Notes under the pieces: generated by a model
The model's database searches: none
The model's input: only the letters and a program-made list of their open reading frames with translations
Told to the model about the DNA's origin: nothing
Program-made: the position numbers and the translations under genes
DNA from: an uncultured delta proteobacterium
GTDB lineage: Bacteria > Desulfobacterota > Binatia > Binatales > Binataceae
Length of the DNA stretch: 64,000 nucleotides
Assembly: GCA_963789835.1 (NCBI GenBank)
Contig: CAWBMF010000003.1
Location: 441,068-505,067 of the forward strand
Direction of reading: 5' to 3'
Part shown: one piece after another, positions 1 to 64,000 of the stretch
Layout of the letters: every line of letters begins with the position of its first letter
How positions within the stretch are numbered: position 1 is the first letter of the stretch

Positions 1-416
1 GCGACCGCAGACATGAGCGTCTGTTGTTCGGCAGGATCGAGCTTGGCGATAGCGGCTAGCAGCCATTTTTGCTTCGCGGCGCTACGCTTCCGCCTCGCCT
101 CGACGCCCTCGGCAGTCAGTGCGAACAGGACCTGCCGACCGTCCGTCGGATGAGGGTGACGCTTGACCAGGCCCTCGCGCTCCAGCTCAGCAAGCGTGGC
201 GCCCATGGACTGCGGCTTCACCGACTCTGCCCGCGCGAGGTCCGCCGTCGTCATCGGACCCGCCTTCTTCAGCCGTGACAGCGCCACGGTCTGTGACCAG
301 GTCAGCCCGTCTGGATTCGATTCCGTGCGCAAGCGCCGCAAAACCTGACCAATCGCTAGCGAAAGCTCGGTGACGGCCGTTTCCAGGGATATGGACGTGC
401 CGGAAGGAGCGCTCAT
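1..416 (-). CDS. MarR-family transcriptional regulator (3' end runs off window start)
   Basis: Minus-strand ATG (plus 'cat' at 414-416) opens a frame reading MSAPSGTSISLETAVTELSLAIGQVLRRLRTESNPDGLTWSQTVALSRLKKAGPMTTADLARAESVKPQSMGATLAELEREGLVKRHPHPTDGRQVLFALT... This is a winged-HTH MarR-like pattern. The frame is open to position 1, so it is not in the ORF track. Confidence 0.55.
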   Translation of the reverse strand, partial: MSAPSGTSISLETAVTELSLAIGQVLRRLRTESNPDGLTWSQTVALSRLKKAGPMTTADLARAESVKPQSMGATLAELEREGLVKRHPHPTDGRQVLFALTAEGVEARRKRSAAKQKWLLAAIAKLDPAEQQTLMSAV

Positions 417-1187
417 GAGCGAAGCATAGATATAAACAGGAAACCTTGCAAGTCATCCTGATGATATCTCAACGCGCCCTTCAGCCACGACGGTTAGGAT
501 CGCTTCGGCCTATGTGCTTCGCATCGAGAACACTGCTTGCGCCGCCACGCGCCCGATGGTTGATCGCATGCCAGCGAAAACGGAAGCAGCGATTCGTAAT
601 GTGTATTGGTTGCGGGGGCCCGAAAAACGCAAACAGTCCACCTTTATCTCGTGACGATTTTTGTCTGAAAGTCGTTGAAAAATAGAAATATTCGACGCTA
701 AAACGGCTATCGGAAACTGGTTTCTGTGAAGACCAAAAATGACCGCGAGCCTGGCCGTCAATGAGATCCAAATTCGTCCCCACACGCCCCGCGATGACCT
801 AACGCGGACGCAGGCTTGAACCGCCGAGACGTTCATCTGAACCGCGAGGTTTAGCGATTGACGCGGGCGGCGACAATTCCTGGTTTGCCGCTAAAATTAG
901 ATTGATGCCCAGGAAGACAATCCGCCAGCAATTTACTCATCGCGGTTTCGAAATAGCGATGCGCAAAGGGCGCAGGCTGAAGCCTTAGCCAAGGAAGGCT
1001 GGTGCGACGACAAATCAACAGCTAGGTGGCGGAGATCATCGCGCGTCATATCTGCATGCAAGCGACCGATTCCATCACGTTAAGAATAGATGCGGGCGTT
1101 CCTGTTAGATTCGCTTGACACATCTGGGTGTCAGGCGGCAGGCTCGATAAACGAAATCGAATCCCGGCGCCCAGCCGGCAAGATCAA

Positions 1188-1523
1188 ATGATATCCCGGG
1201 TTCATAGGAGCGGCACGACAGCCACGCGCGCGATCGCGATTTTCGGCGCGGCGCTGTTGCTCGTCTCGCAGACGATCGGTGCTGCACATTTTCATGATGG
1301 CGTGGCTTCGCACGATGGGGTTGCGTTTGCGCAGCTCACGGTCGATGAGGCGCTCTGCCCGCTCTGTCAGTTCGCTTTGCATTCGCCGGGCTCGATCTCA
1401 TCGCCGGCAACGGTCGCGCGCGGACCGGTAATTTTCCAAACGTTGTTGCTCCCCGCATCGTTCCGGCCCCGATCACCTGTCTTCTCGGCCGCGCGCATGC
1501 GCGCTCCCCCCGGATCGCTCTAA
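1188..1523 (+). CDS. hypothetical small secreted protein with HxH and CPLC motifs (possible metal binding)
   Basis: Internal Met of ORF 1128..1523 gives MISRVHRSGTTATRAIAIFGAALLLVSQTIGAAHFHDGVASHDGVAFAQLTVDEALCPLCQF...: a signal-peptide-like N-terminus followed by His/Cys motifs. Weak call. Confidence 0.25.
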   Translation: MISRVHRSGTTATRAIAIFGAALLLVSQTIGAAHFHDGVASHDGVAFAQLTVDEALCPLCQFALHSPGSISSPATVARGPVIFQTLLLPASFRPRSPVFSAARMRAPPGSL

Positions 1524-2076
1524 GCCGTCTTTTCTACAAATTCGATTCTTTACGTGCGCGTAACTAATGTCGCGTGCCGCCACTCGCGTCTGGAAAGCGC
1601 GGAGGCGGAAAACCGAACTGATGGGAGCCTTGAGATGCAGAGGAATTCATTGGTGCGGATCTCAACTGCGACGATCCTGATTCAACTGGGTTTTCCCATG
1701 CCAACAACGAGCGCCCTTCGCCGCTACCAGCAGCAGTGACGCTTCTTAAAGGTGATGTTTCGTCACGATCGGCGTCTCTAACCGTGTCTCAGGATCGACA
1801 AATGGCTTGGGTAACCCTTATGACGGTCATCATCGGCTCGACGGTCTTGGCGGTCGCGGTGGCCGCCATCTTATTCTACTCGTGTGCGGGCGAAAAATTT
1901 CTAAGGCAAATATCTGTGGCTGATGGTGCAGCCGTTCACTGCGAATGCGATCCCAATCCACAGCCTGGCTGTTCACCTTGAGGGGATTTATCCCGCCAAA
2001 AATAACCAGGATGAATTTCAAAACGCAGACTTACGTGAACTAGTCCAACTACCAAGCGATAATTCGTGCCAACTTA

Positions 2077-2934
2077 ATGCTTTCGCACTTTCAAGCGGTT
2101 GTACTGGGAACGCTCCAGGGACTCTCGGAACTATTCCCCATTTCGAGCTTGGGTCACAGTGTGATTCTGCCGGGTCTTCTGGGCTGGCCGATTGATCAGA
2201 ATGCGGATTACTTTCTCACGTTTGTTGTGGCAACTCACTTCGCAACGGCAGTGACACTGTTCGTCGCGTATCGGGATGATTGGGCTCGCATCATATCCGG
2301 ATTGCTGAAGTGCATTTGGGCACAGGAGTTCAGGCCCATGAATCCTGATGCTAAATTAGGATTGCTATTGATCATAGGCACTGTCCCCGCCGGTGCCGCG
2401 GGATTCATTTTCCAAAGACAGGTCCAGAAGCTCTTCATCTCGGCGACACTTGCCGCGATTTTTCTGACGATGAATGGCGGGTTGCTCTATCTGGCTGAGC
2501 GCTTGAGGAGAAACGCCAAGAAGAGCAATGACCTCGATGGCGTAGATCAGAGGATCGTCGCTCAGCTGTCGTGGTGGCAGTCTGCGAAGGTCGGAGTCGC
2601 GCAGATTCTCGCCCTGTTACCGGGATTTTCCAGAACCGGATCGACGATCGCGGGTGGTCTGTTGGTCGGACTATCTCACGAGGAGGCGCTCAGGTTCTCG
2701 TTTCTTTTAGCCACGCCGATAATTGGAGCGGCGGCGCTGCTGAAGCTGCCCGAGCTCTTCCGTCCAGGCAGTCGCGCCGCGCTAGATAATGCTTTGCTCG
2801 GTGCAATCTGTGCCGGCGTGACAGCCTGGGTTTCGATCAAGATCCTCACCAGATATTTCCAGACCAAGACCCTAACTCCTTTCGCGATCTATTGTGCCGC
2901 TGTTGGGTTGCTGAGTTTGATCGCGCTTCGTTAG
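2077..2934 (+). CDS. uppP: undecaprenyl-diphosphatase (UppP/BacA)
   Basis: Carries FPISSLGH and PGFSRTGSTI motifs, an 8-TM-like hydrophobic profile and a typical ~285 aa length. Confidence 0.85.
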   Translation: MLSHFQAVVLGTLQGLSELFPISSLGHSVILPGLLGWPIDQNADYFLTFVVATHFATAVTLFVAYRDDWARIISGLLKCIWAQEFRPMNPDAKLGLLLIIGTVPAGAAGFIFQRQVQKLFISATLAAIFLTMNGGLLYLAERLRRNAKKSNDLDGVDQRIVAQLSWWQSAKVGVAQILALLPGFSRTGSTIAGGLLVGLSHEEALRFSFLLATPIIGAAALLKLPELFRPGSRAALDNALLGAICAGVTAWVSIKILTRYFQTKTLTPFAIYCAAVGLLSLIALR

Positions 2935-3016
2935 GTCTCGCACACTGCGCGGCTCGCGTTTGAACCACAACCTCAAACTATCCATGAAAAGACGAAACTT
3001 CTTGAAGTAGTTAACG

Positions 3017-4771
3017 ATGAATACAGATCTAGTGACAGACAAAACCGACGAGCGCAGTCCCACCTCAGATAGGTTCGATCGCGTTTTCTGGAAACGCTTT
3101 TGGCGATTGATCCGCCCGTATTGGACATCGGAAAGACGGCGGTCGGCCTTCGTGCTGGTTTCGGCAATGACGGTGCTGAATCTCGGCACGGTCGGGATGC
3201 AAGCGGTTTTCAGCTACGTGTCGCGCGACGTGATGAACGCGCTGCAAGCGAAAGACGCCGCACGGTTTCATCATCTCCTGGTGCTATTCGCGCTTTGGAT
3301 CGTGGTGTTCGTGCCCATCGCTGCCTTTTATCCATACTTAAGCGGGCTCCTCAGCATCGACTGGCGCGACTGGATGACAGAAAAATTTGTCAAAGGCATG
3401 CTGCAGGGCAACGCGCTTTACTACATCATGCGCGATCGTACGGTCGACAATCCCGACCAGCGGATCAGCGAAGACGTCAATAGCTTCACGAGCGGTGCGC
3501 TTACCTACTCGATGACCGTGCTGCAGGCGATCGTAACTGCAATCGCGTTTTTTGGAATCTTGTGGGAGATCTCGCGTTGGCTCGCCGTAAGCTTGATCGG
3601 CTATTCGCTGGTCGGCAGCTGGCTGGCCATCGTCATCGGACGCCGTCTGATAGTTATCAACTTCAATCAGCAACGGTTCGAAGCGGACTATCGGTTCGGA
3701 TTGGTCCACGCGCGCGACAATGCCGAAGCGATCGCGCTCTACGACGGCGCGCGCGATGAAGCTCATCAGCTAGGGCGGCGCTTTGCGAGGGTGGTCAACA
3801 ATTACAAGCTGCTCATTTTGTGGCAGCGTCATCTGACGCTCTTTACAGCCGCCTACGACAACGCGGCCAACCTCGTCCCATATTTCGTTTTGGCCGGCGC
3901 CTACTTTTCCGGACGTTTTGCGCTGGGCGAATTTACCCAAGCGGCGTATGCGTTTTCGATTCTGCAGAGTTCGATGGCGCTGGTTGTCGATCAATTCCAG
4001 GCACTTACCGACTACGCATCGGTGGTTAATCGTCTGTCGGTTTTCGAGGAGTCCTGTGAAAAGGCAGCCAGCAAGCAAAGCGATGGCGAGCAGCAAATCG
4101 AGGTAGCGGAAGATGACTCACAGATTGCGCTTAAGAACATCACCCTGGCGACGCCGGATCGCGCGCGCGTTTTGCAGCAGGATGTTTCACTTGCGGTCGC
4201 CCGTAGAGACTCTCTGCTGATCACCGGTCCGACCGGTGCGGGCAAGACCTCGCTCATGAGGGCTGTCGCGGGCCTATGGAGAGCCGGTAGCGGGGGAATC
4301 TTGCGGCCGTCGCCGAATCATATCCTGTTCATGCCACAAAAGCCTTATTTGATCCTGGGTTCGATTCGCCAACAGATTCAATATCCAAGGGCCGACGCGG
4401 TCAGCGACGAAACTCTCATGGAAGTGCTGCGCGAAGTCGACCTTGCCTATCTCCCCGGCCGGTTCGGCGGTCTCGACGCCGAGCTCAACTGGGCCGACTT
4501 GCTGTCGGGGGGCGAGCAGCAGCGTCTGGCCTTCGCGCGGCTCCTGCTCAGTCGACCGCGCTTTGCAATTCTCGACGAGGCAACCAGCGCTCTCGATATT
4601 GCTTCTGAAGAGCGCTTGTACTCGCGGCTTGCGAGCCTGCCCATCGCCTTTATCAGCATCGGGCACCGGCCAAGCCTGCGCAAATTCCATAACCGGGTGA
4701 TCGAGCTGTCCCTTGGCTCCGAGTCGCCGATCGAGATCGTCGGATGCGCCACTAACGAGTCCTCATCCTGA
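3017..4771 (+). CDS. fused ABC transporter permease/ATP-binding protein (ABCD / SbmA-BacA-like, ABC_membrane_2 type)
   Basis: N-terminal TM domain contains the NPDQRISEDV motif. C-terminal NBD has Walker A (GPTGAGKTS), the ABC signature LSGGEQQRLAFARLL and Walker B (ILDEATSALD). Confidence 0.8.
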   Translation: MNTDLVTDKTDERSPTSDRFDRVFWKRFWRLIRPYWTSERRRSAFVLVSAMTVLNLGTVGMQAVFSYVSRDVMNALQAKDAARFHHLLVLFALWIVVFVPIAAFYPYLSGLLSIDWRDWMTEKFVKGMLQGNALYYIMRDRTVDNPDQRISEDVNSFTSGALTYSMTVLQAIVTAIAFFGILWEISRWLAVSLIGYSLVGSWLAIVIGRRLIVINFNQQRFEADYRFGLVHARDNAEAIALYDGARDEAHQLGRRFARVVNNYKLLILWQRHLTLFTAAYDNAANLVPYFVLAGAYFSGRFALGEFTQAAYAFSILQSSMALVVDQFQALTDYASVVNRLSVFEESCEKAASKQSDGEQQIEVAEDDSQIALKNITLATPDRARVLQQDVSLAVARRDSLLITGPTGAGKTSLMRAVAGLWRAGSGGILRPSPNHILFMPQKPYLILGSIRQQIQYPRADAVSDETLMEVLREVDLAYLPGRFGGLDAELNWADLLSGGEQQRLAFARLLLSRPRFAILDEATSALDIASEERLYSRLASLPIAFISIGHRPSLRKFHNRVIELSLGSESPIEIVGCATNESSS

Positions 4772-4844
4772 TGCAATCGGGAAAAGAATCCTGGTGAGAG
4801 AGAACCATGCTTCCGGCTTGATCGCGCCCTCCTCGCCTCCAGAG

Positions 4845-5444
4845 TCAGCTGGGCGGTTGCTTATCCGGTGCCGCATCTCCGTCAAGCAAGCGCTGCAAAT
4901 GGCTGGAGGGAGATTCGTGCGCGGCGTGGCCGTCGTGCCCGGTATTCAAAGCGCAGGCCGGCGTGACGTGAGTCTGCGGCGGCTTGAACTCTGTGGGCAA
5001 CAAACGCTCGCGGGCTGCCCACTGATCGAAATTGCCGGGAGCGCTCGCCAGCAGGCGAAATCGCATACAGACAGTGTTGCAGCCACAACCGGAATCGCAA
5101 TTTCCGTGGAGCTCGCCGGGTGACTTGACGATCAGATCAAGTGGCCGCGTCTTACCGGGAAAGATGTCCACCGCGTCTTTCATTCCAGAAATCCAAAAGC
5201 TGTGGATCACGTCGGCGGAGGCGAGTTCAAGCCGCACATTCGTAGCAGTGGGAAGGTACAGTACATCGCTGGTCTTGATGCCGAGCGACGGGTAATCGAA
5301 TTCCCACCACCACTGATGCGCGACCGCCTTGACCGTGAGCGCAGGCCGGCTGTCGCCATCGACGATTCGAGCGACAGAGATCACTCCGGCGCAGATGCAC
5401 GCCAGACCGACGAGGGCTGCCACGAATGGCAAGGACGATTTCAT
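4845..5444 (-). CDS. cytochrome c oxidase subunit II-like cupredoxin domain protein (single N-terminal TM/signal, divergent CuA motif)
   Basis: HQWWWEFDYP and DVIHSFWIS match the COX2 cupredoxin core. Metal-site region reads HGNCDSGCGCNTVCM, where canonical COX2 reads CxExCGxxHxxM. Start overlaps the upstream SCO gene stop (ATGA). Confidence 0.6.
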   Translation of the reverse strand: MKSSLPFVAALVGLACICAGVISVARIVDGDSRPALTVKAVAHQWWWEFDYPSLGIKTSDVLYLPTATNVRLELASADVIHSFWISGMKDAVDIFPGKTRPLDLIVKSPGELHGNCDSGCGCNTVCMRFRLLASAPGNFDQWAARERLLPTEFKPPQTHVTPACALNTGHDGHAAHESPSSHLQRLLDGDAAPDKQPPS

Positions 5445-6172
5445 GCGCGCGCCGCCTGAAAGATAAGCGCTATGATGGCGCCGTCGGCGGCCGCAACCGG
5501 CTCGTGATCTACAGCCTTCTCGACGTCGCTCGCGACGCGGTCCGGCTCGGCCTTCTCGCCCATGTACTGCAGCAATGCTTTGCCGTTCGCATCGACCAGG
5601 AAGAACTCGAGAACATGATCGACGGTGCCGTCCGCTTCGTGCTTTCGAATCAGATCGAAATGCGCCATCACATCGTCGATCTGTTTTGGCGTTCCCGTAA
5701 GAAACAGCCAGCCATTAACGTCGGCGCCTTGTGCCTTCGCGTATGCGTTCAGCTGTGTAGGTTGATCGTGTTCGGGATCAACCGTGATCGACACGATGCG
5801 CGCTTCCGTTCCAAGCTTGGGCCCGAGTCGATTGGCAATCTGCTTCATCCGGCTCGTGAGGACGAGGCACGGTCCCGGACAGGTGGTGTAGATGAAATCG
5901 AACAGCACGGGTTTGCCCTTCAGCGAGGCCAGGGAAACGTTGTGGCCGTTCTGATCGACCAGCGTGATATCGGGCAAGCAGTCGGAGGCGTCGCGCACCT
6001 CGAATCCTCCACGCTCGCCGATGTCTGGTGCCTCTTGAGCCTGCTGGCGGCAACCAGTCAGCGTCACCGCGCCAACGAGCGTGATCAGCAGCGTCAGAAA
6101 TAAGCTTTTCCTGATTGACGAAACGGTTCGAGTAGAATTCATGGTACTTCTTTTTTTAATTCTCGCCGGCAT
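5441..6172 (-). CDS. SCO1/SenC-family copper chaperone/thiol-disulfide protein (lipoprotein)
   Basis: Thioredoxin-like fold with FIYTTCPGPC (CxxxC) and a downstream His. N-terminal lipobox LTGC. Alternative start MNSTR at ~6142 would remove the overlap with the upstream gene. Confidence 0.75.
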   Translation of the reverse strand: MPARIKKRSTMNSTRTVSSIRKSLFLTLLITLVGAVTLTGCRQQAQEAPDIGERGGFEVRDASDCLPDITLVDQNGHNVSLASLKGKPVLFDFIYTTCPGPCLVLTSRMKQIANRLGPKLGTEARIVSITVDPEHDQPTQLNAYAKAQGADVNGWLFLTGTPKQIDDVMAHFDLIRKHEADGTVDHVLEFFLVDANGKALLQYMGEKAEPDRVASDVEKAVDHEPVAAADGAIIALIFQAARA

Positions 6173-6620
6173 AATTTCTTCGGAGCGCCTCGCGTATCTG
6201 TTCGACCGGCGAGCCCTGCTCCGACAGTTGCTCCGCCATCAACGCCTCTCCGACGCAGATTTCGCACACCGAGGCGTGGGTGCCTCGATAACAATCGAGC
6301 AGATTCTGATGGCCGTAGGTCTTGTCGCATCCGCAATAGCAATGGAGTTGAGCGAGCAGCGCGGGATTCTTCTCCGCGACCTGGTACGCCTGCTTTACCG
6401 GACCGACGTACTGGTTAGGATCGAGCGTCAAGCGCCCCTGCGATCCGCTAGTGGCAACCGTTCCTGCAGTCGCCCGGCCCGCGCAGCAGCAATGGCCCCC
6501 AATGCACATCGCGCCGCGCGCACCGCCATTGTCCGCGATTGAGGCGCCGAACGCTGACCAGAGAAATGCCACTACCAGAACGGCCGCGGCCGAGGAGCCT
6601 AAAATAATTGCTCGCTTCAT
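6156..6620 (-). CDS. PCYCGC-motif protein (PF13798-like) with Cys-rich N-terminal segment
   Basis: HCYCGCDKTYGHQNLLDCY... motif. Signal/TM segment followed by CIGGHCCCAGR. Confidence 0.6.
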   Translation of the reverse strand: MKRAIILGSSAAAVLVVAFLWSAFGASIADNGGARGAMCIGGHCCCAGRATAGTVATSGSQGRLTLDPNQYVGPVKQAYQVAEKNPALLAQLHCYCGCDKTYGHQNLLDCYRGTHASVCEICVGEALMAEQLSEQGSPVEQIREALRRNYAGEN

Positions 6621-6630
6621 TCCGGCACTC

Positions 6631-7275
6631 TCAACTATGGCTCAGAGTTTTCTTAACGTCGTCGACGATGTCCTGCGCCTTGACGATCTGACCGTTGTAT
6701 TCTCGCACCAGCCGCCCATCCGGTCCAATCAGCATCATATTGACCAGGTGGCCGACCGAACCGTCCGGCTCGATTTCCCGGCTCAGCTTGAATCCGGCCA
6801 GCGCCTGATCGATGTCGCCGGGACCTCCGGTCAGGAAATACCATCCCTTCTCATCCGCCCCTTGCTGACGGGAGTAGTCGAGCAATTGCTTGGGCCCGTC
6901 ATGCTCGGGATCGACGGTGATCGAAACGAGCGTCACCTTCGATCCGAGATCGCTGCCGAGCCGCAGCGCGACGTTCGCAAATTTTGCCGTTTCCATCAGG
7001 CACGGTCCCGGGCATGACGTGTAGATGAAATCCACCACCAGTGGTTTGCCCTTGAGTGATGAGAGCTCAACCGTATTGCCATTCTGATCGACCAGCTTGG
7101 TGTCGGTGAGGACACTAGCGGGGCCATTCACGGTTGAGCCGCTGTGGCATCCAGCCGCTGTAAATAAGCTCGAAGCTACGGCCAGCACGATGCCGAGAGA
7201 TCTAAGATTGAAACTAATATTACTCATATCTGTCTCCGTCAAAAGCTGTAACTCAAGATCGTTTTGATCGCGCAA
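6631..7275 (-). CDS. SCO1/SenC-family protein (second copy)
   Basis: FIYTSCPGPC CxxxC motif. Paralogous to 5441..6172 (VDQNGxxVxLxSLKGKPxxxDFIYTxCPGPC). Confidence 0.75.
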   Translation of the reverse strand: MRDQNDLELQLLTETDMSNISFNLRSLGIVLAVASSLFTAAGCHSGSTVNGPASVLTDTKLVDQNGNTVELSSLKGKPLVVDFIYTSCPGPCLMETAKFANVALRLGSDLGSKVTLVSITVDPEHDGPKQLLDYSRQQGADEKGWYFLTGGPGDIDQALAGFKLSREIEPDGSVGHLVNMMLIGPDGRLVREYNGQIVKAQDIVDDVKKTLSHS

Positions 7276-7297
7276 GGCGCCACCAATACTCGCGGCT

Positions 7298-7672
7298 TCA
7301 TGGCGTCAGCGACCACGTCAGGACCGGGAGGGGGACCTTCCGATCGAGTGCTTCGGCGTTCTCATACATGGTGCGATCGTCCTCAGCGAGGGTCTCTCTT
7401 GCTTGATTCGAGTTGGCCACGCATTGAGACACATCGCGCTTGAAATACAGTGACTGGATTTCCAGCGGAGAGAGCGCGCCGAGAGGCATCACGACGTTGC
7501 TGGTTACAGCGTCGTCGCTCATCGCCGCTTCTTCGATGCACTTATCCTCGTTTTGATCGAGGCGCTGCTCAGCCTGTTCGAGGTTACTCTTTGCCGCGAC
7601 CGAGTTGTCCGGAGTTTGCGTTGCACAGCCGACGAGAAGAATCGCGATAATGGCGAAGACTCTCATCTTCAA
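7298..7672 (-). CDS. hypothetical lipoprotein
   Basis: Signal peptide plus lipobox (LLVGC). Acidic, coiled protein. Translationally coupled with the upstream TlpA gene (overlap at 7669-7672). Confidence 0.45.
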   Translation of the reverse strand: MKMRVFAIIAILLVGCATQTPDNSVAAKSNLEQAEQRLDQNEDKCIEEAAMSDDAVTSNVVMPLGALSPLEIQSLYFKRDVSQCVANSNQARETLAEDDRTMYENAEALDRKVPLPVLTWSLTP

Positions 7673-8103
7673 TGTCCCTGGCCCGCGTCGTGGGACGCCG
7701 CTCGTTCAGACAATAACGGCAGGACGGCCTTGCTCAGGCTTTGCTCAGTCAGAGGAGTTTCGTCGGGGGTCAGCTTAGCGCGAACAATACCCTGCTCGTC
7801 GACGATGTAAGTGATGGGGAGTTCGGTAGGATCGTTGAAGCCGTTGGATTCGCAATCGCGCAACATCGCTGCCGGGTAAGCGAAGGACTCCATCGTCTTG
7901 GCAACATCCGACCGTTCGTGCAGCCGATTAGCCGCCAGACCGATCATCTCGAGTCCCTTGTCGTGATAGCGTCGATAGAACGCGTCGAGCGTCGGCATTT
8001 CCGCCTGGCACGGAGGGCACCAAGTGGCCCAGAAGTTGACTACGACCACCTTTCCGCGTTGTGCGGCGAGATCAAAGGATTGGCCGTTCAACTCCTGGAC
8101 CAC
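7669..8103 (-). CDS. TlpA/ResA-like thiol-disulfide oxidoreductase (thioredoxin fold); N-terminus probably extends upstream
   Basis: VVNFWATWCPPCQAEMP motif. ORF track starts at a GTG (8101-8103). The same frame stays open up to ~8217 and encodes a signal-like NALAALVLLTISFAATSAC, but has no canonical start codon. Confidence 0.65.
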   Translation of the reverse strand: MVQELNGQSFDLAAQRGKVVVVNFWATWCPPCQAEMPTLDAFYRRYHDKGLEMIGLAANRLHERSDVAKTMESFAYPAAMLRDCESNGFNDPTELPITYIVDEQGIVRAKLTPDETPLTEQSLSKAVLPLLSERAASHDAGQGH

Positions 8104-8223
8104 AAGTGCCGGCGCCGCCTGGCCGATTTCTGCTCCGCCGAAAGCCTCGCACGCACTCGTAGCCGCAAACGAGATTGTCAGAAGAACGAGCGCCGCGAGT
8201 GCATTGCCGCATCTCGATCACCT

Positions 8224-9195
8224 TCAGAAGCTATAGCTGACGATCGTTTTGATCGCGTAAGGCGCCGACAACTGGTAGCCGTTCATGTTGCGAAATATCG
8301 GCAGCTCGACATCTGAGTACCACCTAATCGACTTGTACGCCGTCTCAAGACCAGGAGCGACTTGTATTCTGAAGTAACCACTATCGTGGGGATCTGAATT
8401 TGTCCCGCGGTCGTGGTTCCGGTCGCTGACCAGAAACGTCAGGAACGGCGCAAATTCCGTGAGATAACTGACCTTACCGAAATCGTAGTACGTCCCATAG
8501 CCTCCGTCGAACTCGTGGCCGGGCTTGTAATGGTCCTGATACGCGAACGGCTGATCCCACATGCCTTGCGCATAGTAGCCAAAGGGGCGATCTTCCAATT
8601 TCAGTATCGGAAGAGTGCCCATGTGGTAAGCGCCTATCAGCAGGTCGGTGCTGCCCGTTCCGATCTGAGTGTCACGATCCCACGGCGGGTAGTGCCAGTT
8701 GCCCGACGGAACCTTGAAACCGGCCAAGACACCGGTCGACATATCCTCCTGCAAGCCCGTCCACATGCCCAATATGCGGATGTCGCCTATCGAGTTCGAG
8801 TCGTACGACTTCACGTCATCGTTGTCGCCATTGTAGGCGCCTCGATAATTCCTCTCCCAGTAGGGCACTTCCAGCATCACGCCCCAGCTCCGATTGAACA
8901 TGTATTGCCCGCCGACGGTAACAAAGTTGGTCGCCAACTTCTTGTCGTTGTTGTACTGCCCCGAGGCTGGCCCCGTTGCGTGCCAGTTTATGTACTGGTT
9001 CATGAAGTCGTACTCGATCCACGCCATCGCACCAGCGCCCATAGGAAGCAGTGAGGGCGTCGCGACTTCGAACACCCCACATCCGCATGCGCACGCCCGA
9101 ACCATGCCAGGCGTTAGCCCCACAAATAGAACGGCGGCGACCAACAAGCGTCGAGCCGCGTTGGACAAAAGCACAAACTCAGAAATCCGTCTCAT
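8224..9195 (-). CDS. putative outer-membrane beta-barrel protein
   Basis: Signal peptide, Gly/Tyr/aromatic-rich alternating sequence and C-terminal ...IVSYSF (terminal Phe). Unusual N-terminal MRACACGCGVFE Cys cluster. Confidence 0.5.
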   Translation of the reverse strand: MRRISEFVLLSNAARRLLVAAVLFVGLTPGMVRACACGCGVFEVATPSLLPMGAGAMAWIEYDFMNQYINWHATGPASGQYNNDKKLATNFVTVGGQYMFNRSWGVMLEVPYWERNYRGAYNGDNDDVKSYDSNSIGDIRILGMWTGLQEDMSTGVLAGFKVPSGNWHYPPWDRDTQIGTGSTDLLIGAYHMGTLPILKLEDRPFGYYAQGMWDQPFAYQDHYKPGHEFDGGYGTYYDFGKVSYLTEFAPFLTFLVSDRNHDRGTNSDPHDSGYFRIQVAPGLETAYKSIRWYSDVELPIFRNMNGYQLSAPYAIKTIVSYSF

Positions 9196-9349
9196 CTAAC
9201 CTTCCCCCGGCGAACACCTAGTGGCGCGCCGTTACCTGAACGAAAAGCCTCGCGCCCTGATGCTCGTAACATCGGGCGCTCAAATCGGATTGCTTGTCGA
9301 ACGAAGCTTTTAGACTGAGTGCTTAGGGGGAGGAGTATCGGGAGCGACC

Positions 9350-9625
9350 TTAAAATCGATCGATTGCACCGATTTTGTCACGGTGGTCGAGCCCAGGTCG
9401 AAAAGAGCGAACTCTGGTAGAACTGTCGCTGGACGGGCAAGCAACATGTTCTGAGACCTGATCGAACATTTGAAGCGGCTGGCAAATGTTAACGGTCAGT
9501 TCTGGATGGCTCGGTCCGGAGACAATCACGAACCCAGCAGTCGAGGGAGCGCTTCCCAAGAACAACACGATCGCTAAGATTAAACTCAACGCCCGTAGGT
9601 CAGCCTTTGAAAACAAGCCCCGCAT
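9350..9625 (-). CDS. small membrane/secreted protein (paralog of 10675..11031), partner of DUF2318 gene
   Basis: MRGLFSKADLRALSLILAIVLFLGSAPSTAGFVIVSGPSHPELTVNICQPLQMFD. Near-identical N-terminal half to the 10675..11031 product. Confidence 0.4.
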   Translation of the reverse strand: MRGLFSKADLRALSLILAIVLFLGSAPSTAGFVIVSGPSHPELTVNICQPLQMFDQVSEHVACPSSDSSTRVRSFRPGLDHRDKIGAIDRF

Positions 9626-9639
9626 ACTGCAGTGCACCC

Positions 9640-10131
9640 TTAGAACAGTCCCCGCTCGCGTTCAAGATCGGCCGGGTTGATGTTGACGGTGTGGCCAGTC
9701 GTCTGGAACGGCAGTTTCACCGGCACACACGACACGAACCCGGACTCCATTGATTCCAACTTGTATCGAGTGCCGCAATATCTGCAGACGAGATACCCGT
9801 GTGAACTGGCGTAACCCTCGCCATACATGGAGCAGCGTCGGCACGCGTCGAAAGCTCCCTTAATCTTTCCAGTGGAGTCACGAGCTAGAAGAAACCGAAT
9901 CTGGTCGCCCGCCCGATCCTTGTATGAGAAGAAATGAACATCACCGGGCTGTAGGCTATCGGTTTCAATGCTTACGATCGGATTTGCGCTGACGGTGATG
10001 AATTGAGGACCCGTCGCCATCGCGACCAATGAGACTGCGACTGTCATGAAAGCAGCGGCAATCAACAGTCCAGTACGCCCTCGAAATCTGGTGATCGCGG
10101 AAGCCGTTTTTAAGGACCGCGGAATCTTCAT
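9640..10131 (-). CDS. DUF2318-like Cys-rich membrane protein (CxxC...CxxC)
   Basis: TM segment followed by FDACRRCSMYGEGYASSHGYLVCRYCGTRYKL...CVPVKLP. Start placed at internal MKIPRSLK to avoid overlap with the upstream YHS gene; the ORF could extend to 10233. Confidence 0.5.
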   Translation of the reverse strand: MKIPRSLKTASAITRFRGRTGLLIAAAFMTVAVSLVAMATGPQFITVSANPIVSIETDSLQPGDVHFFSYKDRAGDQIRFLLARDSTGKIKGAFDACRRCSMYGEGYASSHGYLVCRYCGTRYKLESMESGFVSCVPVKLPFQTTGHTVNINPADLERERGLF

Positions 10132-10180
10132 AGCGAACGTCCTACCGTGTGTCTCAGTTAGACTCGAGCCGCGCGACCGC

Positions 10181-10552
10181 TTAAGGTGCCGAGTTCGCGG
10201 CGGGCGTAATGCCTTCCGATAGATGCTTCGCAAGATACTTCTTGGGAGTTTTCACGAAAGCGTCGCGCTCCATGTCGTCGCAAAAGTAGTAATCCTTCCC
10301 ATCGAACGTGGCGGCTGGCGTATCGGACTTTACCGTAAGATGCATTCCGCAATACGCGCACATCGTCTTCTTTCCAACGTCACTGGCTGGCGCTTGCGAA
10401 AGAACGCTTGCGATCTCAGGCGAAGCCGCGCGAGCGGAACCTGAGAAGTAGAAAAAGCCACTCAGAACCACCGACATCGTCGCGATTAAGACGATGGCCT
10501 TGTTTCTATGCAGTGCACTGCTCTTTCGTATCTCGGCTGATGTGAAATTCAT
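10181..10552 (-). CDS. YHS-domain-like metal-binding protein (membrane-anchored)
   Basis: N-terminal TM segment. MCAYCGMHLTVKSDTPAATFDGKDYYFCDDMERDAFVKTP resembles the YHS/TRASH CxxCGM motif. Confidence 0.5.
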   Translation of the reverse strand: MNFTSAEIRKSSALHRNKAIVLIATMSVVLSGFFYFSGSARAASPEIASVLSQAPASDVGKKTMCAYCGMHLTVKSDTPAATFDGKDYYFCDDMERDAFVKTPKKYLAKHLSEGITPAANSAP

Positions 10553-10674
10553 CTTTTATCTCCCGTCGCAATGAGCCGACTGACGCGACAATTCACCTGA
10601 AACGAAAAGCCTTGCGCCGCGCCATCCGCGGCGTCGGGCGCGCAAATCGTAATCAGGTTGTCGAACGGAACTAT

Positions 10675-11031
10675 CTAGACGGGTAGCTTTGGCGGCGGCG
10701 TGTCGGGAGCGAAGCGAAAATCGACCGGTCGCCCAGCCATCTTGACAACGGTCAAGCCCAGGTCGCGCAGAACGAACTCGGGCTGTACCGTCGCAGGTCG
10801 GGCAAGCAAGGTGTTCGACGCACGGTCGAACATTTGAAGCGGCTGGCAGATGTTGACGGTCAATTCAGGATGACTCGGTCCGGAGATAACGACGAACCCT
10901 GCCGTCGAAGGGAAGCTGGCCAACAACATGACGATGGCCAGGATTAAACTCAGATCTCGAAGATCCGACTTTGAAAACATGCGTCCCATTTCTTCTACAG
11001 ATCTCTTAGAACAGTCCTCGCTCATGTTCAA
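10675..11031 (-). CDS. small membrane/secreted protein (paralog of 9350..9625)
   Basis: MFSKSDLRDLSLILAIVMLLASFPSTAGFVVISGPSHPELTVNICQPLQMFD. C-terminal tail diverges from the other copy. Confidence 0.4.
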   Translation of the reverse strand: MNMSEDCSKRSVEEMGRMFSKSDLRDLSLILAIVMLLASFPSTAGFVVISGPSHPELTVNICQPLQMFDRASNTLLARPATVQPEFVLRDLGLTVVKMAGRPVDFRFAPDTPPPKLPV

Positions 11032-11039
11032 GATCGACG

Positions 11040-11419
11040 GGCTTGATGTCGACGGTGTGCCCGGTCATCCGAAATGGCAATTTCACGGGCACGCATGATC
11101 CGCGCCCGGATTCCATCGCATCCAACTTGTACCGATTGCCGCAATATCCGCAGACGAGGTCCCCGTGTGAACTGTCATAGCCCTTCCGATACATCGAGCG
11201 CCGTCGAATTCCTTGCCTGGCACATAGAGGTCGCTGTGCAGAAACGGATATTCGTACTGAACCTGCGCGTACCAGTTGATGGGCCGCTCCCACAAGGTGA
11301 GGTTGAAGTTGCCAATCCGGTTCGGAAGCGACCCTGTGTGTGGCGAATTGTTGATTTTGGCAGAACCGGAAGCCGGAGTGCAGACTTGCTAACGGTCCCC
11401 ACTCTCCCAAGGACAGCAA
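11040..11419 (-). pseudogene. degenerate DUF2318 paralog fragment fused to an outer-membrane-protein-like remnant
   Basis: The last ~65 aa (RRRSMYRKGYDSSHGDLVCGYCGNRYKLDAMESGRGSCVPVKLPFRMTGHTVDIKPVDLEHERGLF) align with the C-terminus of 9640..10131. The first CxxC and the TM region are lost. An overlapping frame (11083..11295) reads like the C-terminal strands of a beta-barrel protein. Confidence 0.4.
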
Positions 11420-11504
11420 ATGATCCCCACGACTCCGCTACCGCTCGCCGGTAAGACCGCTCGTCACCAAATGCACCTTTGCCGGCGTCAGTTTTATGGA
11501 ACTG

Positions 11505-14500
11505 CTACTTGGGGCATACTCCCGTCGTGTTCGGTTGCGTCGAGTAGAGGCATTGTGCGCCAGCTATAGTTGAGTTTTGGAGATTGTAGTTGACGTTCCA
11601 TTGGAACGGATTATCAGGATTCATTGCGTTGAATGGCGACGGCATCGGCCGCTCATCGCGATCATCGGCAACGAAGCACTTATCCTTCTCGTTGGGACCG
11701 CACGCGGCAGGAAAGGTTATCTGGAAGGCCGGACAACCCGGTGCCGGGCAGTCTACAAACTGGGGAGGGCAGCCGGCTGGATTCGTACAGTTAAGAGGGA
11801 AAGGCTGAATCGACCAATCGCAAACGGTCTGACCCAAGGGATTCGTTTGTTTGCAAATGCTCGCATAGGGGCCACTCGGATTGCACTGACACCGTTCGGC
11901 GCTCTGACTCCAGGTACACATAGTAGCTGGTTGGCAATAACGCTTACCCAGTGAAACGGGAGGTTTCGTGTTCGCGGCCGTTGCATTTAAGCTATAGTTA
12001 CCAGCGATCTGGGAGAAATTGGTGCTAAGTGTCAGGATGCCCGAGCTAGGAGTATACTTAGCCGTCCATGCGCCACTCATGACATCTTTGACTGGGGCTG
12101 GAGTGAAGTTAAACGGCAGGGTTAAACCTTCGTAGCCGAAGACTACATTGGTTGCGGCGAAGTCTTTGTTGTCCTTTGTCGGTATATTCTTACCCACGAA
12201 CACCTGGTAGGTCTGCTGCGTGTCCTGCTTCGAGAAGAGAAAGAAAAGATCGTAGACGCTCCCGCCAGTAAAAACATTGAAACTTTGGAAAGGTGGGACC
12301 GCGTTCGCCTGGCTCTTCCTCGAGACCGTCGTGTTGAGGTAGTAGGCGCCGTGATTGACGGTCAGAGCGCTGCGCTGGAAATTGTTCTGCCCCATCATCC
12401 GCTTCAATTGGATATCGGGATCTGTTTTTTCTCCCGGCGTGAGTAGTTGTCGATAGAGCTGTACGCCGGGGCATCCGAAGTTGGGAGGTGACGCCGTACA
12501 GACGCTGCCCCAGTTGTCGTCGTTTGGACAAAAACTGGGAGCTCCACTCTCAGGAGGCGGCGGAGCCAGCTTTGCGCATTCAGGATAGATCACCGTACTT
12601 ACATATTCGTAGGGGCTGGTTTTCGCGGTAGCGGGCAAGCACTTTGGAGCATAAGTACTGGCATTTGTCGGATAATCCGAAGCGCATTCCCAGGCTTCGG
12701 TCGGAGCCTTGAAGAAATCCGCCTTGTTGACCGAGATTGTGTCGTACTGGGTGCTCATACTTGGGGTTGGTGTCGCTGTTGGTACGGGAGGACCCACCGG
12801 GCTGGTCAAGCCGGTCAGCGTGCCGTCATCGTCGTTCAACACCGTCTCTCGATCGATGTCGGTAAAGCCTTGGAAGTATGCTGGATTCCAAGTGCAGTAT
12901 TCTTTTTTCGTCGCGTCCTCGTCGGTTTTGAAGCTCAAGGGGCCCTTTAGGAAGCTTGGGTCGGTGACAAAATGGCGGATGTCGACGCCGTTGAAGTACA
13001 GATTGAGCGAATGAAACGCGGGCGCGTAGTAAAAGCCGTTGGGCTGTTTCCATCCAATCCCTGCGTTGGGCTCAAAGCAGCGAGCGCCACCAGCGATCGG
13101 CATGTCCTTCGCGTCGAGCGGCCGGTAAGCGCGCAGGCCATTGACCCCGCCACTAATGAAACCCGCAAACTGACAGGGATTGCCGGCGACGCTGCTAGGC
13201 TCACACTTGCCGCCCTTGGTATCCAGCACCGCGCCTTTGGCAGTTCCGTCGGCGGTCAACCAGGTAGGGTGAATGTCGAGATAGGCGTTGGAGTCCTGAA
13301 AAATGGGACCGTCGTAAACGCTGAAGAGCCGCTGAAAGCCTGCGAAGGCGCCTACCTGAAAGTTCACGCCATCTTTCTGCGATAGACAGAATGCATTGTT
13401 AGAATTTCCGTTGAAGGGATCGAGGGCGCAGGTCAATCCAGTGATTTTACTGTTCTCGCCTGTTCCAATCGTGGCCTTAAATGGATTGAAAGGTCCGGCG
13501 TTGGACGCGTAGGGATTCGCGGCGAGAGCGCTGTTATTTGGATTCTGCCATTGAGAACTCCCGATGAGCGCAGATTGCCGCACCAACCCCCAATAACCGG
13601 GAAATACAGAAGCAGCGTCGTAACCGCCACTGGTTACGAAATTGACTCCGGCGTTCTGCGGATCGCTGATGATGCTGTCAACTGCCAACGACCACAGCGA
13701 TCTCATCCAGACGGCGGCGAAGTTGCCCTCCGCCCAGTTGAACGAGGTCGTAAACCCGTTGAGCACGACCACGTCGCAATTGGCTTGATTCGCCGATGCG
13801 CAGATGGGGACGGTTGAGCAGTCGGGGTTGGTGTTGCCATTGTCAGCCGCCGGACAGCGCGTCGGCAGACGCAGGCCGGTGACCTGAGGCCAGTAAGCAG
13901 TGCCGGAGGGCGGCGGAGCCTGGGGTGAGGGCACCATCAGAAGCGTAGAGTTTGGAGCTTTCAGGAAACTCGGATCAATCTGGTTGACGCCGTTGCAAGC
14001 GGCTAGAGCGCCGACCTCGACAAAGCCTTCCATTGCCGTGCTACAGGAGTTGCCGACGAAGTTTTGCAGCGGGCTGATGCCGGCCCGTCCTATGCCGACT
14101 TGCTCGCCGGCGTATCCGTACCATTTCTCGGTCTGCGAAGGGCCGCTAATCGCTCCCGGCACCAGCCAGTAGCAGGCGCCGCACTCGCCGGCGCCGGCCG
14201 CCATGTTGTACTGGAAGTCATTCATGCCGTTCATGATCCAGAACACTGACGGATTTTGTGAGTCCGAGTAATAAGGAAGGGTGCTATATCCGCTGACACA
14301 AAATTGAGGAGTCTCTTTTGTACAGCAATTTGGAGGGTTGCCCGTACAGGTTGGCGCAGTAGCCGTCAGGATACCTGGAACCATGCGCGGATTCTGCGGA
14401 TTGGCGTCGGCCGCCGTTAAGCCATTGGCCACTGCGCCGCGCGCGAAAGCGCCGAGATTGGCGTACAGCTGATTGCCGGTCTCGGTGCCGTCCTCGAGAT

Positions 14501-15902
14501 AATAGCCGTGACCGATCGACTCGAAGCCTACATTGCGCGCCAGCCGGACGCCCTGGGTAGCATGAATCGTTATCCAGCGCGTCATTGAATCCCATATCGA
14601 AGAGTCCTTGACGAAGGTGATCGGCTGGGTCGCGCCTATCCCTGGCACCTGGCGGTCCATGTGGAAGTGCACCGGGTAGTGCATGATGCTGCCGCCCTGG
14701 CCGAGTTGATAGAACTCGACGCCCTGCACCTGGTAAAGCAGGAAGCCCTGACGCACGATAGTGTGGCCGCCGAAATAGTTGTCGGGATTTCCCGGATCGA
14801 CTGTGAACTCCGAGCCCGGCGTATCGCCGTCGGAAACAACCCGGATGTTGCGCGACAGCAACCCCACCGAGGCGCGCAGATCGCCCGAGGTAGGGAAGTT
14901 CGGCCCAAGACGCGATATGCCGGGGAAGGTCGCGTTGGACAGGTCGAATAGTTGCCCATTGTGCGGATACTGGACCGCGGTGAGGAGTGGAATCGTCGTA
15001 ACCCCGCCGCTGGTAGTGGGCGTACCATTGATATTCAGGTGCTCCGAATGCCCAGGCAGATAGTCGGTGGTGGTCAGTACGATATCGTCGCCGTTTTGCC
15101 AATCCACTGCGCCAGCAACCTGCAGGCTCGTATCGCCGGGCAGCGCATTCTTATTCAAGCGAACCCAGCTGGTCCCGGTGCACGAGGAACTATTTTCCAT
15201 GCATCCGGTCGCGGACGTGCTGCCATAGGTTGCGCCTTTCGCGCCGAACATTTGTAGCGTGCCGTTGTAAGACACCGCCAGCACCTTGTGCCCAAAATAG
15301 GCGGTGGGGTTGTTCGTCTGATCCGCCGGGTCCAGTGCGTCATAGTCGTAGAAGCAGTCGCTAACGCCACCTGGCAGCGCAGACGGCTTGCACGTAGCTG
15401 GATTCATCGAGCGCGTATTGGTTCCCAGGGGAGGGCTCGGGATGCCGCAGTTGGCGGACGCACAGGTAACCCCGGGATCGCCCGGCGCACCCCACAGATG
15501 AATTGTCACCAGGCCGCCGTTGGTTCCGATCGGGGTTTCAGAGCCCGCGATTAAAGCGCCGCCGCTCTCGACGACGATGTTCTCCGCGTAGAAGTCGATC
15601 TGCGCGTCATCGAAGGTCAAGATGCCTTTACTGCCACCTGAAGTAAAAATGTTGACGTTGTGGAAGTAGTAGGTGAGAGAGGGGACGCTGGCGGAGCCCT
15701 TTACCTCGCACGGACCGGTGACCTGGAGATCGGTGGTGGCGCCGGCAGACATCTCGTTGGGCATCAACGGCATGTCCGCCGTGTCGTTACAGGTCACCAC
15801 CGTAGCCATTGCGGGGCTGGCGAAAAGTACGAACAGCATCGATAAGATCAAGCCGGAAAGTGAAAGCTTATTGGAGCATTCGATTCGAGACTTTATCGAC
15901 AT
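11505..15902 (-). CDS. very large secreted Cys-rich protein (1465 aa), function unknown; possible beta-helix / G8-like carbohydrate-active fold
   Basis: Signal peptide (LILSMLFVLFASPAMA), many Cys and Gly/Asn-rich repeats, and a central YPVHFHMDRQ motif. Long uninterrupted frame. Confidence 0.55.
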   Translation of the reverse strand: MSIKSRIECSNKLSLSGLILSMLFVLFASPAMATVVTCNDTADMPLMPNEMSAGATTDLQVTGPCEVKGSASVPSLTYYFHNVNIFTSGGSKGILTFDDAQIDFYAENIVVESGGALIAGSETPIGTNGGLVTIHLWGAPGDPGVTCASANCGIPSPPLGTNTRSMNPATCKPSALPGGVSDCFYDYDALDPADQTNNPTAYFGHKVLAVSYNGTLQMFGAKGATYGSTSATGCMENSSSCTGTSWVRLNKNALPGDTSLQVAGAVDWQNGDDIVLTTTDYLPGHSEHLNINGTPTTSGGVTTIPLLTAVQYPHNGQLFDLSNATFPGISRLGPNFPTSGDLRASVGLLSRNIRVVSDGDTPGSEFTVDPGNPDNYFGGHTIVRQGFLLYQVQGVEFYQLGQGGSIMHYPVHFHMDRQVPGIGATQPITFVKDSSIWDSMTRWITIHATQGVRLARNVGFESIGHGYYLEDGTETGNQLYANLGAFARGAVANGLTAADANPQNPRMVPGILTATAPTCTGNPPNCCTKETPQFCVSGYSTLPYYSDSQNPSVFWIMNGMNDFQYNMAAGAGECGACYWLVPGAISGPSQTEKWYGYAGEQVGIGRAGISPLQNFVGNSCSTAMEGFVEVGALAACNGVNQIDPSFLKAPNSTLLMVPSPQAPPPSGTAYWPQVTGLRLPTRCPAADNGNTNPDCSTVPICASANQANCDVVVLNGFTTSFNWAEGNFAAVWMRSLWSLAVDSIISDPQNAGVNFVTSGGYDAASVFPGYWGLVRQSALIGSSQWQNPNNSALAANPYASNAGPFNPFKATIGTGENSKITGLTCALDPFNGNSNNAFCLSQKDGVNFQVGAFAGFQRLFSVYDGPIFQDSNAYLDIHPTWLTADGTAKGAVLDTKGGKCEPSSVAGNPCQFAGFISGGVNGLRAYRPLDAKDMPIAGGARCFEPNAGIGWKQPNGFYYAPAFHSLNLYFNGVDIRHFVTDPSFLKGPLSFKTDEDATKKEYCTWNPAYFQGFTDIDRETVLNDDDGTLTGLTSPVGPPVPTATPTPSMSTQYDTISVNKADFFKAPTEAWECASDYPTNASTYAPKCLPATAKTSPYEYVSTVIYPECAKLAPPPPESGAPSFCPNDDNWGSVCTASPPNFGCPGVQLYRQLLTPGEKTDPDIQLKRMMGQNNFQRSALTVNHGAYYLNTTVSRKSQANAVPPFQSFNVFTGGSVYDLFFLFSKQDTQQTYQVFVGKNIPTKDNKDFAATNVVFGYEGLTLPFNFTPAPVKDVMSGAWTAKYTPSSGILTLSTNFSQIAGNYSLNATAANTKPPVSLGKRYCQPATMCTWSQSAERCQCNPSGPYASICKQTNPLGQTVCDWSIQPFPLNCTNPAGCPPQFVDCPAPGCPAFQITFPAACGPNEKDKCFVADDRDERPMPSPFNAMNPDNPFQWNVNYNLQNSTIAGAQCLYSTQPNTTGVCPK

Positions 15903-16011
15903 TGGCGATCTCTCCCCAGATCGTAGTGCCCGCGAGGTTTGCGTTGTTGAGAATGAACTAATATAACGCGGCAGAATATATCAAGCGTTCAGTCGACGAC
16001 AGAAACAAAAA

Positions 16012-18012
16012 ATGAACGATGCTGCGATGAAGATTGCACGCGACTGCGGGACCATACTCCCACTGATTCTTGCTCTGCTAGTGGGATCGTTGGTGCTTAG
16101 CGGATGCGGTGGTGGATCGAGTTCAAACTCGCAAGAGCATCGACGGCCGACGCCGACCGCCACGCCCACGCCTCCGCCCCCGGGCATCGTCGGCTTTCTA
16201 GTTGGCGGTTCACCGTCGGTTGGCAGTCCAATCAGCGGGGCCGTGATTACCTTGTATCAGGCGAGCGCGAGCGGCTATGGCACGGGAGCGCTCCAGCTCG
16301 CGCAGGTAGATTCACAATCCGACGGCAGCTTCAGCGTCTCGTCGTTCACGTGCCAGACTACGGGCTATTCGCAACAGATTTACCTGGTCGCGACCGGCGG
16401 CACGATTAGCGGTCAAAGCAACGCCAACCCAGCTATCGCGCTGGGCGCGGGCATCGGCACGTGCACCAACTTTGCTCACTCAGTGGTCATCAATGAAGCG
16501 ACCACAATTGCGACAGTCTGGGCGCTGGATCAGTTCATGGATCCGACCGGGCAAAACGTCGGGACGTCGGCGACCAACCAGACCGGGCTCAACAACTCCG
16601 CAACCGCGATGAGCTCGGACAGCTTCGTCGACCTGAGCACCGGGCTTGCACCAACGTCGTTTCCGGACGGGCTTACCTCGCCCACCGCCACACTATATTC
16701 ATTGGCCAACATATTGTCCGCATGTGTAAATTCGTCCGGCGAAAGCTCCGCCGGCTGTCAAAATCTGTTCAGCGCGGCGACTCCGCCTGGTGGCGTCGCG
16801 CCTACAACCACAGTGCAGGCGGCGCTGGACATCGCGCGCAATCCAGTCAACAACGTCAGCGCCCTGTTCGCGTTGATACCAGCCAGCCCGCCTTTCTCGC
16901 CGGGTCTGACTTCGGCGCCGGCAAGTTGGGTACTGGCGCTCAATTACGCGCCTGCAAGCGCCGATTTCAAATCGCCGTACCAAATCGCTTTAGATGCAGC
17001 CGGCAACGTTTGGGTAGTGAACGCCAGTGGCGACAGCGTCACCGAATTGATCGGCGCAAGTGGCTACACGACGGCACTGGAATTCGCACCCTCCGGCGCC
17101 GATCTGAGCTTCCCGGACTGGCTCGCCTTTGACGCGGCGGGCAACTTATGGGTGGCGAATCTGAACAGCAACAGTATTAGTGAACTGACAGCCACGAGCA
17201 ATTACTCGACTGGCTTTAATTTCGCGCCGGCGGGTGCGGTCCTAAGCAATCCTCTCTCGATCGTTTTCGATGCCGCCGACAACCTTTGGGTGGCGAACTT
17301 TGGCGGCGACAGCGTCAGTGAATTGCTGGCCGGATGCTCCAGCGCGACTTGCACCGGGACAAATTTTAACAACTCGAACACCGGCAGCCCCGGCGCCCTA
17401 TTCAGCAGTCCCAGCTCAATCATTGCCGACGTGGCCGGCAATCTGTGGATTACGAACTTCGCCGGCAATAGTGTCACCGAATTGCTGACAGGATGCTCCA
17501 GCACAGCTTGCACCGGCGCCAATTTCAATAGCAGCAACACCGGCAGTCCTGGCGCATCGTTTGCCGCGCCGCTCGAGGTTGAGGTCGACGGTGCTGGCAA
17601 TATCTGGGCGGTAAATTCCAACGGCAACAGCTTGAGCGAACTACCCGCAGGCTGCACTCTCGCCAGCTGTACCGCCGGAAATTTCAACAACTCAAATACC
17701 GGTAGCCCTGGTGCAATTTTCAGCGGTCCCAACTCGCTTGCAATCGACTCCAGCGCGAACATCTGGGTCGAAAATCTATCCGGCAACAGCGTGAGTGAGC
17801 TGACCGCGTCGAGTAGCTACGCGACCGGCTTCAACTTCGGACCCTGGCCAATAGCTTATGCGCAGTTCTCAATCGCGGCCGATGCGTCGGGCAACCTCTG
17901 GATAGCGAATAACTACGACGACAGTGTAAGCGAGGTGGTGGGTGTCGCAACTCCTATACTCACTCCTTCGCTAGCCTGCCTTCAGCTTGGCCGTAACGTG
18001 TGCCTGCCGTAG
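16012..18012 (+). CDS. NHL-repeat (beta-propeller) lipoprotein
   Basis: Lipobox LVLSGCGGG, then a Pro/Thr linker, then ~8 tandem ~45-aa repeats of the type FxxPxxIAxDxxGNLWVxNxxxNSVSELxA. Confidence 0.6.
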   Translation: MNDAAMKIARDCGTILPLILALLVGSLVLSGCGGGSSSNSQEHRRPTPTATPTPPPPGIVGFLVGGSPSVGSPISGAVITLYQASASGYGTGALQLAQVDSQSDGSFSVSSFTCQTTGYSQQIYLVATGGTISGQSNANPAIALGAGIGTCTNFAHSVVINEATTIATVWALDQFMDPTGQNVGTSATNQTGLNNSATAMSSDSFVDLSTGLAPTSFPDGLTSPTATLYSLANILSACVNSSGESSAGCQNLFSAATPPGGVAPTTTVQAALDIARNPVNNVSALFALIPASPPFSPGLTSAPASWVLALNYAPASADFKSPYQIALDAAGNVWVVNASGDSVTELIGASGYTTALEFAPSGADLSFPDWLAFDAAGNLWVANLNSNSISELTATSNYSTGFNFAPAGAVLSNPLSIVFDAADNLWVANFGGDSVSELLAGCSSATCTGTNFNNSNTGSPGALFSSPSSIIADVAGNLWITNFAGNSVTELLTGCSSTACTGANFNSSNTGSPGASFAAPLEVEVDGAGNIWAVNSNGNSLSELPAGCTLASCTAGNFNNSNTGSPGAIFSGPNSLAIDSSANIWVENLSGNSVSELTASSSYATGFNFGPWPIAYAQFSIAADASGNLWIANNYDDSVSEVVGVATPILTPSLACLQLGRNVCLP

Positions 18013-18465
18013 CCCTCTCGCAGTTTCATGCGAAGGGCGGTGTGAAGACGACTTAGTCGGCGGGCAGGTTCCAGATTAGGAATGCGCGCTGGCGCTCGGC
18101 GATAGGGTGATACTGGTTGGCGGCATTACCACCCGTTCTCACAATGGTTGGCTCTTCGACACGAGCAGCCGTCAGCATCGCGATCCATCGAGGGCGCTGG
18201 TTGTATCCAGGTAAAATCTGATCCTGGGTAACAGGTGGCTCAACGTGTGGTAGCAGGAAGAACCGTTCGCTGATGTAGGTTACCGGGTGCGCCGCTTAAC
18301 CAGCCGTAGATTTCGTATGTCGAGCTCGCTGGTGAGGATCATCTGCACCAGGCTCCCTCCTGATTTGCTGGACCTTCTTCTCGACGAGTATCGAAGAATT
18401 CATTGCCGGCGTGCGCCATCGTGCGGAGACGGAGAAGTGACCGCCTGGGACGGGCGGCTAAGCAC

Positions 18466-18666
18466 TCATTTTTGAGTCGAGCTCTTACCCTTTCCCGACA
18501 GTGAGACGGTCTGTTGAAACATCGGCCACGGCGAGGTAGCCAATTGCGCCCGCGCCGATACCACCGCAAGAATCAGAGCGGTCGCTCCCACGCAGGCAGT
18601 CAAGAAATTCTTTTTCAACCGCCTGGTTCCTCTCTCATGTTCCCGGTATTCACAGGAGGCCGTCAA
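18466..18666 (-). CDS. hypothetical small secreted protein
   Basis: Signal-like KKNFLTACVGATALILAVVSARAQL; 66 aa. Weak call. Confidence 0.25.
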   Translation of the reverse strand: MTASCEYREHERGTRRLKKNFLTACVGATALILAVVSARAQLATSPWPMFQQTVSLSGKGKSSTQK

Positions 18667-18696
18667 CCCGGAAAGCGTGACCCGAACCGCCCAACC

Positions 18697-20292
18697 TTAT
18701 GGCTCGAGGCAAAAGACTGGTCCCGGAGCACAGCCCCACCCGCTGAGTTCGTCCCACCAGATGGCTGTTTCTGTCGAGCTTCCAAAAATTTCAGTAGAAG
18801 TTTCTGAACTCCAGTCATCACAGGTATCCGTGAGATTTCCTCTCAGGTTCGGAGCTGTCGAGCCGGTGGACGGGTTCTGATCAAAGACTGTGGAATAGGT
18901 GCCGTCCGCGTGTTGCCAGATGCCGCTGCTGATGGCGCCCATTGCCAGCGAGGGAGCGTCGGCGATTTTGATCCCATCGGGACGCACGAACGGCTTCGAC
19001 CCCACGGTCATGTCGAAGCGTGAAGCTGCGGACGCTGTAGAAGTCGATAGCAGCGCCATAAAGGTGTCGGCATTTGCGAGCCCTGCGCTGGATGCTTCTG
19101 TTTGGCAGATCTTATCGGCCATCGCGATACCAGTGGATGGATCGAGATCTGTTTTCGATACGAAAGCGACTCGGCCGGAAACCGGTGTGTATGTCAGCTG
19201 CTCCGCATGAGACGTATCGAAGCAATAAAGATGCAATTGTTCGTTGTCATTGCAGCCAAAGGCTTCGTTGTCGTCGCTCCACTGGGCCGGGCCGCCGTCG
19301 AAGTGGCCGCTCTCGCCAAATTCTCCGCCGGAAATCGAGGTCCAGTCGTTGCAGGTTCCGTAAGGGCTTAAGGTCCCGGCGTTGGTCGAGCCGGTCCACA
19401 CATCTGAGTTCTCCGCTTCGCGTATGTCGTTGCCGGATTCATCCAGGTCGATGGGGTTCAGGATCTTGCCGGATGTGAGATCTGACGCCTGATCTGCAAT
19501 CGGTGCTCCATCGACCCGAACAAACGCGCGCGCACTTCCGAGCCTGCTAACTGCATCCACTGTCGAGGTCGAAAGCCACGCCTTGTAGGTTCCGGTGGGA
19601 AGCCCTGCATTGTTGGCCAACATCTGGCACGCCGAATCTGCGCCACTTATGCCCGTGCCGTCGATACTGCCGTCATAAACTTGAGAAGTCACGAATACCA
19701 CGTTAACCCCTGGCGAGGGCGTGGCAGTTGGTGTCGCGGTGGATGTTATCGTCGGAGTCGCAGTAGGCGTTGCCGTTGCCGTGGCAGACGCCGTTGCGGT
19801 TTCGGATGCTGTCGCCGTCGGAGTCGCAGTCCCCGTCGGCGTGGCAACCGCCGCGATTCCGATCCCTATCAGCTTCACCTTCTGTGGTTTCCTGACGCCC
19901 GCTTCGGTGAACCTCAACAGCCCATGTTTGAATTCGCCCTTCTTGAGCGGCACGAATGCCACCGAGACGCTGCAAGTGCCGCCCAATGCTGCGATCACGC
20001 CCTTGCATTCGTTGTCTTCGATCGCGAAGCCTGCGCTGATACCCACCGCCGGCGCAGCCAACTCGACGCTGCCGTTATTCGTCAGTGTGACTGTTTGCAG
20101 CGCGCTCATTAATCCCGCCGGCACTTTGCCGAACGTCAGTTTCTTCGGAGATAGTGCGACCGGCCGCTTACTGATCGACGAAATCACAGATTGTGCCGAG
20201 GCGAGGCGGGCCGCCGCAGACAAAATTACGCAAACACCCGCAACTGCTCCGATTCCCCATCTGGCGAGACGGGCAAAGGCGAACTTGAACAC
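18697..20292 (-). CDS. secreted protein with Thr/Ala/Pro linker and two tandem Cys-containing domains
   Basis: Signal peptide, an Ig-like N-terminal domain, a TPTGTATPTATASETATAS... linker, then two homologous modules (ADSACQMLANNAGLPTGTYKAWLSTSTVDAVSRL... and ADKICQTEASSAGLANADTFMALLSTSTASAASRF...). Confidence 0.55.
   Translation of the reverse strand: MFKFAFARLARWGIGAVAGVCVILSAAARLASAQSVISSISKRPVALSPKKLTFGKVPAGLMSALQTVTLTNNGSVELAAPAVGISAGFAIEDNECKGVIAALGGTCSVSVAFVPLKKGEFKHGLLRFTEAGVRKPQKVKLIGIGIAAVATPTGTATPTATASETATASATATATPTATPTITSTATPTATPSPGVNVVFVTSQVYDGSIDGTGISGADSACQMLANNAGLPTGTYKAWLSTSTVDAVSRLGSARAFVRVDGAPIADQASDLTSGKILNPIDLDESGNDIREAENSDVWTGSTNAGTLSPYGTCNDWTSISGGEFGESGHFDGGPAQWSDDNEAFGCNDNEQLHLYCFDTSHAEQLTYTPVSGRVAFVSKTDLDPSTGIAMADKICQTEASSAGLANADTFMALLSTSTASAASRFDMTVGSKPFVRPDGIKIADAPSLAMGAISSGIWQHADGTYSTVFDQNPSTGSTAPNLRGNLTDTCDDWSSETSTEIFGSSTETAIWWDELSGWGCAPGPVFCLEP
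19715..19865 (-). repeat. low-complexity Thr/Ala/Pro-coding tract (GCx/ACx codon repeats) inside the 18697..20292 CDS
   Basis: Plus strand reads gtcgcagtaggcgttgccgttgccgtggcagacgccgttgcggtttcggatgctgtcgccgtcggagtcgcagtccccgtcgg... Confidence 0.6.
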
Positions 20293-20620
20293 AACCCATT
20301 GTTAACACACTTCGAGGGAATAAGACGAAAAGAAAATACCTACGCTATGTGCCGTTGATGCGCAGGCGCTTTGATGATGGGGAACCGAACCATAGCGTCT
20401 TGAACCGAGACGAGTGTGAGGCAGATCATCATTCTTATGTCTTGTTGGGGACGTGATGGAAATTGCCATGAAAGGTGACTATCGCGGCATCGGTGCCGTT
20501 GACCTGAATCAATTCCTTTCCGCTCATTGCGATCAGGTTGTCGCTCTTCATCGCGATGTTTTCATCAGCGTAGATATCTTCCCGCGCATAGAACGGAAAA
20601 ACCCAAAGCAGGTCGTAGTC

Positions 20621-21022
20621 CTACTCGACCAAAGCGTGATTTCGCAGTCGGCTGGTACGGAGTCTCACATCGACCGCCGTGACATGATTGTCGAAGGCAA
20701 CAACGGTCAAATTGCTGTTGCCCAACTCGAATTCGGTGAGCACCAGATCTCCGCCACCTTCAGGACGGTGCCTGTAGCACAGCTGGTAGGTGATAGGTTC
20801 ATCGCGCAGCTGCTTGCCCGTCCAATTCAACGGAGTGAGTGAATCGCGGCCGTCAATCGTTCCTTCCCAGCATCCGTAGAAAGAAGCAGGCAAATCGTAG
20901 TCGAACGAGTCCAGCATGTTCGGCTTCAGAGCGTCCGCGTCGGGATTGGGAGCTGTCGTGCTGCAGCCTGTATAGATGAGCACCGCGAGAACACCGGCGA
21001 AGAGGCTGAATGACCGCGTCAA
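20621..21022 (-). CDS. lipoprotein; frame continues after an in-frame TAG for a further 62 codons (to 20435)
   Basis: Lipobox LIYTGC. After ...NHALVE-TAG the same frame reads DYDLLWVFPFYAREDIYADENIAMKSDNLIAMSGKELIQVNGTDAAIVTFHGNFHHVPNKT up to a TAA at 20435-20437. Confidence 0.4.
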   Translation of the reverse strand: MTRSFSLFAGVLAVLIYTGCSTTAPNPDADALKPNMLDSFDYDLPASFYGCWEGTIDGRDSLTPLNWTGKQLRDEPITYQLCYRHRPEGGGDLVLTEFELGNSNLTVVAFDNHVTAVDVRLRTSRLRNHALVE

Positions 21023-21058
21023 TGGTTCTTGCTGCGCCGCGCCTTGGACTTGCCTGCC

Positions 21059-22414
21059 TCAACAACCCGGCACATTGGTGCAGTTATCGGGCTGGTTGTT
21101 TCGCACGGGGCTGTCCTTGAAGCTCACAACGCCGCTGAAGACGTAGATGCCGCCACCGTCGGTGCTGGCAGTGTTGTCACTGACACGGCTTCCTTCCAGC
21201 GTCAGGGTCCCGTCGTCGGTGATGACGATCCCTCCGCCCAGCCCGCCGATCGGGCCGCTGGCGATGTTCTGAGAGACCCGACTGCGATCCAGGCGCACCG
21301 AACCACCGAATACGGCCAACCCACCGCCCTTTTGGCCGGTGGTGGTTGAGACAGCTTGATTTTCATCTATGGGACTATTTATCAGGGTTAGCCTGCCCCT
21401 ATCATTGGCGACCCCGCCGCCGTCGACGCCTGAGACGTTTTGAGCGATTGGACTGTTGGTTAATTCCGCGCTGGCGTCGAAGCCATTGTTTAGACCGCCG
21501 CCAGTGAGTGATGCCGAGTTACCGCGAATCTGGGTAGATGTAACCGAGACGGTGCCGCCGAGATTGTTAATGCCGCCCCCGATATCGGCCGTATTGCCAG
21601 CGATCAAACTGTTCTTCACGGTCATGGTCGGATTGTTGCGCACCGATGCCATGCGGTTGTTATCGAGCCCGCCGCCACCGGCTAGAGAGCCCTCTGTCGT
21701 GTGGTTGTCGACAATGCTGCAGTGGTTCACTTCAAGTTGACCTTGATTCTCGATGCCGCCTCCACCGCCGGCGGTCCCCACTATTTGGTTGCCACTTATT
21801 ATAGAGTGACTCAGGTACGCTATGCCGAAGTTGCGAAGGCCGGCCCCTGCCGCAACCGGGGGAGTCGGTGGAGGTGGAGGGGGCGGAGGTGGAGGCGGAG
21901 GCGGAGGTATCGTGGCTTCGTTGTCAATTACCTTGCAACGAATCAGCGTGAGCGTTCCATCGACGTCGTTGGCGATGCCCCCAGAAGCCTCTTGCCCTAC
22001 GTTTTGGCTGACGGTCACGTCGATAAGCTTCAGGGTGCCGTGATTCAGTATCCCGCCGGCAGCCAGACCTTTACCATTCGTGATGGTCACGCCGCTGATG
22101 GTTACGTCGTAATCGGTATCAACCTCCAGCACCAAGTCCTGCTGGTTTCCATCGACGATCGTCGTGAGCGCGCCCGAACCCTGCAGGGTTAGTCGCTTGG
22201 CCGCAGTGGGTGGGAGGATGCGCGGAGTCTCGGTGTAGGTCCCCGGAGCAATCTTGATGGTGTCACCTGTCTGGGCGGCGTCAATAGCGGCCTGGATGGT
22301 TGAGTATGGACAGCCATTGGCGCAGACGCGCAACTTGCCAGCCAAGGCGGTCGACGGGCGAATCCCTACGACAGCGATTGCCGCAACTAGAAGCATGACG
22401 AAGCGCATCCGCAT
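21059..22414 (-). CDS. secreted right-handed parallel beta-helix repeat protein with internal poly-proline tract
   Basis: Signal peptide MRMRFVMLLVAAIAVVG...ALA and CANGCPYSTIQAAIDAAQTGDTIKIAPGTY (pectate-lyase-like cap). Repeated NxxxxGGG(I/L)xN units. Central PPPPPPPPPPPPPPTPP. Confidence 0.6.
   Translation of the reverse strand: MRMRFVMLLVAAIAVVGIRPSTALAGKLRVCANGCPYSTIQAAIDAAQTGDTIKIAPGTYTETPRILPPTAAKRLTLQGSGALTTIVDGNQQDLVLEVDTDYDVTISGVTITNGKGLAAGGILNHGTLKLIDVTVSQNVGQEASGGIANDVDGTLTLIRCKVIDNEATIPPPPPPPPPPPPPPTPPVAAGAGLRNFGIAYLSHSIISGNQIVGTAGGGGGIENQGQLEVNHCSIVDNHTTEGSLAGGGGLDNNRMASVRNNPTMTVKNSLIAGNTADIGGGINNLGGTVSVTSTQIRGNSASLTGGGLNNGFDASAELTNSPIAQNVSGVDGGGVANDRGRLTLINSPIDENQAVSTTTGQKGGGLAVFGGSVRLDRSRVSQNIASGPIGGLGGGIVITDDGTLTLEGSRVSDNTASTDGGGIYVFSGVVSFKDSPVRNNQPDNCTNVPGC
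21838..21905 (-). repeat. GGN/CCN trinucleotide tract encoding a 14-Pro run
   Basis: Plus strand ggaggtggagggggcggaggtggaggcggaggcggaggt. Minus-strand translation PPPPPPPPPPPPPPTPP. Confidence 0.7.
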
Positions 22415-22793
22415 TTCCCAAACCCCCTGGCGCACCAATCAGGTCACAGAACGAACAGCAATGAATCGGCTCAATAGACTCATCATTCGGGATCACGAGT
22501 CAAATGCCGCCGGTTCTGTCCGGAGCCGCGAACAAGGTGATCCAGGTGGTTTGGCTACCGCTTAGCGCGCACCGAGCGTTACGATCTGCGGCATCCGCGA
22601 ACGCACTTCTTGCGCCGCCCCGGTTGGACTTATCGGACGTTCCGGGGCTGACCTATCGCAAGCGGTACATCGACAATTTCTCGTGGCTCGACGAGTTAGA
22701 GCTCGACGCTTGAGAGGTACAAGAGGTGGCCATTGTATGATTCAAGGTTCGACGGAAAAATCGTACGGCGGCTCCGTTCTGCAGGGATGCTTC

Positions 22794-23432
22794 CTAACAC
22801 CCACGTCCGGGAGGCTCACAAGGGAAACAACAACCACCATCGCAACAACCTTTGGAATAACACCTCGCGGTCCCGCATTTGTGGGACGGAGCCGGACGCG
22901 GAACGTGTAAGTGGTCCAGCATAAAGAGAGTTCCAATTCCGGTTTGTGGATCATAGGTCAACCGCCGAGTGCCCTTTCCCCACCCGAGGTTGACGGAAAC
23001 TACGGTCGGGCCGTGGAATATATCTTCGGAGTCAGACAACGAACAAGTCAGACCTGAATAACTCACCGAAAAGCCACCCAATATGCCGCTGGTTTCTATT
23101 TCGTCATTACCAAAGGTATTGCAGCAGGTCTGCATTCCATGGGGCGCACAGTCCGTCATCTGAAAATTTCCAGAAGAAGTCACGCTGTGCTTCCCATCTC
23201 CAGAACTGCCCTCGAACTGAAGGCAGATCGCATCGGAGTCGCAAGAAGAATATGGAGAGAGGGTAACCGCCATCTTCTTGCGAAATGTAACCTCTTCGTG
23301 ATGAATCCCGCTGGGATTGCGAGCGGAATTGTCGTCCAGGTCCTGCGCAAAGACAGATTGCACCGCAAGCGCAATTGGGATTAGTGCCGCCAGTAAAATC
23401 CACCGGCCTCTATTCGTTTTGAGCAGTGTCAT
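22794..23432 (-). CDS. secreted Cys-rich protein, unknown function
   Basis: Start MTLLKTNRGRWILLAALIPIALAVQSVFAQ (signal peptide) overlaps the upstream gene stop (ATGA at 23429-23432). C-terminus reads CYSKGCCDGGCCFPCEPPGRGC. Confidence 0.45.
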   Translation of the reverse strand: MTLLKTNRGRWILLAALIPIALAVQSVFAQDLDDNSARNPSGIHHEEVTFRKKMAVTLSPYSSCDSDAICLQFEGSSGDGKHSVTSSGNFQMTDCAPHGMQTCCNTFGNDEIETSGILGGFSVSYSGLTCSLSDSEDIFHGPTVVSVNLGWGKGTRRLTYDPQTGIGTLFMLDHLHVPRPAPSHKCGTARCYSKGCCDGGCCFPCEPPGRGC

Positions 23433-25594
23433 AATTTCCCCCCTTCGATGAGAGATGAACCGAAAGACGCGGTTCGCGCGGTGGTCGCTTCCTCTGGCGT
23501 CGACGGCGCTGGCATCCATGTTGGCGCATCCACGACGTAGCCGTTGTGAGCGGGAACTTGCACAGAAATCGACATTGTCGTCGGTGCGTAATCAGTGGGA
23601 GTGTGAGCGATGAACCCGATGGCGTAAGAATGCCGATCGCCGATCTCGCCCTCGATTTCTTCGCAAGCTTTTTTCAGCGCTGCACCGTCGCCAACTTTCT
23701 GGATTAAATAACTCTTGCCGCCGTTCGCACTGGCAAGTCGCGAGAGCGTAACGGTATCGACATGTTCGGAGTCGTCTCCACTCATAACAAAAGGCCCCAT
23801 CATTACGCTCGTTCCGCGTGGCGCGTTCGGATCTCCAATTCCGATCGAGTACACGAGCACGCCGCTACTCTTCGCCGCCTGCACGACCTCATCAGCGGTC
23901 GAGGAACTGGTGTTGTCCATGCCGTCCGTTATCACCAGCAAGACTTTTTTCTGATTGTGGGACTGCTCGACCTCGGCAATACCTTGCTTGATCGTGTCGA
24001 ACAGCGCGGTCTGGCCGTATGCGTGAAGCAAGTCGAGTCGTTGAATCACGGCCTGGTGGTCGTTGGTGAGCGGTTGTAACCGATATGGTTTATTTGAAAA
24101 CGCGAAGAGGAACACGTCGTCCTGTGGGTCGAGCGTCTTGACGAACTGTTCGATCGCGGCGCGAGCCTGCGGCAGCTTCGGAACCATACTGCCGGAAGTG
24201 TCGACCAGGATTCCGACCGCCGCCGGAGATTCTTCGCCAGCGCGAAAGAAATCGATTGGTAGCGGAGCACCATTGAGGGAAAGCTTGAAGTCGTTCTTGC
24301 TCAATCCCTCGACATAGCTGCCGTCGGGTTTTGCGACCGTCGCCGCGATTTCGGTATAGCCAGGAAGAGTGCGAATCGATTCGGGCGCGACAATGTCTGT
24401 CAAAGTGCCGACCTCGCGCTTCGGCATGGCCGGCCTGGCGGCGGCCTCGGCGAGCATTTCCGACGGCACCATTTCGGCGCGGACTACCCCGCCGGAATTG
24501 TTCGCAAGAGTCACGGTCGGCGCGGTCTTTCCTGGCGGCTGATCGACACCTAACTCATAGCCGCTGCCGAGTTCTTTGTTGATCGTAGTGACGGCCTCCG
24601 CCAGCGAAGATCCTTGATCAGAATCCACCGGCCTGGCGAACAGCACCCATCCGCCACCATCCGCAGCCAACTTCTTCACAGCGCCGGCATCGAGCCGAGT
24701 CGTGCCGCGCAGTTTCGCCAAGAGTCCTTCCTGCGCATCCGGATCGCCGATTCCAATCACCCAGAACGAGACGCCGCTCTCCCGAAGCTGCGCGAGCACC
24801 GGAGCGCTTTGGTCGATCGCCGCCTGGTCGAGGCCATCGGTCATCAGTACCAGCGCGCGATTTGGATAGTGTGCACCAGCGAGAGTCTCAAGCCCCATCC
24901 TAAGACCTTCGGAAAGCCGTTTCTCGCCCGAGGGAATCACCGAATACATTTTTTGCAGCGCAAGCGATTTGTCCGTCGTGAACGTCTGCGCGAGCGTTAC
25001 GGCGCCCAACGGCTGCTGAGCGATGGAAGAGGGATCGTTCAGGTATTTACCCCCAATCAGCACGAGAGCGACTTCGTCGCATTGGTTGAGCTGGCCTTCA
25101 GCCTGGTTCAGACCGCTTCGTGCCCTCTCAAGATTCTCCTGCGACGAAACGACGGTCTTCCGGTACATGCTTTCAGAAACATCGCCAACAATAACCAGAG
25201 AGACTGGGTTCGCGAGGGTGGATTCCTGACGAAAATAGACGATTGGATCCGGGTTCGGACCGGACCGCACTGCGAAATCGCCTTTTTTTAAGCCGTCGAG
25301 CGGCGCACCGTTCGCGTCCGTCAGCAAAACGGCCAGCTGCGTGTACCCCGGTTTGGAAAGGATGCCAGCGGCCGGGAGATCTGGCAGCCGGCAAAGTTCG
25401 AGCGGGGCGGGGGCCGCACTTGTCGCAGATGACGCGTTTGCGCTCGTGGCTGCCGCGTTTGGCGATCCGGGCGCAGGCTGACTCGCAGCGCCGCAACCCG
25501 CGATTACTCCTGCACAGGCCAGCAATACCAGGTATCGTTCAAAACATCGTTGGCGCATTGCCGGAATCCCCCCAACGATGATCTCGTATCGCAA
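23429..25594 (-). CDS. lipoprotein with two tandem von Willebrand factor A (VWA) domains
   Basis: Lipobox LLACAGVIAGC. Two repeats of the pattern VxLVxDxSxSM...TALxDxI...LLxITDGxD...GVxxYxIGIGDP (MIDAS-like DxSxS). Confidence 0.65.
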   Translation of the reverse strand: MRYEIIVGGIPAMRQRCFERYLVLLACAGVIAGCGAASQPAPGSPNAAATSANASSATSAAPAPLELCRLPDLPAAGILSKPGYTQLAVLLTDANGAPLDGLKKGDFAVRSGPNPDPIVYFRQESTLANPVSLVIVGDVSESMYRKTVVSSQENLERARSGLNQAEGQLNQCDEVALVLIGGKYLNDPSSIAQQPLGAVTLAQTFTTDKSLALQKMYSVIPSGEKRLSEGLRMGLETLAGAHYPNRALVLMTDGLDQAAIDQSAPVLAQLRESGVSFWVIGIGDPDAQEGLLAKLRGTTRLDAGAVKKLAADGGGWVLFARPVDSDQGSSLAEAVTTINKELGSGYELGVDQPPGKTAPTVTLANNSGGVVRAEMVPSEMLAEAAARPAMPKREVGTLTDIVAPESIRTLPGYTEIAATVAKPDGSYVEGLSKNDFKLSLNGAPLPIDFFRAGEESPAAVGILVDTSGSMVPKLPQARAAIEQFVKTLDPQDDVFLFAFSNKPYRLQPLTNDHQAVIQRLDLLHAYGQTALFDTIKQGIAEVEQSHNQKKVLLVITDGMDNTSSSTADEVVQAAKSSGVLVYSIGIGDPNAPRGTSVMMGPFVMSGDDSEHVDTVTLSRLASANGGKSYLIQKVGDGAALKKACEEIEGEIGDRHSYAIGFIAHTPTDYAPTTMSISVQVPAHNGYVVDAPTWMPAPSTPEEATTARTASFGSSLIEGGKL

Positions 25595-26264
25595 CTGACG
25601 ACAAAGATCGAGATCAACTGCTTGTCATGCGGATGGCGGTGACGGGCGTCACGCCGGTGGGCCAGCATGCAGTCACGACAAAGAGATTCGCGACGTGTCC
25701 GCGATGATCATTCTGTCTCGTAAAACGGCAACCGGAAGCAAGCTAAAGAGGCAATCACCATAGCTCGTGCCACGATAAACATCGCGGACAAGAGCCTGGC
25801 TACTCGCACTGATCGTGGGCTCCATGAAGCTGTCTCCTTGACTAACGGAAACGAGCCGTGGATGGCCCGCATTAGTGTGCGCAGCGGAATGTTATTTTGG
25901 ATTTTCAGGTAGAGAGCTCGATCCCTCGGGAAGCGTCCGATCTCCGAAAACGTTATTGGGAAGGCCGCGCAGTTCGCAATTGCGGCTCGAACCGCATCTA
26001 TGTCCCGATCGTCTAAAGGAGGGGTTCGCCACGGATACACCGACGCGACAGTGCGCTGTAGATTTGAGTCCGGCGAAAATCTGGAGCATCTTTCTCCAAT
26101 GAGAGATGGGTTCGGACTTCATTGTAATATGAAGCGTAAGCCTTCAGGACATTCCCAACTCCCTCTTGAATCAAACCCATCGCAGGGCCATAGGCGCTCC
26201 GCGTCTAACCCTGCACACCGATAGTTTCCAAGGACCTCGCCTCGTCTGTGTCAGATCAACCTGA

Positions 26265-27249
26265 TCAGTCGGTGGTCAATATGTTGAACCCAGGCTCGCT
26301 GCGAGTCTGAGTACTGACAGGCACATCAGTGATGATAAGCGTCGTTCCTGGCGAAACTGCTTTGCGCAGGTCTTCAAGAAATTCCGGTGCAATGGTCACC
26401 TGCTTCACGAGTGCCTTGATATCTGGAGCCCGGGCGCTGCCGAAGCTGGAGGTCGATGTCCAGTCCCGGAGTCCGTTCGCGTCGATTTTGTCGAGGGCTG
26501 AGTAGACATAGCTTCCAGAGCCCGGGGCCAGACCTGTCGAGGGCACAGCGGCGCGTCCGATCTCAATTCCATTGCGGTAAGCGTAGATCTGATGATCCGC
26601 TGTACTCAATATAATAGACAAAGGGCCGGTCGGGGCTTTCTCCGGATGCCACTCAAAACTACCTGCTGCCAGTGGCGGCGTGGAGGACTCGCCGGTCTTG
26701 CCCGATAGCAGGCGCCCGGGCTCCGCTGTTTCGCCCGGCGCAAATTTGTCGTCAGTAATGATTACGTTCGTACCGTTGTTCGTGACGGAATAGAGCTTCT
26801 CGGCGAAATCAATCGGCAGCCGCACACATCCGTGCGACGCGGGATAGCCGGGCAAGTTACCGGCGTGCATCGCAATGCCGGTCCACGTCAGCCGCTGCAT
26901 ATGCGGCATCTTTGCCCCTTTGTAGATACTCGACTCGTGACGGACCTTCTTCTGCAAGATAGTGAACATTCCGGTCGGAGTCGGATGACCTTTCGTTCCG
27001 GTGCTGACCGTCGAGCGACCGATGCGGACGCCGTTGCGGTAGACGTACATTTGCTGTTCCGGAAGGCTGACGATGATCACGACTGGTCCAGCGGGCGAAA
27101 TCTCAGGATGCCAGAGGTAATCACCGGGCTTGAACTCGGTCGTCAAAGGCTCAACGGCGCGGCCCTTTGTATGTCCAGCCGCATTTGCTGTCAGCGACCC
27201 ACTAAGAATGAGAACGAGGATGGCCAGGAGTGCGAGCTGCCGTTTCATT
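26265..27249 (-). CDS. L,D-transpeptidase with two tandem YkuD domains
   Basis: Signal peptide MKRQLALLAILVLILSGSLTANA. Catalytic motif ASHGCVRLP. A second homologous domain (WHPExxPxGPxxIIxS...YxYRNGxxIGR) lacks a clear Cys motif. Confidence 0.65.
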
Positions 27250-27517
27250 GCGTATGGATGAAAGATGCGGCGAATGTTGACTCGGAAATGGCGCGGCACT
27301 TCAAGTCTGGGATTAGACATCGACCACTCTTCCTTGGCGGCGCGCTCCTGTAAATCAGACCTTGGTCTGATTCGCCCCACGCGCCCGGTTAAAACTCGTT
27401 TTAATACTGAATGAAGTCGGTTGGCGATTCTTGTAACGCATTTGCGGCGTTGTCGTACGGACCATGGTCGGATATTGCATCCGACCGATATATGCAATCC
27501 TTTTAACCGAGGAACTG

Positions 27518-27904
27518 ATGACTGAGATAGTCACGCCTAAGCCGATCATCATTGTCGTCGACGATGATCCGTCGATACTGAAAGCCTTGCGCCGGCTTGT
27601 CTCCGGGGCCGGCTTCGAAGTTCGGACCTTCGATCGTCCGAGCGCGCTGCTCAGCAGCGATTTACCAAAGGCGGGGGCCTGCCTCATAGTTGATATCGAT
27701 CTGCCGGAGATGAACGGCGTGGAGTTATGCGAAACGCTTGCGGCGTCTGGATGCAGACTTCCGGTCATCCTAATCACAGCCCACACGGATGGGGAAACTC
27801 GGCGGCTGGCGGAAGGTGCTTTTCCAACAGCTCTGCTCATCAAGCCATTCGGTCGGGAACTCTTGGTGAATTCGATCGAGAGCGCGTTGCTCGCGGGCCG
27901 ATAG
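27518..27904 (+). CDS. stand-alone response-regulator receiver (REC) protein
   Basis: IIIVVDDDPSILKALRRLV...CLIVDIDLPEMNGVELCETL...LIKPF. CheY-like Asp pocket. Confidence 0.65.
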   Translation: MTEIVTPKPIIIVVDDDPSILKALRRLVSGAGFEVRTFDRPSALLSSDLPKAGACLIVDIDLPEMNGVELCETLAASGCRLPVILITAHTDGETRRLAEGAFPTALLIKPFGRELLVNSIESALLAGR

Positions 27905-28119
27905 TTGTTCGAGTAGGTTCCACTGGATATACCCCCGATAGACCGGATCCAGCCCGCGCCGAACGAACTCTACAATTCGGCGGATTTTCCGCTTGACAGA
28001 TGATTGGATCTGACACTACTTGTGCTGTTACGTCGCTTCAACCGGTCTTCTTTTGCTTCATACAATCGACGGGATTCGATCGGCTGGCAGTTGATTGACA
28101 TAGCGCTGGTGCCATCGAA

Positions 28120-29454
28120 ATGCACAACCGTGTTTCGGCCCACAAAACGATTTCACGGAAACTCCGCGCGGAGCGACGGGATCGACCGGCCGTCATCGCT
28201 TCTCTGGAGGGAAAGCGCTTTGAACGTTTCATCGAGGAGCTATCGGCGTCGTTCGTGCGCTCGTCCGTCGATGAAATCGGAGGCGAAATAGACCGTTGGA
28301 TCCGAGAGATCGTCCTCGGTCTCAACCTCGATCGAGGCGCGTTGTCTCAGATTGACGCGAAATCGGGCAAGCTGACGGTACGACATTCCTGGGGGCGGCA
28401 CCGCCTGGTCAAACTTCCCATCGGCCTCGAGCTTGCGCGACCGGCGCCGTGGTTTGATGGAATGCTGATGAAGGGTCGTACCGTTGCGTTTTCCAGCGTG
28501 AAAGAACTCCCTCCGGAATTCGTGGCAAATGATTGGATTACGTTCCGACGCTACGTTCCCAAGTCGAATGTCTCGGTGCCGATTAGAATCGGCGGGAAAC
28601 TCGTCGGATCACTTGGGTTTGCTTCGTTGAAAAAGGAACGTACCTGGTCGCCGCGCCTGATCCGGCGTTTGGAACTGGTTGGAGAGATTTTCGGTAATGC
28701 ACTGGAGCGAAGGCTTGCGGCAGAGGAAAATGCGCTACTCCGTGATGAGTTGAATCACCTTTCACGGACAGCAGTCCTGGGCGAGTTGACCGCAGCCCTG
28801 ACTCATCAGCTCAATCAGCCGATCGGCGCGATCTTGATGAACGCAGAAGAGATCCAAAGGATGCTCGAGTCTGCGACGCCCGATCTCGAGGACGTGCGGG
28901 CAGCGGTAGGCGATATCATTCTGGATGATCTGCGCGCAACCGAGACTATCAAGGGGCTGCGTAACTTCTTTCGCAAAAGCGAGGTCGAGAAAATACCGCT
29001 CCACCTTGGAGACGTAGTCGCCGAAGTAGTGCGCATGGTTCGCACCGACGCGCTGTTGCGAAACGTATCGTTGTCTTTTGAGGCTCCCGCTGAGCGGATG
29101 CGAGTGGTTGGCGATCGCACCCAACTCCAACAGGTAATTCTCAATCTGGTTCTTAATGCCTTCGACGCCGTTTCGGAAAAAGAAGACCACCTACGCGAAG
29201 TCTTCATCAGCATGAGCGCGGATAAAGACGAGGCCAGAATAGCTGTTCGTGATTCAGGTAATGGCATCGATCCCGTAGCGCTAGCGCACATCTTCGAGCC
29301 ATTTTTTTCTACCAAGCCCAACGGAATGGGCATGGGGTTGGCGATCGCTCGTTCGATCGTAAAGGCGCACGGCGGGCAGATTTTTGCCCGGCGGAACCCC
29401 GATCGCGGCTCCACGTTCGAAATTATGTTGCCAGCCTTGCAGGAAAAGATCTGA
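28120..29454 (+). CDS. sensor histidine kinase with N-terminal GAF/PAS-like domain
   Basis: H-box LTAALTHQLNQPIGAI. HATPase_c GNGIDPVALAHIFEPFFSTKPNGMGMGLAIARSIV. Confidence 0.7.
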   Translation: MHNRVSAHKTISRKLRAERRDRPAVIASLEGKRFERFIEELSASFVRSSVDEIGGEIDRWIREIVLGLNLDRGALSQIDAKSGKLTVRHSWGRHRLVKLPIGLELARPAPWFDGMLMKGRTVAFSSVKELPPEFVANDWITFRRYVPKSNVSVPIRIGGKLVGSLGFASLKKERTWSPRLIRRLELVGEIFGNALERRLAAEENALLRDELNHLSRTAVLGELTAALTHQLNQPIGAILMNAEEIQRMLESATPDLEDVRAAVGDIILDDLRATETIKGLRNFFRKSEVEKIPLHLGDVVAEVVRMVRTDALLRNVSLSFEAPAERMRVVGDRTQLQQVILNLVLNAFDAVSEKEDHLREVFISMSADKDEARIAVRDSGNGIDPVALAHIFEPFFSTKPNGMGMGLAIARSIVKAHGGQIFARRNPDRGSTFEIMLPALQEKI

Positions 29455-30140
29455 TGAACGAGAGTGCGAACGCAAGGACGATCAGCGACAAGGAAATCGT
29501 CGCCATTATCGACGACGACGAATCGATTCGAAGGGCGCTGCTTCGAACGCTGGTTGCGACTGGAATGGAGGTCCTGGCTTTTTCGTCAGCCCAGGATTTT
29601 CTGGCAGCAGCCGAAATTGAACGTGTGTCGTGCGTGGTTTCAGACCTGAAAATGCCCGGCATCGACGGGCTGCACCTCCAGAGTGCTTTGGCCGAACGCA
29701 TGCCCCATCTTGCTATCGTGTTTGTCACAGGACACGGCGATGTGCCTTCAACGGTGCAGGCTATGAAATCGGGTGCGGTCGACTTTCTTGAAAAACCCGT
29801 CAGACGAGCGGATCTGCTGGAGGCGATAGCGCGAGCCACGCAGCGAACTCACCGCGCGGAAGCGGAAGCAGTGGACTTGAATTCTCTAAAGCGGCGGTAT
29901 GCGAAGCTCACTCCTCGCGAGTGTCAAGTCTTCGCGCTCGTCGCAGCTGGCCTACTAAACAAGCAGATAGCCGCTGAGCTGGGGAACTCAGAAAAAACCA
30001 CGAAGCAACATCGCGGCGCCGTAATGCACAAGATGCAGGCAGAGTCGCTGGCCGATCTGGTACTTATGGCTGAGCACCTCGGTATAAGACCGTCGCATGC
30101 AGACTTTTCAAGCGCCAAAGGATTGGTTCGAAGCAATTGA
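29454..30140 (+). CDS. FixJ/NarL-family response regulator (REC + LuxR-type HTH)
   Basis: REC domain IVAIIDDDESIRRAL...VSDLKMPGIDGL. LuxR HTH LTPRECQVFALVAAGLLNKQIAAELGNSEKTTKQHRGAVMHKM. ATGA overlap with the kinase stop. Confidence 0.75.
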   Translation: MNESANARTISDKEIVAIIDDDESIRRALLRTLVATGMEVLAFSSAQDFLAAAEIERVSCVVSDLKMPGIDGLHLQSALAERMPHLAIVFVTGHGDVPSTVQAMKSGAVDFLEKPVRRADLLEAIARATQRTHRAEAEAVDLNSLKRRYAKLTPRECQVFALVAAGLLNKQIAAELGNSEKTTKQHRGAVMHKMQAESLADLVLMAEHLGIRPSHADFSSAKGLVRSN

Positions 30141-30325
30141 AGCGAATCTGTTTCGCTCACGCGCTATAGGACCTTAGAGCCTGAATTCCTTCATATATGT
30201 TTCCGCGTTGCGTCCATCGGACCAAAGTCCGATAGCGACTCGCTTGCTGTATTTGGCAGTTAGAAGACTTGAGCAGTTTGGCGGTCAGGTTCTATTTGTG
30301 ACCGCGGCTCGATAGGAGTCAGCAG

Positions 30326-31171
30326 TTGGAAGACAATCCGAAAGACAAACGATCGAAACGACCCTTATCGGCTCCTGTCACGAAGCAACCCAAGAAGCTG
30401 AAACGCGAAGAGTTCGAGGGGCATCTTGCGAAACTGGAGGCCGAGCTTGTGAAACTGCAACTCTGGGTCCAGCACAAAAAACTGAAGATCGTGGTGGTTT
30501 TCGAGGGTCGCGACGCTGCTGGCAAGGGCGGAGTCATCAAACGAATTACCGAAAGAGTCAGCCCCAGAATATTCCGACTGGTTGCACTGCCGGCACCTAC
30601 CGAACGTGAAAAGTCCCAGATGTACGTTCAGCGATATATTCCACACCTGCCGGCCGGGGGAGAGATAGTCATCTTCGATCGCAGTTGGTACAACCGCGCG
30701 GGCGTAGAGAGAGTTATGGGATTTTGCAGCGAAGATGAAGCAACTCGCTTTCTGGAAATGTGTCCTAACTGGGAACGTGCGATGATAGAGAACGGGATCA
30801 TCCTCATAAAGTATTGGTTCGAGGTGAGTCAAAAGGAACAGACAAAACGTTTCCTTGGTCGTATCAACGACGGCCGGAAAGTATGGAAGCTCAGTCCTAT
30901 GGACCTGGAATCTCATCGCCGATGGTACGATTATTCACGAGCAAGGGACGCCATGCTACTTGCCACGGATACTCCATTCGCGCCGTGGTACATAGTCAAC
31001 GCCGATGACAAGAGGCGCGCGCGGATTAACTGCATATCGCACCTTCTCAGTCTGATCCCGTATGAGACTGTCAAGCAGGCGCCGGTAAAGCTGCCCAAGA
31101 GACAAAAGCCGCACGGCTATGCAGAGCCCAAGAATCGTCGATACAACATTGTACCGGAAGCGCTGAAATAG
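30326..31171 (+). CDS. ppk2: polyphosphate kinase 2 (PPK2) family protein
   Basis: Walker A-like FEGRDAAGKGG, then RYIPHLPAGGEIVIFDRSWYNRAGVERVMGF and ILIKYWFEVSQKEQ. Confidence 0.8.
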   Translation: MEDNPKDKRSKRPLSAPVTKQPKKLKREEFEGHLAKLEAELVKLQLWVQHKKLKIVVVFEGRDAAGKGGVIKRITERVSPRIFRLVALPAPTEREKSQMYVQRYIPHLPAGGEIVIFDRSWYNRAGVERVMGFCSEDEATRFLEMCPNWERAMIENGIILIKYWFEVSQKEQTKRFLGRINDGRKVWKLSPMDLESHRRWYDYSRARDAMLLATDTPFAPWYIVNADDKRRARINCISHLLSLIPYETVKQAPVKLPKRQKPHGYAEPKNRRYNIVPEALK

Positions 31172-31196
31172 GGCATTCATCGCAAAGGAGAAAAAC

Positions 31197-31802
31197 ATGA
31201 AAGAGCGCAGAATGTTGTGGGTGTTGGGTTTGCTGATGCTCAGATTTGCGCTAAGTCCAGCGATGTCTCCAGCGCAAGCGCAGGCAACAGCCCCCGGTTC
31301 TGCTGGTGATGCTGAAAGCTTACGCGCCGCTACTGTCTTAACGATTCATGGAACAGTAACCGCCGTCGATAAAGCCGAGAAGTTGGTCACTATCCAGGTA
31401 CCTGGCGGAAAACAATTCACACTGAAAGTTGATAACCCTTACAATCTCGACGCCGCTCAGGTGGGCACGGGAGTCGTGGTCCGCTACTATGAGGCGGTTA
31501 GTGTCCGGAAGAAGAAACCTGGCGAGTCGCTACCAGCTCTATCGGTGAATGGCGGCGTTGTGACTGCAAAAGCGGGTGGAGTCCCTGGCGCCGTGGCCGA
31601 GGAGCATCTGAAAGCTGTTGTTTCAGTTGTACAGGTAGACAAAGCAACCGGAACGGTGACGATAAAAGGGGCAGATGGATCGGTCGAAACCGTGAAGGCG
31701 AATAATCCGAAAGTACTGTCCCAGCTGAAAGCTGGCGACGATCTGGTCATTACTGCCTCTCGCGCGACCGCGATTTCGTTAGACAAGGAATCTGCGAAGT
31801 AA
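31197..31802 (+). CDS. hypothetical periplasmic protein with two tandem ~65-aa beta-rich repeats
   Basis: Signal peptide. Repeats TIHGTVTAVDKAEKLVTIQVPGGKQFTLKVDNP... and VVSVVQVDKATGTVTIKGADGSVETVKANNP... Confidence 0.4.
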   Translation: MKERRMLWVLGLLMLRFALSPAMSPAQAQATAPGSAGDAESLRAATVLTIHGTVTAVDKAEKLVTIQVPGGKQFTLKVDNPYNLDAAQVGTGVVVRYYEAVSVRKKKPGESLPALSVNGGVVTAKAGGVPGAVAEEHLKAVVSVVQVDKATGTVTIKGADGSVETVKANNPKVLSQLKAGDDLVITASRATAISLDKESAK

Positions 31803-31863
31803 GCCTGCTGAGGGCCTTCGATCTGATCAAAAAAGGTGAGAAGGCATTGAGCGCGTTGCGCGT

Positions 31864-32436
31864 TCAGGGTTTTGGCGTGATTCTCGTAACCTTTGAGCCC
31901 TCGATGCCGATTCCACCCATCAGGCCCGACTGGCCGAAGACGAAAGCATAGACGTCCGACCGCAGGTTAGTGGTAGTGAGCGATCGCGCCATCCCTTGGT
32001 CGACCACCACGAGACTGGGCCCGGTACCTATCGCCCAGCCTCCACTCTTATCGAGGTACTCCACTGATGAATCGGTCATGAAGAACAATGCGTATGCAAA
32101 CTTCTTTACGCCGCCCTGAAAACCATAAGAGGCGGCGCTGGTGCGATAGTAGGCCACTGTGTGTGAACCTCTACGAAGAGCGCCGTAACCATATTGGGCG
32201 CCTACTATAAAGGCCCCTTTTCGTATGTCGGGAAAGACGAGTACTGCCTTTGCTTTCGCGGCGAGCGCTCTTGCCGCTTCGTTTTGAGAATATAGTTCGT
32301 TCAGTGCAGCTGTTACTTTTCCGTCGATTTCAGACGCACTCGGAGCGCTCAGCGGGCCCTGCGCAAACGCCCCGCTACCAAATGGCACGCCAACTAGAAC
32401 TTGAATCAAGATAGCGGTTGCCAATCGTTTCATTAT
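31864..32436 (-). CDS. SYLF (Ysc84-like, DUF500) domain lipid-binding protein
   Basis: Signal peptide, then KAKAVLVFPDIRKGAFIVGAQYGYGAL...YYRTSAASYGFQGG...FVFGQSGLMGGIGIEGSKVTRI. Typical SYLF glycine pattern. Confidence 0.55.
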   Translation of the reverse strand: MMKRLATAILIQVLVGVPFGSGAFAQGPLSAPSASEIDGKVTAALNELYSQNEAARALAAKAKAVLVFPDIRKGAFIVGAQYGYGALRRGSHTVAYYRTSAASYGFQGGVKKFAYALFFMTDSSVEYLDKSGGWAIGTGPSLVVVDQGMARSLTTTNLRSDVYAFVFGQSGLMGGIGIEGSKVTRITPKP

Positions 32437-33589
32437 CATCTGGCCCTCCAAGCTCGCAGGTCGAAGCACGATTCAGGTGAATTGTGACTTACTCGTATAC
32501 AACCTGGAAATCAGACCTTGGTCCGATAGAAACCGACTACGCCACTCGGCAAATATCGTGCGGGCACTCATACAGAGAGCAGCCTTATCTTCTCTCGAGC
32601 GGGAGCCGACAAGACGGAAGGACAATTGATCCCATGAAAAAGTCGATGATGATCAGCTCTTTAGTCGCTCGGAAGCGGCAGCGTATCTCAAGAATAAGAC
32701 TACTACGTCGACGCGAAGGCCGTTCTTTACCATTGATACTCGCGGTCGCAATAATCGCGTTTACGACGCCGACGGGCTACTCGTTCGGCGCAGATCAACC
32801 TGGCGCTGCATCGACTGAACCCGGACCGGCTCCGGGGGCTGCTACCCAGAAAGAACTGGAGGAGCTGGTCTCGCCGATAGCACTGTATCCGGACTTATTG
32901 GTTGCCCGAATCCTGGCGGCCTCGACCTATCCAAATCAAGTCGTCGAGGCGCATGAGTGGCTGCAACAAAACAAGAACCTTTCGCACGAACAGCTAGCGG
33001 CGCAAGTGAATGCGCAATCCTGGGATCCCAGCATCAAATCGTTGGCACAGTTTTCTCCGGTGCTACAAACGATGAGCGACAGCTTGGCATGGACTTCGGC
33101 GCTCGGGGAAGCATACTTCAACCAGCCTGACGATGTTATGGAGGCGATTCAGGCATTGCGCAGTCGAGCGATCGAAGCTGGAACCCTCAAGACTACGGCA
33201 CAACAAAAGGTCGAAGTTCAACCCGCAGCCCCACCTGCATCATCGGCAGGCGAGGCGACAGCCCGTCGCACAGCAGCAAACAGTAGTCATTCAGCCAGCC
33301 CAACAAAACGTCGTGTATGCGCCCCAATACGACCCCGCGACAGCCTACGGAGCTCCCGTGCAAGAACCCGCCGGATATACCGGGACCGAGATGTTGACGA
33401 CTGGGTTGTTGTCCTTCGGAGCCGGGATGGCGCTGGGGGCACTTATCAACGAAGACGACGATGATTGGGACTGCGATTGGTCTGATGGTGGCGGCTCGGT
33501 TCATTACAACAACAATGTTTACGTTTCCAATTCGCCGATCCCACCAGCAGGGGGCAACTATCCAGCAAGACCTCCGGCTGCAAACCGTC

Positions 33590-33775
33590 CGGGAGGAGTC
33601 GGCGGGCCAGGCGGTGCGGGCGGCCCTGGCGGAATCGGCGGGCCCGGGGCGGTCGGTAGACCCGGTGGAGTTGGCGGGCCTGGCGGTGTGGGCGGCGCTG
33701 GGGGAGTTGGCGGCCCTGGCGGTGTCGGGGGCCCAGGGGGAATCGGCAGGCCTGGAGGAGTTGGCGGAAGTCCTC
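33590..33775 (+). repeat. imperfect tandem repeats (period ~15-18 nt) encoding GGVGGPGG units
   Basis: ggagtcggcgggccaggcggtgcgggcggccctggcggaatcggcgggcccggggcggtcggtagacccggtggagttggcgggcctggcggtgtgggcggcgctggggga... Confidence 0.6.
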
Positions 33776-34164
33776 GACCTAACCCCGTCCGCGGAACGAG
33801 TTCCCCCAGCAGGATTTCAGGACCATCTACTCGGCCATATAATCCATCAAAGGCCAGGCCGTACGCTGGCGTAAATCCGAACGTAACTAAGCCGACCTTC
33901 CCAGCGGCCAGCACTCTTCCTAACAATCCGGGACTCGGGAACTCGAACGGAAATCTTGCGCAAAACCAGCCCATGCGAAATGGGAATGCGTCAGCGCAGT
34001 CAGCTAATAGGATGGCATCTAACCGACCCGCAACAGCGAATCGCGCCAACAATCAGATGCGAGGGTTTGGCAACGGTTCTGATTCGAAGGGCGGACGCAA
34101 CGGCGCATTCGGTGGCTATCAGCCCGGTGGAAGAGCTCAAGCCTCGAGCAATCGTGGAAGGGCC

Positions 34165-34282
34165 AGCCTCGGCGGAGGCGGGTCCGGCGGGCGCGGTGGA
34201 GGTGGTGGCCGGGGCGGCGGCGGTGGCCGAGGTGGTCGAGGTGGCGGTGGTGGCCGCGGCGGAGGCGGTGGACGACGACGCT
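34165..34282 (+). repeat. GGY/CGN repeat tract encoding (G5R)n tail
   Basis: ggcggaggcgggtccggcgggcgcggtggaggtggtggccggggcggcggcggtggccgaggtggtcgaggtggcggtggtggccgcggcggaggcggtgg. Confidence 0.6.
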
Positions 34283-34361
34283 AGTCGGCGATCCGGGCCG
34301 CTCCCGAGGCTCCTTCGCAATCGGAACGTGTTAGAGGAACCCGAATCAACAGAGATTAACG

Positions 34362-35318
34362 ATGCTCAAGATCATGAGTTCTACTATGGCCAACAGAGAT
34401 AGACATATCGGCATGATCGCGGCGCTCGCCTGTAGCGTTATGATCGCATCAACTGCAATAGCTGCGACCCCGTCAGGACAGCAGGCATACCCATCAGCGG
34501 CGGCAGCAGGAAAGGCTCTGGTAGCGGCAGCACGTGCTGACGATATGGCGGCTCTTTCGTCGATCCTGGGCGGAGACGCAAAAGAGATTCTCTCCTCCGG
34601 AGATCCGGTTGCCGATAACAACGCGCGTGACAATTTTGTTGCCAAATACAATGAAATGAACCGCTTGGGCTATGATGAGAAGGGACGAGTGATCTTGTAT
34701 CTGGGAGCCGACAACTGGCCCTTCCCGATTCCGCTGATAAAGAGGGCCGACGGATGGGTGTACGATACGGCGGCTGGCAAAAGAGAGCTACTCTACCGTC
34801 GGATCGGTCGCAACGAACTCTTTACGATCGACGTCCTGGCAGACCTTGCTGAGGCGCAACAGGAATATGCAAGCGAGATTGCGGATAAGGGCGGCCTCAA
34901 GGAATTTGCTCAAAAGATCCAGAGCGACCCTGGCAAACACGATGGCCTATATTGGCCTGTCAATTCTGGGGAAGAGGAGAGCCCAATCGGACCTCTAATT
35001 GCCGATGCTACAGCCGAGGGCTATAAGACTGGAACCGGCACGCCTATTCCTTTTCACGGCTACTACTACAAAGTCCTCACCCGGCAGGGAAAAAATGCTC
35101 CCGGTGGAGCGATAGACTATCTCGAACAGGGGAAAATGACGCGGGGGTTCGCCTTCCTCGCCTATCCGGCCAAATACGGTGCTTCAGGCGTTATGACGTT
35201 TATGATAAATCAGGACGGCGTTATCGTTCAGAAGGACCTTGGTGCAGATACGGCAAAGGCGGCTGGCGAAATAACCGAATACAATCCCGACGCGACTTGG
35301 GAGGAAGACGACGATTAA
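34362..35318 (+). CDS. DUF2950-family secreted protein
   Basis: Signal peptide. YYYKVLTRQGKNAPGGAIDYLEQGKMTRGFAFLAYPAKYGASGVMTFMIN matches the DUF2950 pattern. This family is usually encoded next to DUF3300. Confidence 0.6.
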   Translation: MLKIMSSTMANRDRHIGMIAALACSVMIASTAIAATPSGQQAYPSAAAAGKALVAAARADDMAALSSILGGDAKEILSSGDPVADNNARDNFVAKYNEMNRLGYDEKGRVILYLGADNWPFPIPLIKRADGWVYDTAAGKRELLYRRIGRNELFTIDVLADLAEAQQEYASEIADKGGLKEFAQKIQSDPGKHDGLYWPVNSGEEESPIGPLIADATAEGYKTGTGTPIPFHGYYYKVLTRQGKNAPGGAIDYLEQGKMTRGFAFLAYPAKYGASGVMTFMINQDGVIVQKDLGADTAKAAGEITEYNPDATWEEDDD

Positions 35319-35396
35319 CCTGTTCAGCCAAGGCGACAGAATACGCCCACGCCAATCGACCGAAGCAATTCATCGTAGCATAGGTGGAGCGGCTAG

Positions 35397-37076
35397 TTGA
35401 TAAGAAGTACGTCGCTGAGAAGCACCGACCTCCTCGCAGGCGTGGCTGTCGCGGCGGTCGCAATTCCGACCGGGCTTGCCTACGCTGAATTGGCCGGATT
35501 TCCCCCGGTCGTAGGACTCTACGCTAGCATTCTTCCTCTGATCGCGTATGCAATCGTCGGCTCGTCGCCACAGCTCATTGTAGGTCCTGATGCGGCGACT
35601 TGCGCGTTGGTTGCCGCCTCGCTCGAACCCTTGGCTGGTGGAAATCCACAACATTACTTGGACCTCTCGATCACTCTTTCCATTCTGGTCGGAGCTTTTT
35701 GCATTGTCGGCGGGCTGTTACGCCTGGGCGTGATTGCGAATTTTCTCTCGCGCCCAGTCCTAATCGGCTTTCTCAATGGTATAGCGTTGACCATAGTTAG
35801 CGGCCAGCTCGGAAAGTTGTGCGGATTTGCAGTGCGCACTGACGCGGGTCTCTTCCTGCGAACTGCAGATTTCATCCGGAAGCTCCCACAGACCCACTTC
35901 CCGACTTTGATCGTGGGAATCGTCACGCTCTTACTTATCTACGTGATGGGGAGACTCGTTCCCCGTCTGCCCAGCGCGCTGGTAGGCATCTGCGGTGGAA
36001 TTGCAATGATGACGCTGCTGGACTCGGAGAAATGGGCAGTGCCAACGTTGGGCGCGGTTCCAGCGGGATTCTTGAAGCCTCACTTGCCGGCGCACTTTCT
36101 TTCTGATGCCGTCCATCTTTCACCGGACGCAGCCGGCATCGCTCTGATTTGCTTCTGCAGTTCTATGGTAACGGCAAAGAGCTTTGCAATACGGAATAAG
36201 TACGAAGTCGCTGCAGATCAAGAATTCCTGGCGCTGGGTCTGGCAAATGTCGTGGCAGGTCTTTCGAGCGGCTTCGCGATTGCGGGTGCGGATTCGCGCA
36301 CGGCTATCAACGATACTACCGGCGGCCGGTCGCAGGTGAGCGGACTAACAGCTGCCCTTGTCATGACATTGGTCCTTACAGCTTGTACGGGCCCGCTCTC
36401 ATATATTCCGACTGCTTCGCTAGGTGCTGTTCTAGTCCTGGCGGGTGCGTCGCTTTTCGACTTTCAGACTGTGTGGAAGATGCGTGATATTAGTCGATCG
36501 GAATTTGGGCTTTCCCTTATCGCGACCTTTGGTGTCGCAACAATCGGAGTGCTGCCGGGAATTGCGCTGAGCGTGATCGTCAGCCTCGTTCTTCTCCTAA
36601 GGCGCGCCTCGAGTCCGTACGACGCGATCCTTGGACAGGTTCCCGGCGTGGATGGATTTACGGACATAAGCGAATACCCGAATGCACAAACCATCTCAGG
36701 GCTCTTGGTCTACCGCTTTGACGCGGCGATCTTGTTCTTCAATGCTGATTACTTCAGAAAGCGCGTTCGCGATGTAGTAGCTTTGTCCGATCACTCCTTA
36801 CGACTTTTTGTATTCGACATGGAGGCGATAAACGTTCTCGATATGGCCGGATTAGACGCCATAGAGGAGATTCGATCAGACCTGGCCGCAAGAGGAATCG
36901 CTTTCGCAGTGGCGCGCGCGAAGAACGAGATTCGGGACAAGCTGATCCGCTCAGGTCTGTGGGAGCGAATTGGCGCCACGAACTTCCATCCGTCGGTCAG
37001 GAGTGCGGTACAATCCGGATTGAATCCAGCCACTAGAAGTAGCGAGGGTCGCCAACCGCGGGCAGATTTTATCTGA
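35397..37076 (+). CDS. SulP-family inorganic anion (sulfate/bicarbonate) transporter with C-terminal STAS domain
   Basis: AYAELAGFPPVVGLYASILPLIAYAIVGSSPQLIVGPDAAT (SulP signature). ~10 TM helices. STAS-like C-terminus. Confidence 0.75.
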   Translation: MIRSTSLRSTDLLAGVAVAAVAIPTGLAYAELAGFPPVVGLYASILPLIAYAIVGSSPQLIVGPDAATCALVAASLEPLAGGNPQHYLDLSITLSILVGAFCIVGGLLRLGVIANFLSRPVLIGFLNGIALTIVSGQLGKLCGFAVRTDAGLFLRTADFIRKLPQTHFPTLIVGIVTLLLIYVMGRLVPRLPSALVGICGGIAMMTLLDSEKWAVPTLGAVPAGFLKPHLPAHFLSDAVHLSPDAAGIALICFCSSMVTAKSFAIRNKYEVAADQEFLALGLANVVAGLSSGFAIAGADSRTAINDTTGGRSQVSGLTAALVMTLVLTACTGPLSYIPTASLGAVLVLAGASLFDFQTVWKMRDISRSEFGLSLIATFGVATIGVLPGIALSVIVSLVLLLRRASSPYDAILGQVPGVDGFTDISEYPNAQTISGLLVYRFDAAILFFNADYFRKRVRDVVALSDHSLRLFVFDMEAINVLDMAGLDAIEEIRSDLAARGIAFAVARAKNEIRDKLIRSGLWERIGATNFHPSVRSAVQSGLNPATRSSEGRQPRADFI

Positions 37077-37560
37077 AAGCAACACCTCTTGATTAGCTCA
37101 ACGGCTGATGCGGTTTGGGTGTGGATTGCAGGAGGTCGGCTCCGACACCGGTGACTTTGAGGACCGAGCCAGTATCGTTCGACGCCAAACTGCCTCTCGG
37201 CGCAGAGGGATTGTCTTCATTGATCAGTTCCATCGCGCTGACAGTTGACGATGACTGGGCGCCTGATACTAACAAGGCCAAGGTCGGCGATGCGTTCACG
37301 CACGGCATCACGTTGTGCGCGGACGGCGTCCCAGGAATGGCTTTCCCTGCACTGCCCGAGGTACACGTGGACGATCGCGTGAGCGCTGCGTTTGCAAACT
37401 GCCGCGATGGGCCAAAGCGTGCACGCCCCAGTTTGGATACCCTGATCCGATGCCTTCGTAAGTACGTCGAGAGCAATCCTAGAAGGTTTAGAATTGTCGA
37501 GAACAGCGGAAAATCGCATCGGATCTGTATCGTCATGCTTCGCGATCCGGTTGAACCTTT

Positions 37561-37764
37561 GTGAGACTCGCGTTTTATGGACGCTTCAGCTCCGACAATC
37601 AAAGGGAAACCTCAATCGCCGACCAACTGCGCATAGTGCAAAGATGGTCGCATCAACACGGACATAAGATCATTTCCGAGTTCTCGGATGAGGCCACGTC
37701 CGGAGCCAATTTGAAGTTGCTGTTGGGGCTTCAAAGGGCACTTGATGCGGCACACCCGAGTTAG
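37561..37764 (+). pseudogene. N-terminal remnant of a serine recombinase (resolvase/integrase)
   Basis: MRLAFYGRFSSDNQRETSIADQLRIVQRWSHQHGHKIISEFSDEATSGAN matches the catalytic N-terminus of serine recombinases (YxRVSTxxQ...SIxxQ). Only 67 codons before a stop. Confidence 0.45.
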
Positions 37765-37817
37765 CATCCAACCAACCACGGGCGGACTGCTCGAGACAGG
37801 TAAGGTGCTCGGTTTGA

Positions 37818-37834
37818 TGGTTGCGGGGCAAGGG
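37818..37834. mobile_element. att-like direct repeat of the tRNA-Met 3' end (remnant integration scar)
   Basis: tggttgcggggcaaggg at 37818-37834 versus tggttgcgggggaagga at 38055-38071 (15-16 of 17 identical). The recombinase remnant lies immediately to the left. Confidence 0.4.
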
Positions 37835-38054
37835 CTCGAGATGCCGATCTCGGGCGAAACGTGAAAATCTGGCTCGCTAGACGGTCGACCTGACCCCTGC
37901 CAGGGAGGCGAGTCTAGCGTCTATGCTTTTTCTCAATTACGCCCAAAACTCAACCTCTCGACCTGCCTTTTTCGCAGACTTGCAAGATTCTTCGCCTTGC
38001 AGTTTAGTGCGAAGCCGCAAGCTCGATCGCAGAACTGCGTGAAGTAGGGACTAT

Positions 38055-38131
38055 TGGTTGCGGGGGAAGGATTTGAACCTTCGACCTCCGGGTTATGAGC
38101 CCGGCGAGCTACCAGACTGCTCCACCCCGCC
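38055..38131 (-). tRNA. tRNA-Met (anticodon CAT), initiator-like (three G-C pairs in anticodon stem)
   Basis: Reverse complement folds as ...GCGGGG-TG-GAGCAGTCTGGTAGCTC-GCCGGGCTCATAACCCGGAG-GTCGAAGGTTCAAATCCTTC-CCCCGCA-ACCA. Very similar to E. coli tRNA-fMet. Confidence 0.8.
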
Positions 38132-38258
38132 TCGGCAGTGTATCTGCCGCTTGGTCAGCCGGTCAACATCGAAGGCGTAAAATGCGCGCGGGCGTGTGAA
38201 TGCGACGATCGCGCAGCCGCGCCTGCAATCGCTGCGCGGACGCGAATCAAATCTGAAA

Positions 38259-38448
38259 TTAGCCGGCGAGAATCCGGATGTTGCAGTCGCGATGCGCCTT
38301 GCCGAACTCGATGATTTCTTTTTCGAGCTTGGTCGCATCGGGTTTGGCGTCGGTGAGCATCAACTGCTTGGCGACGGCGTTGTCGACTCCGTCGGCTTCG
38401 ACATCAACGTTGTGATCGTCACAGATAATAAATGCCATCTGGTTAAAA
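38259..38448 (-). CDS. hypothetical small protein (62 aa)
   Basis: MAFIICDDHNVDVEADGVDNAVAKQLMLTDAKPDATKLEKEIIEFGKAHRDCNIRILAG. Sits inside a longer, implausible ORF. Weak call. Confidence 0.3.
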
Positions 38449-38565
38449 GCACCTCGAACGAACCAAACTATAAGATTTTTTCGCCGAATTGAACCGCACT
38501 CGCGAGACGCAATTTGTGCTAGTCGTGATTGAAAGACGAAAAGCGCAAACGCGGGAGTCGATGCA

Positions 38566-39723
38566 ATGAGCCTCAAGGGAAAAGCCGCGGCGATTGGAAT
38601 CGGAGAACTCAAACCGTTCAAGGAGCACGGCGACCTCACCGCGCTCGGCTTGATGGCGCGCGTGTCGGCCGAAGCGATCGCGGACGCGGGATTGGAGAAG
38701 AAAGACATCGACGGCTTCCTGGTCGGCGTGCCGTATTCCGATCCGGGCATGATTTACCCGGCCAGCGCGGCTGAGGTGCTGGGACTCAACACGCGGATGC
38801 TGAATCAGGTCGATATCGGCGGCGCCAGTGCCGCCGGAATGATCTGGCGCGCGGCCGCCGCGATCGACGCAGGTATGTGCAGCGCAGTGCTGTGCCTCGT
38901 CGCCGATCTGAACAAGGTCGGCGACCAGCGCCCGCCAGTCATCTCGGTGCAGCGCGAGTTCGAGGCGCCGTATGGAAATATCGGCGCGAACTGCGGCTAC
39001 GCGATGATCGCGCATCGCCATATGTACGAATACGGAACCACGGCGCGGCAGATGGCGAAGGTCGCGGTCGATCAGCGGACCAACGCGCTTAAGAATCCGC
39101 TGGCGACGTTCAACGACAAGCCGCTCACGATCGACGACGTGCTGAACTCGCGCATGATCGTCGACCCGCTGCATCTATATGAAATCGTCAGCCCGGTGAG
39201 CGGCGGCGCAGCGATAATCGTCGCGTCGCCCGAAGTGGCGAAGCGTTCCAAGAATCCGCCGATTTGGCTGCTGGGCGCGGGCGAGTACGCCAACCATTCG
39301 ACCATCACGTACGCGCCGTCGATCACCACCTCGCCGATCAAGGTCGCCGCCGAGAATGCTTTCAAGATGGCCGGCCTGCAGCCGAAAGACATGGACCTCG
39401 TGTGCCCGTACGACTGCTACACGATTACGGTGATCGTCACGCTCGAGGATGCGGGCTTCTGCAAGAAGGGGGAGGGCGGTCCGTTCGTGATGGAGCACGA
39501 CCTGACGTACGCGGGCGATTTTCCGTGCAACACGCACGGCGGGCAATTGTCGTTCGGCCAGCCGGGCCTGGCGGGCGGCATGAGTCACGTGACGGAAGGG
39601 ATAAGACAGTTGATGGGGCGCGGCGGCGAGCGCCAGGTCAAAAACGCGGCGCTCGGCTACGTCAACGGCAACGGCGGAATCATGAGCGAGCAGGCAAGTC
39701 TCATTCTGGAGCGCAAATCATGA
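38566..39723 (+). CDS. thiolase-like / SCP-x-type lipid-transfer protein (acetyl-CoA C-acyltransferase family)
   Basis: Thiolase-fold N-terminus KAAAIGIGELKPF...; catalytic-region C-terminus NTHGGQLSFGQPGLAGGMSHVTEGIRQLMGRGG. Confidence 0.7.
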   Translation: MSLKGKAAAIGIGELKPFKEHGDLTALGLMARVSAEAIADAGLEKKDIDGFLVGVPYSDPGMIYPASAAEVLGLNTRMLNQVDIGGASAAGMIWRAAAAIDAGMCSAVLCLVADLNKVGDQRPPVISVQREFEAPYGNIGANCGYAMIAHRHMYEYGTTARQMAKVAVDQRTNALKNPLATFNDKPLTIDDVLNSRMIVDPLHLYEIVSPVSGGAAIIVASPEVAKRSKNPPIWLLGAGEYANHSTITYAPSITTSPIKVAAENAFKMAGLQPKDMDLVCPYDCYTITVIVTLEDAGFCKKGEGGPFVMEHDLTYAGDFPCNTHGGQLSFGQPGLAGGMSHVTEGIRQLMGRGGERQVKNAALGYVNGNGGIMSEQASLILERKS

Positions 39724-40121
39724 GCGAGTACTACAAACCGCTTCCGAAGCCATCGCCAACCAGCCGCCCGTTTTGGGAGGCAGCGCGGCGCCACGAGTTG
39801 ACGATTCAGCGATGCGGCGCGTGCCGCGAGTACATCTACTATCCGCGTCCTCGATGCCCGAAATGCTTCTCGGACAACCTTGGTTGGGAGCGCATAAGCG
39901 GTCGCGGCAAGGTCTACAGCTATACCGTCGTGCGGCGAGCGTCGAGCCGCGCGTTTGCGGACGGGCCGTACGTGCTGGCGATCATCGAGCTGGCCGAGGG
40001 CCCGCGCATGACGAGCAATCTAGTCGCGCCGCCGGAGCAAGTGCGCGTCGAGATGCCAGTCCAGGTTTTCTTCGATGACGTGACGCCGGACTGCACGCTG
40101 GTGAAATTCAAGCCTGCGTGA
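39720..40121 (+). CDS. DUF35 OB-fold / Zn-ribbon protein (thiolase partner)
   Basis: MSEYYKPLPKPSPTSRPFWEAARRHELTIQRCGACREYIYYPRPRCPKCFSDNLGWERISGRGKVYSYTVV: CxxC...CxxC rubredoxin-like ribbon plus OB fold. ATGA overlap with the thiolase stop. Confidence 0.65.
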   Translation: MSEYYKPLPKPSPTSRPFWEAARRHELTIQRCGACREYIYYPRPRCPKCFSDNLGWERISGRGKVYSYTVVRRASSRAFADGPYVLAIIELAEGPRMTSNLVAPPEQVRVEMPVQVFFDDVTPDCTLVKFKPA

Positions 40122-40142
40122 TTGCGGCGAGCAAGTCGCAGT

Positions 40143-40820
40143 TCACGCCAGCAGGACTGCGACGATTCCCGTCAGAAAGATCCCGTCGAAGGTGCCGGCC
40201 CCGCCGATCGAGGCGACCGGTGCGCCGAGATCGCGCAGGTTGCGGAGGTTGAGCAGGTCGGCGCCGATCAGCGTGCCAATCACGCCGCTGATGAATGCGA
40301 CCGCGTCGCGATGATGCTCCGAAGAGCCGAGGAAGTAGCCGCATAGCGCGGCGACGATCGGCGGAATCAGCATCGGCGTCGCGATTCCCATCCCCGGCAC
40401 CGGCATCGCGAACCGATGAACGATCGCGGTTACGATCGCGACGCCGATAAGCGAAGGCACCACTATCGTCGGCATCTGCATCAGCAGGTAAATCGAGATG
40501 AGCACCGGAACGATCGCGCCGCCGACGTTTACTGCGAGGATGGTCGAGCCGGTGACGTAGCGCGTCGGCACCCGGTAGCGGACGCCGAAACTGCGAACTA
40601 TCTCGGCGGGATGCGGCTGGCCGGCCGCGACGCGCGTGATTGGAATATTGATGTAGCTGCCGACCAGGCTGACGAGCAGCGCCGTAAACGCCAGCTCGGG
40701 CGGCAGTCCGAGCGACACGAAAGCGTAATTGATGACGTGGATTTCGACCAGGATGAAAAAGAACGCGAGGACGAAGAAGAAGATTATTGCGTAGAAGGCG
40801 AGGAACGGTGCGAAGAACAC
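40143..40820 (-). CDS. DUF1614-like polytopic membrane protein
   Basis: Highly hydrophobic, ~7 TM segments. Translationally close to the upstream methyltransferase gene. Confidence 0.4.
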   Translation of the reverse strand: MFFAPFLAFYAIIFFFVLAFFFILVEIHVINYAFVSLGLPPELAFTALLVSLVGSYINIPITRVAAGQPHPAEIVRSFGVRYRVPTRYVTGSTILAVNVGGAIVPVLISIYLLMQMPTIVVPSLIGVAIVTAIVHRFAMPVPGMGIATPMLIPPIVAALCGYFLGSSEHHRDAVAFISGVIGTLIGADLLNLRNLRDLGAPVASIGGAGTFDGIFLTGIVAVLLA

Positions 40821-40829
40821 CGAGCTATC

Positions 40830-41402
40830 TTAGCTATGGCGCAAGCCCGGGAAAAACCGGCGGCGCGTGCCGAGGGCGTCGGCGTACCGCCCGCCCATCG
40901 CGCGTTCCTCGGCTGGAATTCGCACGGCGAGAATCAGCGCGTTGCCGATCGAGAATGCGATCGCCGTGAAAATCGCGCCGCCGATCATCGGCACGGCCGC
41001 GATCTCGATCACGACGGCGAGATAATTCGGATGACGCATGAAGCGATACGGGCCGTTGGTCGCGGGCGCGCGGTCGGGACTCACTATGATTCGCGTGTTC
41101 CATCGATCGCCGAGCGTCGCCACCGCCCAGTAGCGCAGCGCTTGCGCGACGAGTTCAGCCGCCAACGCGATCCACGCGACCGCCGGTGGAAACGCGCGCG
41201 GGAAAAACGTCGCCTCGACGGCGCACGACACGATGAACAGCGTGTGGAACGCGACCATTACGCGGTAATGCACCTGGCCGACTTCGACCGCGCCATGCTG
41301 GAATGCGCGACGAGCGTTGCGCCGCGCGCGATCGAGCTCGAACACGCGCTCGACGATCAGCAGCGCAAGGATGATCAGATACGTGCGGAGCGAGATGAAC
41401 AC
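40830..41402 (-). CDS. isoprenylcysteine carboxyl methyltransferase (ICMT)-family membrane methyltransferase
   Basis: RHPNYLAVVIEIAAVPMIGGA motif plus a C-terminal EERAM element. 4-5 TM helices. Confidence 0.65.
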   Translation of the reverse strand: MFISLRTYLIILALLIVERVFELDRARRNARRAFQHGAVEVGQVHYRVMVAFHTLFIVSCAVEATFFPRAFPPAVAWIALAAELVAQALRYWAVATLGDRWNTRIIVSPDRAPATNGPYRFMRHPNYLAVVIEIAAVPMIGGAIFTAIAFSIGNALILAVRIPAEERAMGGRYADALGTRRRFFPGLRHS

Positions 41403-41412
41403 GTCAGCGAAA

Positions 41413-42480
41413 TTACCACTTCAACAGTACGAGCTCGACCGAGAATCCCGGACCCATCCCGACGATGAGGCCGTAGTCGCCGGGCGCTGCTTCGTGGTCC
41501 TCGAGCAAATCGTCGAGGATGAACATCACGGAGGCCGACGAAAGATTTCCCACCGATCGCAGCGAGTCCCACGAGCGTGCCAGCGCCGCCTCGGGCAGCT
41601 CGAGCGCGCCTTCGAGAGTTTCGAGCACCTTGGGGCCGCCCGCGTGCGCGATCCAGTGCTTGATATCCGAGCGGTCGATATTTTGCGTCGCGAGGAATGA
41701 ATCAACTTCGTCGAGGATGTTGGCGCGCACGAGGTCGGTAAGCTTCGACGACAGCACGATCTTGAATCCGCTGTCGACTATCTCCCAGCCGAGAATTTCT
41801 TCGGTGTTGGGGAACACGAGCGAACGCGTCGCCTGTACCTGCGGACCGTCCTCCGCACTCGCATTGCCGCCGATCAGCATCGCGGCCGCGCCGTCGCCAA
41901 AAAGACCGGACGCTATAATGTTGGCAATCGACAGATCTTCGCGCTGCAGCGTCAGCGAGCACAGCTCGACCGACAGCAGCATCGCAACCTCCCCCGGATA
42001 CGCGCGAATGTAGTCGGCGGCGCGCGCAGTCCCGGCCGCTCCCGCCACGCATCCGAGCCCGAATATTGGTGTGCGCTTGATTTCCTTGCGCATCCCGAGC
42101 GCGCTGATGACGCGAGTGTCGATGCTCGGAACGGCGATGCCGGTCACGGTGACGAAGAACAAATGATCGACGTCGCGCGGCTTCAGCCCTGCGCGTTCGA
42201 GCGCAATCTCAGCGGCCGCCGTGCCGACCTCGGGCGCAACTCGCAGCCACGCGTCGTTGGCCTTGGCGAACGTGTCGAGCGGGATGTATTCCTCGATCGG
42301 CAGCGCAAGATGACGCCCGGTGATTCCGAGCGCGCCCTGGATTTTGTCGAAGCGGCGCATATCCGACCATCGCCGCTCCCATAACTCGCGGAGCCGCGAA
42401 GTCAGCTGTTCCTGATTGACGTAATTACCAGGTAGCGCGGTGCCGGTTCCGATCACTCGGGGTGAATCGTTGCTTATCAC
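41413..42480 (-). CDS. type III polyketide synthase (chalcone/stilbene-synthase-like)
   Basis: Catalytic Cys context GLGCVAGAAGTARAADYIRA. C-terminal HAGGPKVLE...GMGPGFSVELVLLKW (His/Asn region). Confidence 0.7.
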   Translation of the reverse strand: MISNDSPRVIGTGTALPGNYVNQEQLTSRLRELWERRWSDMRRFDKIQGALGITGRHLALPIEEYIPLDTFAKANDAWLRVAPEVGTAAAEIALERAGLKPRDVDHLFFVTVTGIAVPSIDTRVISALGMRKEIKRTPIFGLGCVAGAAGTARAADYIRAYPGEVAMLLSVELCSLTLQREDLSIANIIASGLFGDGAAAMLIGGNASAEDGPQVQATRSLVFPNTEEILGWEIVDSGFKIVLSSKLTDLVRANILDEVDSFLATQNIDRSDIKHWIAHAGGPKVLETLEGALELPEAALARSWDSLRSVGNLSSASVMFILDDLLEDHEAAPGDYGLIVGMGPGFSVELVLLKW

Positions 42481-42685
42481 TTATAATCGCGTAGCGCCCG
42501 AGTCGCGGGACCCTTGCGATATCGCTGCCTCTCCTTCTCCGCCCGGCGAACCTACACGATCCATCGAGCAAGAGCTATGCAGTCAGTCTTGGTTCGGGGG
42601 CGGGCGTGTTTCACGCTATCAACAGCGCGACTACTATTATTACGCTCTTGTGCCCCACGTTACATCCGTTAAGATCACCCCAATT

Positions 42686-43258
42686 ATGAAATCTGAAGAG
42701 CGCCGCGAGCTGCTGGCGATGCTCGCCCGGGAGTCGTATTTCGAGCGACAACTCACGCTTTCCTCCGGGCGCGCGTCCAATTACTACCTCGATTGTAAAC
42801 GCACGCTGTACCTGCCACGTGGTGCGTACCTCGCCGGAGAGTTAGTGCTTGAGCTCGTAAAGGCGGCCGGCGTCGAGCAACTCGGCGGCATGGCGGCCGG
42901 AGCGCTGCCGGTGACTGACGCGGTGATGGCCGCGGCGCATCGTGGCGGCGTCGAGATCCGCGGATTTTTCGTGCGCAAGGAAACCAAGCAGCACGGCCTG
43001 CAGCAAATGATCGAAGGCGCTTTCAAGCCGGGGCTCAAGACCGCCGTGATTGACGACACCAACACGACCGGCGGATCGAGCTTGCAGGCTGTCGCCGCGA
43101 TGCGCGAGGCAGGTGCGAATGTGGTCGCGGCAATCACGCTGGTGGAGCGCGGTGAAGGCGCGGCCGAAGCGTTCGCGCGCGAGGGACTGAAGTACAGCTG
43201 GGTGTTTACCGCAGACGAAGTGCGCGCCGAACGCGCCGCACATCCCGTCGCCGGCTGA
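42686..43258 (+). CDS. pyrE: orotate phosphoribosyltransferase
   Basis: PRPP-binding motif TAVIDDTNTTGGSSLQAV. MKSEERRELLAML... start with an upstream RBS region. Confidence 0.7.
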   Translation: MKSEERRELLAMLARESYFERQLTLSSGRASNYYLDCKRTLYLPRGAYLAGELVLELVKAAGVEQLGGMAAGALPVTDAVMAAAHRGGVEIRGFFVRKETKQHGLQQMIEGAFKPGLKTAVIDDTNTTGGSSLQAVAAMREAGANVVAAITLVERGEGAAEAFAREGLKYSWVFTADEVRAERAAHPVAG

Positions 43259-44134
43259 ATGCCTTCGGCAACTTCTCGCGACATCGCGGTCGCGGCGATT
43301 TTCGGCGACCCCGTCGCACATTCCAAGTCGCCCGCGATGCACAACGCCGCCTATGCGGCGCTCGGCATGAACCGAACCTACGCCGCGTTTCGCGTCATGC
43401 CGGCGAATCTTGCGGCGGCGCTTCGCGCGATTGTTCCGCTCGGAATCGTCGGCGTAAATCTGACGGTTCCGCACAAGGAAGCCGCGGCCCGCTACATCAA
43501 GGATCTGAGCGGCGAGGCGCGGATGCTCGGCGCCGTCAATTGCGTCGTCAATCGGCGCGGTGCGCTCCGCGGCGACAATACCGATGCGCTCGGCCTCGAG
43601 CGCGACTTGCGCGATCTCGAATGCGATCTGCGCGGACGGCTCGCGATCGTGATCGGTGCCGGCGGCGGCGCCGCATCGTCGGTGCTTGCCTGCAAGCGGC
43701 TGGGCGCGAGCCAGGTAGTGATCGTAAATCGTACGCCTGCTCGCGCGGCTGCCCTCGCGCGGCGTCTTTCGGCGAAGGGCATGAGGCGCGCGGCCGGTGA
43801 ACCTCGCGGCCTCGACGCGCTGATGGACTCGGCGCTGCTCGCCGACGCCGGATTGATCGTCAACGCAACCTCGATGGGCCTGACGACGGGACACTTCGCG
43901 CGCCTCGACTACCACTCAACCGCCGCCGACTGTTTTTTTTACGACCTGATTTATGCGCCCGAGCCGACCGCGTTCATGAAGCCCGCGCTTGCCGCCGGCC
44001 GGCGCGCTGCAGACGGCGCCGGGATGCTCGTGAACCAGGGCGAGCTCGCCTTCAAACTGTTCAATCGAGTCGCGCCGCCGGCCGGCGTGATGCGCGCGGC
44101 TTTGCTCAACTCGCTGGGCCGGGTAGAAAGTTAG
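43259..44134 (+). CDS. aroE: shikimate dehydrogenase
   Basis: GDPVAHSKSPAMHNAAYAALG, VNLTVPHKEAA, and the Rossmann motif VIGAGGGAASSV. Confidence 0.75.
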   Translation: MPSATSRDIAVAAIFGDPVAHSKSPAMHNAAYAALGMNRTYAAFRVMPANLAAALRAIVPLGIVGVNLTVPHKEAAARYIKDLSGEARMLGAVNCVVNRRGALRGDNTDALGLERDLRDLECDLRGRLAIVIGAGGGAASSVLACKRLGASQVVIVNRTPARAAALARRLSAKGMRRAAGEPRGLDALMDSALLADAGLIVNATSMGLTTGHFARLDYHSTAADCFFYDLIYAPEPTAFMKPALAAGRRAADGAGMLVNQGELAFKLFNRVAPPAGVMRAALLNSLGRVES

Positions 44135-44153
44135 TTGACCGGAGGTTTCCACT

Positions 44154-44564
44154 ATGGGCGCAGGAGTCGATCACATAATCGTCAACGTCAATGACTATCC
44201 GGCGGCGAAAAAGTTCTACGCATGGCTGATGCCGCAAATCGGCTATCCGAAGGCGATGTCCTACGATCAGGCGCAGACCGACGTCACCACCGGTTACTTC
44301 GGCGACCATGGCTCGTTGTGGATTCGGCCGTCCGATCCGGAATTCCGCGGCGACACGTTCCATCGCCATCGCGTAGGTCTGTGCGAGATTGCGTTTGCCG
44401 CCGAGAGCCGTCAGCAGATTGACGATCTGGCGACGAAGATTTCGACCAACGGCGGCAAGGTCACCGACCCGCCGAAAGAGTACGACTATCTGCCGGGTTA
44501 CTACGCGGTGTTCTTCACCGATCCCGACGGGCTGAAGCTGGAGTTGGTGCACGTCCCGCGCTGA
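44154..44564 (+). CDS. VOC/glyoxalase-family protein
   Basis: GVDHIIVNVNDYPAAKKFYAWLM...GLCEIAFAAES...YAVFFTDPDGLKLELV. Confidence 0.6.
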   Translation: MGAGVDHIIVNVNDYPAAKKFYAWLMPQIGYPKAMSYDQAQTDVTTGYFGDHGSLWIRPSDPEFRGDTFHRHRVGLCEIAFAAESRQQIDDLATKISTNGGKVTDPPKEYDYLPGYYAVFFTDPDGLKLELVHVPR

Positions 44565-44579
44565 GTGGCGCGGAATTGC

Positions 44580-44786
44580 TTAGACTAGTGCGGTGAATGC
44601 GCGCCGCGCCATCAGCAAGCCGGCCGGCGCGAGCAGTTCCGGTTGCAGGATAATCACCGCCGCGACTGCCACCAGGCCCGCCGCGATCAACAGGTCGCGC
44701 TTGTCGACGTGAAAGGTCCAGCGCTCGCAATCATCGCAGTAGCTCGCTCGAAATCTTCCGCTGCTTTCGCACGAATTGCAGGCCAT
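44580..44786 (-). CDS. hypothetical small zinc-ribbon membrane protein
   Basis: MACNSCESSGRFRASYCDDCERW (CxxC...CxxC), then TM segment LIAAGLVAVAAVIIL. Confidence 0.3.
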   Translation of the reverse strand: MACNSCESSGRFRASYCDDCERWTFHVDKRDLLIAAGLVAVAAVIILQPELLAPAGLLMARRAFTALV

Positions 44787-44818
44787 GGCTTGAGCTCCTT
44801 CGCGATTGAGGCGTCGCA

Positions 44819-45955
44819 TTAGCCGAACATCTCCTTGAGCTTGTCGACGAAGCCCTTGGAGAGCGGATGGTTGACGGCTTTGCCGTCGAGCTTGGCAAAT
44901 TCCTCGAGCAGCTCGCGCTGGCGCGCCGTCAGGCTGCGCGGCGTCTCGACGATCACCTTGATTAGCTGGTCGCCTTTTCCGTAGCCGTGAAGATCGACGA
45001 TGCCCTTGCCCTTGAGGCGCAGAATCTTGCCCGACTGCGTGGCGGCCGGAATCTTCAGCTTCACTTTGCCTTCGAGCGTCGGCACTTCAATCTCGGTGCC
45101 GACCGCCGCCTGCGGGAAACTGATCGGCGCTTCGATTATCACGTCGTTGTCCTGGCGCACGAACATCTCGTGCTCCTTGACGTGGATGACGACGTAGAGA
45201 TCGCCCTGCGGCCCGCCGCCGTAGCCGGCCTCGCCCTCGCTGCGCAGCTTGAGGCGCGATCCATTGTCGACGCCCGGCGGAATTTTCACGGCGAGCGATT
45301 CATGCTTGCGGATTCGCCCCTGTCCCTGGCACTTGGGGCACGGGTCGGAAATGATCATGCCTTCGCCGCGGCATTGCCCGCAGGTCGTCGAGATCGAAAA
45401 AAATCCCTGCTGCGTGCGCACCTGGCCGCTGCCGCGGCAATTGGGGCACTGGCGTGCGCCGCTGGAGCCGCCGCGCGCGCGCGTGCCGTTGCACGACTCG
45501 CATTGCGTGAGGCGCTGGAACTTTACGACTCGCTCGACTCCGCGCGCCGCTTCTTCGAATTCGATTTCCAGATCGTAGCGCAGGTCGTCGCCGCGCCGGG
45601 TGCGCGAGCGCGAACGTCCGCGGCCGGTGCCGAAGAAATCGCCGAAGATGTCGGAGAAAACTTCCTCGAAGCCCTGGCTGAAGTCGAAGCCCCCGAATCC
45701 GCCCGGACCGCCCTGCGGTCCCTGGAAGGCCGCGTGACCGAAGCGATCGTACTGCGCGCGCCGCTCGGGATCGGACAGAACCTGGTAAGCCTCGTTGAGT
45801 TCCTTGAATCGCTCCTCGGCTTCCTTGTTGCCGGGATTGCGATCGGGATGACACTGAATGGCGAGCGTGCGGTAGGCCTTCTTCAGCTCTACTTCGCTGG
45901 CTCCCCGATTGACACCGAGAATTTCGTAGTAATCTCGCTTATTGGCTGGCGGCAT
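44819..45955 (-). CDS. dnaJ: chaperone DnaJ
   Basis: J-domain YYEILGV...HPDRNP, G/F-rich region, four CxxCxGxG zinc-finger repeats. Confidence 0.92.
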
Positions 45956-46040
45956 CGCGCAAAAATTCTATGCCATCATCAGTGGCGACGCCATTGGCGT
46001 GTTGAAAAGAAAGGGGCCGCTTGCGCGGCCCCGCCAATCG

Positions 46041-47984
46041 CTACTGATCTTTGACTTCTTTGTAGTCCGCATCGACTACGTCTTCTTTCGCTCCGCTTTC
46101 GCCGTTACCGCTCTGAGAGCCACTCTGCGCGCCTGCGCTATCCTGCGGCCCGGCTCCCGCTTGCGGTCCCGCTCCAGCTTTGGTCTTGCTGTACATCGCT
46201 TCGGCCAGCTTGTGCGACGCGTTCTGCAACGCCTCGGCCGCGCGATTGATCTCGTCGGCGTCCTTGGACTCGAGCTTGGTCCTCGCTTCCGCCAGCGCGT
46301 CCTCGACCTGCTTGCGCCCGGCTTCGTCGATTTCGGCGCCATGATCCTTCAGCGTCTTCTCGGTCGTGTAGATCAGGTTGTCGAGCTTGTTGCGCGCCTC
46401 GGCCTGCTGACGGCGGGCATGGTCGTCGGCGGCATGCGCCTCGGCCTCGCGCACCATCTTCTTGATCTCTTCCTCGTTGAGTCCCGACGACGCCGTAATC
46501 TTGATCGACTGCTCCTTGTTGGTGCCCAGGTCCTTGGCGTGCACGTTCACGATTCCGTTCGCGTCGATATCGAACGTGACCTCGACCTGCGGCATCCCGC
46601 GCGGAGCCGGTGGAATTCCAATCAAGTCGAACTGGCCGAGCAGCTTGTTGTCCGACGCCATCTCACGCTCGCCCTGGAAGACGCGAATCGTGACCGCCGT
46701 CTGATTATCCTGCGCGGTCGAGAAGGTCTGGCTCTTGCGCGTCGGAATGGTCGTGTTCTTTTCGATCAGCTTGGTAAACACGCCGCCCAGCGTTTCGATT
46801 CCGAGCGAGAGCGGAGTCACGTCGAGCAGCAGTACGTCTTTGACTTCGCCCTTGAGCACGCCCGCCTGGATAGCCGCGCCAATCGCGACGACTTCATCCG
46901 GGTTGACGCCCTTGTGTCCTTCCTTGCCGAACAGGCGCTTCACGCGCTCCTGCACGGCGGGCATGCGGGTCATGCCTCCGACCAGCACGATCTCGTTGAT
47001 CTCGCTGGCCTTCAGGCCCGCATCGCGCAGCGCAGTGACGCATGGCGCGTCGAGCCGATCGAGCAGGTCGCCGCACAGCGCTTCGAGCTTGGCGCGCGAC
47101 AGCTTCATATTAAGATGCTTGGGGCCAGACTGATCGGCGGTGATGAACGGCAGATTGATATCCGTCTCGGTCACGGTCGACAGCTCGGTCTTGGCCTTCT
47201 CGGCCGCTTCCTTGAGCCGCTGCAGCGCCATCCGATCTTTGCGCAGATCGATCCCCTGGTCCTTGCGGAATTCGTCGGCCAGGTAGTCCATGATGCGCTG
47301 ATCGAAATCCTCGCCGCCGAGGAAGGTGTCGCCGTTGGTCGCCTTGACCTCGAACACGCCTTCGCCCAGCTCGAGAATCGAAATATCGAAAGTGCCGCCG
47401 CCGAGATCGAAGACCGCGATCTTTTCGTCCTTCTTCTTGTCGAGGCCGTACGCCAGCGATGCGGCCGTCGGCTCGTTGATAATTCGCAGCACGTTCAAGC
47501 CCGCGATCCGGCCGGCGTCCTTGGTCGCTTGCCGCTGGCTGTCGTTGAAGTACGCGGGCACGGTGATAACGGCCTCGGTGACTTTCTCGCCGAGGTAGTC
47601 CTCCGCCGTCTGCTTCATCTTCTGCAGAATGAACGCGGAAATTTCCGGCGGGCTGTATTTCTTGCCGCGGATTTCGACCCACGCCGCGCCGTCGTCGTTC
47701 TTCACGACTTTGTACGGCAGCACCTTGAGCGCCTTCTGAACTTCGGCGTCATCGTAACGCCGGCCCATCAGGCGCTTGATCGCAAAAACTGTGTTGGTTG
47801 GATTGGTGATCGACTGGCGCTTGGCGATCTGACCGACCAGCCGCTCGCCTGCCTCCGTGAATGCGACAACCGACGGTGTCGTGCGACTGCCTTCGGAGTT
47901 GGCGATAACTACCGGGTCGCCGCCCTCCATGATCGCGACGCAACTGTTGGTCGTGCCCAGATCGATACCGATTACTTTTGCCAT
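46041..47984 (-). CDS. dnaK: chaperone DnaK (Hsp70)
   Basis: [25 protein letters not shown], and the full-length Hsp70 pattern. Confidence 0.95.
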
Positions 47985-48034
47985 GTTTCTAAAGGTCCCC
48001 TGATATAGAGCTTAAGATAAGAAATAATCACGCT

Positions 48035-48607
48035 TCAGTTGTTTTCAACATCCGAAGCATCATTTTCGCCCCCGTTTCGCTTTCCAGAATTAGCGCCCTT
48101 TGCAACTGACACTCGCGCCGGCCGCAGGACCCGGTCACCAATCAGGTAGCCGCGATGGAACTCATCGACCACCGTGTTCGGCGGATGCGTCTGCGAGGCC
48201 ACGTGATCGACCGCCTCATGCCGATTTGGATCGAAGGCCTGCCCGACCGACTGCACCGGAGTCACGCCCTGCGCGCGCAGGAAATCTATGAGCGCCCGCA
48301 CCGTCATCTCGACGCCGTCGACTATCGTCTTCGCGTCGGTGCCCTCGCGGCTAGCCGCCAGCGCACGCTCGAGGTTGTCGATAATCGGCAGCAGGTCGCG
48401 GAGAATCGCCTCGCGCTGAATACGCACGGATTCCTCGCTCTGCTGACGGACGCGCTTGCGCGCATTTTCAGTGTCGGCGAGCGTGCGAAGGTACTTGTCC
48501 TTCAGCTCGGCGATTTCTTTGTCTTTTTCGGCCAGCTGCGCCCGCAAGGCGTCAAGCTCGGCGCCCGCAGCCTTCCGTTCCAGCCTCGGCCTGATCGAAG
48601 TCACCAT
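48035..48607 (-). CDS. grpE: nucleotide exchange factor GrpE
   Basis: Coiled-coil N-terminus, then LRTLADTENARKRV...LLPIIDNLERAL. Confidence 0.85.
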   Translation of the reverse strand: MVTSIRPRLERKAAGAELDALRAQLAEKDKEIAELKDKYLRTLADTENARKRVRQQSEESVRIQREAILRDLLPIIDNLERALAASREGTDAKTIVDGVEMTVRALIDFLRAQGVTPVQSVGQAFDPNRHEAVDHVASQTHPPNTVVDEFHRGYLIGDRVLRPARVSVAKGANSGKRNGGENDASDVENN

Positions 48608-48766
48608 CCATACCGGGATTCCCGTCCTGAGGATGCTTGTGTCGCTTGTTCATTTTAACGAACCGAACCGAGCATAAATGTAAGCATCATTTATGACCAT
48701 GCCACTGCCGGCAGGGCGGAATCGTTGGTTATTTTTCGGATTTCGGGTCGGAAGGGGCTTGCGCGC

Positions 48767-49807
48767 TCAGTATTCCATCAGCCGCGACAATGCTCGCGCA
48801 GTGTACTCGACCAGCGGTATCACGCGGTCGTAGTCCATCCGCACCGGCCCGACGATCGCCAGGCTGCCCAGCGCGCTGGAGCCGCTGGCGTACGAAGCCG
48901 CAACCACGCTCAACGACGACAGCCGCGGATCGTAGTTCTCGGAGCCGATCGACACGGTGAGGCCGGCGTTGGTCAGGCTTCGCTCGAGCAATTCGAGCAG
49001 GGCCGTCTTGTCGTCGAGCGCGCGCAACAGCTCGCGCATCTTGCCGCGATCGGAAAACTCCGGCTGCTCGAGCGCCTGCAGGCTGCCCTCGACGTACAGC
49101 TCGGTGCGCCCGACGTAATCCGCGATCGCCTCGCCGAGCGCGAGCGCGTCGTGCATGAAGCGATCGTAGTTCGCCCGCTCCTGGCGCAGTTGCGCCTCTA
49201 TCCATCGGCGCGCCTCGTCGAGCGTGCGTCCTTCGAGCGACTCGTTCAGGTAGCGAGCCATTCGATCGAGCTCGTCCTGCGAATGGTCGCGATCGGTATC
49301 GACGATGCGATTCTGCACTGCGCCTTTCGTCGCGACGAAAACCGCCAGCACCTGGTTGTCGCGCAGGCGCACGAAGTTCACCCGCTCGACGATCGACGAC
49401 TCGAGCCGCGGCGCCATCACCAGCGCCGCCTGCCCCGTCAGCAGTGAGAGCAGGCGGGGAGTGTCGCGCAGCACTTCGCCCAGGTTGCGCACGGCGGTCG
49501 AGTAATGCAGCTCGATTTGCGCGCGATCCTCGAAGCCGATTCGCGTCGCCGCCGCCAGATGGTCGACGTAGTAACGAAACGCCTTCTCCGTCGGGACGCG
49601 CCCGGCCGAGGTATGCGGCTGGCGCAGGTAGCCGCCGTCTTCGAGCTCGGCCATCAGGTTGCGCACCATCGCGGCGCGCACGCCCAGCTGATGGTGCGCG
49701 ACTATCTGCGCCGATCCGACCGGCTCCGCAGTCGCGATGAATTCCTGCACAGCGGCAAGGATCAGCGCATGCTGCCGGTTCGAGAGTGGGTCGGATTCCT
49801 GCGTCAT
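48767..49807 (-). CDS. hrcA: heat-inducible transcription repressor HrcA
   Basis: N-terminal wHTH ILAAVQEFIATAEPVGSAQIV...LGVRAAMVRNLMAELEDGGYL. Sits at the head of the grpE-dnaK-dnaJ run. Confidence 0.85.
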   Translation of the reverse strand: MTQESDPLSNRQHALILAAVQEFIATAEPVGSAQIVAHHQLGVRAAMVRNLMAELEDGGYLRQPHTSAGRVPTEKAFRYYVDHLAAATRIGFEDRAQIELHYSTAVRNLGEVLRDTPRLLSLLTGQAALVMAPRLESSIVERVNFVRLRDNQVLAVFVATKGAVQNRIVDTDRDHSQDELDRMARYLNESLEGRTLDEARRWIEAQLRQERANYDRFMHDALALGEAIADYVGRTELYVEGSLQALEQPEFSDRGKMRELLRALDDKTALLELLERSLTNAGLTVSIGSENYDPRLSSLSVVAASYASGSSALGSLAIVGPVRMDYDRVIPLVEYTARALSRLMEY

Positions 49808-49946
49808 CTAATTTGGCGGGTCGCACGGCGCGGCCCTGTTACAATTCTGTTACCCATCCAGCGATACATTCAAGCACCATCGTAACGCAAATGGCGGAAA
49901 CTCAAGACATGGCGAGCCGGATTTCTCTCACGTAGGATCGATCCCG

Positions 49947-51551
49947 ATGCCGCGCAAAGCCAAAACCATCAAACCGCGACGCCTCTATGTCCCTGTAGTG
50001 CCCACCAGCGCGTCATGGTTCGAGAGCGACAGCTACGACCGGCGCACGTGGAATGAAATCGTCGCCGACGCGCCGTCGATCGCCGACCTCGCCGAAGCGG
50101 GCGAGCGGTTGGTCCCTCACTTCGGCGCGCTGGTGCAGGATATGTTCTTCGCGCTGTTCAAGATGAACCCGGTCTTCCGCAAGGCCGGCGACGTGCGCCT
50201 CGCGGCCGCGCTCAACCGCACCATCCTCGAACAGATGGTGCCGTCGGCTCCCTTCCAGGCACTGCGCTCGCGCACCGCACTCGAGGAAGACAAGGCCGCG
50301 ATCGCCGCGATCGTGATGAGCGAGCATGCGCTCGAGATGATGAAATCCGAGAAGCTCATCAACCGCAGCGAGATGCTCGACTTGTGGGACCTCGCGCGGC
50401 AGGAGCAGGACCTCGAAGCTCGCGCCGAAGCGGTCAAGGCCGTCGACGAAATCCAGCAACCGAAAGAGAACCAGCCCGGCGAGGAAGCAGAGAATCCGGC
50501 AGCGAAGAAGGAACTCGCCGAGATGGCCGACGCGGCCGAGCGCGCGGCGAAGGTCTCCGAGGCGCGGCTCAATCAGAAGGCGCGGCAGTTCGAGACTCAA
50601 CTGAAGGGCGCCGATCAGAGCGCGCTGAAGCGGATGCAGCTCAAGACCGCCGAGCTGGCGAGTGAAATCGATCAAGCCGCCGAAGACAGCCACGACTTCA
50701 GCCGCGAATTCGGGCAGGGCGGGCGCGTCGCTGCCGGTGCGCGGCTCGAACTCGGCCGGCGCCTCGCGCGCAACAAGAAACTCGGCGAGCTGGCGCGGAT
50801 GGTCGGCCGCTTCAAGCAGGACGCGCGCGCGCTCAAGCGCAAAACGCTCGAGCGCGGCGTCGCCGAAGCCTACGACATCGAGCTCGGCTCCGAGCTCGGC
50901 CGCCTGATACCCGCCGAGCTGCTCGCGATGCATCATCCCGTCCTCAAGCGCGATTTCCATCGCCGCGTGCTCGAGGGCACCGTCCTGCAGTACCGCCTGC
51001 GCGACGACGAGCAGAAGGGCAAGGGCCCGATGGTCGTATGTATCGACGTGAGCTCCTCGATGCAGGGCGACAAGGAGATGTGGTCGAAGGCGGTCGCGTT
51101 GACGCTGATGGATATTGCGCGCCGCCAGCGTCGGCTGTTCCGCGCCGTCATGTTTTCGTCGGGCGACGTGAGCCTCAAGGTGCTCGACCTCAATCGCGAG
51201 CGGCGCTACCAGCCCGACCTGAACAAGGTCGTCGAGATGGCCGAATACTTCCCCGGCGGCGGCACCGACTTCGAAACTCCAATCGACGCCGCGGTCGAGC
51301 TGCTCGGCGAAAAGAAACTCAAGCGCGGCGACATCGTGATTATCACCGACGGCGAGTCGCAGGTCAGTCCCGAATGGCTGGCGCGGCTGCGCGAGCGCAA
51401 AGCCGATCTGGATTTTTCGATCTTCGCGGTGCTGGTCGACGTCGGCTCGGCCGAGACCTCATCGCTGGCGCAGTTCGCCGATCGAATCACGTCGGTCAAA
51501 CGCATCAGCGACGAGCACGCGCGCGACATCTTTCTGCATCTGCAATCATGA
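49947..51551 (+). CDS. VWA-domain protein with long coiled-coil/acidic N-terminal region
   Basis: C-terminal VWA: MVVCIDVSSSMQG...ITDGESQ (DxSxS MIDAS). No AAA/MoxR partner in the window. Confidence 0.55.
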   Translation: MPRKAKTIKPRRLYVPVVPTSASWFESDSYDRRTWNEIVADAPSIADLAEAGERLVPHFGALVQDMFFALFKMNPVFRKAGDVRLAAALNRTILEQMVPSAPFQALRSRTALEEDKAAIAAIVMSEHALEMMKSEKLINRSEMLDLWDLARQEQDLEARAEAVKAVDEIQQPKENQPGEEAENPAAKKELAEMADAAERAAKVSEARLNQKARQFETQLKGADQSALKRMQLKTAELASEIDQAAEDSHDFSREFGQGGRVAAGARLELGRRLARNKKLGELARMVGRFKQDARALKRKTLERGVAEAYDIELGSELGRLIPAELLAMHHPVLKRDFHRRVLEGTVLQYRLRDDEQKGKGPMVVCIDVSSSMQGDKEMWSKAVALTLMDIARRQRRLFRAVMFSSGDVSLKVLDLNRERRYQPDLNKVVEMAEYFPGGGTDFETPIDAAVELLGEKKLKRGDIVIITDGESQVSPEWLARLRERKADLDFSIFAVLVDVGSAETSSLAQFADRITSVKRISDEHARDIFLHLQS

Positions 51552-52051
51552 AGACCAACGACCCGAAAGTAATTCTCGAGCCGATCGATCGCGACAACTT
51601 CCAGCATCTGTTCAGGATGCAGCTGCGGCCCGAGCAGACCACGTTCGTCACGCCGCCGCGATGGACGCTCGCGCGATGCTACGTGAAATTGTTCGGCGAC
51701 AGGTTCGAGCACCTGCCGCATCTCATTCGCGCGGGCGACGAGGTGGTCGGCTACGCGACGACCGTGTGCGATCCGAAGAGCGGCCACAATTACTGGATCG
51801 ACGACATCATGATCGCCGCCGAGCACCAGGGCAAAGGCTACGGCCGCGCCGCGATGCTCGCCGTGCTCAAAATGATCGTCGCACGCTATCCGAAATGCCG
51901 CGCTGTGCAACTAACCTGCTTTCGCACCAACACCAACGCCGCCGCGCTGTATGTGAGCCTGGGATTCGAGCCGACCGGCAGCGTCGACGAAGAATTCGGC
52001 GAGCCCAACTACAAACTCGCCGGCGCCGCGCTCGCAAAATTCCGAAACTAA
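51548..52051 (+). CDS. GNAT-family N-acetyltransferase
   Basis: HQGKGYGRAAMLAVLKMI (acetyl-CoA-binding motif). ATGA overlap with the upstream VWA gene. Confidence 0.65.
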   Translation: MKTNDPKVILEPIDRDNFQHLFRMQLRPEQTTFVTPPRWTLARCYVKLFGDRFEHLPHLIRAGDEVVGYATTVCDPKSGHNYWIDDIMIAAEHQGKGYGRAAMLAVLKMIVARYPKCRAVQLTCFRTNTNAAALYVSLGFEPTGSVDEEFGEPNYKLAGAALAKFRN

Positions 52052-52093
52052 GGACATCGCGAGCTGACGGCGCTCTGATAGTATCGCATCACG

Positions 52094-52996
52094 ATGAGAG
52101 ATTTTCGCGACAAGGGCCGCAAGCCGCGCTTCAATCGCAACGCGCCGAATCCCCCGCGCCGCAATTCGCCCGCGATACAGCCGGCGCCCCGGCCCGCGCC
52201 GACACCGGTGCGTGAGTATCAACGCGCCGACGCGGACCCGCGCGAGCCGCGCCGCGCGAGCGGCAACGATCGCGAAATAGTTTACGGCGTCGAGCCAATC
52301 CGCGAGCTGGTCGCCGCCGCCCCCGCCTCGATTCGGGTGCTCTACGTGAAATCGGGCGACGAGCGGCGCTTCACCGCTGAAATCGATCTCGTCAGAACCG
52401 GCGGCGGCCGGGTCGAGTTCGCCGACGACGCCGGCCTCGAGCGGCTGGCGGGACCGGCGGCTCGGCACCAGGGGATTGCAGCCCTGATGCGCGAGTACGA
52501 GTACACGCCGCTCGAGGATATCCTCGCCGCGCAGCCCGACCCGATCGTGCTGGTGGACGGTGTCACCGATCCGCGGAACCTGGGCGCACTGATGCGTTCG
52601 GCCGAAGGCGCCGGCGTCGGCGCGATCGTTCTCGCCAAGGACCGCACGGCAGGCATCACGCCCGCGGCGGTCAAGTCGTCGGCCGGTGCGTGGATACATC
52701 TGAAGATCGCGCGATGCGGCAACGTGGCGCGCACGATCGAGCAGCTCAAGCAGGCGGGTTACTGGACGGCGGCGCTCGCGCCCGGCGGCGACACGTCGAT
52801 CTACACGCTCGACACCTCGCGCAAGCTCGCGATCATCGTCGGCTCAGAGGGGCGCGGCGTTCGCGACATCGTCAGGAAGGGCGCCGACTTCGTCGTCGAC
52901 ATCCCGATGCGCGGCAAAGTCGGCTCGCTCAACGTATCGGTCGCCGCCGCGGTGGCGCTATTCGAAATCGCCCGCCGCCGAGCCGCCGCGAAGTAG
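52094..52996 (+). CDS. rlmB: 23S rRNA (guanosine-2'-O)-methyltransferase RlmB (SpoU/TrmH family) with basic N-terminal extension
   Basis: VLVDGVTDPRNLGALMRSAEGAGV...IIVGSEGRGV...GSLNVSVAAAVALFE. Confidence 0.8.
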   Translation: MRDFRDKGRKPRFNRNAPNPPRRNSPAIQPAPRPAPTPVREYQRADADPREPRRASGNDREIVYGVEPIRELVAAAPASIRVLYVKSGDERRFTAEIDLVRTGGGRVEFADDAGLERLAGPAARHQGIAALMREYEYTPLEDILAAQPDPIVLVDGVTDPRNLGALMRSAEGAGVGAIVLAKDRTAGITPAAVKSSAGAWIHLKIARCGNVARTIEQLKQAGYWTAALAPGGDTSIYTLDTSRKLAIIVGSEGRGVRDIVRKGADFVVDIPMRGKVGSLNVSVAAAVALFEIARRRAAAK

Positions 52997-53144
52997 CTCT
53001 CGCCGCACTGCGCATAGATCCGTCTGTACTTAAGTCCGCCAATCTGATTATAAGGCCACGAATCGAGCGGCCATGCGCAAACCCGCATGGCATCGAGGCG
53101 ATCCATCTCTACATCCGGGTCAGTTCAAGCGAAGGAGTAGCAGG

Positions 53145-53633
53145 ATGATTCAAATTCTCACGATAATCCGCGACAAGGAACAGGATCTCGAACTCGCAGG
53201 GATTGCTGCTACCGCAGTTTGCGGCGCCGGCCTTACGCAGCCCTTCCCCGACGGCTCCCCATCGCGAGGCGATGTGGCCGACGGAGGCTCGCTCGAAGTT
53301 CAGTGCGATCCGGCGATCGCGCCGCGCGTCAGGGCAGGATTCGTTGCGGCCGGATTCGACACGATCGAGCGAGTCGCTGATCCGGTGATTCCGCCGAAGA
53401 CGAAGATCGTGACGATCGCAGTTGGCCCGGAGAATCAGGAGTATCTCCAGATGGCTGATCCGGCCGCCGACGCGCTTTGCGGTGCGGGACTTACCGTCGC
53501 TTACCCGGACGGCAGATCATACTCGGGCGATCTGTCGACCGATGCGACCGTGAACGTGCAATGCGATCAAATCGACGCCGCCGCCGTCCAGCAGGGGTTC
53601 GGCGCAGTATGGCAAATGCTCCAGTCCGGCTAG
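53145..53633 (+). CDS. hypothetical cytoplasmic protein with two tandem ~70-aa Cys-containing repeats
   Basis: RBS gaaggag 8 nt upstream of the ATG. Repeats AxxAxCGAGLTxxxPDGSxxxGDxxxxxxxxVQCD...A. Confidence 0.4.
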   Translation: MIQILTIIRDKEQDLELAGIAATAVCGAGLTQPFPDGSPSRGDVADGGSLEVQCDPAIAPRVRAGFVAAGFDTIERVADPVIPPKTKIVTIAVGPENQEYLQMADPAADALCGAGLTVAYPDGRSYSGDLSTDATVNVQCDQIDAAAVQQGFGAVWQMLQSG

Positions 53634-53645
53634 ACGGAGAACTGC

Positions 53646-53870
53646 GTGGAATTCCTGGTTGTTAATTTCGATGATGATGGTCGTGGAGTGATAGTCAATT
53701 CCGCGCCCGGCGCATGGACCACGAACCAGATTTTGATGCTCGAAGCGGGTACGTACTACATCGAGCTCGCGCCACCAGCGGATTTCACGCCGCTGCAAAT
53801 CCCAATCCAATTAGTCGATACGTCGGTGGACAATCCGTATCAACTCTATTTCACCAAGACTGCCTCATGA
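53646..53870 (+). CDS. hypothetical small protein (74 aa)
   Basis: Sits between the repeat protein and the patatin gene. ATGA overlap with the patatin start. Confidence 0.35.
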   Translation: MEFLVVNFDDDGRGVIVNSAPGAWTTNQILMLEAGTYYIELAPPADFTPLQIPIQLVDTSVDNPYQLYFTKTAS

Positions 53871-55364
53871 CCGCGGCGAAGCGCTGGCGCGCCGGCTTCG
53901 TGCTCTATCTGTCGATAGCTGCGATTTCGTGCGCGACCGCGACTACGAAGTTGCGCACCGATCAGCTTCCGACCGCGGGCGGCGACGGCCAGGGCTACCG
54001 GTTCGAAAACCTCGCAGGTGGCAAGCAAGACAAGCAACTCTTCGTATGCCTCGCGTTCTCGGGTGGCGGCACTCGCGCCGCCGCGCTCGCTTACGGAGCG
54101 ATGCTGGCGTTGCGTCAAACGCACATCGACTGGCCGCAGAAGGGCGGGACGCTGCTCAACGAGGTCGACTGCATCTCGTCGGTGTCCGGCGGCTCGTTCC
54201 CCGCCGCCTACTATGCGCTCTACCACGACCGCATCTTCGACGACTTTGAGAGCCGGTTCCTGTATCGCAACATCGAGGGTCGCCTTATTCTCGAGGCGCT
54301 TGCCCCGTGGAATTGGCCCTGGCTCTGCGTCTCCATATTACAGCCGAATCGATCTGGCGGCGGACATGTATGACGACGAGCTGTTCGATCATGCGAGCTA
54401 CGATCAATTGATAAGTCAGAAGCGTCGTCCGTTCGTGATTCTCAACGCTACGAACATCGGCTCTGGCAATCGATTCCCGTTCACGCAGGATCAGTTCGAC
54501 CTGATCGGATCCGATCTCGGCCCTTACCCCGTTGCGCGCGCAGTCGCCGCGTCTTCTGCGTTTCCGTTCCTGCTCAGTCCCATAACGCTGGAGAACTATC
54601 AGCCGCTGCAGGGGTTTCCGGTGTTGACCGAATATCAAACCGGGCTGCAGGACTACTACAACGATCGCAGCCGCTACTACTGGTCTCAGAGCCAGCTGGA
54701 CTACGTCGATCAGCCGCACCCGTATGTTCATCTGATGGACGGCGGACTCGCCGACAACATTGGACTGCGATCGATCATCAACGCCTACGAACAAAGCAAC
54801 GGCTTCATCGCGCGCAACATTCCCGACATCGATCGCCTGGTGGTGATCGCCGTCAATGCGCGCACGCAGTCGACCGACACGATCAGCAACAGCCATCACA
54901 CGCCGCACATAATCCCCACGGTCGCGATGGCGACGGCGACGATCGCGATGGACAACTACAGCTTCGATACGGTCGATTTCACCAACGAGTTGGCGAACGA
55001 ACTGAAGCAAGCCGAGGAGGTGAGCGCCAAATCGGGAGGAAAACTGAAATTACACGCGCCCGTGCCGTACGTGATTGAGCTGAGCTTCGAGGCGATCCCC
55101 GATGCGAAAACCCGCCAGCAGTTCTACGGTATCGGCACCAACTTCGACCTGCCAGCCGACCAGGTCAAAGCGCTAATCAACATGGGATGCGTTCTGCTCA
55201 AGAACGATCCCGTCTTCCGATGCATGCTGGCCGATATCGAAAACGAGGCCGCCGGCCACCCTGATGCAGCTTCGGCTTGCAACGGCGGATCGACGACTGC
55301 CGATCCGGTCGCCGCGCGGCAAATCAGTTGTCCTGACCCCGGTCTCTGGCCGGGCAACTCCTAA
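53867..55364 (+). pseudogene. patatin-like phospholipase, reading frame interrupted by a -1 frameshift near 54305-54320
   Basis: Frame A (53867..54373) carries the signal/TM region, the GGGxR oxyanion motif (FSGGGTRAAALAYG) and the GxSxG motif (SSVSGGSFP). Frame B (to 55364) carries the catalytic Asp motif MDGGLADNIG. Junction is around ...EALAPWNW / PGSASPYYSRIDLAADMY. Confidence 0.5.
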
Positions 55365-55724
55365 GCCCGGCGCGCCGAGCGCGATTTGCTCTTCGCGGTT
55401 TTCTTTCTCGCACTTTTGGCGCGCGGTCGACTTGCCGTCGTTGAATCCCGGATATTTCCGCTCGAGCGCTTTTTTGATCGTGTTCATCCAGCTGGATTCG
55501 TACTGGCTCGCGATTTTTCTCATCCCGCCAACCTGCTGACTGGCCTCTTTCATCTGCGCCTTCAACAGCAGCGCGCCCTTGACCAGGTGCGGATGCATTG
55601 CGTGCGCGTTGAGGTCCGACAGCGTTTTGCCGATCAGCTTCAGCTCTTCTCTGATCCGGTCCGCATAAACTCTGGCCCATTCGAGATCCATCAGGGTGCT
55701 ACTGTTCGGCTTCGCTTTCGGCAT
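55173..55724 (-). CDS. hypothetical Lys-rich protein (3' portion overlaps patatin gene end; extent uncertain)
   Basis: MPKAKPNSSTLMDLEWARVYADRIREELKLIGKTLSDLNAHAMHPHLVKGALLLKAQMKE... looks protein-like. The last ~60 codons overlap the convergent patatin CDS and look like shadow translation. Confidence 0.3.
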   Translation of the reverse strand: MPKAKPNSSTLMDLEWARVYADRIREELKLIGKTLSDLNAHAMHPHLVKGALLLKAQMKEASQQVGGMRKIASQYESSWMNTIKKALERKYPGFNDGKSTARQKCEKENREEQIALGAPGLGVARPETGVRTTDLPRGDRIGSRRSAVASRSCIRVAGGLVFDIGQHASEDGIVLEQNASHVD

Positions 55725-55978
55725 GAGGATCACTTTCACGGATTGGCAGTTCCGCCGCAAGTCTGCAAATTGTCACGCAGGGAACACACAAATTGTTTTC
55801 GCGGAATAATTTACAAAAGCGATGAGCAGTGTATTTTGCAATGGACCCACGCGTGGCACTTTAGTAAAAGGGACAATGCCGGTTGGGTTTGCCCCCCTTT
55901 CCCAGTCGGTAACGGGTCAGCGTACTAACTTCTGTACGTTGGCCCGTTTGTTTTGCGAGCGTCGCTTTACCGGCTGCA

Positions 55979-56212
55979 TTGCGCCATTATCGTATTGGTA
56001 TGTGGGAATCGATTTATCATGTCGAGTCGCTCCTCTCCGACCAGTGGGACCGCCTGTCTGGAAACGGAAGGATCCTCGTCGTGGCCGTCGGCATCCTCGC
56101 GTTGTTTTACCTGGCCAGGGGTTCAAACAGCCTGGTCGTCAATACGGTAGCCGCGATGGTTTTGCTGACGCTGGTGGCCTATCTGATCATGCACTACACG
56201 GGCCGCGTATAA
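55979..56212 (+). CDS. hypothetical small two-TM membrane protein
   Basis: ILVVAVGILALFYLA...VVNTVAAMVLLTLVAYLIM. Confidence 0.3.
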   Translation: MRHYRIGMWESIYHVESLLSDQWDRLSGNGRILVVAVGILALFYLARGSNSLVVNTVAAMVLLTLVAYLIMHYTGRV

Positions 56213-56363
56213 TTTGGCCGCGTCTAGTCAAATTGGAAATGCGCGGGCCCGGACCTGTCTTCATGATCCAACTAATGCAAGAAGCAGACCCTCGCCAACC
56301 CGTTTTGCTTGACAGTCGCACCCGCGCCGAATAGCTTTTCCTTCTTAACGTTGTCGTCGTTTT

Positions 56364-56435
56364 GCCGATGTAGCTCAACGGTAGAGCACCTGATTTGTAA
56401 TCAGGTGGTTGCGAGTTCGATTCTCGCCATCGGCT
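56364..56435 (+). tRNA. tRNA-Thr (anticodon TGT)
   Basis: GCCGATGTAGCTCAACGGTAGAGCACCTGATTTGTAATCAGGTGGTTGCGAGTTCGATTCTCGCCATCGGCT. Cloverleaf with loop TTTGTAA. Confidence 0.75.
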
Positions 56436-56459
56436 TGGTCGGCATTTTTGCCTTCGGAG

Positions 56460-56545
56460 GGAGAGGTTCCCGAGTGGACAAAGGGAGCAGACTGTAAATC
56501 TGCCGGCTTATGCCTTCGAAGGTTCGAATCCTTCCCTCTCCACCA
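56460..56545 (+). tRNA. tRNA-Tyr (anticodon GTA), long variable arm, CCA encoded
   Basis: GGAGAGGTTCCCGAGTGGACAAAGGGAGCAGACTGTAAATCTGC...GGTTCGAATCCTTCCCTCTCCACCA. Near-identical core to E. coli tRNA-Tyr. Confidence 0.8.
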
Positions 56546-56571
56546 GTATGATATTTGGATCGACGGGAAGA

Positions 56572-56647
56572 GCGGGAGTAGCTCAGTTGGTAGAGCGCGA
56601 GCCTTCCAAGCTCGGGGTCGCGGGTTCGAGTCCCGTCTCCCGCTCCA
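56572..56647 (+). tRNA. tRNA-Gly (anticodon TCC)
   Basis: GCGGGAGTAGCTCAGTTGGTAGAGCGCGAGCCTTCCAAGCTCGGGGTCGCGGGTTCGAGTCCCGTCTCCCGCTCCA. Confidence 0.8.
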
Positions 56648-56727
56648 GAGTTTTCGCGATGACTAGAGGCAGCGAGTTTTGCGAGGCGTTTTTTACTGAG
56701 AGATTCCGGTTGAGCGGCGCATCGGAG

Positions 56728-56803
<76 letters not shown>

Positions 56804-56853
56804 AGTTTTGAGCGCCGGCTGAGCGGCGCAGGAATTTTTTCGAGGCTATTACA

Positions 56854-57009
56854 ATGAGAGATCTGATTTCACTTTCGTGCGACACCTGCAAGTCGCGCAA
56901 CTACACGACCAGCAAGAACAAGAAGACGCAGACCGACAAATTTTCGATCAAGAAATTCTGTCCGCGATGCCGCTCGCATACCGTGCACAAAGAAGGGAAA
57001 ATTACCTGA
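56854..57009 (+). CDS. rpmG: 50S ribosomal protein L33
   Basis: [51 protein letters not shown]: 51 aa with a C4 zinc ribbon. Below the 60-aa cutoff of the ORF track. Confidence 0.8.
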
Positions 57010-57050
57010 TCATTGTATATGCGGTGCGCAACACGCTTGCCTGAACAGAC

Positions 57051-57127
57051 GGGTCAGTAGCTCCAATTGGCAGAGCATCGGACTCCAAATCCGAGGGTTC
57101 CAGGTTCGACCCCTGGCTGGCCCGCCA
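57051..57127 (+). tRNA. tRNA-Trp (anticodon CCA)
   Basis: GGGTCAGTAGCTCCAATTGGCAGAGCATCGGACTCCAAATCCGAGGGTTCCAGGTTCGACCCCTGGCTGGCCCGCCA. Confidence 0.8.
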
Positions 57128-57180
57128 AAAATAGACTGGTTTATCGAAGGTTCACACGGTTCTTGATTTAGGCACGAAAA

Positions 57181-57384
57181 ATGAATAGTCTGAAAAGTTA
57201 CTTCAATCAGGGCGTAAGTTTCGTCTCGGAAGCGTGGACGGAGCTTGCCAAGGTCCATTACCCCTCGCCCAAGGAAACCATGCAGGCCACGATTGTGGTT
57301 GTCGGTCTGGCGTTTGTGATGGCGTTGTGGCTCGGAGTGATCGACTTTTTCGCGGTGCGCGGCGTGCAGATGCTGCTCCGCTAG
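57181..57384 (+). CDS. secE: preprotein translocase subunit SecE
   Basis: Conserved position after tRNA-Trp. Single C-terminal TM IVVVGLAFVMALWLGVIDFF; 67 aa. Confidence 0.85.
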   Translation: MNSLKSYFNQGVSFVSEAWTELAKVHYPSPKETMQATIVVVGLAFVMALWLGVIDFFAVRGVQMLLR

Positions 57385-57420
57385 GAACGAAAGAGGGGAC
57401 GCAGTACCGCAGATATTCAA

Positions 57421-57984
57421 ATGACTGAACCGATCACAGAAGCCGTCAAGCCCGTCATGAAGTGGTATATCGTCCATACCTACTCGGGCTACGAGCACAA
57501 GGCCAAGGCCGCGCTCGAGGAGCGCGTGCGCTCGCTCCACAAGGAAGAGAAAATCGGCAAGGTGCTGGTGCCAATCGAGCGCGTGCAGGAGCTCGGCAAG
57601 GGCGGCGCGCGCAAGGTTTCGAGCCGCAAATTTTTCCCCGGCTACATTTTCGTGCAGATGGTGCTCGACGACGAGACCTGGCACGTGATCAAGGACACGC
57701 CGAAAATCACCGGCTTCGTCGGGCACTCGACCAATCCGCCCGAAGTGCCGATTTCCGAAGTTGCGGAAATCGAGCAGCAGATGGAAGAGGGCGCGCTGCG
57801 GCCGAAGCCCAAAGTATTGTTCGAAGTCGGCGAGGCGATCAAAGTCGTCGACGGCCCGTTCCAGGACTTCAACGGCACCGTCGAGGAAGTCAAGCCGGAG
57901 AAGGGCAAGGTGCGCGTTCTCATTTCAATCTTCGGCCGCGCAACTCCGGTCGAGCTGGACTTTGTGCAGGTAGAGAAGGCCTGA
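57421..57984 (+). CDS. nusG: transcription termination/antitermination factor NusG
   Basis: KWYIVHTYSGYEHKA (NGN domain). C-terminal KOW: FEVGEAIKVVDGPFQDFNGTVEEV. Confidence 0.9.
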   Translation: MTEPITEAVKPVMKWYIVHTYSGYEHKAKAALEERVRSLHKEEKIGKVLVPIERVQELGKGGARKVSSRKFFPGYIFVQMVLDDETWHVIKDTPKITGFVGHSTNPPEVPISEVAEIEQQMEEGALRPKPKVLFEVGEAIKVVDGPFQDFNGTVEEVKPEKGKVRVLISIFGRATPVELDFVQVEKA

Positions 57985-58118
57985 AAACGAAACAATCGAA
58001 TCGTCGAGGGACGCCTTCGCAGCGCTCTCGTGACTGATCAACGCGCGCAGCCAAGGAAATTGTCGTCGCTGATTGAGCACAAAACGGATTCACTGAAAAA
58101 AGGGATTCACTAAAAAGA

Positions 58119-58544
58119 GTGGCTAAGAAAGTAGTCGGATCGATCAAGCTGCAGATTCCAGCGGGCGCGGCCAATCCGTCGCCGCCGGTGGGGCCTGCGC
58201 TCGGCCAGCGCGGCGTCAATATCATGGAGTTCTGCAAGGCCTTCAACGCGCAGACCCAGAACATGCAGGGCCTCGTCATCCCGGTAATCGTCACCGTCTA
58301 TGCCGACCGCTCGTTCACCTTCGTCACCAAGAGTCCGCCCGCATCTATCCTGCTGCTGCGCGCGGCGGGAATCGAAAAGGGCTCGCCGATGCCCAACAAG
58401 AACAAGGTCGGCAAGGTCACGCGCGCGCAGGTCGAGGAAATCGCCAAGACCAAGCTCAAGGACCTGACCGCGGCCGACCTGGCCGCCGCCGTAAACACGG
58501 TGTCGGGCACCGCCCGCAGCATGGGAATCGACGTCACCGACTGA
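58119..58544 (+). CDS. rplK: 50S ribosomal protein L11 (GTG start)
   Basis: [43 protein letters not shown]. Confidence 0.95.
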
Positions 58545-58556
58545 GGCTCAAAGAAC

Positions 58557-59270
58557 ATGGCAGGCAAGAAATATAAAGAAGCGCTCAAAAAGATCGATCG
58601 CGAAAAGCGCTACTCGCTCGAAGAAGCGGTCAAGCTGGTGGTCGACAACAAGGTCGCCAAGTTCGACGAGACGGTCGAAATCGCCGTGCGGCTCGGCGTC
58701 GATCCGCGCCAGGCCGATCAGAACGTCCGCGGCACTATCGTGCTGCCGCACGGCACCGGTTCGACCGCGCGCGTGCTGGTGGTGGCCAAGGGCGAGAAAG
58801 AGCGCGAGGCGCGCGAAGCGGGCGCCGACTTCGTCGGCGGCGACGACATCATTAAAAAGATACAGGAAGAGAACTGGCTCGACTTCGACCGCGTCATTGC
58901 CACGCCCGACATGATGGGCCAGGTCGGACGTATCGGCAAAATTCTCGGACCCCGCGGCCTGATGCCCAATCCGAAAGTCGGCACCGTCACCTTCGACGTC
59001 GCCAAGGCCGTCGCCGAAATCAAGGCCGGTAAGGTCGATTACCGCGTCGACAAGGCGGGCGTCGTCCACGCGCGCGTCGGCAAGCTGAGTTTCGGCGAGC
59101 AGAAGTTGCTCGACAACGTGCGCGCGCTGCTCGGTGCGATCGTTCGCTCCAAGCCGGCCAGCGCCAAGGGCAATTACGTGCGCAGCGTCGCGCTCGCCTC
59201 GACCATGGGCCCCGGTGTCCGCGTCGATACGGCGGTGGCGGCGCCCAAGGCGCTCGCGGCGGCAGCATAG
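58557..59270 (+). CDS. rplA: 50S ribosomal protein L1
   Basis: [27 protein letters not shown]...[10 protein letters not shown]. Confidence 0.95.
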
Positions 59271-59314
59271 ATGATGATGGTTTTCGTTGGTGGGAGCTGG
59301 GTCGGTATAATTAG

Positions 59315-59875
59315 ATGAAGAAATCAGAAAAAACCGCGCTGGTCGAAAGTCTGTCGAGTAGTTTCGGCCGCGCCAGTATCGCGCTCGTGTCCGAATACCG
59401 CGGGATGACCGCGGCGGAATCGACCGAGATGCGCAAGCGCCTGCGCGCCGTGCGCGGCGAGATGCGTATCGCGAAGAACACGCTGGTCCGCCACGCTATC
59501 AAGGGCACCCGGTTCGAAGCGCTCGACACCAACCTCGGCGGGCAGGTCGGGTTGATTCTGAGCTACGAGGACCCGGTCGTCCTGGCGAAGACGTTCACGT
59601 CGTTCGGGCCGTTGGGCGAGAAGCTCAAGCTGCGCGGCGCCGTGCTCGACGGCAAGGCGCTCACGCCCGCCGAAGTGCAGGCGTTGGCGACGTTGCCGTC
59701 GCGCGAGGTGATTTTCAGCCAGTTGCTCGGCTTGCTCAACGCGCCGGCGACCCAATTGGTCCGCCTGCTCAACGAGCCCGGTTCGTACCTGGCGCGCGTG
59801 ATCGACGCGATTGGAAAGAAGAACGGCGCCGGCGCGGCGCCTGCCCGAAGTTCCGCCTGCGGCGGCCCCAACTGA
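59315..59875 (+). CDS. rplJ: 50S ribosomal protein L10
   Basis: MKKSEKTALVESLSSSFGRASIALVSEYRGMTAAESTEMRKRLR. Confidence 0.9.
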   Translation: MKKSEKTALVESLSSSFGRASIALVSEYRGMTAAESTEMRKRLRAVRGEMRIAKNTLVRHAIKGTRFEALDTNLGGQVGLILSYEDPVVLAKTFTSFGPLGEKLKLRGAVLDGKALTPAEVQALATLPSREVIFSQLLGLLNAPATQLVRLLNEPGSYLARVIDAIGKKNGAGAAPARSSACGGPN

Positions 59876-59947
59876 GGCGCCTCCGACTGAGGCTCCGCCG
59901 ACGGCAGCGGCGCCCGAGGCCTGACGAGTTGATTTGAATTTGAAGGT

Positions 59948-59965
59948 CGCGTGCAAGGGCACGCG
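59948..59965 (+). promoter_or_regulatory. perfect 7-bp stem / 4-nt loop hairpin in the rplJ-rplL intergenic region
   Basis: cgcgtgc-aagg-gcacgcg. Not followed by a U-tract, so more likely a processing/attenuation structure than an intrinsic terminator. Confidence 0.3.
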
Positions 59966-60062
59966 TGATGATTAGATTAAACGATCCGCTTAGCTCAAAA
60001 AAAAGAAGATTCTGGGGCGCTCCCACATCTCCCCGGATAGGTGAACAAGGAGAGAAGGTAAA

Positions 60063-60455
60063 ATGTCAGAAGCACAACTCAGCCGCGATCAGGTGAAGGA
60101 TTATCTGAAGAACCTCAGCCTGATGGAAGCAGCGGCTCTGGTTAAGGAACTCGAGACTGAGCTCGGCGTATCGGCTGCGGCTCCGGTCGCGGCAGCGGCT
60201 GCTCCGGCGGCCGGCGGTGGTGCGGCAGCGGCGGCGCCCGAGAAAGAAGAGTTCAACGTCGTGCTGACGGGCTCCGGCGACAAGAAGATCCAGGTGATCA
60301 AGGTCGTGCGCGAATTGACCGGACTCGGCCTGAAAGAGGCCAAGGACCTGGTCGACGGCGCGCCGAAGGCGGTCAAGGAAGGCGTCAACAAAGCCGAAGC
60401 CGAAGATATCAAGAAGAAGCTCGAGGCAGCGGGCGGCACGGTGGAGCTGAAGTAG
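60063..60455 (+). CDS. rplL: 50S ribosomal protein L7/L12
   Basis: Ala-rich hinge [21 protein letters not shown] and C-terminal domain [22 protein letters not shown]. Confidence 0.9.
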
Positions 60456-60645
60456 GAAGGATTTAGTCTTTTTGACTTACAACAAGGGATCGGGGAATTC
60501 ACGCAGCGCGGCCTTGGCCGGCGTGCAGGAATTTCCAACGGTCTTTATCGATGAAGCCGTGGGCACGGGGGAGACCCCTGCGCCCGCGTCCTCTATTGCT
60601 TCACGGCGCGCCGAAGTTTGTGGCGCACGCACAGTGAGGTAGCTG

Positions 60646-64000
<3,355 letters not shown>

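Follow-up and report, generated by a model that had tools for sequence, protein, structure and literature searches.

How did the fragment of a serine recombinase gene and a short copy of a tRNA 3' end come to lie beside a live tRNA-Met gene, and how much of the adjoining DNA belongs with them? The question is raised by a stretch of 64,000 nucleotides (the window) from a Candidatus Binatus species. The first-pass annotation had seen here a decayed integration site at tRNA-Met, and this is borne out, both a recombinase remnant and an att-derived repeat being present. Positions 37379-38131 are very probably the tRNA-proximal end of a genomic island that a large serine recombinase (LSR) integrated into the initiator tRNA-Met gene. 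The relic itself is ordinary; the integrase family is little studied and has a reading frame that enters the tRNA gene. The locus is a further case of a known but seldom documented kind of element. The features are, in window coordinates:

607-646, plus strand: candidate attL, consisting of trailer, att core TGGTTGCGGG-GG and then CCCGAAAAACGCAAACAGTCCACC (core match, P' arm, GC boundary)
623-37817, no strand: probable recombinase-borne island body (E1), 37.2 kb, GC 0.566 (GC, absence in sister species)
37379-37564, plus strand: small ORF, about 61 aa if the start is the GTG at 37379; its stop overlaps the recombinase start (GTGA)
37561-37752, plus strand: LSR N-terminal remnant, codons 1-64, with the catalytic-serine motif YGRFSSDNQ (Pfam Resolvase; 94% identity to L023)
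37753-37864, plus strand: LSR C-terminal remnant, codons about 530-567 plus stop, out of frame with the N-terminal piece
37818-37865, plus strand: decayed tRNA-fMet 3' half, att core TGGTTGCGGG-GC plus the former T-arm to the anticodon loop; includes the 17-nt repeat
37866-38054, no strand: spacer of about 190 nt from the old displaced tRNA half to the live tRNA, probable remnant of a second insertion (E2)
38055-38131, minus strand: live tRNA-Met(CAT) of the initiator type, the integration target (ARAGORN; Rfam RF00005, 63 bits)

The recombinase relic was read against the intact 567-aa LSRs at the equivalent locus in other Binataceae, chiefly that of locus L023 in a related genome. The 67-codon ORF (37561-37764, plus strand) has significant recombinase similarity: it matches Pfam Resolvase PF00239 at E 6.8e-8 and 33.2 bits (cut-off 23.3) over profile positions 2-61 of 145, and 64 of its residues are 94% identical to the N-terminus of the L023 protein. 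The first-pass annotation thus named the right family for its stub, but more than the N-terminus survives. A tblastn search with the L023 LSR recovers residues 530-567 at 37742-37855 (71% identity), and in blastn 37753-38034 aligns with L023 9158-9440. The two copies share their flanks too, in keeping with orthology. Between the pieces, at 37752/37753, lies a deletion junction with GCA microhomology, where 1406 bp are missing relative to L023 and with them codons 65-529; the N-terminal ORF continues past the junction to its stop at 37764. The intact L023 protein carries Resolvase, Recombinase (PF07508, E 3.5e-19) and Zn_ribbon_recom (zinc beta-ribbon PF13408, E 8.3e-9) domains and matches the phrog_95 integrase. 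Both of the latter domains are missing from the window copy. Since they have been deleted, the window holds a pseudogene of an LSR family member, not a member itself, and this copy cannot be active. The dN/dS of the N-terminal remnant against L023 is 0.04, and among intact relatives it is 0.10-0.17, which indicates selection. A word-indexed protein search with the 67-aa stub gave no match; an exhaustive HMMER search is needed to find homologues.

The arrangement is no assembly artefact, since the relic is found in two other assemblies of the species: the 1182-nt stretch between SulP and the next gene recurs in two same-species contigs from other samples, which are 99.4-99.6% identical to the window over 20 kb. 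Upstream of the recombinase, the small ORF at 37379-37564 has no Pfam or PHROG match. It is kept upstream of nearly all LSR family members, with the motif L.TL[IV][RQ]CL[RH][KR]YVE.NP.RF, and the homology of the window to other elements starts within it, at about 37405-37412.

The tRNA-Met gene had been placed on the minus strand at 38055-38131, and ARAGORN and Rfam agree. Positions 1 and 72 form a G1:A72 mismatch and the anticodon stem is closed by three G:C pairs, features which we take, by textbook criteria, to mark it as initiator tRNA-fMet. It adjoins a conserved small58-thiolase-DUF35 cluster in 70 Binataceae loci, and an Rfam scan of 36500-38600 showed no family besides tRNA. The att core in the live gene is formed by its 3'-terminal 12 nt, at 38055-38066 in plus-strand coordinates. 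The 17-nt repeat survives careful alignment: 37818-37834 (TGGTTGCGGGGCAAGGG) and 38055-38071 (TGGTTGCGGGGGAAGGA) are identical at 15 of 17 positions, the first 11 exactly. This 11-mer, TGGTTGCGGGG, occurs three times in the window, always on the plus strand (607, 37818 and 38055), with 0 copies expected from 100 shuffles. The repeat is thus att-derived as proposed, but it is no separate scar: it sits within the C-terminal codons of the recombinase (GLMVAGQGLE), and 37818-37865 as a whole reads as the last 15 codons of that gene, MVAGQGLEMPISGET followed by the stop. The objection that a repeat inside a gene could not be att-derived was dropped once the overlap of gene and att site throughout the family had been seen.

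In this LSR family the proteins end in VAGAGFEPATFGL and a stop, encoded by the tRNA-fMet 3' half in antisense; the last 14 or so codons are tRNA antisense, with the stop TGA in the anticodon loop. Among 80 metagenome loci, the ORF overlaps a complete tRNA-fMet by 44 nt in 12 (plus three cut by contig ends), a tail with a tRNA half ending at the anticodon loop is found in 24, the palindromic attP form in seven and the Binatus form, as in the window, in another seven. An equal overlap is present in cultured Loktanella, Sphingobium and Paracoccus, where the LSRs are only about 30% identical. Members of the clade come from Binatota, from many soil metagenomes and from cultured Alphaproteobacteria; phage and plasmid collections held no relative at or above 35% identity, only lower ones.

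The att sites can be read directly in Ensifer adhaerens, where strain E-60 has an empty site and Casida A a 29.3-kb element; set side by side, the two define attB, attL and attR, which share the core TGGTTGCGGGGGC. This common core comprises 13 nt at the tRNA 3' terminus. The reconstructed attP, ATCGGTGGTTGCGGG-GG-CCCGCAACCACCGAT, is a palindrome with 15-bp arms that lies inside the LSR gene, and the seven metagenome loci bear the same palindrome. GG would be the crossover dinucleotide. The crossover was mapped in a relative of about 30% identity, outside the Binatus clade, and in the tail arm of the window the centre is now GC, no longer GG. An alternative in which the crossover falls in the anticodon loop and the tRNA 3' half comes entirely from the element was ruled out by the Ensifer triple and its terminal 13-nt core. 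It had seemed favoured, as in 24 loci the tRNA half stops at precisely that point with T-stem complementarity kept; these anticodon-loop breaks are attributed to other, later insertions.

From these comparative data the recombination activity of the clade may be deduced as follows. The recombinase gene lies at the extreme end of its element, preceded by the small coupled ORF, and attP is contained in its own 3' coding end, with about 15 bp per arm around the central GG. One arm equals the last 10 nt of the tRNA (TGGTTGCGGG), and recombination with the tRNA-fMet 3' terminus would take place over a common core of 12-13 nt. Once integrated, the element would have the tRNA body on one side and the old tRNA tip with its trailer on the other. 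Its LSR gene would then continue into the tRNA 3' half, in antisense, as far as a TGA in the anticodon loop.

How far does the element extend to the left? The first-pass annotation had regarded it as deleted or eroded, with the hypothetical gene and the SulP/DUF3300 region as possible residual cargo. The recombinase is indeed broken and the genes to the left do lie in inserted DNA, but the element is still there, and it probably stretches over 37.2 kb, beyond the SulP/DUF3300 region alone. A search for a further att repeat in this direction was successful: 607-618 is an exact 12-nt match to the tRNA 3' end in direct orientation, and the CCCGAAAAACGCAAACAGTCCACC that follows it is an imperfect inverted copy of the recombinase-tail arm. 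At 619-642 this P' arm agrees in 16 of 24 positions with the palindrome that the P arm of the window predicts, a level that 6e-5 of the 24-mers in the window reach. The architecture of the site agrees with the proven attL of Ensifer, and homology to locus L179 stops 7 nt before the core. The GC content also behaves as anticipated, being 0.62-0.63 outside and only 0.57 inside (0.566 within the island, against 0.63 on the MarR side and 0.617 to the right of the tRNA), with a boundary that coincides with the 607 site. The core copy at 607 is therefore probably the far end of the recombinase element and the partner of 37818, and the island would measure roughly 37-39 kb overall.

Related genomes with an empty site exist as well. 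In L002, L003, L004 and L030, the four closest-related species that share the flank, the nitroreductase stop lies 17-27 nt from the tRNA, and in the window species the distance is about 39.5 kb on one contig. Only searches with genes beyond MarR brought the empty site to light. In no genome found does the MarR block directly abut the tRNA; its close homologues lie in the same island or in an unrelated context, so sequence logic and GC are what links 607 to 37818. Since the MarR block is extra relative to L002 and in a different context in L179, the inserted DNA is composite. A comparison of window positions 1-2100 with all loci by blastn and tblastx returned nothing. The right flank of the tRNA is conserved in 42-80 species, and of 70 species nearly all have a different left flank. 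Flexible DNA gained by horizontal transfer, not core chromosome, makes up at least 38 kb of the window (1-38054).

By Pfam, the cargo comprises BacA, an ABC transporter, SCO1/COX2-like copper proteins, very large secreted proteins, a vWA protein, an L,D-transpeptidase, a two-component system, PPK2, DUF3300, DUF2950 and SulP; the small ORF and the dead recombinase form the right end. The DUF3300 gene shows an apparent frameshift at 33.1-33.5 kb. A Pfam scan of the larger ORFs in the 37-kb body showed no phage genes, conjugation genes or other recombinase. Because the integrase is dead, the segment is now immobilised as far as its own enzyme is concerned, and its excision as a circle is unlikely.

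This extent is open to a competing account, which we regard as unlikely though worth serious attention: the recombinase element may measure only about 2 kb (small ORF, LSR and att), with the 37 kb to its left being unrelated DNA, from an older island or from flexible chromosome, and the 607 core left by a different, older event. Such a compact element would agree with the homology of the window to intact Binatus-clade loci, which is confined to 37405-38054, the leftward DNA differing from locus to locus. It would also agree with locus L008, which has PPK2 and SulP beside the tRNA and no LSR, and with the LSR-less attL-like scars in L052 and L058. Tycheposons, in addition, provide a well-described precedent for the tRNA-proximal accretion of successive elements (10.1101/2020.12.28.424599). 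On the other hand, the GC content is uniformly low exactly from 607 to 37818, no further core copy occurs between these positions, and the P' arm at 607 fits the tail arm of this very LSR. Elements of 29 kb and of more than 45 kb are known in the family; no distal repeat was detected within 49 kb in the Sphingobium or Loktanella elements.

Starting again from the island of about 37 kb, one may ask whether the LSR was its integrase at all. A tyrosine integrase, now lost or located elsewhere, could have targeted the tRNA, with the LSR travelling as cargo (a resolvase or invertase) at the end. Tyrosine integrases are overwhelmingly the enzymes for which tRNA genes are targets; a 2020 survey found serine integrases at tRNA genes in 14 candidates among 297 elements and noted that "experimental proof will be required" (PMC7192596). 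The many loci with a tRNA half ending at the anticodon loop also recall a classical sublocation of tyrosine integrases. Nevertheless, we consider this explanation quite improbable. The overlap of gene and att is kept across phyla down to about 30% protein identity, and the attP palindrome around a non-palindromic dinucleotide, with 13 nt in common with attB, is as in LSR systems. The L023 protein has a complete LSR architecture, and none of the 24 larger ORFs scanned at 2-40 kb of the window, nor any of the L023 ORFs scanned, matched Phage_integrase (PF00589). Finally, the only recombinase encoded by the inducible phage phiPam-6 is of the serine family (PMC3925955).

A single small element between the tRNA (attL) and the 37818 repeat (attR), since deleted to about 220 nt with the stub as its leftover, is scarcely credible. 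The tRNA 3'-end direct repeat at 220 nt from the tRNA invites it, and in L039 a perfect 40-nt duplicate does flank a 1.75-kb remnant. Yet it is already contradicted by the anatomy of the gene: the stub lies on the far side of the repeat, the repeat is within the recombinase's own conserved frame in every family member, and both gene ends are present, so the repeat never split the gene. The recombinase sits outside the 220-nt interval from repeat to tRNA, and the element runs leftward. That the repeat arose by coincidence and that the ORF is a spurious resolvase-like frame, as the shortness of the repeat (15/17) and the weak window-internal similarity beyond the first 11 nt (16/36) might suggest, is refuted by the three 11-mer copies against none in the shuffles, the 94% identity to an intact orthologue at the same locus and the family tails, which are exact tRNA antisense.

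For the island integrated by its LSR, it remains to account for the spacer, as the dead LSR, although located at the tRNA-proximal end, stops 190 nt from the tRNA 3' end. Its probable source is a second insertion, of later date and with its crossover at the anticodon loop, of which it would be the remnant. The spacer can be aligned at 70-82% with the corresponding spacer in intact-LSR loci, and its tRNA-proximal 55 nt or so are the only part common to the LSR-less loci L014 and L019; no Rfam family matches 37866-38054. The intact Binatus-clade LSRs likewise lie 200 nt from the tRNA yet are under selection, which the picture of a displaced and stranded gene leaves unexplained.

The following order of events can be proposed. 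An element of about 37 kb would have integrated at tRNA-fMet, leaving attL at 607-646 and, as attR, the recombinase tail with its core at 37818. A later insertion, crossing over at the anticodon loop, would have given the tRNA a fresh 3' half and moved the old half, together with the recombinase joined to it, to a distance of about 200 nt, before being almost wholly lost itself. The displaced tRNA half would then have drifted in sequence, and the 1.4-kb microhomology deletion would finally have taken out recombinase codons 65-529 and, with them, the self-mobility of the island. Two sublocations of one tRNA, its 3' tip and its anticodon loop, would thus have served as targets, which would explain the layered scars.

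Serine integrases had been thought to avoid tRNA genes, and here an LSR clade targets the initiator tRNA gene with an att logic that is legible from the sequence, the core being 13 nt long and the palindromic attP lying inside the integrase gene. With the crossover inside the coding sequence of the integrase itself, integration would swap its last 10-20 residues: the free element would encode ...VAGARNH... and the integrated one VAGAGFEPATFGL. It could be imagined, quite speculatively, that this tail swap is a built-in sensor of the integration state. If so, it could tune directionality, stability or expression, possibly together with the coupled ORF of about 60 aa. A non-exhaustive literature search found no paper describing a tail swap in this recombinase clade. 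As the tRNA-fMet 3' tip is present in essentially all bacteria, the clade could serve as a broad-host integration tool, and the culturable hosts (Ensifer, Sphingobium and Paracoccus) make the system directly testable.

Among known systems, phiPam-6 (vB_PamS_Pami6) of Paracoccus aminophilus is an inducible phage with a serine recombinase that resides in tRNA-Met, flanked by a 17-bp direct repeat, CCCTCCTCCGCTACCAT, of the tRNA 3' end (PMC3925955; PMC6536676). It shares with the window a serine-family recombinase, a tRNA-Met(CAT) target and a short direct repeat of the tRNA 3' terminus. However, it is a complete siphovirus in an alphaproteobacterium, whereas the copy in the window is dead, belongs to Binatota and comes with non-phage cargo. 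The phiPam-6 repeat indicates a different, apparently elongator-type tRNA-Met, and an overlap of recombinase ORF and tRNA is not described in the phiPam-6 papers. An anatomy equal to that of the present family is found in elements of Ensifer adhaerens (pCasidaAB), Sphingobium sp. RAC03 (pBSY17_1), Loktanella salsilacus (plas2) and Paracoccus versutus (pTAV4). There the LSR is the last gene, with the 44-nt overlap with the tRNA-fMet 3' half and TGA in the anticodon loop; these enzymes, about 30% identical to the Binatus-clade family, are intact and directly abut the live tRNA. The Sphingobium element carries conjugation genes. In RefSeq these alphaproteobacterial LSRs are labelled just "recombinase family protein".

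Anticodon-loop and T-loop sublocations of tyrosine integrases in tRNA genes were reportedly described by Williams in 2002. Islands of the P4 type, which use such integrases, resemble the present one in their insertion into the 3' part of a tRNA gene that is restored from an element-borne copy, the integrase beside the tRNA, the tRNA 3'-end direct repeat at the far end, and tandem accretion and decay. They differ in enzyme family and chemistry, and the present family has a 12-13-nt core and a dinucleotide-centred attP palindrome, with no Phage_integrase domain found. The tycheposons of Prochlorococcus, where 27 of 937 elements carry an LSR (10.1101/2020.12.28.424599), are similar as hypervariable islands at specific tRNAs, with repeated integration that leaves degraded integrases and partial tRNAs. 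They occur in another host phylum and mostly use tyrosine recombinases, and no replication module is evident in the window island.

The 3' end of a tRNA-Ser gene is the target of phiRSM-type recombinases. These small serine recombinases act as site-specific integrases of their integrative element (PMC7192596). They are small "S-core" enzymes on filamentous phages, without the Recombinase and zinc-ribbon domains. SCCmec islands, mobilised by the LSRs of the Ccr type, insert at the 3' end of a conserved gene with direct repeats of about 15-18 bp and accrete in tandem; their target is rlmH, and the ccr genes are internal to the element. In the family described here, unlike SCC, the target is a tRNA and the LSR gene lies at the element end. 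In the integration-dependent immunity of mycobacteriophages, which employs a tyrosine integrase, attP is located inside the repressor gene and integration alters the C-terminus of that protein. In the LSR family, by contrast, the gene that spans attP is that of the integrase itself.

The recombinase ORF beside tRNA-Met is almost certainly the remnant of an internally deleted gene for a large serine recombinase (LSR), and the nearby tRNA repeat is derived from an attachment (att) site. Three features define the locus.

38055-38131, minus strand: tRNA-Met(CAT), called by ARAGORN, with which Rfam agrees
37561-37764: recombinase ORF, Pfam Resolvase match above the curated cut-off (E 6.8e-8)
37379-37564: small ORF of about 60 aa, whose stop overlaps the recombinase start

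Two species (L023 and L028) and seven metagenome contigs have an intact gene of 563-567 codons at exactly the site of the relic. The 567-aa product of L023 contains, in a domain scan, Resolvase, Recombinase and Zn_ribbon_recom domains, and the intact recombinase matches the PHROG integrase family phrog_95. Its residues 1-64 are matched at 37561-37752 (94% identity) and its residues 530-567 at 37742-37855 (71%) in a different frame, while DNA alignments place the deletion junction between 37752 and 37753, with 1406 bp absent and a GCA microhomology. Two separate matches and a mapped break thus make the gene an internally deleted pseudogene. The first-pass annotation had described the tRNA, the repeat and the ORF as a decayed integration site with an N-terminal recombinase stub. 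The site, its three components and their serine-recombinase origin hold up, but the stub reading is ruled out, since C-terminal residues are also retained. Likewise, the repeat (37818-37834 against 38055-38071, 15 of 17 positions equal, the first 11 exact) is att-derived as proposed, but it is not separate from the gene: it sits within the retained C-terminal codons, in a tail ending ...GLMVAGQGLEMPISGET and a stop.

An identical relic is found in two further assemblies of the same species (99.4-99.6% identity across 20 kb). The dN/dS of the N-terminal piece against L023 is 0.04, as compared to 0.10-0.17 among intact relatives, which makes the deletion comparatively recent. A Binatus-clade copy in L147 (1001-2700), frameshifted and with 15 in-frame stops, represents a second, independent decay of this gene. 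In L023 the island is a mobile-element pile-up: left of the intact recombinase, 1622-6673 also encodes another large serine recombinase with a DUF2924 partner, and an IS transposase that has rve domains.

The stop/start overlap couples translation of the small ORF to that of the recombinase. It is kept across the recombinase family, preceding the LSR at most of 80 metagenome loci (L081-L160), and shares the motif L.TLVQCLRRYVEANPSRF. It has no match in Pfam or PHROG and may serve as an accessory or directionality factor.

In an exhaustive HMMER search, the tails of relatives were found to end ...MVAGAGFEPATFGL, the peptide obtained by translating a tRNA-fMet 3' half in reverse complement. The 80 metagenome loci were sorted by what follows this tail.

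12 loci (and 3 cut by a contig end): complete tRNA-fMet, overlapped over 44 nt by the ORF, with the stop TGA in the anticodon loop
24 loci: tail, then half a tRNA ending exactly at the anticodon loop, then diverse DNA
7 loci: tail entering the palindrome TGGTTGCGGG-GG-CCCGCAACCA
7 loci, window-like and of the Binatus clade: drifted tRNA-like part, complete tRNA about 200 nt further on

The same 44-nt overlap occurs with recombinases, about 30% identical, of cultured Loktanella, Sphingobium and Paracoccus; in Sphingobium the gene ends an ICE-like region. In L123 (47-200) the last 20 or so tail codons (...QVFGVVAGEGFEPSTSGL and a stop) lead straight into a complete Binatus-type tRNA-fMet; the remainder of that gene is absent and a different LSR adjoins divergently. 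In L115, inverted attP-like palindromes (715-736 and 5323-5344) surround a 4.6-kb segment with the recombinase at its end, and L116 has a second, directly oriented copy 4.7 kb away (5605 and 10363). Possible explanations are a segment that inverts, elements arranged in tandem, or circular forms that were assembled.

The crossover was mapped by comparing Ensifer adhaerens E-60, with an empty site (attB), to strain Casida A, whose element measures 29.3 kb. In attB, terminator and trailer are followed by TGGTTGCGGGGGC and next by AGGATTTGAACC...; at the left junction the attB trailer and core lead into CCGCAACCACCGATACCGAC, and the right junction runs from recombinase tail through core to the remaining tRNA. 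By this comparison, the common core is formed by the last 13 nt of the tRNA gene. An anticodon-loop crossover for the LSR, favoured at first, is ruled out by it. The reconstructed element site (attP) is a perfect palindrome with 15-bp arms and a GG centre, exactly the palindrome of the seven metagenome loci. Given this core and this attP, integration changes the enzyme tail from ...VAGARNH... to ...VAGAGFEPATFGL. On pCasidaAB (L166/L168), the targeted tRNA-fMet adjoins ribosomal-operon-like sequence: 2.5 kb past it matches hundreds of replicons, and tRNA-Ala comes next. This setting makes several target copies per genome probable.

For the 24 half-tRNA loci, two readings fit best: recombinase ends may have been displaced by later insertions crossing over in the anticodon loop, or elements may have integrated into halves already displaced. 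The window arrangement would be an aged form of these loci, and the chances are even that the spacer between repeat and tRNA is what remains of a second insertion. Displacing insertions of this kind occur in Binataceae, as indicated by L039, where the tRNA 3' half recurs over 40 nt without a mismatch (6783-6822), 1.75 kb from the tRNA (8574-8650). The 1.75 kb hold nothing but small hypothetical ORFs and lack an integrase; here too an insertion of the anticodon-loop type has decayed. About 1 kb from the tRNA, L052 (7809) and L058 (7232) have attL-like scars (duplicated trailer, TGGTTGCGGGGG, then CCTGCAAC) without any recombinase gene.

The window tRNA has a G1:A72 mismatch and an anticodon stem closed by three G:C pairs, which by established criteria are the marks of a bacterial initiator tRNA. 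When species-representative genomes were scanned with the adjacent thiolase, 80 loci came up, all from Candidatus Binatus or Binataceae MAGs (81-97% protein identity). The genes to the right (58-aa protein, thiolase, DUF35, DUF1614, ICMT, type III PKS) and the tRNA are kept in 42-80 of the 80, and those to the left in almost none; GC steps up at the tRNA, being 0.54-0.60 to its left and 0.60-0.65 to its right. Between 54000 and 58000 GC dips a second time (0.55-0.58), in coincidence with a Thr-Tyr-Gly-Thr-Trp tRNA cluster (56364-57127). Among the 80 loci (L001-L080), the CCA end is gene-encoded in some Binataceae, including the window, and not in others, to which L023 and the other intact-LSR loci belong; past 3'-end replacement by elements may explain this.

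The genes that this species has past the left end (XseB, TlyA, ROK, LysM, DUF2231, SDR, ECH, Rce1, nitroreductase) directly abut the tRNA in L002, L003, L004 and L030, with the nitroreductase stop 17-27 nt from the tRNA 3' end (17 nt in L002); the first three are among the highest thiolase identities (95-96%). Here, on one contig, they are about 39.5 kb away, and in other species 1-5 kb of different DNA intervenes. Therefore, the whole left flank, from the window's left edge to 38054, is very confidently regarded as inserted DNA. The core 11-mer has three window copies where none is expected, all direct, at 607, 37818 and 38055. At 16 positions, the 24 nt after the copy at 607 agree with the window's own recombinase-tail arm in reverse complement, and at least 16 of 24 is reached by only 6e-5 of window 24-mers. 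This order, core then arm-like sequence, is that of the Ensifer attL, and 607 is rather likely to be the attL that pairs with the recombinase tail in one single element of 37 kb. Between the core copies GC is 0.566, as against 0.617 right of the tRNA and 0.63 in the 10 kb beyond 607 (from same-species contigs). The cargo suspected by the first-pass annotation to the left is thereby confirmed, and the insertion-free relatives, deviating GC and farther att repeat it had proposed to look for are all found.

The inserted DNA is composite. At this site L002 also lacks a short MarR block; the block is located elsewhere in L179, where homology ends 7 nt before the 607 core. A Pfam scan of the larger ORFs in the 37-kb body detected no mobility gene besides the recombinase. 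In L008, from another species, PPK2 and SulP homologues (5241-9398; 80% and 74% aa identity) adjoin tRNA-fMet without a recombinase module, the SulP end about 100 nt away: either a related island minus its integrase or an independent acquisition. The DUF3300 gene (32484-34284) is split into overlapping ORFs (32484-33464 and 33133-34284); being a single 549-aa gene in same-species contigs L181/L182, its frameshift is window-specific, by either mutation or sequencing error.

The relic itself is ordinary; the recombinase family to which it led is of moderate interest and open to direct tests in culturable hosts. No description was found of a serine integrase that targets an initiator tRNA or has an ORF spanning attP, which is weak evidence, as the literature coverage is incomplete. 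Tycheposons offer a general model for tRNA-proximal island growth (10.1101/2020.12.28.424599). A 2020 survey of 297 elements reported 14 in which a serine integrase uses a t(m)RNA gene, a use termed previously unreported and needing proof (PMC7192596). In Paracoccus, the inducible phage phiPam-6 has a serine-recombinase gene and is located at tRNA-Met, between 17-bp repeats that correspond to the tRNA 3' end (PMC3925955; PMC6536676).

Follow-up and report, generated by a model that had tools for sequence, protein, structure and literature searches.

The window, the whole stretch of 64,000 nucleotides that was analyzed, carries at positions 40143-42480 a tightly packed trio of minus-strand genes encoding a type III polyketide synthase (PKS), a methyltransferase of the isoprenylcysteine carboxyl methyltransferase (ICMT) family and a membrane protein of the DUF1614 family (Table 1). 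The gap between the PKS and methyltransferase genes amounts to 10 nt and that between the methyltransferase and DUF1614 genes to 9 nt. The genes neighboring this cluster are pyrE, aroE, a glyoxalase-family gene, the DUF35 gene and a thiolase-like gene. pyrE was recognized by the NCBIfam model TIGR00336 with 118.6 bits (cut-off 106.8), and its real start at 42686 sets the length of the intergenic region between pyrE and the PKS gene at 205 bp, while at the other end 21 nt lie between the stops of the DUF35/ChsH2-like gene and DUF1614. An earlier note on this DNA had named the three consecutive minus-strand genes; the open reading frames lie exactly where it had placed them, and both the Pfam families and the RHPNY motif of the methyltransferase (residues 123-127) were confirmed. 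No FAD monooxygenase (SrsC-like hydroxylase) was found between or beside the trio genes in the window. Similarly, no type I FAS-like genes (ArsA/ArsD) flank the cluster, in which the PKS is single.

Table 1. Genes and other features at the PKS-methyltransferase-DUF1614 locus (window coordinates)
Feature	Position	Strand	Size	Basis
Thiolase-like gene, pairs with the DUF35/ChsH2-like gene	38566-39723			
DUF35/ChsH2-like OB-fold protein, convergent; downstream boundary	39693..40121	+		Pfam OB_ChsH2_C, zf-ChsH2
DUF1614 polytopic membrane protein	40143..40820	-	225 aa	Pfam PF07758
ICMT-family integral-membrane SAM-dependent methyltransferase, BpsB/SrsB/DquB counterpart	40830..41402	-	190 aa	Pfam PF04140
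Type III PKS, alkylresorcinol/alkylpyrone-synthase kind	41413..42480	-	355 aa	Pfam, PDB relatives
Divergent intergenic region pyrE/PKS, presumed promoter region of the unit	42481..42685	.	205 bp	Read from sequence
pyrE (orotate phosphoribosyltransferase), divergent; bounds the unit upstream, syntenic anchor	42686..43258	+		NCBIfam TIGR00336

The product of the first gene matched the Pfam families Chal_sti_synt_N (E 2e-18) and Chal_sti_synt_C (E 6e-20), both above the gathering score, with 67.4 bits for PF00195 and 72.2 bits for PF02797 (cut-off 27). Among solved proteins it best matches the long-chain alkylpyrone synthase Pks11 of M. tuberculosis (4jao; E 4e-84, 286 bits), to which it aligns over essentially its full length (residues 11-355), with the catalytic residues Cys144, His279 and Asn312 in register with C138, H277 and N310 of Pks11. 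The Cys-His-Asn triad is common to FabH too and therefore does not discriminate on its own. The gene encoding Pks11 is located in the pks7-8-17-9-11 cluster and is not known to have an ICMT-like methyltransferase gene adjacent to it. The GTG at 42480 is a plausible start of the window gene, as its first 8 codons vary mostly synonymously among relatives, while an alternative GTG at 42456 would yield a product of 347 aa, as called in the Binatus relative L001.

If the putative PKS were instead a FabH-type KAS III or another enzyme of the thiolase fold from primary lipid metabolism, with a true protein prenylcysteine or phospholipid methyltransferase as its ICMT-like partner, no phenolic lipid would be made at this locus. 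Secondary Pfam and NCBIfam matches in the pair (ACP_syn_III_C, FabH and PEMT) point in this direction, as does the name that NCBI automatically assigns to the PKS relatives ('3-oxoacyl-ACP synthase III C-terminal domain-containing protein'). We nevertheless consider this interpretation highly improbable. Type III PKSs make up all of the best 60 of 102 PDB matches to the window PKS, FabH models reached only 73-75 bits against cut-offs of 249-292 (75.5 versus 292 for TIGR00747), and the GMGPGFS sequence at residue 341 corresponds to the G(M/F)GPG loop typical of type III PKSs. The earlier note had made its proposal depend on the enzyme being a type III PKS rather than FabH, and by its sequence the first gene product is a genuine type III PKS. 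Public annotation already reflects this kind of function, as JGI labels the close relatives of the window protein 'alkylresorcinol/alkylpyrone synthase'. Long-chain fatty acyl starters and the formation of a pyrone or resorcinol ring are predicted for the enzyme.

The second gene product matched the Pfam ICMT family (PF04140) with an E-value of 4e-26 and 91.8 bits (cut-off 24) and contains, in addition to RHPNY, a PAEE motif at residue 163. The solved ICMTs 4a2n and 5vg9 are weakly similar to it, and the alignment with 4a2n spans the RHPNY/EE region. With 45.4 bits the protein stays far below the cut-off of 160 for the protein-S-isoprenylcysteine methyltransferase equivalog NF040696, which argues against a true prenylcysteine methyltransferase and fits a putative small-molecule O-methyltransferase such as BpsB or SrsB.

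To place the gene pair among other bacteria, the window PKS was compared by tblastn with a plasmid/replicon collection, which returned 210 records, and 11 regions were fetched from Streptomyces (two regions), Nonomuraea, Azospirillum, Phyllobacterium, Nitrobacter, Sphingomonas, Marinovum, Brevibacillus, Lysinibacillus and one record labeled Stenotrophomonas. Together with about eight closer loci described below, these 11 distant loci constitute our sample of PKS neighborhoods, with flanks of 4-6 kb. An ICMT homologue was found directly downstream of the PKS gene and on the same strand in all 11 distant loci. Because the same pair recurs in every one of these sampled loci of other taxa, the adjacency of PKS and ICMT is far beyond chance, and as judged from these comparisons the pair is a conserved core and a unit. 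On the other hand, the gene next to the pair varied among the 11 loci and encoded a FAD monooxygenase, an SDR or an MFS transporter where there was a relevant gene at all, and a DUF1614 homologue was present within 4 kb of none of them. The earlier note's comparison of the pair with srsAB is borne out, and a methylated alkylresorcinol or alkylpyrone lipid is therefore a sensible prediction. Both Bacillus (BpsAB) and Sporomusaceae (DquAB) conserve a two-gene locus of a type III PKS and an ICMT-like methyltransferase that makes alkylpyrones (PMC9827899), and operons of PKS, methyltransferase and oxidoreductase genes occur in Planctomycetota and cyanobacteria (PMC10896814). The strict two-gene pairing across phyla matches the characterized BpsAB and DquAB systems (PMC9827899) and is further evidence against a FabH-type function. 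The PKS-ICMT pair of the window is thus an unexceptional case of a module that has been well described, in a phylum new to it.

Among the known systems, the window pair most resembles BpsAB/DquAB, where the gene for the PKS is likewise followed on the same strand by that of an ICMT-family membrane methyltransferase without a hydroxylase (PMC9827899). The resemblance extends to the Pks11-like character of the window PKS with its conserved catalytic triad, whereas the window differs from BpsAB in its assignment to the Binatota, in a PKS that is about 33-36% similar to Bacillales homologues and in the unrelated DUF1614 gene that abuts the pair. The closest sampled relatives outside the Binataceae were plasmid-borne copies in Streptomyces, with 47-48% identity for the PKS and 44% for the methyltransferase; in these the pair is followed by a FAD monooxygenase gene (as in the Streptomyces locus L084) and preceded, upstream of the PKS, by a UbiA prenyltransferase gene. 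SrsABC of Streptomyces griseus and the Agq-type system of Actinoplanes consist of a PKS, an ICMT-like methyltransferase and a FAD hydroxylase, joined in some cases by a UbiA prenyltransferase, and give rise to alkylresorcinol-derived quinones. The full PKS-methyltransferase-FAD monooxygenase set of SrsABC was also found in the Binataceae relative L097, at the same site as the window cassette. In contrast to SrsABC, the window cluster lacks the FAD monooxygenase, so that hydroquinone or quinone products are not expected. In ArsABCD of Azotobacter, two type III PKSs are combined with two type I FAS-like proteins (ArsA and ArsD, which supply the starter), and the system is not known to include an ICMT-like methyltransferase, whereas the window has a single PKS and no FAS-like flanking genes; the likeness to the Azotobacter ars system drawn in the earlier note is therefore inaccurate. 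Azotobacter vinelandii also relies on type III PKSs to make membrane or cyst phenolic lipids (PMC6836626, for ArsB).

The third gene product belongs to DUF1614 (PF07758, E 2e-59), a family of about 2,000 clusters at 50% identity. Its AF2 model is confident (pLDDT 90.9) and depicts a membrane protein built of helices and a small beta element, for which no solved structural relative was found; a sequence search of the PDB gave no match, and a literature search on DUF1614 returned nothing related. Residues invariant in an alignment of 75 diverse members include N98, G100, G101, P105, D188 and D212. The close homologues are labeled Candidatus Binatus or Binataceae and assign the window to this group. 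We collected 80 DUF1614 genome loci from different species and searched them for the window PKS and methyltransferase by tblastn and phmmer. The PKS-ICMT pair adjoined DUF1614 in only three of the 80 loci, all of them Binataceae-like, namely L004 and L005 (Binatus, DUF1614 88-93% identical to that of the window) and L009 (64% identical). Fourteen other Binataceae-like loci, mostly labeled Binataceae or 'delta proteobacterium', retained a DUF1614 gene with 60-71% identity and no PKS-ICMT pair. Among these 14, pyrE was located upstream of DUF1614 in 11, at a distance of about 170 nt or less in eight and of 0.5-0.8 kb in three, and in L012 and L017 the latter space contained an unrelated small ORF. 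The DUF35/thiolase pair followed downstream in nine of the 14 and is conserved beside DUF1614 whether or not a relative has the PKS. The remaining 63 loci were more distant (50-57% identical or less) and included Desulfobacterota, Bradyrhizobium and other Xanthobacteraceae, Methanosarcina, Methanothrix and Bathyarchaeia; none had a PKS or ICMT gene within about 6 kb. Searching the 80 genomes for clues to function, we found no neighborhood of DUF1614 that recurs widely outside the Binataceae. The best neighbor clusters covered four to nine of the 63 distant loci and consisted of histidine kinases, radical-SAM proteins, an Fe-S/DUF362-like gene (Syntrophobacterales) and a UbiD-like gene (Methanothrix).

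The closer PKS relatives (L095-L102) were obtained with a search seeded with the L009 PKS, and the identities given here are to the window PKS. Pairing of PKS and ICMT was seen in L095-L097 and L099-L102, while L098 had the PKS alone. L095 (60%) carried the entire PKS-ICMT-DUF1614 trio at the pyrE site. In L097 (65%), pyrE was followed by the PKS, the ICMT and a FAD monooxygenase (404 aa, PF01494), and only after a gap of 545 nt by DUF1614, with the DUF35/thiolase pair convergent beyond it. An ORF called on the opposite strand lies between the cassette and DUF1614 in this genome, and DUF1614 is clearly outside the srsABC-like cassette there. The pair was found after sulfate-assimilation genes in L099 and L102 (59-61%), beside an alpha-amylase gene in L100 (60%) and in the order PKS-ICMT-ACP-AMP ligase-FAD monooxygenase in L101 (58%), and no DUF1614 gene occurred in the L098 to L102 loci. 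A PKS-ICMT-DUF1614 cluster type that recurs beyond one lineage is not supported by these counts (three of 80 DUF1614 loci, none of 11 distant and none of four closer off-site PKS-ICMT loci).

The adjacency of DUF1614 to the pair is real in the window genome and its close relatives, and it represents lineage-specific synteny rather than a recurrent association. From L097, where 545 nt separate DUF1614 from an srsABC-like set at this site, the cassette of PKS and ICMT can be understood as adjoining a pre-existing DUF1614 gene, which would make the latter an older neighbor at this chromosomal site and not a defining part of the pathway.

The earlier note had assigned DUF1614 a more active role by counting it as part of a variant pathway. 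In such a dedicated three-gene pathway, DUF1614 would take the place of the hydroxylase and, for instance, insert, flip, export or further modify the methylated phenolic lipid. The arrangement of the genes on one strand with gaps of a few nucleotides and a terminator signal that does not exceed the expectation from shuffled sequence is in line with this proposal, as are the conservation of the trio in both the Binatus clade and the clade of L009 and L095 and the polytopic, membrane-borne nature of DUF1614 with its invariant polar residues N98, D188 and D212. The comparative evidence speaks against it: the 14 relatives that lack the pair keep DUF1614 at this site, none of the 63 more distant DUF1614 loci has a PKS or ICMT gene, no off-site PKS-ICMT locus among those sampled, including the 11 distant ones, has DUF1614, and in L097 the hydroxylase is present while DUF1614 stands apart behind the opposite-strand ORF. 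In addition, DUF1614 occurs in methanogens and Bathyarchaeia, at loci without a type III PKS within 6 kb. A dedicated three-gene pathway therefore appears unlikely to us, and the claim of the earlier note is not sustained. A narrower version, in which the loss or absence of the hydroxylase in Binatus brought the methyltransferase to within 9 nt of DUF1614 and the latter was then co-opted to handle the lipid, for instance by insertion, flipping or export, is to be regarded as a long shot. If true, this co-option would provide the first functional clue for a membrane protein family that is widespread in bacteria and archaea.

Signals around the trio were examined as well. Three terminator signals were found at the trio compared with 3.5 expected from shuffled sequence, i.e. 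there was no enrichment, and no Rfam matches were obtained in 39500-43300. Given this lack of enrichment and the 9-nt gap, DUF1614 is probably co-transcribed with the PKS-ICMT pair by read-through from the PKS promoter; such co-transcription is positional and gives no sign of a shared function. The intergenic region between pyrE and the PKS gene yielded no match to the sigma-70 consensus and contains conserved blocks shared with L001, L004 and L005, including a TATAAT near the pyrE end.

We consider it probable that the functional unit consists of two genes that form a phenolic-lipid module of the bpsAB/dquAB type, corresponding to srsAB without the hydroxylase, and that it lies beside a pre-existing DUF1614 gene outside the pathway. 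The PKS would be primed by a long-chain fatty acyl thioester, which it would extend with malonyl-CoA (possibly methylmalonyl-CoA) before cyclizing the product to an alkylpyrone or alkylresorcinol. A ring hydroxyl may then be O-methylated with SAM by the membrane enzyme of the ICMT family, resulting in a methoxylated amphiphile that would reside in the membrane. As an SrsC-like hydroxylase is lacking, a methyl ether like that of B. subtilis, and not a quinone, should be the end product. These enzymatic steps are deduced from homology, and the sequence is compatible with a pyrone as well as a resorcinol. In a subset of Binataceae the cassette is positioned between pyrE and the pre-existing DUF1614 gene, and in the window DUF1614 is probably transcribed along through its position.

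With this locus, the Binatota, an abundant and uncultured soil phylum, join the lineages with a type III PKS and ICMT-like module for membrane phenolic lipids. The locus also calls for caution, as tight same-strand spacing mimicked a three-gene cluster where comparison revealed a mobile cassette of two or three genes next to a resident one. DUF1614 itself is a mildly interesting target, about which the window locus tells little.

Regarding the history of the cassette, recent horizontal transfer was considered and rejected, as neither GC nor GC3 sets the PKS and methyltransferase genes apart from their neighbors. In a neighbor-joining tree of DUF1614, a weak tree built on one short protein, the PKS-bearing loci were not monophyletic, so that a single gain is not separable from repeated loss. 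PKS, DUF1614 and pyrE exhibited similar divergence, and this similarity together with the patchy spread of the cassette on the weak tree would fit an old acquisition and repeated later losses; gains on independent occasions are possible. The trio has been kept in two Binataceae clades (Binatus and L009/L095), the PKSs of which are about 60-64% identical between the clades, and its retention in both is compatible with some selective benefit of linkage. A FitA/PIN toxin-antitoxin pair follows immediately on DUF1614 in the Binatus relatives L001-L003, an insertion that leaves the trio intact and indicates that the junction with the DUF35/thiolase pair is not fixed.

The type III polyketide synthase (PKS) cassette of the window looks like a hydroxylase-less form of a longer set found in L097, the locus of a Binataceae relative, because there a srsABC-like set consisting of a PKS, an ICMT-family membrane methyltransferase and an FAD monooxygenase occupies the same pyrE site. 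The gene for the DUF1614 membrane protein follows 545 nt downstream of this set. The ICMT homologue of a further Binataceae-like locus, L009, was matched in two different reading frames, with fragments starting at 5113 and 5420; the gene is a frameshifted pseudogene unless the break stems from faulty assembly.

Alignment of the pyrE-PKS intergenic region of the window with those of three Binatus relatives (L001, L004 and L005) revealed strongly conserved blocks. One of these, GATCTTAACGGATG...GGGGCACAAGAGCG, is followed by a conserved ATAAT core adjacent to the pyrE start that reads TATAAT in the three relatives and AATAAT in the window, while a second block, TCCCGCGACTCGGGCGC, lies directly upstream of the PKS start. 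These blocks are possible promoter or operator elements; the region had no match in Rfam.

The intergenic site between pyrE and DUF1614 seems open to varied insertions. The gap was filled by a small ORF in both L012 and L017, two Binataceae loci lacking the PKS, and neither ORF had a Pfam match. On the other side of DUF1614, a FitA-like/PIN toxin-antitoxin pair separates this gene from the convergent DUF35 gene as an insertion in the Binatus relatives L001-L003, and the window carries no such pair.

Among distant PKS-ICMT loci, L087 (CP031730.1, labelled as a Stenotrophomonas rhizophila plasmid) and L088 (NZ_CP130332.1, a Lysinibacillus fusiformis replicon) agree in most of their gene order, and several genes have identical coordinates in both. 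The shared genes are the PKS-ICMT pair, three hypothetical genes, rpmG and one for a GTP-binding protein. Housekeeping genes are present in L087 as well, namely rsgA, rpmG and one encoding a methionine--tRNA ligase, and its taxonomic label or plasmid status looks doubtful.

Elsewhere in the window, a truncated serine-recombinase fragment (Resolvase N-terminal) adjoins a tRNA-Met gene. Few genes were present across approximately 37.1-38.5 kb around these two features, and the GC content of the bin covering 36-38 kb was about 0.55, compared with about 0.61-0.64 from 38 kb on. The stretch 37561-38131 looks like the leftover of an element once integrated at tRNA-Met.

Coordinates of features in the window and in related loci
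Feature	Locus	Position	Strand	Length
pyrE-PKS intergenic region	window	42481-42685		
Serine-recombinase fragment	window	37561-37764		67 aa
tRNA-Met gene	window	38055-38131	minus	
PKS-ICMT-FAD monooxygenase set with downstream DUF1614	L097	4001-8073		
ICMT homologue	L009	5113-5974		
FitA-like/PIN pair	L001	about 6731-7370		
Small ORFs in pyrE-DUF1614 gap	L012; L017	5303-5824; 4495-4929		144-173 aa

Follow-up and report, generated by a model that had tools for sequence, protein, structure and literature searches.

The main finding at this locus is a gene pair: a small open reading frame, which we call g2, and the gene for a patatin-like phospholipase directly downstream of it, which comparison across loci indicates to be a self-contained, widely conserved bicistronic module. 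The pair lies in a 64,000-nucleotide stretch of DNA (hereafter the window) from a soil-dwelling member of the Candidatus Binatus group, and is preceded on the same strand by a third gene, g1, which by the same comparison only happens to sit upstream of the pair and has no evolutionary tie to it. A sequence-only reading of the window had described a three-gene operon; the part of this description that stands is the conserved g2-patatin pair, whereas g1 is a separate evolutionary unit. We consider it probable, on the whole, that the locus combines two units, the g2-patatin module and an unrelated g1, and that the break in the patatin reading frame is a consensus error.

The gene g1 (53145–53633, forward strand) encodes a 162-aa protein, predicted to be cytoplasmic, with two tandem ferredoxin-like domains corresponding to repeats at ~53151–53369 and ~53400–53624. 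It is followed by g2 (53646–53870, forward strand), which starts with a GTG codon 5–6 nt behind a GGAGA sequence and encodes 74 aa without a signal peptide. The patatin gene opens with an ATG at 53867, which forms an ATGA overlap with the TGA of g2, and alignment to relatives places one extra base, either C54325 or T54326 (the alignment cannot tell which), between a 5' part of the gene (53867–54325, forward strand; residues 1–153, with the lipoprotein signal, GGGTR and the nucleophile Ser107) and a 3' part (54327–55364, forward strand; residues 154–498, with Asp291, a helical C-terminal region and a Cys-containing tail). Outside the module lies a convergent gene (55361–55724, reverse strand) for a lysine-rich protein of ~120 aa, delimited by tblastn and by translations compared with L001 and L005, whose TAG overlaps the patatin TAA. 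The three open reading frames, the ATGA overlap, the internal repeat of g1 and the broken patatin frame had all been noted from the sequence alone and are all real; the gap between g1 and g2, given there as 13 nt, is 12 nt. A search for cis-regulatory RNAs returned none besides five tRNAs.

The evidence for the module comes from metagenomic relatives of the patatin gene. Of the 66 loci with enough upstream DNA, which span 42–96% patatin identity, 65 carried a g2-like open reading frame of ~70 aa immediately before the patatin gene and in the same orientation, L031 being the single locus without it. In 66 of 70 loci the candidate patatin start nearest the g2 stop lay between -17 and +36 nt from it, the g2 stop and the patatin start overlapped as ATGA, GTGA or TGATG in 22 loci, and two independent contigs (L029 and L030) carried a natural in-frame fusion of g2 and patatin. 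This large patatin clade belongs to dozens of uncultured lineages, of soil and sediment, as shown for Binatia and, through a pair in a metagenome-assembled genome (MAG), for Methylomirabilota. No conserved neighbours other than the pair itself were found around these loci, where the adjacent genes vary. When the three proteins of the window were scanned with Pfam, NCBIfam and PADLOC, the only useful match was Patatin for the patatin itself. The pairing was absent from all three resources, and the literature searched for a PEGA-patatin pairing or a partner of lipoprotein patatins held nothing relevant. No g2 was found beside patatin relatives from cultured proteobacteria or plasmids (32–38% identity), and since proteobacterial relatives at this identity do without it, g2 is not essential to the patatin fold. 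Both small genes had been proposed as partners of the patatin; linkage in other genomes upholds this strongly for g2 and fails for g1, which is unlinked (L017, L021 and L022).

By its profile matches, motifs and fold class, the patatin-like protein is a member of the patatin/cPLA2-type serine-aspartate phospholipase family. Its two pieces in the window match complementary halves of the Pfam Patatin profile (PF01734), the 5' piece at profile positions 1–69 (E = 5.1e-7, 30.5 bits) and the 3' piece at positions 101–188 (E = 2.4e-5, 25.1 bits), and the intact orthologue of L001 reaches 62.1 bits where the cut-off is 27.7. Members of PF01734 share GGGxR, a Ser in a G/S-x-S-x-G turn and an Asp in DGG. 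In alignment A3 the corresponding residues are invariant, namely G66, G67, G68 and T69 of the oxyanion-hole motif GGGTR (54062–54076), S107, G108, G109 and S110 of the nucleophile motif S-V-S107-G-G-S (Ser107 at 54185–54187), and D291, G292 and G293 of the catalytic Asp motif MDGGLADN (D291 at 54738–54740). The sequence-only reading was thus right about GGGxR and DGG, but not literally about GxSxG, as the serine motif reads SVSGG, a variant in which the first Gly of G-x-S-x-G is a Ser, resembling the SGGS of cPLA2. Proteins of the family span 470–505 aa, their C-terminal half is conserved and helical, and the Binatia members carry a lineage-specific Cys-containing tail. Comparison with PDB chains yielded zero detectable sequence matches. 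A structure model based on 14 aligned sequences was of poor quality (pLDDT 61) and served only to confirm the fold class, its structural matches being plant patatin Pat17, CapV and human cPLA2 GIVD; from these known patatins the present family differs in its lipobox, its helical C-terminal half and its near-constant upstream PEGA-like gene.

The N-terminal signal or anchor that had been read from the sequence was borne out as a lipoprotein signal, so that the description "secreted" can be narrowed to that of a predicted Sec/SPase II lipoprotein, a substrate of Lgt and LspA. The N-terminus, MTAAKRWRAGFVLYLSIAAIS-C22, combines a positively charged n-region and a hydrophobic h-region with a lipobox ending in SIAAIS-C22, with Cys22 (53930–53932) nearly invariant in alignment A3. 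The lipobox pattern [AG][GS]C is conserved across loci; most non-Binatia members have AHY directly after it, and the resulting GC-AHY form is present in most metagenome loci. A Tat motif, which might have explained a cytoplasmic partner through hitchhiking or proofreading, was sought in the patatin N-termini, and no consistent twin-arginine consensus was found. Because the protein carries a Sec/SPase II lipoprotein signal, periplasmic lipid anchoring is expected, and the phospholipase would be anchored on the periplasmic face of the envelope, probably at the outer membrane, where it may hydrolyse phospholipids or lysophospholipids and so contribute to envelope lipid turnover or scavenging.

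The product of g2 is best described as a divergent PEGA-like domain, predicted to form a beta-sandwich. A word-indexed homolog search with g2 returned 14 close relatives only, badly understating the family, which was revealed when a local HMM was applied to the patatin loci translated in all six frames. Among the 48 members, 28 match Pfam PEGA at E <= 0.1 (best E = 1.2e-6), over most of the profile, and two of the first ten members scanned reach 21.7 and 24.0 bits against a gathering score of 20.8; the window copy on its own gave no PEGA match in the Pfam scan. The family profile found nothing in the PDB. Members share the N-terminus MEYLxVxF, and because the open frame begins just one codon ahead of this conserved start in several loci, no space is left for a signal peptide. 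As a point against a cytoplasmic g2, PEGA domains usually lie outside the cytoplasm. The domain was defined in cell-surface proteins (PF08308; PMC2447325). Compared with PEGA domain proteins, g2 stands alone, at ~70 aa, lacks a signal peptide and is tied genetically to a patatin.

The first gene of the locus proved to be an orphan with a confidently predicted fold. The two repeats that had been noticed in g1 are genuine (42% identity over 59 aa, pairwise E = 9e-16), both halves carrying the pattern CGAGLT...PDG...GD...VQCD, and the absence of a family match held in scans of Pfam and NCBIfam. The pattern of conserved cysteines that had been noted held for three of the four, which are invariant in the family, but not for C26, which varies. 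Structure prediction gave, with high confidence, two consecutive beta-alpha-beta-beta-alpha(-beta) domains of ~75 aa each, for which fold searches returned generic ferredoxin-like or ACT-like similarity only. In overall size g1 resembles tandem-ACT subunits (~155 aa, as in the aspartokinase regulatory subunit); its assignment as a tandem ACT-domain regulator is not supported, as neither its structure nor its sequence matched ACT domains significantly. The family, of roughly 130 homologs, is restricted to Binatia, and its most distant relatives lie on contigs too short for informative contexts.

Could g1, g2 and the patatin nonetheless form one functional system, in which g1 would serve lipolytic effectors, the patatin among them, as a regulatory or ligand-sensing subunit? 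The three genes share a strand, the 12-nt gap between g1 and g2 contains no terminator-like site, and the order g1-g2-patatin recurs in several Binatus genomes. Homologs of g1 elsewhere also adjoin lipid or ester hydrolases, namely an Abhydrolase_3 protein (L009/L010) and a DUF900 protein (L007/L008), as well as a PF04185 phosphoesterase (L018) and a protein in which a GDS...DxxH motif was recognised by eye (L006); these neighbours, however, belong to unrelated families in mixed orientations, and their count, 5 of ~10 contexts, is anecdotal. Against a single system, each unit occurs without the other. g1 was found without g2-patatin in L017, L015, L013, L018 and L006–L011, its other copies sitting in unrelated contexts, and g2-patatin was found without g1 in L021, L022, L109 and ~80 metagenome loci. 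L017 is particularly clear, since there g1 occupies the same site, behind rlmB, and is followed directly by the convergent gene, with g2 and patatin cleanly absent. What lies between g1 and the convergent 120-aa gene differs among Binatus genomes: nothing, g2-patatin, or a 1175-aa membrane protein. Furthermore, the g1-g2 gap widens to 108 nt in L001, and g1 is confined to Binatia while the pair reaches other lineages, including Methylomirabilota. A single three-gene system is therefore improbable in our estimation, and we retain the two-unit composite.

The sequence-only reading had also drawn attention to patatins as effectors of toxin and defence systems. Patatins are known to act as effectors: CapV in CBASS, and ExoU as a T3SS toxin that comes with SpcU, a small chaperone encoded beside it. 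On such an interpretation g2 and the patatin would be a toxin-immunity or anti-phage pair, in which the patatin would act as an effector that destroys membranes and g2 would inhibit it or confer immunity, and the tight coupling of the two genes, together with the presence of CapV among the top structural matches of the patatin model, agrees with it. The CapV match, however, comes from a low-confidence model (E ~1e-3) and reflects the shared fold only. PADLOC models match none of the three proteins, no CD-NTase, T6SS or STAND gene occurs at the locus, and cyclase, sensor, secretion-system and mobile-element genes are not conserved nearby. The Sec lipoprotein signal speaks against both CBASS-like cytoplasmic activation and delivery by a T3SS or T6SS, and immunity to a lipase of the periplasm would call for a protein with a signal peptide, which g2 lacks. 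The idea of a toxin or defence pair is thus unsupported, and we regard it as very improbable. Two specific candidates were rejected on similar grounds: a CBASS with a CapV-type effector, as no cyclase was present in any context examined and the effector bears a lipoprotein export signal, and a T6SS Tle-Tli or T3SS ExoU-SpcU pair, as secretion-system genes are absent nearby and g2 is PEGA-like and lacks a signal peptide.

These known pairs are nevertheless instructive as comparisons for the g2-patatin module. As here, ExoU-SpcU of Pseudomonas aeruginosa combines a gene for a patatin-fold phospholipase with a small partner gene beside it, and SpcU acts on ExoU in the cytoplasm of the producer before export, much like the role we propose for g2. 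SpcU is, however, a T3SS class I chaperone rather than a PEGA fold and is encoded downstream, whereas g2 lies upstream; ExoU lacks a lipoprotein signal and depends on host ubiquitin. The present locus is without T3SS genes, and the match of the patatin model to ExoU was insignificant (E = 0.13–0.27). The Tle-Tli pairs of the T6SS likewise join a lipolytic enzyme acting in the periplasm to a small adjacent gene, but the Tle enzymes are alpha/beta-hydrolases or PLD enzymes that travel through the T6SS, in contrast to a Sec lipoprotein with no T6SS genes nearby, and the Tli immunity proteins are periplasmic and have signal peptides, unlike g2.

How g2 would serve the patatin is constrained by their predicted locations: with g2 predicted to stay in the cytoplasm and the mature patatin to reside in the periplasm, the two mature proteins can hardly be imagined as a stable complex. 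Most likely, we infer, g2 would act on or with the patatin before or during export, as a holdase, an inhibitor or an expression-coupling factor; as a pre-export holdase, inhibitor or subunit, it might control the production of a dangerous membrane-active enzyme. That g2 is a previously unrecognised dedicated cytoplasmic partner of lipoprotein patatins and, separately, that the Binatia-only g1 is a ligand-binding tandem-domain regulator with a tendency to adjoin lipolytic enzymes, is a tentative proposal that we hold to be possible but doubtful. To our knowledge, the safe making and export of membrane-active lipases are understood for few systems, among them the Lif foldases, ExoU-SpcU and Tle-Tli. 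A PEGA-like partner that is near-invariant across distant uncultured lineages points to an uncharacterised accessory function, and, if the proposal is true, g2 would represent a new class of accessory protein for exported bacterial phospholipases. Patatin-like phospholipases are already well known, and the novelty of the pairing is modest. For annotation, a small open reading frame starting with MEYL upstream of a lipoprotein patatin should be treated as a real gene, and the g1 family adds a lineage-restricted orphan whose fold is predicted with confidence.

The broken patatin frame was confirmed, with two corrections to the earlier description: the break lies just downstream of 54305–54320, where it had been placed, and in the DNA it is a +1 insertion. 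At 54325/54326 the window reads GGCTCTGCG, where relatives have GGCT-TGCG or GGCTC-GCG and translate as W-L-A-S-P-Y-Y across the site. Removal of the extra base opens a 498-aa protein, the same length as the intact alleles P0168–P0173 (95–98% identity).

Inactivation and sequencing error had both been offered as explanations. A genuine, recently inactivated pseudogene, marking a module at the first step of decay, would fit the state of the module in its clade: g2-patatin is missing from both L015 and L017, and in L014 it has an internal deletion or inversion, so the module is dispensable and being lost among Binatus genomes. The insertion, moreover, lies outside any homopolymer, and since there are only one or two coding indels over the ~12 kb of the window comparable with relatives, the assembly is not grossly error-ridden. 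On the other hand, the extra base is private to the window, being absent from three close relatives (L005, L020 and the JGI contig L026), and falls on a synonymous C/T polymorphism among relatives (CTT/CTC), as is typical of a consensus error in a strain mixture. There is no second lesion, dN/dS downstream of the break is 0.06–0.09, and intact alleles exist at 98% identity. Sibling assemblies, at least some of which are Nanopore-only, carry private frameshifts of their own in conserved genes: rlmB lies in four frames in L015, g1 and a VWA gene are broken in L020, and g2 and the patatin in L005. Four of the related genomes bear MFD isolate names, and the long-read MAGs of Microflora Danica were assembled from Nanopore data alone and polished with Medaka. 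Taken together, the private base, the low dN/dS and the intact alleles favour the sequencing error over inactivation; the frameshift is most probably a metagenomic-assembly consensus error, and a true pseudogene is unlikely. More generally, single-base frameshifts in long-read MAGs should not be called pseudogenes without read support. The convergent gene is also frame-broken in the window, by an extra G near 55425 that is common to L020 and absent from L005 and L026.

The locus lies downstream of rlmB (52094-52996, plus strand, SpoU_methylase match) in a window of 58.8% G+C and consists of three ORFs on the plus strand, the last two joined by an ATGA overlap, as the sequence-only reading had described. 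These are g1 (53145-53633), encoding a 162-aa tandem-repeat cysteine protein that is 91-99% identical to Candidatus Binatus and Binataceae MAG proteins; g2 (53646-53870), encoding a 74-aa protein and beginning with a GTG 12 nt past the g1 stop; and a patatin-like phospholipase gene, whose ATG at 53867 overlaps the g2 TGA. No terminator-like sites were found between g1, g2 and patatin, and no Rfam elements besides tRNAs were found in the window. A lysine-rich minus-strand ORF of ~120 aa (55361-55724, the convergent gene) overlaps the patatin stop, and beyond it five tRNAs are interleaved with rpmG, followed by secE and nusG. In this stretch (56364-57127) a tRNA-Thr/Tyr/Gly/Thr cluster is followed by rpmG with tRNA-Trp and by secE-nusG; tuf, which many bacteria carry between the tRNA cluster and tRNA-Trp, is absent there. 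The best-supported reading is that of a composite locus, in which g1 would be an orphan Binatia gene, and a conserved module of a PEGA-like protein and a lipoprotein patatin would have been inserted in a variable slot reaching from g1 to the convergent gene. The earlier reading was largely correct in what it observed and half right in its interpretation.

A word-indexed protein search with g2 returned only 14 close relatives. Using an HMM built from g2, we searched six-frame translations of 80 metagenome loci encoding patatin homologs (42-96% identity) and counted linkage over the 66 loci whose upstream DNA reaches 260 nt or more. At first count, 62 of them had a g2-like ORF directly upstream of patatin and on its strand; of the four apparent misses, two (L029 and L030) carry g2 fused in frame to patatin (585 aa) and one (L042) has a g2 ORF overlapping the patatin start, leaving L031 as the only locus without g2 and a corrected count of 65/66. 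Spacing is conserved as well: in 66 of 70 loci the nearest patatin-frame start codon lies at -17 to +36 nt from the g2 stop, and 22 loci show ATGA, GTGA or TGATG overlaps. The pair also occurs in a Methylomirabilota MAG (L109) and, in quite different neighbourhoods and without g1, in the Binatia contigs L021 and L022. The proposal that both upstream genes would be linked to patatin elsewhere therefore holds for g2 and fails for g1, whose independence is seen in L021, L022 and the relatives L015 and L017. Beside patatin relatives of 32-38% identity, from cultured Proteobacteria and plasmids, g2 is not present, so the partnership marks one clade and not the whole patatin family. In the literature searched, no account of PEGA paired with patatin came up, and the conserved g2 partner is a feature of modest novelty that lends itself to testing. 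As to the suggested toxin or defence role, patatin had no PADLOC match and no other gene families were found recurring around the pair, leaving that reading without support.

The patatin itself belongs to a known family and is unexceptional within it; >6,500 proteins fall within E <= 1e-10, and the source databases call them 'NTE family protein' or 'RssA', its 5' piece matching positions 1-69 of the Pfam Patatin profile and its 3' piece positions 101-188. In an alignment of 14 homologs (48-98% identity), the GGGT oxyanion motif, the S107-G-G-S nucleophile turn (reading S-V-S-G-G) and D291-G-G are invariant, and a nearly invariant Cys22 ends a signal-peptide-like segment. Almost all the metagenome loci have a lipobox, ...[AG][GS]C, with AHY next in most non-Binatia members, and from this the patatin is predicted to be a Sec/SPase II lipoprotein. 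A twin-arginine motif is not consistently present. A sequence search of the PDB gave no match, and an AF2 model from a shallow alignment was poor (pLDDT 61), its best Foldseek matches (CapV, plant patatin and cPLA2 GIVD, E ~1e-3) only confirming the fold class. We infer that the enzyme works as an envelope-anchored phospholipase. In Myxococcus, outer-membrane fractions have been found to contain patatin-like proteins (PMC3222651).

The g2 proteins share the N-terminus MEYLxVxF and are 68-83 aa long, bar two ~95-aa variants with an internal insertion (L093, 293-601; L096, 398-796), in which ~25 residues follow straight after the MEYL strand. Pfam PEGA, known only as a domain of cell-surface proteins (PMC2447325), matches 28 of 48 members (best E = 1.2e-6), and the window g2 alone had no match to it. 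At several loci the open frame starts just one codon ahead of the MEYLxVxF start and therefore leaves no room for a signal peptide. The main puzzle of the g2-patatin pairing is that the compartments would differ, with g2 signal-less and patatin a predicted exported lipoprotein; g2 would act on patatin in the cytoplasm, ahead of export or while it is under way. In the L029/L030 fusions (two independent metagenome contigs, 3731-5485 in both), g2 lacks a stop codon and reads into patatin including its signal peptide and lipobox. In the resulting PEGA-signal-patatin protein, the signal anchor would leave the PEGA domain in the cytoplasm.

The patatin is indeed split over two frames: the reading frame breaks past codon 153, and removing one base at 54325/54326 reopens a 498-aa frame. 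Between the two explanations offered earlier, sequencing error and inactivation, we consider an artefact probable and a real, very recent mutation less likely. The extra base is absent from three close relatives (the ENA contigs L005 and L020 and the JGI metagenome contig L026), and intact 498-aa alleles are known at 95-98% identity. Exactly at its position the relatives vary by synonymous CTT/CTC and the window reads CTCT, a pattern characteristic of consensus errors where strains are polymorphic. Compared with intact relatives, the repaired gene has a dN/dS of 0.07-0.11 over its whole length and of 0.06-0.09 in the part that follows the break. The sibling assemblies also have conserved genes broken by frameshifts of their own (rlmB falls into four frames in L015, g1 and a VWA gene are broken in L020, g2 and patatin in L005). 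Four of the related genomes bear MFD isolate names, and the long-read MAGs of Microflora Danica were assembled from Nanopore data alone and polished with Medaka (PMC12313526). A pseudogene is nevertheless plausible, since certain Binatus genomes have truly lost the g2-patatin module or carry it in degraded form.

In the Binatus MAG L014 (8837-9833), patatin is rearranged internally, with residues 10-67 followed by an inverted piece (67-92) and then 254-504, reflecting either real gene decay or misassembly. A second single-base insertion in the window, one extra G near 55425, breaks the convergent gene (GCGCGCGGTCGAC in the window vs GCGCGC-GTCGAC in L005). As it is common to the window and L020 and absent from L005 and L026, it is either a true variant common to both or an error that basecalling makes systematically at the motif.

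The g1 repeat noted earlier is a real internal duplication (E = 9e-16), and a confident AF2 model (pLDDT 92.9) shows two consecutive ferredoxin-like domains. The family is tiny and lineage-restricted: it forms 133 clusters at 90% identity, and a set of 1.84 billion proteins yielded 36 representatives, including one spurious repeat protein; C54, C112 and C140 are invariant in closer members while C26 varies, and in the most distant members the last Cys alone is invariant. This unlinked orphan is evolutionarily independent of g2-patatin. What lies between g1 and the convergent gene differs from one Binatus genome to the next: g2-patatin in the window and L001-L005, nothing in L017 (8020-8870, rlmB-g1 with the convergent gene within ~10 nt) and a 1175-aa multi-pass membrane protein without Pfam match in L015 (8710-12237). 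A 32%-identical homolog of the latter lies near g1 in L018 (2671-6246), such ~1180-aa proteins thus occurring in two g1 contexts. Elsewhere g1 lies in unrelated contexts (L013, L018, L006-L011), several including lipid- or ester-type hydrolases (Abhydrolase_3, DUF900, PF04185 phosphoesterase) and one, L006, a protein without Pfam match in which GDS...DxxH motifs were spotted by eye, a hint of association. In the Binatus MAG L013 (9064-10902), an 88% identical g1 homolog lies away from rlmB and adjoins an IS3-type transposase pair, by which a glucan-phosphorylase-like ORF seems to be split. Distant g1 homologs in L007/L008 (1-5983) and L006 (1-5605) lie downstream of conflict-system-like gene sets that include an AAA_16/TPR STAND-type NTPase of >1000 aa, unmatched proteins of 146, 432, 241 and 892 aa, a faint Dyp-peroxidase-like protein, a DUF900 hydrolase and, immediately before g1, an 80-aa protein.
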